Part shown: positions 1 to 21,881 of the stretch, in pieces
Layout of the letters: every line of letters starts with the position of its first letter
Numbering within the stretch: position 1 is the first letter of the stretch
Notes under the pieces: generated by a model
Databases searched by the model: none
What the model saw: the letters and a program-made list of their open reading frames with translations, nothing else
What the model was told of the DNA's origin: nothing
Made by a program: the position numbers and the translations under genes
IMG/VR virus record: IMGVR_UViG_2671180357_000006
Coordinates: 1-21,881 of that record
DNA: 21,881 nt
Reading direction: 5' to 3' (one strand)
Origin: a virus
Taxonomy: Duplodnaviria > Heunggongvirae > Uroviricota > Caudoviricetes

Positions 1-121
1 TAAGTTGGAGTCATTACCCTAAATCCCCCGCATAGCATCAGGCGGTTATGAGCGATAAGCAGAAGTTCTCAATGGCTTCCGCTGTTAATGGTGTATCCTA
101 ATTAGCGGGAGCGGGTCATGG

Positions 122-535
122 TTAGTCTGCATAGCTTTTCAGAAAATCTTCTTCAGAAAGAGCTAGGTCATTTTTTATTAAAAATTCCAATAAATTATAC
201 TGAGCTTCTATTCGGTGTTGGCGGAGCGCGCCCATTTTCTGATTAAGAAGTATGTTTTTTATCAACTCTCTAGTGACTACATGCCGAGGGTGCTTTTTTA
301 AGTCAGCGATCCATTTTGGCATTTTATCATTAATTTCCTGCTGTCTTTTTTTTGGCAGCGAATCTATCCCGCCTCCAGCGCCTGGGAACATTACTCTTTT
401 AGAGTGTTCGAGTTCCTCAAATACGTTAGTTAATTTTGTTAATGCATTACCAAGTGCGATTTGAGAGAAAATACCAAAGACCATGTTTTCTTCCTCATGT
501 GGAAACTGTTCGGTCAAGGAGAGCTGATTAATCAT
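122..535 (-). CDS. hypothetical protein (137 aa), no recognisable motif
   Basis: ORF from the six-frame track in an AT-rich segment; ordinary amino-acid composition; the overlapping plus-strand ORF 252..464 looks like antisense noise. Function unknown. Confidence 0.45.
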   Translation of the reverse strand: MINQLSLTEQFPHEEENMVFGIFSQIALGNALTKLTNVFEELEHSKRVMFPGAGGGIDSLPKKRQQEINDKMPKWIADLKKHPRHVVTRELIKNILLNQKMGALRQHRIEAQYNLLEFLIKNDLALSEEDFLKSYAD

Positions 536-744
536 ATGCTAATTTTAGATTGCTATTGATATCAAAGAGTATTCTTAGCAAGGTAAGCGAGCATAATTGA
601 GAGCTTGTTAAATCATATTATTCAATTATAGCTTATTAAGAACATAGGCTGAATGTACCGACCTCGCTACTTAACGCTGTGCAGGCTTATCAACGTCCGT
701 TTCTGGCACATAGCAGTCCTAGAGACTGAATCGCCACGGATAAT

Positions 745-942
745 CTAGACACTTCCGAGCCGTTGATAATACTGGTTTTCATATTCTGTCGGTGACATCT
801 GTTCGCTAGAACCATGCCGACGCTTACTGTTATAAAACATTTCGATGTAATCAAAAATATCACTGCGGGCTTCTTCCCGCGTTCCGTAGATCTTTTTCTT
901 TATCCGTTCGCGTTTCAACCAGCAAACAGTAGATGAAAACTA
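745..942 (-). pseudogene. IS3-family transposase (OrfB / rve integrase core) C-terminal fragment, about 65 codons, no upstream remainder
   Basis: Hand translation of the minus strand gives FSSTVCWLKRERIKKKIYGTREEARSDIFDYIEMFYNSKRRHGSSEQMSPTEYENQYYQRLGSV bounded by stops at 940-942 and 745-747. The YIE-FYN-KRRH-SP-YE pattern matches the conserved C-terminal tail of IS3-family transposases. Not in the ORF track because it is short. Confidence 0.5.
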
Positions 943-1050
943 CAGATATACCTGTAGCCACTGCCATCAGATAGAGTTTGATCATGTGTTTTCCTATGTG
1001 GCTATTGTGTGTAGATGATAAGTAGGTGCTTATATATTTTCAAGGTATAA

Positions 1051-1070
1051 AGGCGTCCATTCGGACGCCT
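1051..1070 (-). terminator. hairpin immediately 3' of the RecA-like gene; weak candidate terminator
   Basis: Perfect 8-bp stem AGGCGTCC / GGACGCCT with a 4-nt loop, 5 bp after the stop codon. On the minus strand it is followed only by TTTATACC, a weak U-tract. Confidence 0.35.
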
Positions 1071-1075
1071 GAAAA

Positions 1076-3415
1076 TTAATCTTCTAATTCATCTGTCGGT
1101 GATGTCTTCTCGCGCCTGTCATCTATTGCCTGTAACGCAGCAATGATTTCAGCTAATGGCTTCTCCCGGTACATCTCGACGATCTGTGATTTGGTGTATT
1201 TCTTCTCGCCAATTTCCACACGCCCGCTGGCGCTCTTGGGCAGGTATCCTTCCTCCAGCATGTATTCGACCAGAGACTCGACGACGTCCAGCCCGCGAGT
1301 CGGGTCGAAGTAGAATTTCCATGAGCATTTGCCAAACGGAGGCGCGACTTTGTTTTTAATGCACTCGGCGCCAACGTCCTGTCCGATCTTCTCTTTGCCA
1401 TCCTTCATGACGGATGCACCCAGACGGATGCGCACCGACGCGTAGAACTTCGGAGAGTCGCCACCCGGAGACGTAGTCGGATCGCCAAACATCACACCAA
1501 TTTTGGTACGCACCTGGTTCAAGAAGATGATGCACGCGTTGTACTTACGCGCCCAAAGCGCCAGAGTAGGGAAGTTCGCACTTGTCGCGCGCGCCAGCGC
1601 CGTGTTGTCGTTCATGTTCAGCTGATCTTTGTCCTTCGCAGTGCCTTCTGCCATCTTGTCGAACTTCTCAGCCTTCGAGTTCGGAACCATCGACGCCAGA
1701 GAGTCGGCTACGATGCAGATAGGGGCTGTTTCCGGAATAAGCTCTTCGTCGCGCACCAGCTTGAGGATTGTGCCGATCAGCTCTACGGAGTCTTCGAAGG
1801 TATCCGGCTGTTTGTAGACCCACTGACCGTCGTCTTCGTCGGCGTTCAGTCCGTTCGCTACCGCCAGACCAACGTCGAAACTGTTTTCGTGGTCAAGGAA
1901 TACGGCCAGACCATCCTGTTTTTGTGCTGACACCATCGCAGCCGTCGCGAGGAATGTGTTGTGGCTGATAATCCCGTTAGACCAGAAAGAGTGTGTTTCC
2001 GGCATCGCTACGTCGAACGTTGGTGCTTCACCTTCCTCAATAGCCACGACTTCGTCGTAGAACAAGTTAGAGTCAATTACCGCTGCCAGTTGTGCAAACA
2101 GATGCTCGTTAAAACGATTCTTTCTGCCAATGAAGGAGACATAGATTTCTCGCAGTTTGTCTATTCCGACACGATCGCCGCGGCCAATAACGTGATCTAC
2201 CAGAACGTAGTCTTTACGAGAGGTCTTGGTGAGTGACTCGTAGAGTGATTTCACTAAGCCGCTGATGTGCGGAACGTAGCCTAAATAAGTGCGGTCAAAA
2301 CTAATGTCCCGTTTGGTTGCCACTGCTAAACGAGCCGGAGACTCGAACCCAATCGTTGACAGGAAAAGGTCGTAGTTAGAGCCACTGAATGACAGCCGGT
2401 AATATATGTTTTTATAACCTGCGACGTGTTTTTCAGAGATAGTTGACGTAATCCCCAGATTCAGGAGCATGAGGCGAATTTGCTGTAGCAGCAGCCCACT
2501 CGCGCTCACAACCTCAATGCAGCGACCATCATTGACGTGGCATTCCAGCTCAAAGTAGCCGCGAAGGAATGCAATTTGAGCCTCGCTATTGGCGCGACGC
2601 ACACTCAACGGAACCTGCTTGCCAGCAGCTTTCTCATACTCCAGACCATATTCTTTAAAAAGCAGCGAACGCACCTCTTTGCTAAACAGCACATGGTCTT
2701 CCGAGCCGTTATGTTTTCTCGTAACTGGCATCTTGTCTGATACCAGCGAAATGAGGCGGTAGTACTCATCCTTGATGAATGGATCTGTGTTAGAAACATG
2801 CACAGAATTTTCAGAGGCCACGTATCCGTCAGCAATTAAATAGCCCATCAGTTTTGCGATATTGGCATCCAAGTGCTGATCGCCGAATTGATGTGTGCCA
2901 ACCATTGAAGGAATAGTGTCGCCTACACTGATTTTTTCAGCATACCGCCAGACGATATTGCCTAAGTCGTCAACCACACGAATTGGGTGACGGAACGTAG
3001 CCTCGATGTAACCCCCTGATGCCAGCTTAATGCGCTTGAATTTGCGACGGTTGTTCCATGTCAGGTGTGAGGTCTTCTCTATCACGCCATTTTCATTGAT
3101 GAGTCCAACGTTATGCTCTACATCGCGAGTAGTGCATGTTGCTTTGTGCCCCTCAATCTCAAACAGTTCTTTCACTGTTACCATTCCACGCTCCGTCAGC
3201 AGCATGGTGTCTGCGGTAACACATTTCCCCGCGCTTGGTGGCCCGAAGACTTCAACGATACGCCCACATGGAAAACCACCGTCGTAACGTCCGGAAATGG
3301 CTTTGTTCAGTGGAGGGAAACCGGAGTCAATCCAGTGGGAGACCTTCTGAATCTCGTCATTGCTGCCGATTTTCTTTTTCAGCGCCAGTGCCAGTGCGGA
3401 TTTGCCTTTTGCCAT
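1076..3415 (-). CDS. RecA-family recombinase interrupted by an intein (779-aa precursor; exteins total 357 aa)
   Basis: N-extein ends GRIVEVFGPPSAGK and the C-extein starts TFLATAAMV, which rejoin to a Walker A motif GPPSAGKT. The C-extein carries FLNQVRTKIGVMFGDPTTSPGGDSPKFYASVRIRLG, closely matching the bacterial RecA core [36 protein letters not shown]. AGGAG RBS 7 nt upstream of the ATG. Confidence 0.9.
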   Translation of the reverse strand: MAKGKSALALALKKKIGSNDEIQKVSHWIDSGFPPLNKAISGRYDGGFPCGRIVEVFGPPSAGKCVTADTMLLTERGMVTVKELFEIEGHKATCTTRDVEHNVGLINENGVIEKTSHLTWNNRRKFKRIKLASGGYIEATFRHPIRVVDDLGNIVWRYAEKISVGDTIPSMVGTHQFGDQHLDANIAKLMGYLIADGYVASENSVHVSNTDPFIKDEYYRLISLVSDKMPVTRKHNGSEDHVLFSKEVRSLLFKEYGLEYEKAAGKQVPLSVRRANSEAQIAFLRGYFELECHVNDGRCIEVVSASGLLLQQIRLMLLNLGITSTISEKHVAGYKNIYYRLSFSGSNYDLFLSTIGFESPARLAVATKRDISFDRTYLGYVPHISGLVKSLYESLTKTSRKDYVLVDHVIGRGDRVGIDKLREIYVSFIGRKNRFNEHLFAQLAAVIDSNLFYDEVVAIEEGEAPTFDVAMPETHSFWSNGIISHNTFLATAAMVSAQKQDGLAVFLDHENSFDVGLAVANGLNADEDDGQWVYKQPDTFEDSVELIGTILKLVRDEELIPETAPICIVADSLASMVPNSKAEKFDKMAEGTAKDKDQLNMNDNTALARATSANFPTLALWARKYNACIIFLNQVRTKIGVMFGDPTTSPGGDSPKFYASVRIRLGASVMKDGKEKIGQDVGAECIKNKVAPPFGKCSWKFYFDPTRGLDVVESLVEYMLEEGYLPKSASGRVEIGEKKYTKSQIVEMYREKPLAEIIAALQAIDDRREKTSPTDELED
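1958..3223 (-). other. intein (422 aa) with LAGLIDADG homing-endonuclease domain, inserted in the RecA P-loop between K and T of GPPSAGK/T
   Basis: Starts with Cys (CVTADTMLL) and ends SHN, followed by Thr as the +1 extein residue. Two LAGLIDADG-type motifs inside (LMGYLIADGYV and FLRGYFELECHV). Removing it restores a canonical RecA P-loop. Confidence 0.8.
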
Positions 3416-3417
3416 GA

Positions 3418-3690
3418 TTAGGCTCCTTTTGATTCGTTGATTCGCTTCGAAGCAGCGGCTTCGTCAAACTTGATTGCGTCGTGGTTCAGGTGTTTGGCGA
3501 CGCGAGCGATGATCTTCACGACCTGCTCACTGACCAGCGCGAACTCACGCTCAGTAGCAGAAATGCCAGCAGCGCCCAGAATGTTCGGCAGCGCTACCAC
3601 AGCGTGCTCGCCGTGGCAGAAAACAATCTCCTTTGCCAGCATGGTTGGCGTAGTTGCCCCGCCATTAATGATGGATTTCAGCATCAGCAA
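3418..3690 (-). CDS. hypothetical small protein (90 aa)
   Basis: ORF in operon context; its start overlaps the stop of the upstream FEN gene by 7 bp and its stop lies 3 bp before the RecA-like start. No recognisable motif. Confidence 0.5.
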   Translation of the reverse strand: MLMLKSIINGGATTPTMLAKEIVFCHGEHAVVALPNILGAAGISATEREFALVSEQVVKIIARVAKHLNHDAIKFDEAAASKRINESKGA

Positions 3691-4628
3691 TACCTCTCAA
3701 ACGGCAGAACAAACACTTCCAGATCTTCCAGAAACGAACGGAAATTCAGCTCGTAACACATCTGTTCAAAGGCGCTCATATCGCGTGCGCCTTTAATCGA
3801 CTCGATTTCGCTGGGTGGGAATTTTGTGTCGATAAGGTTCATCAGCATCATGTTGCGCTTAAAGGCTTCGAGCATCCGGCAGCCCGTCTTCTCGTTGAAG
3901 GCGTTCTTTGCCAGCTTGTTGAATGCCGTCTTATAGCGACCTTTGTTGATGACAATGGAACCGTCGTTAATGCCGCGTACCATTGCGGCCACGCTTCCCC
4001 ATTCATGAAGCAGCTCTTTCGCGCCACCATCACCAATGCCACCTACGCCTTTGATGTTGTCCGAGTTATCGCCCTGCAATGCTTTCGCTTCCAGAAACGC
4101 GCGTGGGGTCGGCAGACCGGTCAGCTCTGCGAACTGTTCGAAGTTCACCTGCTTGTGCTTGGCGTCTTCACGCAGGCTTATCCAGCTCACGTTCTCACGA
4201 ACAAGCTGGAGCCAGTCGCCATCGCCCGTTAGCAGATAGATATGGTCAACAGTCGGCTGCGGAGCCAGACGAGAGACCAGCATTCCAGCCAGGTCATCCG
4301 CTTCTGCGTCCTTTGCAATGAGTTGGTTAACGCCCAGCGCGGTCATCATTTTCAAGATGTACGGCTTCTGGATGGCAAAGCCTTCTTTCATCTTCTTCAT
4401 GTCCGGGTCGTCGTCGCGGTTCGCTTTGTACTCCGGGTAGAAGTCGCGACGTTTGTCGCTGAATCCATCCCACAAGATCATTGGCCGGGCATGGAGAATT
4501 GAGGCGTAACGACGAACGTTCTTCACGAAGCCAAAAGCCGCCTGAACTTCCATCTCGCCGTTGTGTAATTTGTCGGATTGCTGGTGGTAATAGCCCAGGC
4601 TGTTACCGTCCACAAAGAGATAATTCAC
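3684..4628 (-). CDS. 5'-3' exonuclease / flap endonuclease (FEN family, Xni / T5 D15-like)
   Basis: Motifs YLFVDGNSLGYY (N-terminal nuclease motif), LLTGDGDWLQLV and ALQGDNSDNIKGVGGIG (helix-hairpin-helix region). Start reassigned to the GTG at 4626-4628, which has an AAGGAG RBS 7 nt upstream; the track's ATG at 4679 would place a terminator hairpin inside the coding sequence. Confidence 0.8.
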   Translation of the reverse strand: MNYLFVDGNSLGYYHQQSDKLHNGEMEVQAAFGFVKNVRRYASILHARPMILWDGFSDKRRDFYPEYKANRDDDPDMKKMKEGFAIQKPYILKMMTALGVNQLIAKDAEADDLAGMLVSRLAPQPTVDHIYLLTGDGDWLQLVRENVSWISLREDAKHKQVNFEQFAELTGLPTPRAFLEAKALQGDNSDNIKGVGGIGDGGAKELLHEWGSVAAMVRGINDGSIVINKGRYKTAFNKLAKNAFNEKTGCRMLEAFKRNMMLMNLIDTKFPPSEIESIKGARDMSAFEQMCYELNFRSFLEDLEVFVLPFERYC

Positions 4629-4643
4629 CGGTACACTCCTTCC

Positions 4644-4672
4644 AAAAAGTAAGGCGTCCGCAGACGCCTTAC
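4644..4672 (-). terminator. rho-independent terminator downstream of the SSB-like gene
   Basis: Perfect 10-bp stem GTAAGGCGTC / GACGCCTTAC with a 4-nt loop, followed on the minus strand by TTTTT; 17 bp after the stop at 4689. Confidence 0.65.
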
Positions 4673-4688
4673 TGGTCACGTTATGGGA

Positions 4689-5705
4689 TTACAGAGCGTC
4701 CAGTTCAGCCAGCAGGTTATCGAGACCTTCATCAGCTGGTACAGATGCAGCGGCAGCAGATGCTGAAGCACTTGCGGCTTCGGTGGCTTCCGGAGCTTTC
4801 GCTTCTTCCGGTTTGAACTCAGCTTCAGCGGCACGCAGGATCTCTTCATCAACCAGGCTGGTGGACTCTGGCGCCGGAGTATGTGCTGTAGCGACAGCAG
4901 CTGCGCCTTCCGTATGACCAGTGATAGAGCCAAAGCCTGGCAGTCCAGCTGCGGCTGATTTTGCAGCGGAAGAAATGGCTGGTGAGGACATAGTTGCTGC
5001 CGGAGCCGCAATACCAATCAGACGACCCATAGTGCGAGCCGTGGACAGCAAACGAGTTTCGTCAGCCTGGTTCGCATATGCGATCAGATCGTGTTGGGTA
5101 GTCCAGAGCTTCTCAGGAATGTCGCCTTTGTAGACTTTACGTTTCGGGGATACGTCGTACTTGGTGTCACGACCGGAACCGGTGCGTTTAATCAGGAACG
5201 CATAGCCTTCTTCTTTGCTCAGTGGGTTGCCAATATCGTCCGCAATATCTTCGGACATCACTTTGCAGATATCGTCGAAGACCGTAGACGGCAGCTCAAT
5301 CAGCTGGCATTTCTCTGCGTCCGCAAAGTCTTCACGCGCAGACAGAACACCGTTGACCAGATAACGCGGCGTAGCACGCATACTATTAATGCGCTCTTCC
5401 ATCGCTTTGTTGCCCTTAAAGCGAGCGCGACCTTCCATAACCATCTCACACAGCTGGCAAGCGTGGCCGTGGGTGTGTTGTTCGCAGATATAGGCGGTGG
5501 TTACATCTTTGCCTTCCTCATTCTGATGCTTAACGTAGTGCATACCGAAAGTCTGGAAGAACACGCCATTCGGATCGTCCTTGTTCGGAAAAATGCGCAG
5601 ATAGTTATTGCCATCTTTCAGACGGGTCAAATCAATGTTATTGCCACGTTTGGAAGCAATATCGCCACGGGTCTTGTTAAGCAGATCAAGTAATGACTTA
5701 GACAT
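4689..5705 (-). CDS. ssDNA-binding protein, T4 gp32-like (338 aa)
   Basis: Segment YLRIFPNKDDPNGVFFQTFGMHYVKH resembles gp32 [26 protein letters not shown]; a His/Cys cluster (CEQHTHGHACQLC) as in the gp32 zinc site; Ala/Ser-rich linker and acidic C-terminal tail DNLLAELDAL. AAGGAG RBS upstream. Confidence 0.65.
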   Translation of the reverse strand: MSKSLLDLLNKTRGDIASKRGNNIDLTRLKDGNNYLRIFPNKDDPNGVFFQTFGMHYVKHQNEEGKDVTTAYICEQHTHGHACQLCEMVMEGRARFKGNKAMEERINSMRATPRYLVNGVLSAREDFADAEKCQLIELPSTVFDDICKVMSEDIADDIGNPLSKEEGYAFLIKRTGSGRDTKYDVSPKRKVYKGDIPEKLWTTQHDLIAYANQADETRLLSTARTMGRLIGIAAPAATMSSPAISSAAKSAAAGLPGFGSITGHTEGAAAVATAHTPAPESTSLVDEEILRAAEAEFKPEEAKAPEATEAASASASAAAASVPADEGLDNLLAELDAL

Positions 5706-5824
5706 GTATTTCTCCTTGTTGTGATTGTGGCCATTGGCGCTATGCGCATTGGGCGTTCGTTTGTTCGTGGCTCTTTCGAGCGAGAAGAATGATAGATCAG
5801 TACTTACTTACTATATAGCATAAA

Positions 5825-6298
5825 TTAACGGGGTAAATGGAATCGTTCGGCCCCCAGACGCTCTATCTCTACGATAGCCATCTTCGACGCCTGGACAATC
5901 ATATCGCGGCGGTGGGAGAAGGCGGCTACAGCGTGCTTGTACAGGTCTGCAATGTGTCGAGCATCGTCGAGTTTCTGGCGCTTTGCGAGGTATTGCGGGT
6001 TGGTTCTAACCTTCGCTTCCAGTACGGATTCATTAAACTTAATTCCATTCATACTCAAGCTCTTACGCTCGTTGTCATAGATTTTTGCCTCGATCGCGTC
6101 GAGAGAGAGTTTTGCATCTGCAACCTCACGTTCTGCCCGTGCCAGCTTAGAGCCATACTCCATCAACAGACGCGGTTGCTGACGCCAGACTTCCTCCAGA
6201 TTGTCGCGGTCGAACTCCAGATCGGACATGATTTTTTCGTAGATATCGGTGCTCATAATGTTATCTATATACTTATTTTCGCATATCAATTTTATCAT
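5825..6298 (-). CDS. hypothetical protein, charged and probably coiled-coil (157 aa; may start at the internal Met at 6256)
   Basis: K/E/R/D-rich composition typical of a real protein, whereas the fully overlapping plus-strand ORF 5837..6346 is Cys-rich and low-complexity. No clear Shine-Dalgarno at either candidate start. Confidence 0.45.
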   Translation of the reverse strand: MIKLICENKYIDNIMSTDIYEKIMSDLEFDRDNLEEVWRQQPRLLMEYGSKLARAEREVADAKLSLDAIEAKIYDNERKSLSMNGIKFNESVLEAKVRTNPQYLAKRQKLDDARHIADLYKHAVAAFSHRRDMIVQASKMAIVEIERLGAERFHLPR

Positions 6299-6365
6299 GT
6301 TGGAATCAGGCGGTGGAGCTGGCTTGCTGAAGAACTTGAGGGCTGACGTAGATAAGCTGATGTAA

Positions 6366-6926
6366 ATGGGGATAATTCTGATAACCTGTAGTCAGTACTG
6401 CGTAGTCGCAGATGCTCTGTATAGCCACGGTTGCGATGATGCGCTCATTTGCTACTACGGAAACTCAGTGTATGTAGAATTTGACCGAGAAGCTAAATCT
6501 TTAGATGAAGCAATCGAATCGGCAATCCTTGATATTGAAACAGCAGGCATTGGCGCAGTGGTGGAATCGGTAGATTCAGCACTGGTAGGCTTGAGCGATA
6601 TTGCTCAACTCTCTGGCTTAACGCGCCAGGCTATTACTCTGCTTAAAGACGGATTACGTGGCAAAGGTGATTTTCCTTGCCCTGTTCAGCGTATCAGCGG
6701 TCAGTCTCCACTCTGGGACTGGGCGGAAGTCGCTAAATGGTTGAACGACTGCGGTCGTCTTGACAGCAAAGACGAAAAAGCACGGGAAGAACTGGTGCGT
6801 AACGCGCGCACATTGAGTACGTGGAATCTTGCCCTGCGTATAAGATCGTTGGGCGACATTCATGAGGTGGAGAGAGTTACTCGCTCACTCAGTCACTCGC
6901 AAGACTGCGAAAAAATTTGCGCATAA
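6366..6926 (+). CDS. putative HTH DNA-binding protein, possibly HicB-like antitoxin fold (186 aa)
   Basis: The only plus-strand gene inside the minus-strand module. Central segment GLSDIAQLSGLTRQAITLLKDG looks like a helix-turn-helix; the N-terminal part loosely resembles HicB-type antitoxins. Ends at a strong bidirectional terminator. Confidence 0.5.
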   Translation: MGIILITCSQYCVVADALYSHGCDDALICYYGNSVYVEFDREAKSLDEAIESAILDIETAGIGAVVESVDSALVGLSDIAQLSGLTRQAITLLKDGLRGKGDFPCPVQRISGQSPLWDWAEVAKWLNDCGRLDSKDEKAREELVRNARTLSTWNLALRIRSLGDIHEVERVTRSLSHSQDCEKICA

Positions 6927-6953
6927 AACCCGCCAAATGGCGGGTTTTTCTTT
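6925..6953. terminator. bidirectional rho-independent terminator between convergent genes
   Basis: AAAA-CCCGCC-AAAT-GGCGGG-TTTTTCTTT: 6-bp GC stem with an A-run on one side and a T-run on the other, lying between the plus-gene stop (6926) and the DnaE stop (6955). Confidence 0.8.
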
Positions 6954-6954
6954 A

Positions 6955-9900
6955 TTACTTATTTATCGTCTCCGCAATATCAGTCAGAATGGCCTCCAGT
7001 CGCTCTCCTTCTTCCGGTCGGAAGTAAAGGATATTCGGGTTAAATCCGTAGAAAACGGTCGCATCCAGCTCCGGCAGATACTCTTTGCGTCCAACCAGGT
7101 CGGATGGTTTGCTCTTGTTGTTGAAGAGCGACGTCGCCCGGCTGCCACACGTCAGCACATAGGTCGGACGCACCAGATTTATCTCTTCACGCATAAAGTC
7201 GGTGAACTGGCCGATCTCGTCTTTGGTGTAGTCCTTCTCTTTGTCCTTCACCTTTTTGCACACGCCTGTGACGTAGAGATCGCCCATGCGCAGATCGCCT
7301 GCAGTAAGCAACTTCGCCTTAAAGTCGTCGTAGCCGTTCTCCATGAAGTAGCCGGTACGCCCATCATTGCCGTTCGCGTTGTCCAGAATGACCATGATTT
7401 TCGGCTTAATGCCAATGCTTGGGCGGATCAGGTCGTCTCCCAGACCCATTTCGGCCGCCATGCGAGTCATCAGTACATTCACCTCGGCAGAGCGCTTAGG
7501 GTTCATCTCGAACGGTCGAGAGGCTTTTACAGCGTCGATCACCAGATTGCCCATCAACTCTGCCTGGTCGCGCAGTCGTTCCGGATCTGTCGCTGGCAGA
7601 CTGCCAGACTCAATCGATGCGAACGCACCGACTTTTTGCAGCGACTCGCGTACCCGGCTGTTACATGCACGCTTCTCGACCGCTTCCTCAAATTGCGCCA
7701 GTGATTCGAATTTGCCGCCAACTTTCTCACGCGCTCTCATGATGGCCTGGCAACCATTCTCAGAGCAGCCTTTCACAGCAGAGAATGGTGCATACAGAAC
7801 CTGACTGCCGTCTTCCAGCGTGCGGATCTCAATTCGGTTAGATGACACGTTAACGTCTGGTGGCAATACGCGAATGCCATAGGTCAGCGCATCTTTAACC
7901 AGCCCCTGGTGCTTATCCTCGCCCAGAATGGTGAGCGCAGCAGCGAAGAACTCAGCAGGGTAATGTGTCTTTAACCACATAGACTGATAGCTGATTAAAG
8001 AATAAGCAACACTGTGTGATTTGTTGAAGGCATATCCACCGAACTTCTCAAAGGCGTCCCATATTTCTTGGGCTTTTTTCTTACTGAGACCTTCTTGTTC
8101 AGAGACGATCTCCACGTAGTCTATGCCGTCACTAATAGCCTCGCTGTAGCTTCTACGCTTACCGTCTGAGCAATCCAGTTTTGCGTGTTTGTGAACCTCT
8201 ACAGTACCTCCATTTTTGAGTGACAGTGTCACCCAGCCTGCTTGTGCTCGTTCTACAAAATCGCTGCCGATCGCTTTCATCTTATCCATGTTCTTTTTAC
8301 CGATAGCGGAACGCAGAGCGTCTGCTTCGGCCATAGAGAACCCGGCAAGTACTCGGGAACTTTGCATGATTTGTTCCTGATAGAGCAAAACACCATTAGT
8401 CTCCCGGGTGACTTCCTCAAGACGCGGATGAATTGAATGTGGAGCCATGAAGCCTTTGGCCACGGAGACATAGTCGTCCAACATGCCGGATTGGATCGGG
8501 CCAGGTCGGAAGAGTGCGGTCGTGGCGACAACGGTTTTGAAGCTCATTGGCTCAATGCCACCGCCCAGATCTTTAAGCAGCTTGCGCATGGGGCCGGACT
8601 CCAGCTGGAATACGCCCTGCGTGTACCCTGCAGCGAACCCATCCAGAACCTTACGATCGTCCAGTGGAATAGCATCGAGATTGATGTCTTCCCCGGTACT
8701 CTCTTTGATGTAGCGTTTCGCGCTATCCAGCAGATCGAGCGTTGCCAGACCGAGAACGTCCAGCTTAATCAGCCCCATCGCCTCGCAGTAACGTTTATCG
8801 AACGCAATACAGCGAGCGTTGCCACGCAGCTCGACGGGCGTGCGCTCTACCAGTGGAACGCCAGCGACGATCATCCCCGCAGCGTGACGACCAAAACCAC
8901 GCATCAGGCTTTGCAGCTTACACGCCGCTTTGAACGCTTCCGGGTTTTTCGTGGCGTATTTGTCCAGGCTGGCCAGTTGCTCGCGCAGCTCTTCCAGAGA
9001 CAGGCTATCGTCTTCCAGATTCTTGAACTCTTTGGATACCGCCATATCCGCAGCGTCGACACCGTAAATACGCGCAGTGTCTCGCAGCGCAGAAGCGGCG
9101 CCCAGATAGGTGAAGTTTGGAATACCGGCAACGTAATCTTCGCCATAGCGTTCATTCAGATACTCGATCACCTCATGACGACGTGCCTGGCTGAAGTCCA
9201 GATCCGCATCCGGTAAGTCAAGACGTTCAGGGTTGATGAAACGCTCAAACAGAAGACCGTGACGGATAGGATCGACGTTGGTTATGCCTATGCACCACGC
9301 CACCAGAGAACCGGCAGAGGAACCACGACCTGGCCCAACCGGTATTCCTGTTTCACGGCAGTGATTCATCAGATCGCGTACCATCAGGAAGTAGCCACAG
9401 AAGCCCAGACGGGTCAGTGTGTCCATTTCGTACTTCAGTCGCTCAACATACACTCGGTGCTCAGAAGCCGGTGGTGTGTAGCCAAACTCTTTAGTAGTTA
9501 GACGCTTGCGTAGCCCCGCGACAGCCAGCTTCATCAGCGTTGCAGGCTCGTCGTCTGCCATCTTGGGCAGTGCTGGTGGCAGTTCATGCCAGCGCCATGT
9601 GCAGGCTTCAATAATGGTGTCCTGCGTTGTTGAGACCATTGCAGCTGTTACCGGTACGCCCATGCGAACGGAGAAGGCTTTCAGCGCTTCAAGGAGATGG
9701 CGACGACCATTAACAGCGTTATCTCGCTGGTGGGGGATGCGCAGACGATGCGGCTGGTCGATTTTGATGTTGTTCGTAACCATGTGCGCAATGTCTTTAA
9801 TGTCAGCGTCGTCGATCGCTTCGTAATAAGCGGGATAGAACGCCACTGGCTCTATTTTCAGTGCGCTCGCCACTTTCATCGCCCGGACGTTAATCTGGTC

Positions 9901-10461
9901 GTAGAATGGGGTAGGGTGCGGATAAACCACGCTGTAGAAGTTATCGCGTCCTCCAGCTGTCACCAGCGTCCCGATAATCTTTGCGAAGTCCCGGCGCTGG
10001 AATACACTGCCAATGTCGGACGTCAGCAGGATGATGTTGCCTTTGGCATATGCGGCCGCCAGCTGGTCAAGTGCCAGACGCGGAACAAAGTAGAATTGCT
10101 CGCGCTTGTTGGCTAAGGTCATCAGTTCGCACACGTCGCGATAACCTTGCTCATTCTTTATCAGTGCCGTGAAGCAGTAGCTTCGATCACGCACCAATGA
10201 TTCCATACATCCTCCTGACTCTTTCGCCAGGCGGGCGCGATGCTCGTATGTCGGATCGTCGACCACATTCAGCTTAACACCACAAATAACCGCCATGTCG
10301 TCGCCAGCGGCACGCTGCAGGGGGATCACACTGGCAATGTTCATGCTGTCAGCGGAAATGACAGCGGTGTAGCCAGCGTCTCTCGCGATTTTCACCGCGT
10401 TTTCTGCTTTTAGAGCTGACTCTCCCAGGGAGAAGTCAGTTCTGACCATCAGAGCCTTCAT
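6955..10461 (-). CDS. DNA polymerase III alpha-type (DnaE family, C-family polymerase), 1168 aa, with a non-canonical C-terminal domain
   Basis: Strong DnaE motifs: [10 protein letters not shown]...[27 protein letters not shown]...[21 protein letters not shown] (palm with catalytic aspartates), FRPGP, [42 protein letters not shown]. The N-terminal PHP-like region lacks the His pairs. Confidence 0.92.
   Translation of the reverse strand: [1168 protein letters not shown]
6958..7404 (-). other. C-terminal ~150-aa domain of the DnaE-like protein resembling a family-4 uracil-DNA glycosylase fold with degenerate catalytic motifs
   Basis: [18 protein letters not shown]...LYVTGVCKK...[17 protein letters not shown]...[14 protein letters not shown] aligns by eye with family-4 UDG (LVLVGEGPGEEEDKTGRPF...VYITNIVKCRPP...IVPLGAVAA...FPMFHPAYLLRNP); GEGPG is replaced by DNANG and HP by NP. 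It sits where bacterial DnaE has its OB-fold and tau-binding region. Confidence 0.55.
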
Positions 10462-10639
10462 GTGCTTTTACCTTTCTGGTTTTCTTGATTTTGTCATTGG
10501 GGAAGCCAACGAACTTCCCATACATCGAAATCGCAACCTCTTTGGCTGACTGGTGGCACTCGGGTCTATCCGGACATGCCAAACAAGCACTGCCAGTTTC
10601 AGACGCTGCGATAAGAGAGCCGAAACATCCTTTACGCAC
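10436..10639 (-). CDS. possible small Cys-rich protein (67 aa, GTG start)
   Basis: ORF filling the 180-bp gap between the CobS-like stop and the DnaE start; contains CLACPDRPECH; overlaps the DnaE start by 26 nt. Could instead be non-coding leader. Confidence 0.25.
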   Translation of the reverse strand: MRKGCFGSLIAASETGSACLACPDRPECHQSAKEVAISMYGKFVGFPNDKIKKTRKVKAHEGSDGQN

Positions 10640-10641
10640 GA

Positions 10642-11877
10642 TTAACCAAAGATCTTCTGAACCACTTCACGCGCTGCCTGTGCAGACGTGGATGGAAGTT
10701 TATTGATAAACGACTTTTCGATGCCGGCAGAGAAATCACCGCGCATCATTCCGATTTTGGCGGACAGCAGCAGCTCACGAGGCCCGATTGGCTGGCTAAT
10801 CTGATGCTTTTCATAACCTTCACGGATAAGATTCGCGAACTTCACCATCTTCTCGGCGTATTCGCGGATGACGCCTGCTTCAGCCAGCATGTTGACTTCT
10901 GCCTTCGTACTCATGTACTTCACGTTTGAAACAATGCCAAAACGCGAGAAGTTCGCTGCGTTCTGGATGTTTGTGCCTTGATAGAGACCTGTTTCGTCGC
11001 CAGAGCCGTTAGTGTTGCCAGTGCCAATGAAGGCAAAGCGTTTATGCGGGGTGATGCGGCGCCAGTCCGCAGTTGCCTCTTTGATGATCAGCGGCTCTCC
11101 TTCAAGAACTGGCTGATACACACCCAGAATCTGCGGGAACGCGAAGTCATATTCATCAGCGAGGTAAACCCAACCATTTTTCATCGCCAGCGCTAGTAAA
11201 CCCGGTTCGAAATAGGTGGAACCATCGCGAGCGAGGATCTGGCCTGTAACGTGCGCTTCCTCCATAGACGCCGTATGCTGGGCGCGGATCAGTGGTCGAT
11301 TTAGCAGGGCACATAGCTGCGTAGGAAGAGAAGATTTACCGGTTCCTGCATGGCCCCAGAGATAACCCGGGATTCCGATTTCCAGCATCATGAAGATGTC
11401 TTTAATCAGGTCGAAGTCGCCATACACATAGTTCTTCTTCGCTTCCGGTACGAACTCCGGATATGGCGTGTTGACGTTGACTGTCACCTGTAGTGGCTTT
11501 CCGCGTGGCGTTCCCAGCTCTTTGATCGTTATGCCAAGCAGCTCGTGCGCGGCCACCAGTTCGGTCTTGTATTCGACCGTTCCTGCGTAGCCCGGATGTG
11601 CGCTAATCTCCGCTACTTTTCCTTCGCCTGAATGCTTTTCGGCACGCTTCTCATTGAGTTTGGCCAGTGCCGTGCGAGAGATCGTTGGTTCATCTGGAAA
11701 CGCAGAGGTGTACATCTTCACCACTTCGTCCACGTCCAGACCCTTCGCAGACTCAGGAATATTCTCGCAACGGCCCATAGAGATATGGGATTTCAGGTAA
11801 TGAAAGGATTTGCCACACCACTTGCAGACGATGGCTTCCGGCAAATGTTCTTCTTGCTGTAGTGCAGTAGCGGTCAT
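10642..11877 (-). CDS. CobS/MoxR-like AAA+ ATPase with N-terminal zinc-finger-like extension (411 aa)
   Basis: Walker A GHAGTGKSS, Walker B region VYLADEYDFAFPQILGVYQPVLEG, sensor region TNIQNAANFSRF as in CobS/MoxR. N-terminal CKWCGKSFHYLKSHISMGRC Cys/His cluster. TAAGGA RBS upstream. Confidence 0.8.
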   Translation of the reverse strand: MTATALQQEEHLPEAIVCKWCGKSFHYLKSHISMGRCENIPESAKGLDVDEVVKMYTSAFPDEPTISRTALAKLNEKRAEKHSGEGKVAEISAHPGYAGTVEYKTELVAAHELLGITIKELGTPRGKPLQVTVNVNTPYPEFVPEAKKNYVYGDFDLIKDIFMMLEIGIPGYLWGHAGTGKSSLPTQLCALLNRPLIRAQHTASMEEAHVTGQILARDGSTYFEPGLLALAMKNGWVYLADEYDFAFPQILGVYQPVLEGEPLIIKEATADWRRITPHKRFAFIGTGNTNGSGDETGLYQGTNIQNAANFSRFGIVSNVKYMSTKAEVNMLAEAGVIREYAEKMVKFANLIREGYEKHQISQPIGPRELLLSAKIGMMRGDFSAGIEKSFINKLPSTSAQAAREVVQKIFG

Positions 11878-11974
11878 GTGTTTTTTCCTTACTGTTTGTC
11901 GTTCGTGGGGTATATCTTATATAAATATATTAGGCTGTATAGTAAGTGATTACTTATTTTTACGGGTAAAGCTA

Positions 11975-14206
11975 TTACCCAAGAATGATACGAGATAGCT
12001 CAGTGACAACTGACGGCCCTAACTCTTCTACGCTGTTTACCAGCGCGTAATTTTTGTAGAAACGTCGTGGCTCGTCGGTCAGAATCCCGATAGCCATCAG
12101 ATCGATGTCGCTCAAGGTCTCAATTTCTTTGGTGACGGTTCGTAAATGCTGATGGAATCCACTACCTGTAGCACATGGCTCCCCATCACTCATAACCAGC
12201 ATGATCTTTTTGTCCTCCATTCGCCCTGCAAACAGGGTAGCCAGTTGCGCGATACTCTCACCATCGACGTTATTGAGCAGGGGGAACGTCTCACATACGC
12301 ATCCCATGCGAGCACGGATCTCTGGAGAGTTTGCTTTCTCATTCCAGTTTTTGATAATGGGCAGCATGAGCGCCTCGAAGCGTGTAAACCCGCGCTTCGA
12401 CCTAGTTTCATAATCTGGGCTACCGAACGTGGTAAAGCCGGTGATGATGTTGGGGACATTGATACGATCTAAAGCATCCGTAATGGTATAGGCACTGGCT
12501 AGGGCCAGTTGAATCTTCACGCCATCCATTGAGCCGGACAAGTCGATGACCTGCTGGACACACGCGTTCACCGCTCTATGGTCTTCCTTCTTGCGGAACA
12601 CTCGGTCGTCGTTCATTGCCAGACGATACAGGCTCGCGCCATGTATCCGCCCACGCCTCTGACCAGGTATAAACTGAACTCGGTTGCGGCTGGCGATGGC
12701 CCGCTCTAGGTCTTTGGCCAGCGTCGAAGAAACGCCTGCAGACAGATGTTTTTCGATTTTCAGTTCAAAGAGTTTTCTGCCTTCTGGCACCATACGGTAG
12801 CGGTCGACTGGTGAGTGCATTGGTATTGCACCGAACGTCTTTCTGGTGCGCTTCACATGCTCTTCGGCTCCATCAATCAACCCGATAAAGTCGTATGATC
12901 GATCGTATGGCCGATAATCAGAAGGTGAGACGCTCATAAGCTCTTTGCTGATGGTGGCCGACAGTGCGTCTTCGGTCATTTCACCGATTCCGTCTTCCAT
13001 CTCGTCGAGCGCCTTTAGCGCCTCCTCCAGAGTCATTTCATCCGGCGCAGGAACAAAGCCAGACTCACTGTCTTTGGGCACTTCCGCACCATCTTTATTT
13101 TTTTTGCCTTCGACGTCTTCTTCTTCAGTTTCCCCACGATCAGTATCGGAGTCCTCACCGCCATCACCATCGGTGTCAGAGTCACTTGATTTCATGCCGA
13201 TAGCATCGGATTCTGGGGTGTCTCCTGACTCTTCGTGGCCTGCTTCTGTATATTTACTTTCTGTATCACTAATATCTTTAACGTGTGTAGGTAAGTCCTT
13301 ATCTAACGAATCAGGCAAATCGGAATCCCCAGAATCTTCCTCTTCTGATGCATCATCTTCTCGTTCTTCCTTGTCATCGCCTTCGCCTTTGGCAGGCTTA
13401 GATGCAGAGTCACCATGAGACGGTTCGTCACCTGATTCTGGCGTTTCCTCGGACTCGTCTTTGCTCTCCGACGGCTTTCTGGAAGATGATTTAAGTTCTG
13501 GTAATTTGCCCTCTGGCTTGTCTTTCATATCCTGCATGATTTGGGCTATAGCAGCAGCGACCTTCACGCAATCCTCAGTGTTCGACATATTGCGAACGGC
13601 CACGTCTATACCATGCTCCTTTAGTAAGGCTACCGGCCTCTCGATAAGGCGCCAGTGTTCTTCCATAAAATCGATGAAGGGGCTTTGTCCATCCCAGGCG
13701 CGGACGACCGGGCAAAGGAAGAATTTCAAAAACAATTCACGCTGGTCTCCGTGACAGGCTAAAACCGCTTCTGGTACTTTATTCCTGAAGTATTTGTCGA
13801 TAACCAGACTCTGTGTTGCAAGTAAATTACGCCGGGTTCCGTTAAAGACCTGCCCCATTCTGCGTTCAATAAAAACGTCTTCCAGCGCATTCCAAAGCCC
13901 CGTAGACGGAGCCTTTCCTCTTTCGTGCATCTGCATTGCGACTTTCGGTTCAGTAAAGAGAATATGGGCCACCTCATGGTCGAGAAAACCACGCACTGCG
14001 TTCATGAGGGTTGGCGACGCGTCGTCCGGTATAGATGGGATGTTTACCAGCACTGGTTCGCCGCGCCGGTTATAGCGGACATATGCTTCATTGCCTCGTT
14101 CTGCAACAGGTATCTGTTTACCTGAAAGCATCGCTACAACTCGTTTTACACAGTCGCGAAAATCCTGCACCTCTTTCAGTACAGCTTTGGTGGTTTTTTT
14201 GGACAT
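11975..14206 (-). CDS. CobT-like von Willebrand factor A (vWA) protein with HExxH motif and long acidic linker (about 744 aa from the RBS-supported start)
   Basis: C-terminal vWA domain with MIDAS DLSGSM and SDGEP; central ~145-aa Asp/Glu/Ser-rich low-complexity region; N-terminal LDHEVAHILF (HExxH). Start reassigned to the ATG at 14204-14206 preceded by AAGGGA; the track's ATG at 14275 lies inside an inverted repeat. Confidence 0.8.
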   Translation of the reverse strand: MSKKTTKAVLKEVQDFRDCVKRVVAMLSGKQIPVAERGNEAYVRYNRRGEPVLVNIPSIPDDASPTLMNAVRGFLDHEVAHILFTEPKVAMQMHERGKAPSTGLWNALEDVFIERRMGQVFNGTRRNLLATQSLVIDKYFRNKVPEAVLACHGDQRELFLKFFLCPVVRAWDGQSPFIDFMEEHWRLIERPVALLKEHGIDVAVRNMSNTEDCVKVAAAIAQIMQDMKDKPEGKLPELKSSSRKPSESKDESEETPESGDEPSHGDSASKPAKGEGDDKEEREDDASEEEDSGDSDLPDSLDKDLPTHVKDISDTESKYTEAGHEESGDTPESDAIGMKSSDSDTDGDGGEDSDTDRGETEEEDVEGKKNKDGAEVPKDSESGFVPAPDEMTLEEALKALDEMEDGIGEMTEDALSATISKELMSVSPSDYRPYDRSYDFIGLIDGAEEHVKRTRKTFGAIPMHSPVDRYRMVPEGRKLFELKIEKHLSAGVSSTLAKDLERAIASRNRVQFIPGQRRGRIHGASLYRLAMNDDRVFRKKEDHRAVNACVQQVIDLSGSMDGVKIQLALASAYTITDALDRINVPNIITGFTTFGSPDYETRSKRGFTRFEALMLPIIKNWNEKANSPEIRARMGCVCETFPLLNNVDGESIAQLATLFAGRMEDKKIMLVMSDGEPCATGSGFHQHLRTVTKEIETLSDIDLMAIGILTDEPRRFYKNYALVNSVEELGPSVVTELSRIILG

Positions 14207-14259
14207 TAGAATTCCCTTGTTGTTAAAACAATTTGTTTTCTGATGTGCGTAATTTATCA

Positions 14260-14292
14260 CTGTACGAACAGGCATCTAATCTGTTCGTACAG
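14260..14292. promoter_or_regulatory. perfect 12-bp inverted repeat (candidate operator) in the promoter region of the CobT/CobS/DnaE gene block
   Basis: CTGTACGAACAG-N9-CTGTTCGTACAG, 54-86 bp upstream of the CobT-like start, overlapping a plausible -35/-10 on the minus strand. Confidence 0.4.
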
Positions 14293-14310
14293 GCGCTAGA
14301 GAGGATGGGA

Positions 14311-14318
14311 GGGGGGGG
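14311..14318. repeat. G8 homopolymer tract (C8 on the coding strand of the flanking operon)
   Basis: Directly visible run of eight G between the stop of the 70-aa gene (14319) and the inverted repeat. Confidence 0.9.
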
Positions 14319-14531
14319 TTAAATTGTGCGGACGGCTACTGAACCGCAGCCGGTATTGATGAGAGTGAAGCACTTGCCCTTTAGCTCAAAGATGTATGCG
14401 GTTGCGTCTTTCATGTCAAGTAACAAAGACTTTGTTGGCAGTTCAGTGAGTATGGCTGCTGCCCCATCATCGTCAATTGAAATCGTATGTCCGACCTCAA
14501 GGGCGATCAAATTAGAAGTTATTTTTTTCAT
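14319..14531 (-). CDS. hypothetical small protein (70 aa)
   Basis: First gene transcribed leftward from the divergent AT-rich control region; GGA-type RBS; the antisense ORF 14326..14655 is less plausible. Confidence 0.4.
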   Translation of the reverse strand: MKKITSNLIALEVGHTISIDDDGAAAILTELPTKSLLLDMKDATAYIFELKGKCFTLINTGCGSVAVRTI

Positions 14532-14787
14532 TTCATATCATCCAACTGAACACGTAAATACCTTGCAATACTACTACCTATTGTATCAATACGGAATACT
14601 TATGTATCAAATACAACTTAGTTTTAAGTTCTTAAATGAGTTATTTTTTAGATAGTTGTCTATTAGTGAAGCCTTTTGCGGTCAGTAAACCTATGTAAAA
14701 AAATAGATAAGTCTTTACAACACTAACCTTTGATGTAATATCAGTAAGCACTTACCAAATAAAATCAAAACACGCAGGTTGATAATT

Positions 14788-15177
14788 ATGGCTACCAACG
14801 AAACAAAAGAAGCTAAAGTAAGTCGCTACGCTGCTTACATTGACGCTTTAATCGCGATTTCTCCGAAAAGCCAGGCGACCATCGCGAAAGAAGCAGGCTA
14901 TAAAAACCCTAACAATCTTTCACTTATCAAGAGCGGCAAAATCCCGCTTCCGATCGACAAGGTCAGAGCGTTGGCTAAAGCATTGGATGCCGATTCGGTC
15001 CGATTGATGCTAATGGTGCTGGAAGAGCGTCATCCAGAGCTGTTAGCGTTTTTTCGCGACGAAGGCACAGCCCCTCTGACTAAAGATGAAAAACTAGTTC
15101 TGGAAGCCTTCCGTCGACGTTTCGGTGACCAACGTGGTGCGTCGGAGCGGGTTGTTGAGGCAATCAAGTCGCTATGA
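14788..15177 (+). CDS. putative HTH transcriptional regulator (130 aa from ATG; the track's TTG start at 14779 is less likely)
   Basis: SQATIAKEAGYKNPNNLSLIKSGKIPLPIDKVRALAKAL looks like a helix-turn-helix; AGG 9 nt upstream of the ATG; transcribed divergently from the 70-aa gene across a 256-bp AT-rich region; stop overlaps the integrase stop. Confidence 0.6.
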   Translation: MATNETKEAKVSRYAAYIDALIAISPKSQATIAKEAGYKNPNNLSLIKSGKIPLPIDKVRALAKALDADSVRLMLMVLEERHPELLAFFRDEGTAPLTKDEKLVLEAFRRRFGDQRGASERVVEAIKSL

Positions 15178-16275
15178 GAAATTTACACGGATTAGCTCAG
15201 TAGCGAGTCGATCTCCCTTGAACTTATGATCTATCTCCTCTAAATCCTGTTTCTCTACGATTGATGCGATGTACGCCGAAAAACTGTTTAAGGCGTCTCG
15301 CATCTCGTCTATATAATCGTGTCGATCGTATACTCGATCTATCCCCTCAAGACTGTGGTTCATAATTTTGCGGGATACCTCCTGACTTATGCCTAACGCG
15401 GGGAAGTAACTACGCGCAGTACGACGCAAATCTCGGGGAGTAAATGGCTCAAGCTCCATCAACTCTGGACGTTCTAAAATCCTTCTCAACGCCTGTGATA
15501 TGGCCACCTTAGACATTGGCACATCCTCACCCTGTTTCTTGTTTGAAGGAACAAGCCACTGGCTGCCTTTTCCGTATTTGATCAGCTCCTCAACACATTT
15601 GCGCATTAGCGGGCTTAATGGTAACGAGTGCTGGCGAGCCGATTTATTCCTCGTTCCTTGATTCCATAAATTATATTCGAGGTTGAATTCTGATCTTTTA
15701 GCTCGGAGCACTTCATCTGGTCGTCTGGCCGCTACAAGACATAATCTGGCCGCCCACTTTGTACCCTCACATACGTTGAAGTAGTCCCATACATTCCAAA
15801 AGACCCAGACCTCTGCGTCGGTCAGTTTGCGCTCGCGAGGCGTGGGCTTCGCGCCACCGGCTACTCTGTTAAGCGACATATCGTTCAATGGGGATGTATC
15901 AATTAAGCCCTGAAATGCACACCAACTGAGAAACTGCTTCATCAGCGAGAACACACGTCTGCCCTGGACGATCTTGCCCTCAAGTATTAATGGGTTCACC
16001 AGCTGGTTGACTAAAACCCTACTAATGTCACTTACTTTTACTTCACAGATATGCGGCATTACATGTATCAAAATACAATGAACAGCTATTTCAGGTCGAC
16101 GTCTCGTTATCAGCAAAGATAAGCGAGTGAATAACATGAATGCGGAAGAAAACGACATGTCACCGTCGAAATTGGTGGTCGACACTGCTGACAAGCCGGA
16201 AGCGCGTTCGAGATACTCGATGGCTTCTCTAGAGGTGTTTTCTGCTGCGCGTGCTTTATCAAAAGTGTTTTTCAT
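15172..16275 (-). CDS. int: tyrosine recombinase / integrase, P4-type catalytic domain; N-terminal arm-binding domain not recognisable
   Basis: Catalytic-domain motifs LTDAEVWVFWN, RLCLVAARRPDEVLRAKRSEFNL, TPRDLRRTARSY, IMNHSLEGIDRVYDRHDY (R..H-x-x-R..Y). The first ~70 residues do not resemble the usual P4-type N-terminus. Confidence 0.85.
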   Translation of the reverse strand: MKNTFDKARAAENTSREAIEYLERASGLSAVSTTNFDGDMSFSSAFMLFTRLSLLITRRRPEIAVHCILIHVMPHICEVKVSDISRVLVNQLVNPLILEGKIVQGRRVFSLMKQFLSWCAFQGLIDTSPLNDMSLNRVAGGAKPTPRERKLTDAEVWVFWNVWDYFNVCEGTKWAARLCLVAARRPDEVLRAKRSEFNLEYNLWNQGTRNKSARQHSLPLSPLMRKCVEELIKYGKGSQWLVPSNKKQGEDVPMSKVAISQALRRILERPELMELEPFTPRDLRRTARSYFPALGISQEVSRKIMNHSLEGIDRVYDRHDYIDEMRDALNSFSAYIASIVEKQDLEEIDHKFKGDRLATELIRVNFS

Positions 16276-16303
16276 AGTCCACTCACTGAGTGAAGCCTGT
16301 TTT

Positions 16304-16323
16304 TACTGTATTTATAAACAGTA
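16304..16323. promoter_or_regulatory. LexA (SOS) box-like palindrome over the putative integrase promoter
   Basis: TACTGTATTTATAAACAGTA matches the gammaproteobacterial consensus TACTGTATATATATACAGTA at 18 of 20 positions (CTGT-N8-ACAG). It lies 29 bp upstream of the integrase ATG, abutting a -35 TTGATC, 16-bp spacer, -10 TAATAT on the minus strand. Confidence 0.55.
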
Positions 16324-16372
16324 TATTAGGCCTAAGTTTTGTATGATCAACAGTAAAATAGACTGTTTTTGA

Positions 16373-16407
16373 AAATGATTCCATACCTTACAAGTATGGA
16401 ATCATTT
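16373..16407. repeat. perfect 14-bp inverted repeat / hairpin in the integrase-cassette intergenic region
   Basis: AAATGATTCCATAC-N7-GTATGGAATCATTT. No clean U-tract on either strand, so terminator, recombinase-binding site and att core are all possible. Confidence 0.4.
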
Positions 16408-16574
16408 ATATAGCTTACGTAAATTCTGAATAAATTATGTAGACAAACCATCTTAAACGCTAAATAGTAAAAAGCGCCTAATAACGCCAACTTTGGAATG
16501 CCATCTGAGCCAGATTGATGAGAATGATTTGTTAGAAGAAAAAGAATGATGAAGAAGATGACGATCGCTAAAGT

Positions 16575-16991
16575 TCAGCTAGAATGGAAACCTTCTGCGA
16601 CTTCAGCGAAGTAGCTGAGCAACCTAGTATCTCTTGCTGGCATACGATCGTGAGCTGGAGTGACTAGCCCCATCAGCAAAAAACGCCCGCTATCCCACAT
16701 GTGCTCGGTATAAACGAGATAGTGGTTTGAGGTTCGGTTGTAGTTCTCTTGCCTTGCGTTCCAGGTAAGCTGGAAATGCAAATTGACGTGAATATGCTGG
16801 ACATTAGCATCAACGGCGAACGGCGGGAAGTCAAATGGTGCATCTCGTCCAAGAAGATTAGATGGTGCGCCAGTTGATTTGTAAGTAATGAACTCGGATT
16901 TGAGCTGACTTTCTAGGTCAGGGTAAACGACAAAAGTGGGCTGAAAAAAATCATCCCACGTAACTTGACTGTATTCAGCCGTTAATGCCAT
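16575..16991 (-). CDS. hypothetical protein (138 aa), second gene of a two-gene cassette
   Basis: ORF with ordinary composition; start overlaps the stop of the upstream 182-aa gene by 10 bp (translational coupling). No recognisable motif. Confidence 0.5.
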   Translation of the reverse strand: MALTAEYSQVTWDDFFQPTFVVYPDLESQLKSEFITYKSTGAPSNLLGRDAPFDFPPFAVDANVQHIHVNLHFQLTWNARQENYNRTSNHYLVYTEHMWDSGRFLLMGLVTPAHDRMPARDTRLLSYFAEVAEGFHSS

Positions 16992-17530
16992 TTAGCCGCA
17001 GCCTTGTTGCCAGTCTCTAATAGATGGTTCATGGCTAAAAGGTTGACACCAGAGTCACGCACTACAGAAGTGCGTGTAATCTGATCAATCAGATTGAGAT
17101 AGTTTTTGGTCGCAATACTGACCATTTTAATAGCCTTAAAAAACGCAAACTCAACAGTGTTTTTTTCGTAAGACATGATGACGTCTTTTTCAGGTAACAT
17201 CAAAACAAAAGATTCTGCGATACCGGCTACATGAATAGTTTGATTCTTAATTTCTTCCGCTACTTTGATAGCAGCAAAGAAGTCAGTGTCAGCATAATGA
17301 GCAAGTTCAGCGCGGCTTGAACGCAGTTCTTTAGCCAATTCATTGAGAGCAGCTGTAAGATCACTGATGTCGGTTTTGTTGACTCTAGCGCCCATCTCAT
17401 AAACCCGTTCGACAATCGTAGGCTGACACGCAACCGCTTTGGGTTGCGGCTGGATACTGGCAAGAACCAGTGCCACTGCTGCCTGCAAATGCTGGATTTT
17501 AAATTTCACGATAGACTCCATAATCGTCAT
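16982..17530 (-). CDS. hypothetical protein (182 aa), first gene of a two-gene cassette
   Basis: ORF downstream of the tRNA terminator, co-oriented with the 138-aa gene. No recognisable motif. Confidence 0.5.
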   Translation of the reverse strand: MTIMESIVKFKIQHLQAAVALVLASIQPQPKAVACQPTIVERVYEMGARVNKTDISDLTAALNELAKELRSSRAELAHYADTDFFAAIKVAEEIKNQTIHVAGIAESFVLMLPEKDVIMSYEKNTVEFAFFKAIKMVSIATKNYLNLIDQITRTSVVRDSGVNLLAMNHLLETGNKAAAKWH

Positions 17531-17609
17531 TTCTCGACGAAGCGTAGCATTCTACTACTGAACTTAACTATAAGCTAAAAAAAGTTGGTTGCATATGCGA
17601 CTTGATAGC

Positions 17610-17631
17610 AAAAAGGGGCCGAAGCCCCTTT
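17610..17631 (-). terminator. rho-independent terminator downstream of the tRNA
   Basis: Minus-strand reading gives GGGGC-TTCG-GCCCC followed by TTTTT (GC stem with a UUCG tetraloop). Confidence 0.65.
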
Positions 17632-17705
17632 GGATTTTGCGCTGAAAAAAGTGTTGCTACGATGCTTAGAAGCAATGGTTAAAAAACGTCTGCCGTGTCT
17701 ATCAC

Positions 17706-17780
17706 AGCGCTGAACGGTCTGGCGACATTTGCGGAGTCTTTCGTTCGGACGGTGATGGCGAATCCAAACCGTTCAGCGCT
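17706..17780. repeat. 13-bp perfect inverted repeat flanking a 49-bp spacer, directly 3' of the tRNA
   Basis: AGCGCTGAACGGT (17706-17718) and ACCGTTCAGCGCT (17768-17780); the tRNA CCA end is at 17785-17787. Confidence 0.5.
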
Positions 17781-17784
17781 ATGT

Positions 17785-17859
17785 TGGCGATGGTGGGTGG
17801 ACTCGAACCACCGACCAGTTGATTAACAGTCAACCGCTCTACCACTGAGCTACACCATC
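17785..17859 (-). tRNA. tRNA-Asn (anticodon GTT)
   Basis: Minus-strand sequence GATGGTG-TA-GCTC-AGTGGTA-GAGC-G-GTTGA-CTGTTAA-TCAAC-TGGTC-GGTGG-TTCGAGT-CCACC-CACCATC-G-CCA folds as a canonical cloverleaf with perfect 7-bp acceptor, 5-bp anticodon and 5-bp T stems, a TTCGAGT T-loop and encoded CCA. Confidence 0.88.
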
Positions 17860-17952
17860 ATTTTCGCGGCGGTACTAGCTTATGGACAACCAGGCAGCCA
17901 GAAACTTTCCCGTAACTTGCACTTTACGTTAGTGCCAGACGAGGTATGTGGC

Positions 17953-17968
17953 TCGCTCATATGAGCGA
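17953..17968. repeat. 16-bp perfect palindrome TCGCTCATATGAGCGA
   Basis: Self-complementary 16-mer centred on CATATG, about 95 bp upstream of the tRNA 5' end and 39 bp outside the transposon IR. Confidence 0.5.
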
Positions 17969-18006
17969 AGATCTCGAATCTTTCTCGGTGGTTGATTGCC
18001 GTTAGA

Positions 18007-18044
18007 GGGGGAACCGCAGAATTCGGAAAAAATCGTACGCTAAG
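18007..18044 (+). repeat. 38-bp terminal inverted repeat of the Tn1721-like transposon (outer end at 18007)
   Basis: GGGGGAACCGCAGAATTCGGAAAAAATCGTACGCTAAG: Tn21-family IR signature including the EcoRI site known from Tn1721 ends. Flanking 5 bp outside are TTAGA. Confidence 0.85.
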
Positions 18045-18144
18045 CTAACGGTGTTCTCGTGACAGCTCTTTGACTAGGCTTTCTAAGGCCATTCTGATAG
18101 CCCTGACTTCCTGAAAAGCCATGGCTAAAATTTGTGCGGCTAAA

Positions 18145-18176
18145 AGGGATAACCGATGGTAAAGTAAGTTATCCCT
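18145..18176 (-). terminator. hairpin 3' of mcp; weak candidate terminator
   Basis: 9-bp stem AGGGATAAC / GTTATCCCT with a 14-nt loop, about 20 bp after the mcp stop; only TTTA follows on the minus strand. Confidence 0.35.
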
Positions 18177-18195
18177 GTCGAGATACTGAAAAGCG

Positions 18196-19773
18196 TTATC
18201 CTCGTTTTTCCCAAAACTGTTTTGCCAGTTCGCTCAGAGCGCTAGTTAACTGAGCGACAGATTTCGCACTTTGCAAATTATTCTGCCCGGTCTGTACATT
18301 GGTATCAGCAGCATCGCGTATATTGATAATACTGCGGTTTATGTCTTCACTTACTGCTCCCTGCTGCTCGACCGCAGTCGCTATTTGCGCGTTCATGTCG
18401 GTAATTTCGTTAACGCGTTGGCCAATTCCATCAAGAGCTGTAGCTGCTTCCTCTGCGTGAGCTACACTCGTGTGCGCTTGCCGACTACTTTGCTCCATGA
18501 CTGTAACAGCGGATTGCGCTCGCTCTTGTAGAGCGCTGATCATGCTTTGAATATCCGTTGTCGATTGCTGTGTGCGAGCAGCAAGACTGCGAACCTCATC
18601 GGCGACAACAGCAAAACCACGCCCCTGCTCACCAGCACGCGCGGCCTCAATTGCTGCGTTGAGTGCCAACAAATTCGTTTGCTCGGCGATCCCTCGTATA
18701 ACGTCAAGAACTTTTGATATCTCGTTACTTTGACCTTCAAGCTCATGAATAACCTGAGTGGCTTGCCTAATTTCACCTTCAAGGGCAGTGATTGACTGGC
18801 TTGTGTGGGCTACCAGACGCTGGCCAGATGCCGTCTCAGTGTCTGCTCTTCCGGCCGCATCTGCAGCATGCTGTGCATTGCTCGCAACCTCTTGAATGCT
18901 TGCCACCATTTGGTTTACTGCCGTTGCTATTTGATCTGTCTCTGCCTGCTGCTCAACTGTAAGTACATTGCTTGACTCAATATCCTTTAGTAGGCCTCGG
19001 GTGTGTTCGCTAAGCCGATTTGATGCATCACCTATGCGACCTACTATGGCGCCTGTTTCAGCTTGCATCATTCGTAAAGCAAACTCTATTTGGCCAAACT
19101 CATCGGTGCGCCCAGTGTAGAGGGATTGACTTAATGGGTTATTGGAAATATTCCTGGCTCTTTCAACCAGTCTTCCAAGAGGAGAGAGAATAGCCAAAAC
19201 ACTAACAGAGCTTAAGCTTCCTGACATTAAAGTGGCTAACAATAAGCTGCTTATTGATGTATCAGTAAGCATGCCGGCAGCCATTGCGCTTGATATAATA
19301 CTACCCCATATGAGCAAGAGTATTTTCACGGAAAAGCTAGCAGCCAATTTCGGCCTCGCGGCCTTCCCGCTTCTCAATTGAGCATATAATTTTTCCGCAG
19401 CCAAAACCTGCTCAGGTTCAGGCTTGGTCCTTACAGACTGGTATTCAACAATCGAACCATTCTTAGCTATTGGCGTTACATAAGCACTTACCCAATAGTG
19501 GTCGCCATTTTTACAGCGATTTTTTACTAGCCCCATCCATGAGCGGCCAGATTTTAATGTACTCCACATATGCTCAAATGCAGCAGGCGGCATATCTGGG
19601 TGTCTTACGATGTTGTGAGGCTGGCCTAATAGTTCTTCCTCAGTGAAACCACTGATTTTAATGAAGTCAGGATTAACGTATGTGATATGGCTTTGAGGGG
19701 AGGTAGTCGAAAGAATATTGGCATCTTTTGGGAGTTCTAAGTTTCGACCCGTCACTGGTAAATTCTGGCGCAT
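18196..19773 (-). CDS. mcp: methyl-accepting chemotaxis protein with N-terminal PAS domain (Aer-like); transposon passenger gene (525 aa)
   Basis: N-terminus [75 protein letters not shown] parallels the E. coli Aer PAS region; the MCP signalling domain has [32 protein letters not shown]; hydrophobic segment in the middle; GAGG RBS upstream. Confidence 0.9.
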
Positions 19774-19924
19774 AAGAACCTCAAGGGTTGGCTGTTTTAT
19801 TTTATTGTTTTCGGCATTAAGCCCAATTTCTTGAGCGTTACGATAAAGCTAGCATGGAAACGATAGGTGCAAGCAAGTTAAGGGTTGCATCGCGCATGTC
19901 AATCTAGGCTATACCCTAACTTGA

Positions 19925-20075
19925 TGTCAGGCAGGGCCGCGCCGCTTCGTCAGAATAGAGTCTGCTTTCCCATTTTTTGACACATGCCCGCGAAGGTTAT
20001 AGATTTCAGCCTGACAGAAATGGGCTTTGAGGCACAACGGAACAGAAAGTGCACTTAAGCCGCCTTCAACCAAGG
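19925..20075. promoter_or_regulatory. res (resolution) site and tnpR promoter region of the transposon
   Basis: Clustered imperfect TGTCA/TGACA-type half-site pairs (TGTCAGGCAGG...CGTCAG, CGTCAGAATAGAGTCTG...TTGACA, TGACACATGCCC...CAGCCTGACA) between mcp and tnpR, as expected for Tn21-family res subsites; followed by an AAGGAG RBS before the tnpR GTG. Confidence 0.5.
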
Positions 20076-20082
20076 AGACATC

Positions 20083-20643
20083 GTGCAGGGGCACCGCATC
20101 GGCTACGTCCGGGTCAGCAGCTTTGACCAGAACCCGGAACGCCAGCTGGAACAAACCCAGGTGAGCAAGGTGTTCACCGACAAGGCATCGGGCAAGGACA
20201 CCCAGCGCCCCCAGCTCGAAGCGCTGCTGAGCTTCGTCCGCGAAGGCGATACAGTGGTGGTGCGCAGCATGGATCGGCTGGCCCGCAACCTCGATGACCT
20301 GCGTCGCTTGGTACAGAAGCTGACTCAGCGCGGCGTGCGCATCGAGTTCCTGAAGGAGGGCCTGGTGTTCACTGGCGAGGACTCGCCGATGGCCAACCTG
20401 ATGCTGTCGGTGATGGGGGCCTTCGCTGAGTTCGAGCGCGCCCTGATCCGCGAGCGGCAGCGTGAGGGCATCGCCTTGGCCAAGCAGCGTGGCGCGTACC
20501 GGGGCCGCAAGAAAGCCCTGTCCGATGAGCAGGCTGCTACCCTGCGGCAGCGAGCGACGGCCGGCGAGCCCAAGGCGCAGCTTGCCCGCGAGTTCAACAT
20601 CAGCCGGGAAACCCTCTACCAGTACCTCCGCACGGACGACTGA
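20083..20643 (+). CDS. tnpR: serine resolvase TnpR (Tn21/Tn1721 subgroup), GTG start
   Basis: MQGHRIGYVRVSSFDQNPERQLE... with the catalytic serine region, and C-terminal HTH ISRETLYQYLRTD; near-identical by recollection to Tn1721/Tn501-type resolvase. Confidence 0.95.
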   Translation: MQGHRIGYVRVSSFDQNPERQLEQTQVSKVFTDKASGKDTQRPQLEALLSFVREGDTVVVRSMDRLARNLDDLRRLVQKLTQRGVRIEFLKEGLVFTGEDSPMANLMLSVMGAFAEFERALIRERQREGIALAKQRGAYRGRKKALSDEQAATLRQRATAGEPKAQLAREFNISRETLYQYLRTDD

Positions 20644-20646
20644 CAC

Positions 20647-21881
20647 ATGCCGCGTCGCTTGATCCTCTCGGCCACGGAGCGGGACACCCTGCTTGCGCTG
20701 CCGGAAAGCCAGGATGACCTGATCCGCTACTACACCTTCAACGACTCCGACCTGTCGCTGATCCGCCAGCGACGCGGCGACGCCAACCGCCTCGGCTTCG
20801 CCGTGCAGCTCTGCCTGCTGCGCTACCCCGGTTACGCGCTGGGAACCGACAGCGAGCTGCCCGAGCCGGTCATCCTGTGGGTGGCGAAGCAAGTCCAGGC
20901 CGAGCCGGCGAGCTGGGCAAAGTACGGCGAGCGCGACGTGACCCGTCGCGAGCATGCCCAGGAACTGCGCACCTACCTGCAACTGGCCCCGTTCGGCCTG
21001 TCCGACTTCCGCGCCCTGGTGCGCGAGCTAACCGAGCTGGCCCAGCAGACCGACAAAGGCTTGCTGCTGGCCGGTCAGGCCCTGGAGAGCCTACGGCAGA
21101 AACGACGCATCCTGCCGGCGCTGAGCGTGATTGACCGGGCCTGCTCGGAAGCCATTGCGCGAGCCAATCGGCGGGTCTACCGCGCCCTGGTCGAACCACT
21201 CACGGACTCGCATCGGGCCAAGCTGGACGAGCTGTTGAAGCTCAAGGCCGGCAGCAGCATCACCTGGTTGACCTGGCTGCGCCAGGCACCGCTGAAACCC
21301 AACTCTCGGCACATGCTGGAACACATCGAGCGGCTGAAGACATTTCAGTTGGTGGACTTGCCCGAAGGCCTGGGCCGGCACATCCACCAGAACCGCCTGC
21401 TCAAGCTGGCCCGCGAGGGTGGGCAGATGACGCCCAAAGACCTCGGTAAGTTCGAGCCGCAGCGCCGCTACGCGACCCTGGCCGCCGTGGTGCTGGAGAG
21501 CACCGCGACCGTGATCGATGAGCTGGTCGATCTGCATGACCGCATCCTGGTCAAGCTGTTCAGCGGCGCGAAGCACAAGCATCAGCAGCAGTTCCAGAAG
21601 CAGGGCAAGGCGATCAACGACAAGGTGCGCCTGTACTCCAGGATCGGCCAGGCGCTGCTGGAAGCGAAGGAAAGCGGCAGCGACCCCTATGCCGCCATCG
21701 AGGCGGTGATTCCCTGGGACGAGTTCACCGAGAGCGTCAGCGAGGCCGAGCTGCTGGCCCGGCCGGAAGGCTTCGACCACCTGCACCTGGTCGGCGAGAA
21801 CTTCGCCACCCTGCGCCGTTACACGCCGGCCTTGCTGGAGGTGCTGGAACTGCGCGCCGCGCCGGCCGCGCAAGGCGTGCT
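20647..21881 (+). CDS. tnpA: Tn3-family transposase TnpA, 5' partial (first ~411 codons; runs off the window end)
   Basis: ATG at 20647, 3 nt after the tnpR stop; translation [44 protein letters not shown]...[12 protein letters not shown]...[10 protein letters not shown]... matches the Tn21-family TnpA N-terminus. Absent from the ORF track because no stop is reached. Confidence 0.92.

Follow-up and report, generated by a model that had tools for sequence, protein, structure and literature searches.

The transposons Tn1721 and Tn1722 correspond to GenBank entry X61367 (Allmeier et al. 1992, Gene 111:11, as cited in PMC7319535 and PMC7096625). To go by the passages of PMC7319535, PMC13367494 and PMC12217951 that cite Allmeier 1992 and Rogowsky 1985, the identity of Tn1721, the Aer-like character of its methyl-accepting chemotaxis protein (MCP) and the module boundary at its res region are established. 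Phage-plasmids of the SSU5 type have likewise been described as hosts of mobile resistance genes, and all resistance-gene insertions in them have been placed at one locus, flanked by genes of the PhoH and DNA ligase families (PMC9600943, Pfeifer et al. 2022).

The stretch of DNA analysed here (21,881 nucleotides, or 21.9 kb, hereafter the window) is one whole draft contig of the short-read assembly GCA_001268285.1, in which a transposon of the first kind adjoins a backbone of the second. The explanation we favour, with a probability of roughly 0.9, is that a canonical Tn1721/Tn1722 transposed into non-coding DNA upstream of the tRNA-Asn gene of a phage-plasmid, at the pentanucleotide TTAGA. 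The insertion falls in the published resistance-insertion locus of SSU5-like phage-plasmids. What it adds is little, namely another known resistance transposon in a known plastic locus of such a replicon; it supports the published view that phage-plasmids gather transposon-borne cargo at one site.

The transposon and its modules

Judged by its sequence, the segment 18007–21881 is the left 3.9 kb of Tn1721/Tn1722, a Tn3-family element of the Tn21 subgroup. It is 99.9% identical to thousands of plasmid copies, and its inverted repeat, protein domains and module order all agree with the Tn1721/Tn1722-like identity given in the preliminary description. Two of the 3875 bases differ from a complete Tn1722 copy (the references used were complete plasmid-borne copies, not X61367 itself): one at 19681, which is synonymous and lies in mcp, and one at 20264, by which residue 61 of TnpR is R in the window and H in the reference. 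The R61 variant is private to this contig, the exact protein being on record in one contig only, the window itself. The modules follow one another as left inverted repeat, mcp (reverse), res, tnpR and tnpA, with tnpR and tnpA codirectional, in the order and orientation of the annotated complete copies and of the published description. The window differs from these in holding the left 3.9 kb only, which is compatible with either Tn1722 (5.6 kb) or the longer, tet(A)-bearing Tn1721 (11.1 kb). The element is a long-known tetracycline-resistance transposon, and its finding is real but ordinary and already known.

The passenger gene mcp (orfI; 18196–19773, minus strand) encodes a 525-aa Aer-like MCP with Pfam matches to PAS_3, HAMP and MCPsignal. 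The protein is laid out as PAS, membrane hairpin, HAMP and signalling domains, with two hydrophobic segments within residues ~142–197. It has the same amino-acid sequence as the MCP annotated as WP_001323889.1 in the reference copy, which carries the same gene. Comparison with the solved ‘Aerotaxis receptor’ (structures 31cj and 8dik, which we take to be the E. coli Aer protein) gave E = 2.8e-65 and 56% identity over the PAS region. The stretch R57-H58-P59-D60 is kept in the window's MCP, and R57, H58 and D60 are presumably the FAD-binding residues of E. coli Aer. The passenger had been called Aer-like from the outset, and the PAS identity, the R57-H58-P59-D60 stretch, the HAMP domain and the MCP signalling domain uphold this; the domain set and the presumed FAD-binding residues are consistent with the layout of an Aer-type receptor. 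In contrast to E. coli Aer, the gene is transposon-borne, and conservation is poor in the part that links PAS to HAMP. A literature search returned nothing linking Tn1721 with aerotaxis.

Between mcp and tnpR lies res. A 28-bp imperfect palindrome (19898–19925, with 10 of 14 arm positions matching) is the putative res site I, with the crossover probably at its centre (19911/19912). The remainder of res, comprising accessory sites II and III, and the region upstream of tnpR (together 19926–20082; GC ~50%) are conserved with elements of the Tn21 subgroup. In the hybrid of Tn21 urf2 and Tn1721 tnpR found in pNDM-5-0083, the sequence is unrelated to the window on the left and identical to it from 19911 onwards (breakpoint 19910/19911), and other Tn21-family relatives start aligning at 19905–19906. 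Strand exchange is known to occur in the middle of site I (PMC13367494, PMC12217951). Tn21-subgroup hybrids of this kind have res site I from 19911 and the tnpR-tnpA arm in common with the window, whereas the window keeps the original mcp arm and not a mer or integron arm. Modular exchange at res, as put forward in the preliminary description, agrees with natural hybrids that switch partner at res site I, and is already textbook knowledge for the Tn21 subgroup. Two further candidates, H144 and H152, had been considered as combinations of the mcp arm with a different tnpR-tnpA but proved to be cut short by IS26 and IS6100.

The compositional mosaic that had been described for the element is real: GC content is 46.9% in 18007–19905 and 64.9% in 19906–21881, with an intermediate value (50%) in the res interval 19906–20082, and at third codon positions mcp has 41% GC, against 86% for tnpR and 88% for tnpA. 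The position first given for the break (19900–19930) stands only in part, since the maximum-likelihood change point in GC falls at 20048–20094, at the start of tnpR, whereas the homology breakpoint does lie inside that interval. The mosaic probably goes back to an old modular origin of the element: a low-GC arm (left repeat and mcp) meets a high-GC arm (tnpR and tnpA) at the putative res site I, the point where present-day hybrids of the Tn21 type are joined.

The gene tnpR (20083–20643, plus strand) encodes a 186-aa serine resolvase (Pfam Resolvase and HTH_7). It is followed by tnpA (20647–21881, plus strand), of which the window holds the N-terminal 411 of 988 codons, encoding part of a Tn3-family transposase (Pfam DUF4158; NCBIfam transpos_Tn3, matched over positions 2–391 of 954). 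Residues 1–411 of TnpA show no amino-acid difference from the reference WP_001138014.1, and the DDE domain falls outside the contig. The NCBI annotation pipeline calls the Tn1721/Tn1722 transposase ‘TnAs1 family’.

The contig ends with the first 21 bp (21861–21881, plus strand) of a 1786-bp segment which Tn1721 carries in duplicate, an internal repeat made up of a truncated tnpA and a third inverted repeat. In pNDM-5-0083, the module tetR-tet(A)-pecM-truncated tnpA becomes identical to Tn1722 at the equivalent of 21861. That the contig stops at the start of this repeat suggests that the 1786-bp segment occurs two or more times in the genome, as would be the case for a full Tn1721, and tet(A) would then be present as well. 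The break could also be due to a second copy of the element, a partial one at some other place in the genome, and not to Tn1721's own repeat.

The left junction and the insertion locus

The element begins with the 38-bp left terminal inverted repeat of Tn1721/Tn1722 (18007–18044, plus strand; GGGGGAACCGCAGAATTCGGAAAAAATCGTACGCTAAG), which includes an EcoRI site at 18019–18024. The tRNA-Asn gene has its 5′ end ~147–148 bp from the start of the transposon at 18007, and both the repeat with its EcoRI site and the distance of 148 bp were located correctly in the preliminary description. The repeat occurs once in the window (0 occurrences expected by chance). It agrees at every base with the left repeat of a complete Tn1722 copy of 5640 bp, in which the right repeat matches the left at 35 of 38 positions and which is flanked by the 5-bp duplication TTTTT. 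The junction 18006/18007 coincides exactly with the outermost base of the repeat.

The empty site is seen in pGS04EC-1, where it reads GCCGTTAGA/TTCTTCGATC (the slash marks the insertion point), with the window 100% identical up to 18006. The neighbouring 175-aa backbone protein has exact matches at 10 loci, and at every one of these the insertion position is empty. The pentanucleotide TTAGA (18002–18006) is presumably the left copy of a 5-bp target-site duplication. The junction itself was seen in the window only: the exact left-junction 37-mer had 0 matches in collections of genomes, metagenomes and viral contigs, and a BLAST search with a query across the junction turned up no record that has it among E. 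coli genomes and plasmids. A sigma-70 scan of the interval between the tRNA gene and the left repeat yielded no minus-strand candidate for a promoter of the tRNA gene.

We propose that the element entered by replicative transposition, in which TnpA would work on the 38-bp repeats to form a cointegrate, TnpR would resolve the cointegrate at res, and a 5-bp duplication would be left behind. The target would have been TTAGA, in the non-coding DNA upstream of tRNA-Asn on an SSU5/pHCM2-like phage-plasmid. For an intact element, this predicts CTTAGCGTACGATTTTTTCCGAATTCTGCGGGCTCCCC followed by TTAGA and TTCTTCGATC at a distance of 5.6 or 11.1 kb downstream of 18007; in short form, the intact right end would read CTGCGGGCTCCCC+TTAGA+TTCTTCGATCTTATTGG, with the right repeat and then TTAGATTCTTCGATC.

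Independent insertions of the Tn1721 family are found in related phage-plasmids, more distant from the tRNA gene by ~58 and 841 bp, and a third related insertion, in K. pneumoniae pNCRE-61-121.9, has the clean duplication TACAT. The SSU5/pHCM2-like resistance plasmids (pNCRE-61-121.9, Enterobacter pKM69_DHA and E. coli I3 p1) have the same backbone as the window and an insertion of the same transposon family, also between tRNA-Asn and the DNA ligase gene. The window differs from them in its insertion point after TTAGA, which is unique among the records searched, and in having no visible resistance gene. Altogether, four plasmids were seen to have an insertion, each at a point of its own and each with the left repeat facing the tRNA gene, which is the only orientation that the search could detect. 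The region from the tRNA gene to the DNA ligase gene is a plastic, insertion-tolerant locus of SSU5-like phage-plasmids. We consider it unlikely that the ~0.9 kb between tRNA-Asn and the DNA-ligase gene cluster is an actively preferred target of the Tn1721 family and not merely a tolerant one; were this the case, a phage virion would routinely take tet(A) and an Aer-like receptor from host to host.

The alternative that survives best, which we regard as possible but doubtful, is that the window shows a remnant or a rearranged resistance region, in which the left junction is genuine and the right part was truncated or replaced. Such a change could have been brought about by IS26 or IS6100, for instance, by recombination at res or by a cointegrate left unresolved, and no right repeat with TTAGA would then stand beside the backbone. 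Related plasmids offer parallels: in I3 p1 and pKM69_DHA the element was cut by IS26, with the left repeat and mcp alone kept, and in CP100967.1 a complete Tn1722 lies in CobT without a duplication, in a 324-kb replicon that also carries DNA foreign to the phage-plasmid. Among the 5000 best-scoring records, moreover, 344 cover at least 80% of the query, and since most database copies are fragments, a later truncation on the right side of the window's element is plausible. Against this stand the 3875 bases of the window's element, which are uninterrupted and near-identical to intact copies, and the position of the contig break, at the start of a known repeat and not at the end of an IS. Insertion of a canonical element with a probably intact right end is for us the better account.

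The phage-plasmid backbone and its tRNA gene

Sequence comparison assigns the host replicon of the transposon to the SSU5/pHCM2 type of phage-plasmids, and not to a chromosomal tRNA island site. Positions 1–18006 are 99.5% identical over 18 kb to the circular ~106-kb E. coli plasmids pBL12EC-1 and pGS04EC-1. All 22 records covering at least 80% of these positions are plasmids, and those examined were typed as IncFIB. Identity to phage SSU5 is ~91% where segments align, and the order dnaE, AAA ATPase, CobT and tRNA-Asn is common to the phage and the window's backbone. The tRNA gene, dnaE and the genes for the integrase, YafO toxin, CobT and AAA ATPase form a collinear part of the backbone of circular ~106-kb SSU5/pHCM2-like phage-plasmids. 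Structural and lysis genes of the phage would fall outside the 21.9-kb contig.

The tRNA-Asn gene (GTT; 17785–17859, minus strand; predicted with ARAGORN) lies in this backbone, outside the transposon, and since the backbone is 99.5% identical to SSU5/pHCM2-like phage-plasmids, it belongs to the phage-plasmid itself. Annotations of pBL12EC-1, pGS04EC-1 and phage SSU5 include the same gene, and we take its sequence to be unlike those of the E. coli chromosomal asn tRNAs.

In the preliminary description, two unrelated mobile elements were thought to be stacked at one tRNA locus, that is, an integrase island integrated at a chromosomal tRNA-Asn gene with the transposon beside it. We now consider this highly improbable. 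Its ‘integrase-bearing element’ is a variable block of the backbone (14280–17784, minus strand), outside the transposon, which consists of small ORFs, a possible repressor, a tyrosine recombinase (15172–16275) and a YafO toxin pair (16575–17509), with Pfam matches to Phage_integrase and YafO_toxin. The recombinase gene does stand 1.5 kb from the 3′ end of the tRNA gene, and the 3.5-kb block is missing from phage SSU5, where CobT and the tRNA gene are adjacent (~165 bp apart). However, the 22 plasmid records speak against a chromosomal locus, and the block is found in E. coli phage-plasmids and is collinear in many phage-plasmids; in related plasmids the phage genes PhoH, Gp49 and GrxA stand between integrase and tRNA. 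In addition, no repeat of the tRNA 3′ end was found in 13800–18100 or in the whole window (with up to 3 mismatches allowed), and the reading as a tRNA-integrated island was dropped because no att-like repeat of that end bounds the integrase block. A tRNA gene beside an integrase and a transposon need not mean a chromosomal island; the tRNA gene here belongs to a mobile element.

Least probable of all is that the junction 18006/18007 is an assembly chimera of a phage-plasmid contig and a transposon from elsewhere. The assembly is indeed a draft from short reads, and the contig has repeats at both ends. The join, however, stands at the outermost base of the inverted repeat and interrupts the backbone sequence, continuous in all other respects, at one point only; such a join is expected from transposition and not from repeat collapse. 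Within Tn1721, moreover, the left 3.85 kb has no second copy.

Identity and extent of the transposon

The 38-bp left inverted repeat GGGGGAACCGCAGAATTCGGAAAAAATCGTACGCTAAG, with an EcoRI site inside it, starts at position 18007 and occurs once in the window. The features beyond it are an MCP ORF of 525 aa (18196–19773, minus strand), a tnpR ORF of 186 aa (20083–20643) and an open tnpA frame running from 20647 to the window end, which Pfam/NCBIfam assign as follows: the first is a receptor of PAS-HAMP-MCP type, the second a serine resolvase, and the third the N-terminal portion of a transposase of the Tn3 family. Database comparison gave 99.9% identity of 18007–21881 to thousands of plasmids, whose annotations name a PAS-domain MCP, a recombinase and a ‘TnAs1 family’ transposase. 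As reference for the base comparison we used the complete copy (5640 bp) in Salmonella plasmid pSE79-2359, whose two terminal repeats match each other at 35 of 38 positions and which has the 5-bp duplication TTTTT on either side. The left repeats of the two copies are identical, and only two differences were found over 3875 bases: a synonymous one in mcp (19681) and one in tnpR codon 61 (20264), encoding R in the window and H in the reference. Among indexed public assemblies, the exact TnpR protein with R61 is recorded in one contig only, the window's own. The order of Tn1721, as relayed in later papers, is inverted repeat, mcp, res, tnpR, tnpA, inverted repeat, tetR, tetA, pecM, truncated tnpA and inverted repeat, with Tn1722 as its first 5.6 kb (Allmeier 1992 via PMC7319535, PMC7096625). 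Given two differences in 3875 bases, the identical left repeat and this published layout, 18007–21881 is identified by its sequence as the canonical Tn1721/Tn1722, as opposed to a relative of that element. The preliminary description had proposed a Tn1721/Tn1722-like transposon and located the EcoRI-containing repeat at 18007; both were confirmed, and alignment to the reference placed the passenger at the same position, with mcp next to the left repeat.

The window is the entire draft contig CXXS01000086.1 (assembly GCA_001268285.1), with a repeat boundary at both ends. Position 1 is where IS1A adjoins the backbone in pBL12EC-1, the closest complete plasmid. In plasmids with tetR(A)-tet(A)-pecM-truncated tnpA, identity to Tn1722 starts at the equivalent of 21861; from there to the repeat extends the 1786-bp segment duplicated inside Tn1721, and the window ends 21 bp into it (21861–21881). 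Short-read contigs end in this way at repeats. Because the contig stops 21 bp into a segment duplicated in Tn1721, we infer that the genome has this segment two or more times; a full Tn1721 is the simplest explanation of the stop, though other explanations exist. The window's copy would carry tet(A) and probably has an intact right end. Several related phage-plasmids, including I3 p1, pKM69_DHA and CP100967.1, have a rearranged right side, which lends some weight to the view that the window's element is rearranged there as well, a view we consider less likely than not.

Compositional mosaic, res and the passenger gene

The strong compositional mosaic noted earlier was evident both in overall GC content (46.9% over 18007–19905 vs 64.9% over 19906–21881) and at third codon positions (41% in mcp vs 86% in tnpR and 88% in tnpA). 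The best single GC change point lies at 20048–20094, at the tnpR start codon, and the intergenic res region is intermediate (50%). Matching to Tn21-subgroup relatives (76–80% identity) starts at 19905–19906, as it does for many 99.7%-identical hybrids with Tn21 urf2 on the other side. Base-by-base alignment of the pNDM-5-0083 hybrid revealed unrelated sequence through 19910 and identity from 19911 on. A 28-bp imperfect palindrome (19898–19925; 10 of 14 arm positions by count) is centred on this switch point, 19911. In res site I, strand exchange by serine resolvases takes place at the 2 bp in the middle (PMC12217951, PMC13367494); according to the same two papers, the site was defined with Tn501/Tn1721 hybrids (Rogowsky and Schmitt 1984 and 1985). 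Since the homology switch coincides with the palindrome centre, the palindrome fits res site I. The proposed break at 19900–19930 thus holds as a module boundary (hybrid switch 19910/19911), but as a GC step it was placed about 150 bp too far left. Modular exchange mediated by res is likewise upheld, natural hybrids changing partner at the centre of the putative site I; such arm exchange is a long-established feature of the Tn21-subgroup/Tn1721 family.

That Tn1721 carries a chemotaxis-like passenger gene, mcp, was already known in 1992. The product of mcp in the window matched the solved ‘Aerotaxis receptor’ over residues 7–476 (E = 2.8e-65) and the isolated aerotaxis-receptor PAS domain (E = 9e-41); residues 7–109 share 56% identity with the aerotaxis receptor and retain the R57-H58-P59-D60 motif, of which we take R57, H58 and D60 to be FAD-binding residues of E. 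coli Aer. Because of these matches, the retained motif and two hydrophobic segments within about residues 142–197, together with HAMP and signalling domains, the protein has an Aer-type layout, and the earlier term ‘Aer-like’ is justified at the sequence level.

The insertion and its locus

In an uninterrupted plasmid the empty site reads ...GGTTGATTGCCGTTAGA|TTCTTCGATC..., and through 18006 the window agrees with it at every base. As this match ends exactly where the outermost base of the repeat starts, the 18006/18007 junction reads as a signature of transposition, with TTAGA as the expected target duplication. Transposition in the Tn1721 family is replicative: TnpA works at the repeats, the intermediate is a cointegrate, and a 5-bp duplication remains once TnpR has resolved that intermediate at res. 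The window contains a precise left junction, intact left repeat, mcp, res, tnpR and the 5′ part of tnpA, with an empty site in a relative; replicative transposition followed by TnpR resolution would have produced its insertion.

Independent Tn1721-family insertions between tRNA-Asn and the ligase gene were found in other SSU5-like phage-plasmids (loci L001, 12461; L003, 13247; L025, 1018–12525); orientation is the same in all four, the window's included, by a query able to detect that orientation only. In E. coli I3 p1 and Enterobacter pKM69_DHA, IS26 has cut the element down to the left repeat and mcp; compared with the window's site, its distance from the tRNA is greater by about 58 bp in the former and by 841 bp in the latter. 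The element of K. pneumoniae pNCRE-61-121.9, in the same region, has its two repeats, a clean duplication of 5 bp (TACAT) and blaCTX-M-14 inside it. All resistance-gene insertions in SSU5-like phage-plasmids were reported to occupy a single locus, with neighbours including PhoH and DNA ligase families (Pfeifer et al. 2022, PMC9600943), and the window's insertion falls in it; element, passenger gene, modular structure and insertion locus have all been described previously. In E. coli ET350, the 324-kb replicon CP100967.1 includes a related phage-plasmid with a complete Tn1722 inside CobT (L010, 14542–20181). No target duplication flanks this Tn1722, and the arrangement resembles a cointegrate, unresolved or recombined, fusing the phage-plasmid to another plasmid.

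Phage-plasmid flanks and tRNA-Asn

Circular E. coli plasmids of 106 kb, among them pBL12EC-1 and pGS04EC-1 (the latter typed by MOB-suite as IncFIB, non-mobilizable), match positions 1–18006 over the full length at 99.5% identity. They and the window have in common dnaE, the genes for an AAA ATPase, a CobT-like protein and a tyrosine recombinase, the YafO toxin pair and the same tRNA-Asn. The sole tRNA of the window, tRNA-Asn(GTT) (17785–17859, minus strand), is presumably unlike E. coli chromosomal asn tRNAs in sequence; its 5′ end lies 148 bp from the left repeat, the distance originally reported. Such plasmids have been assigned to the pHCM2/SSU5 phage-plasmid family (PMC8085198). The DNA flanking the transposon is non-chromosomal. 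Salmonella phage SSU5 has dnaE, AAA, CobT and tRNA-Asn in the same order, but lacks a 3.5-kb block (about 14280–17784; possible repressor, tyrosine recombinase, YafO toxin pair), CobT and tRNA-Asn being about 165 bp apart (L005, 6207–6372). Many phage-plasmids of E. coli, Enterobacter and Klebsiella have this block, some with PhoH, Gp49 and GrxA genes between it and tRNA-Asn, and phages Cyrano, CMS-2020a and PhiR41_1 have it at 76–80% identity; it may serve as a module for lysogeny or maintenance. A direct repeat of the tRNA-Asn 3′ end bounding the block was looked for and not found.

The preliminary description, sound overall in its observations, the transposon and res, erred in the tRNA context. 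Its picture of two unrelated mobile elements at one tRNA locus is not supported, because the block varies among phage-plasmids, phage genes separate it from the tRNA in some of them and the tRNA-end repeat is absent; the flanks are phage-plasmid DNA and the integrase-bearing block is a variable part of them.

A consensus scan of 17860–18006, from the tRNA 5′ end to the transposon end, for sigma-70-like promoters gave none in the orientation of the tRNA. If tRNA-Asn normally needs read-through from upstream leftward genes, the insertion would substitute read-through from mcp. The two genes run in the same direction. Directly 3′ of the tRNA is a 20-nt inverted repeat (17703–17722/17764–17783; 90% complementary, arms 41 nt apart), and a terminator-like hairpin lies at 17708–17692 (minus strand). 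Elsewhere, a 779-aa ORF (1076–3415, minus strand) is a LAGLIDADG family homing endonuclease according to the annotation of its relatives; as 779 aa is unusually large for a free-standing enzyme of this kind, it may be a host protein with an intein.
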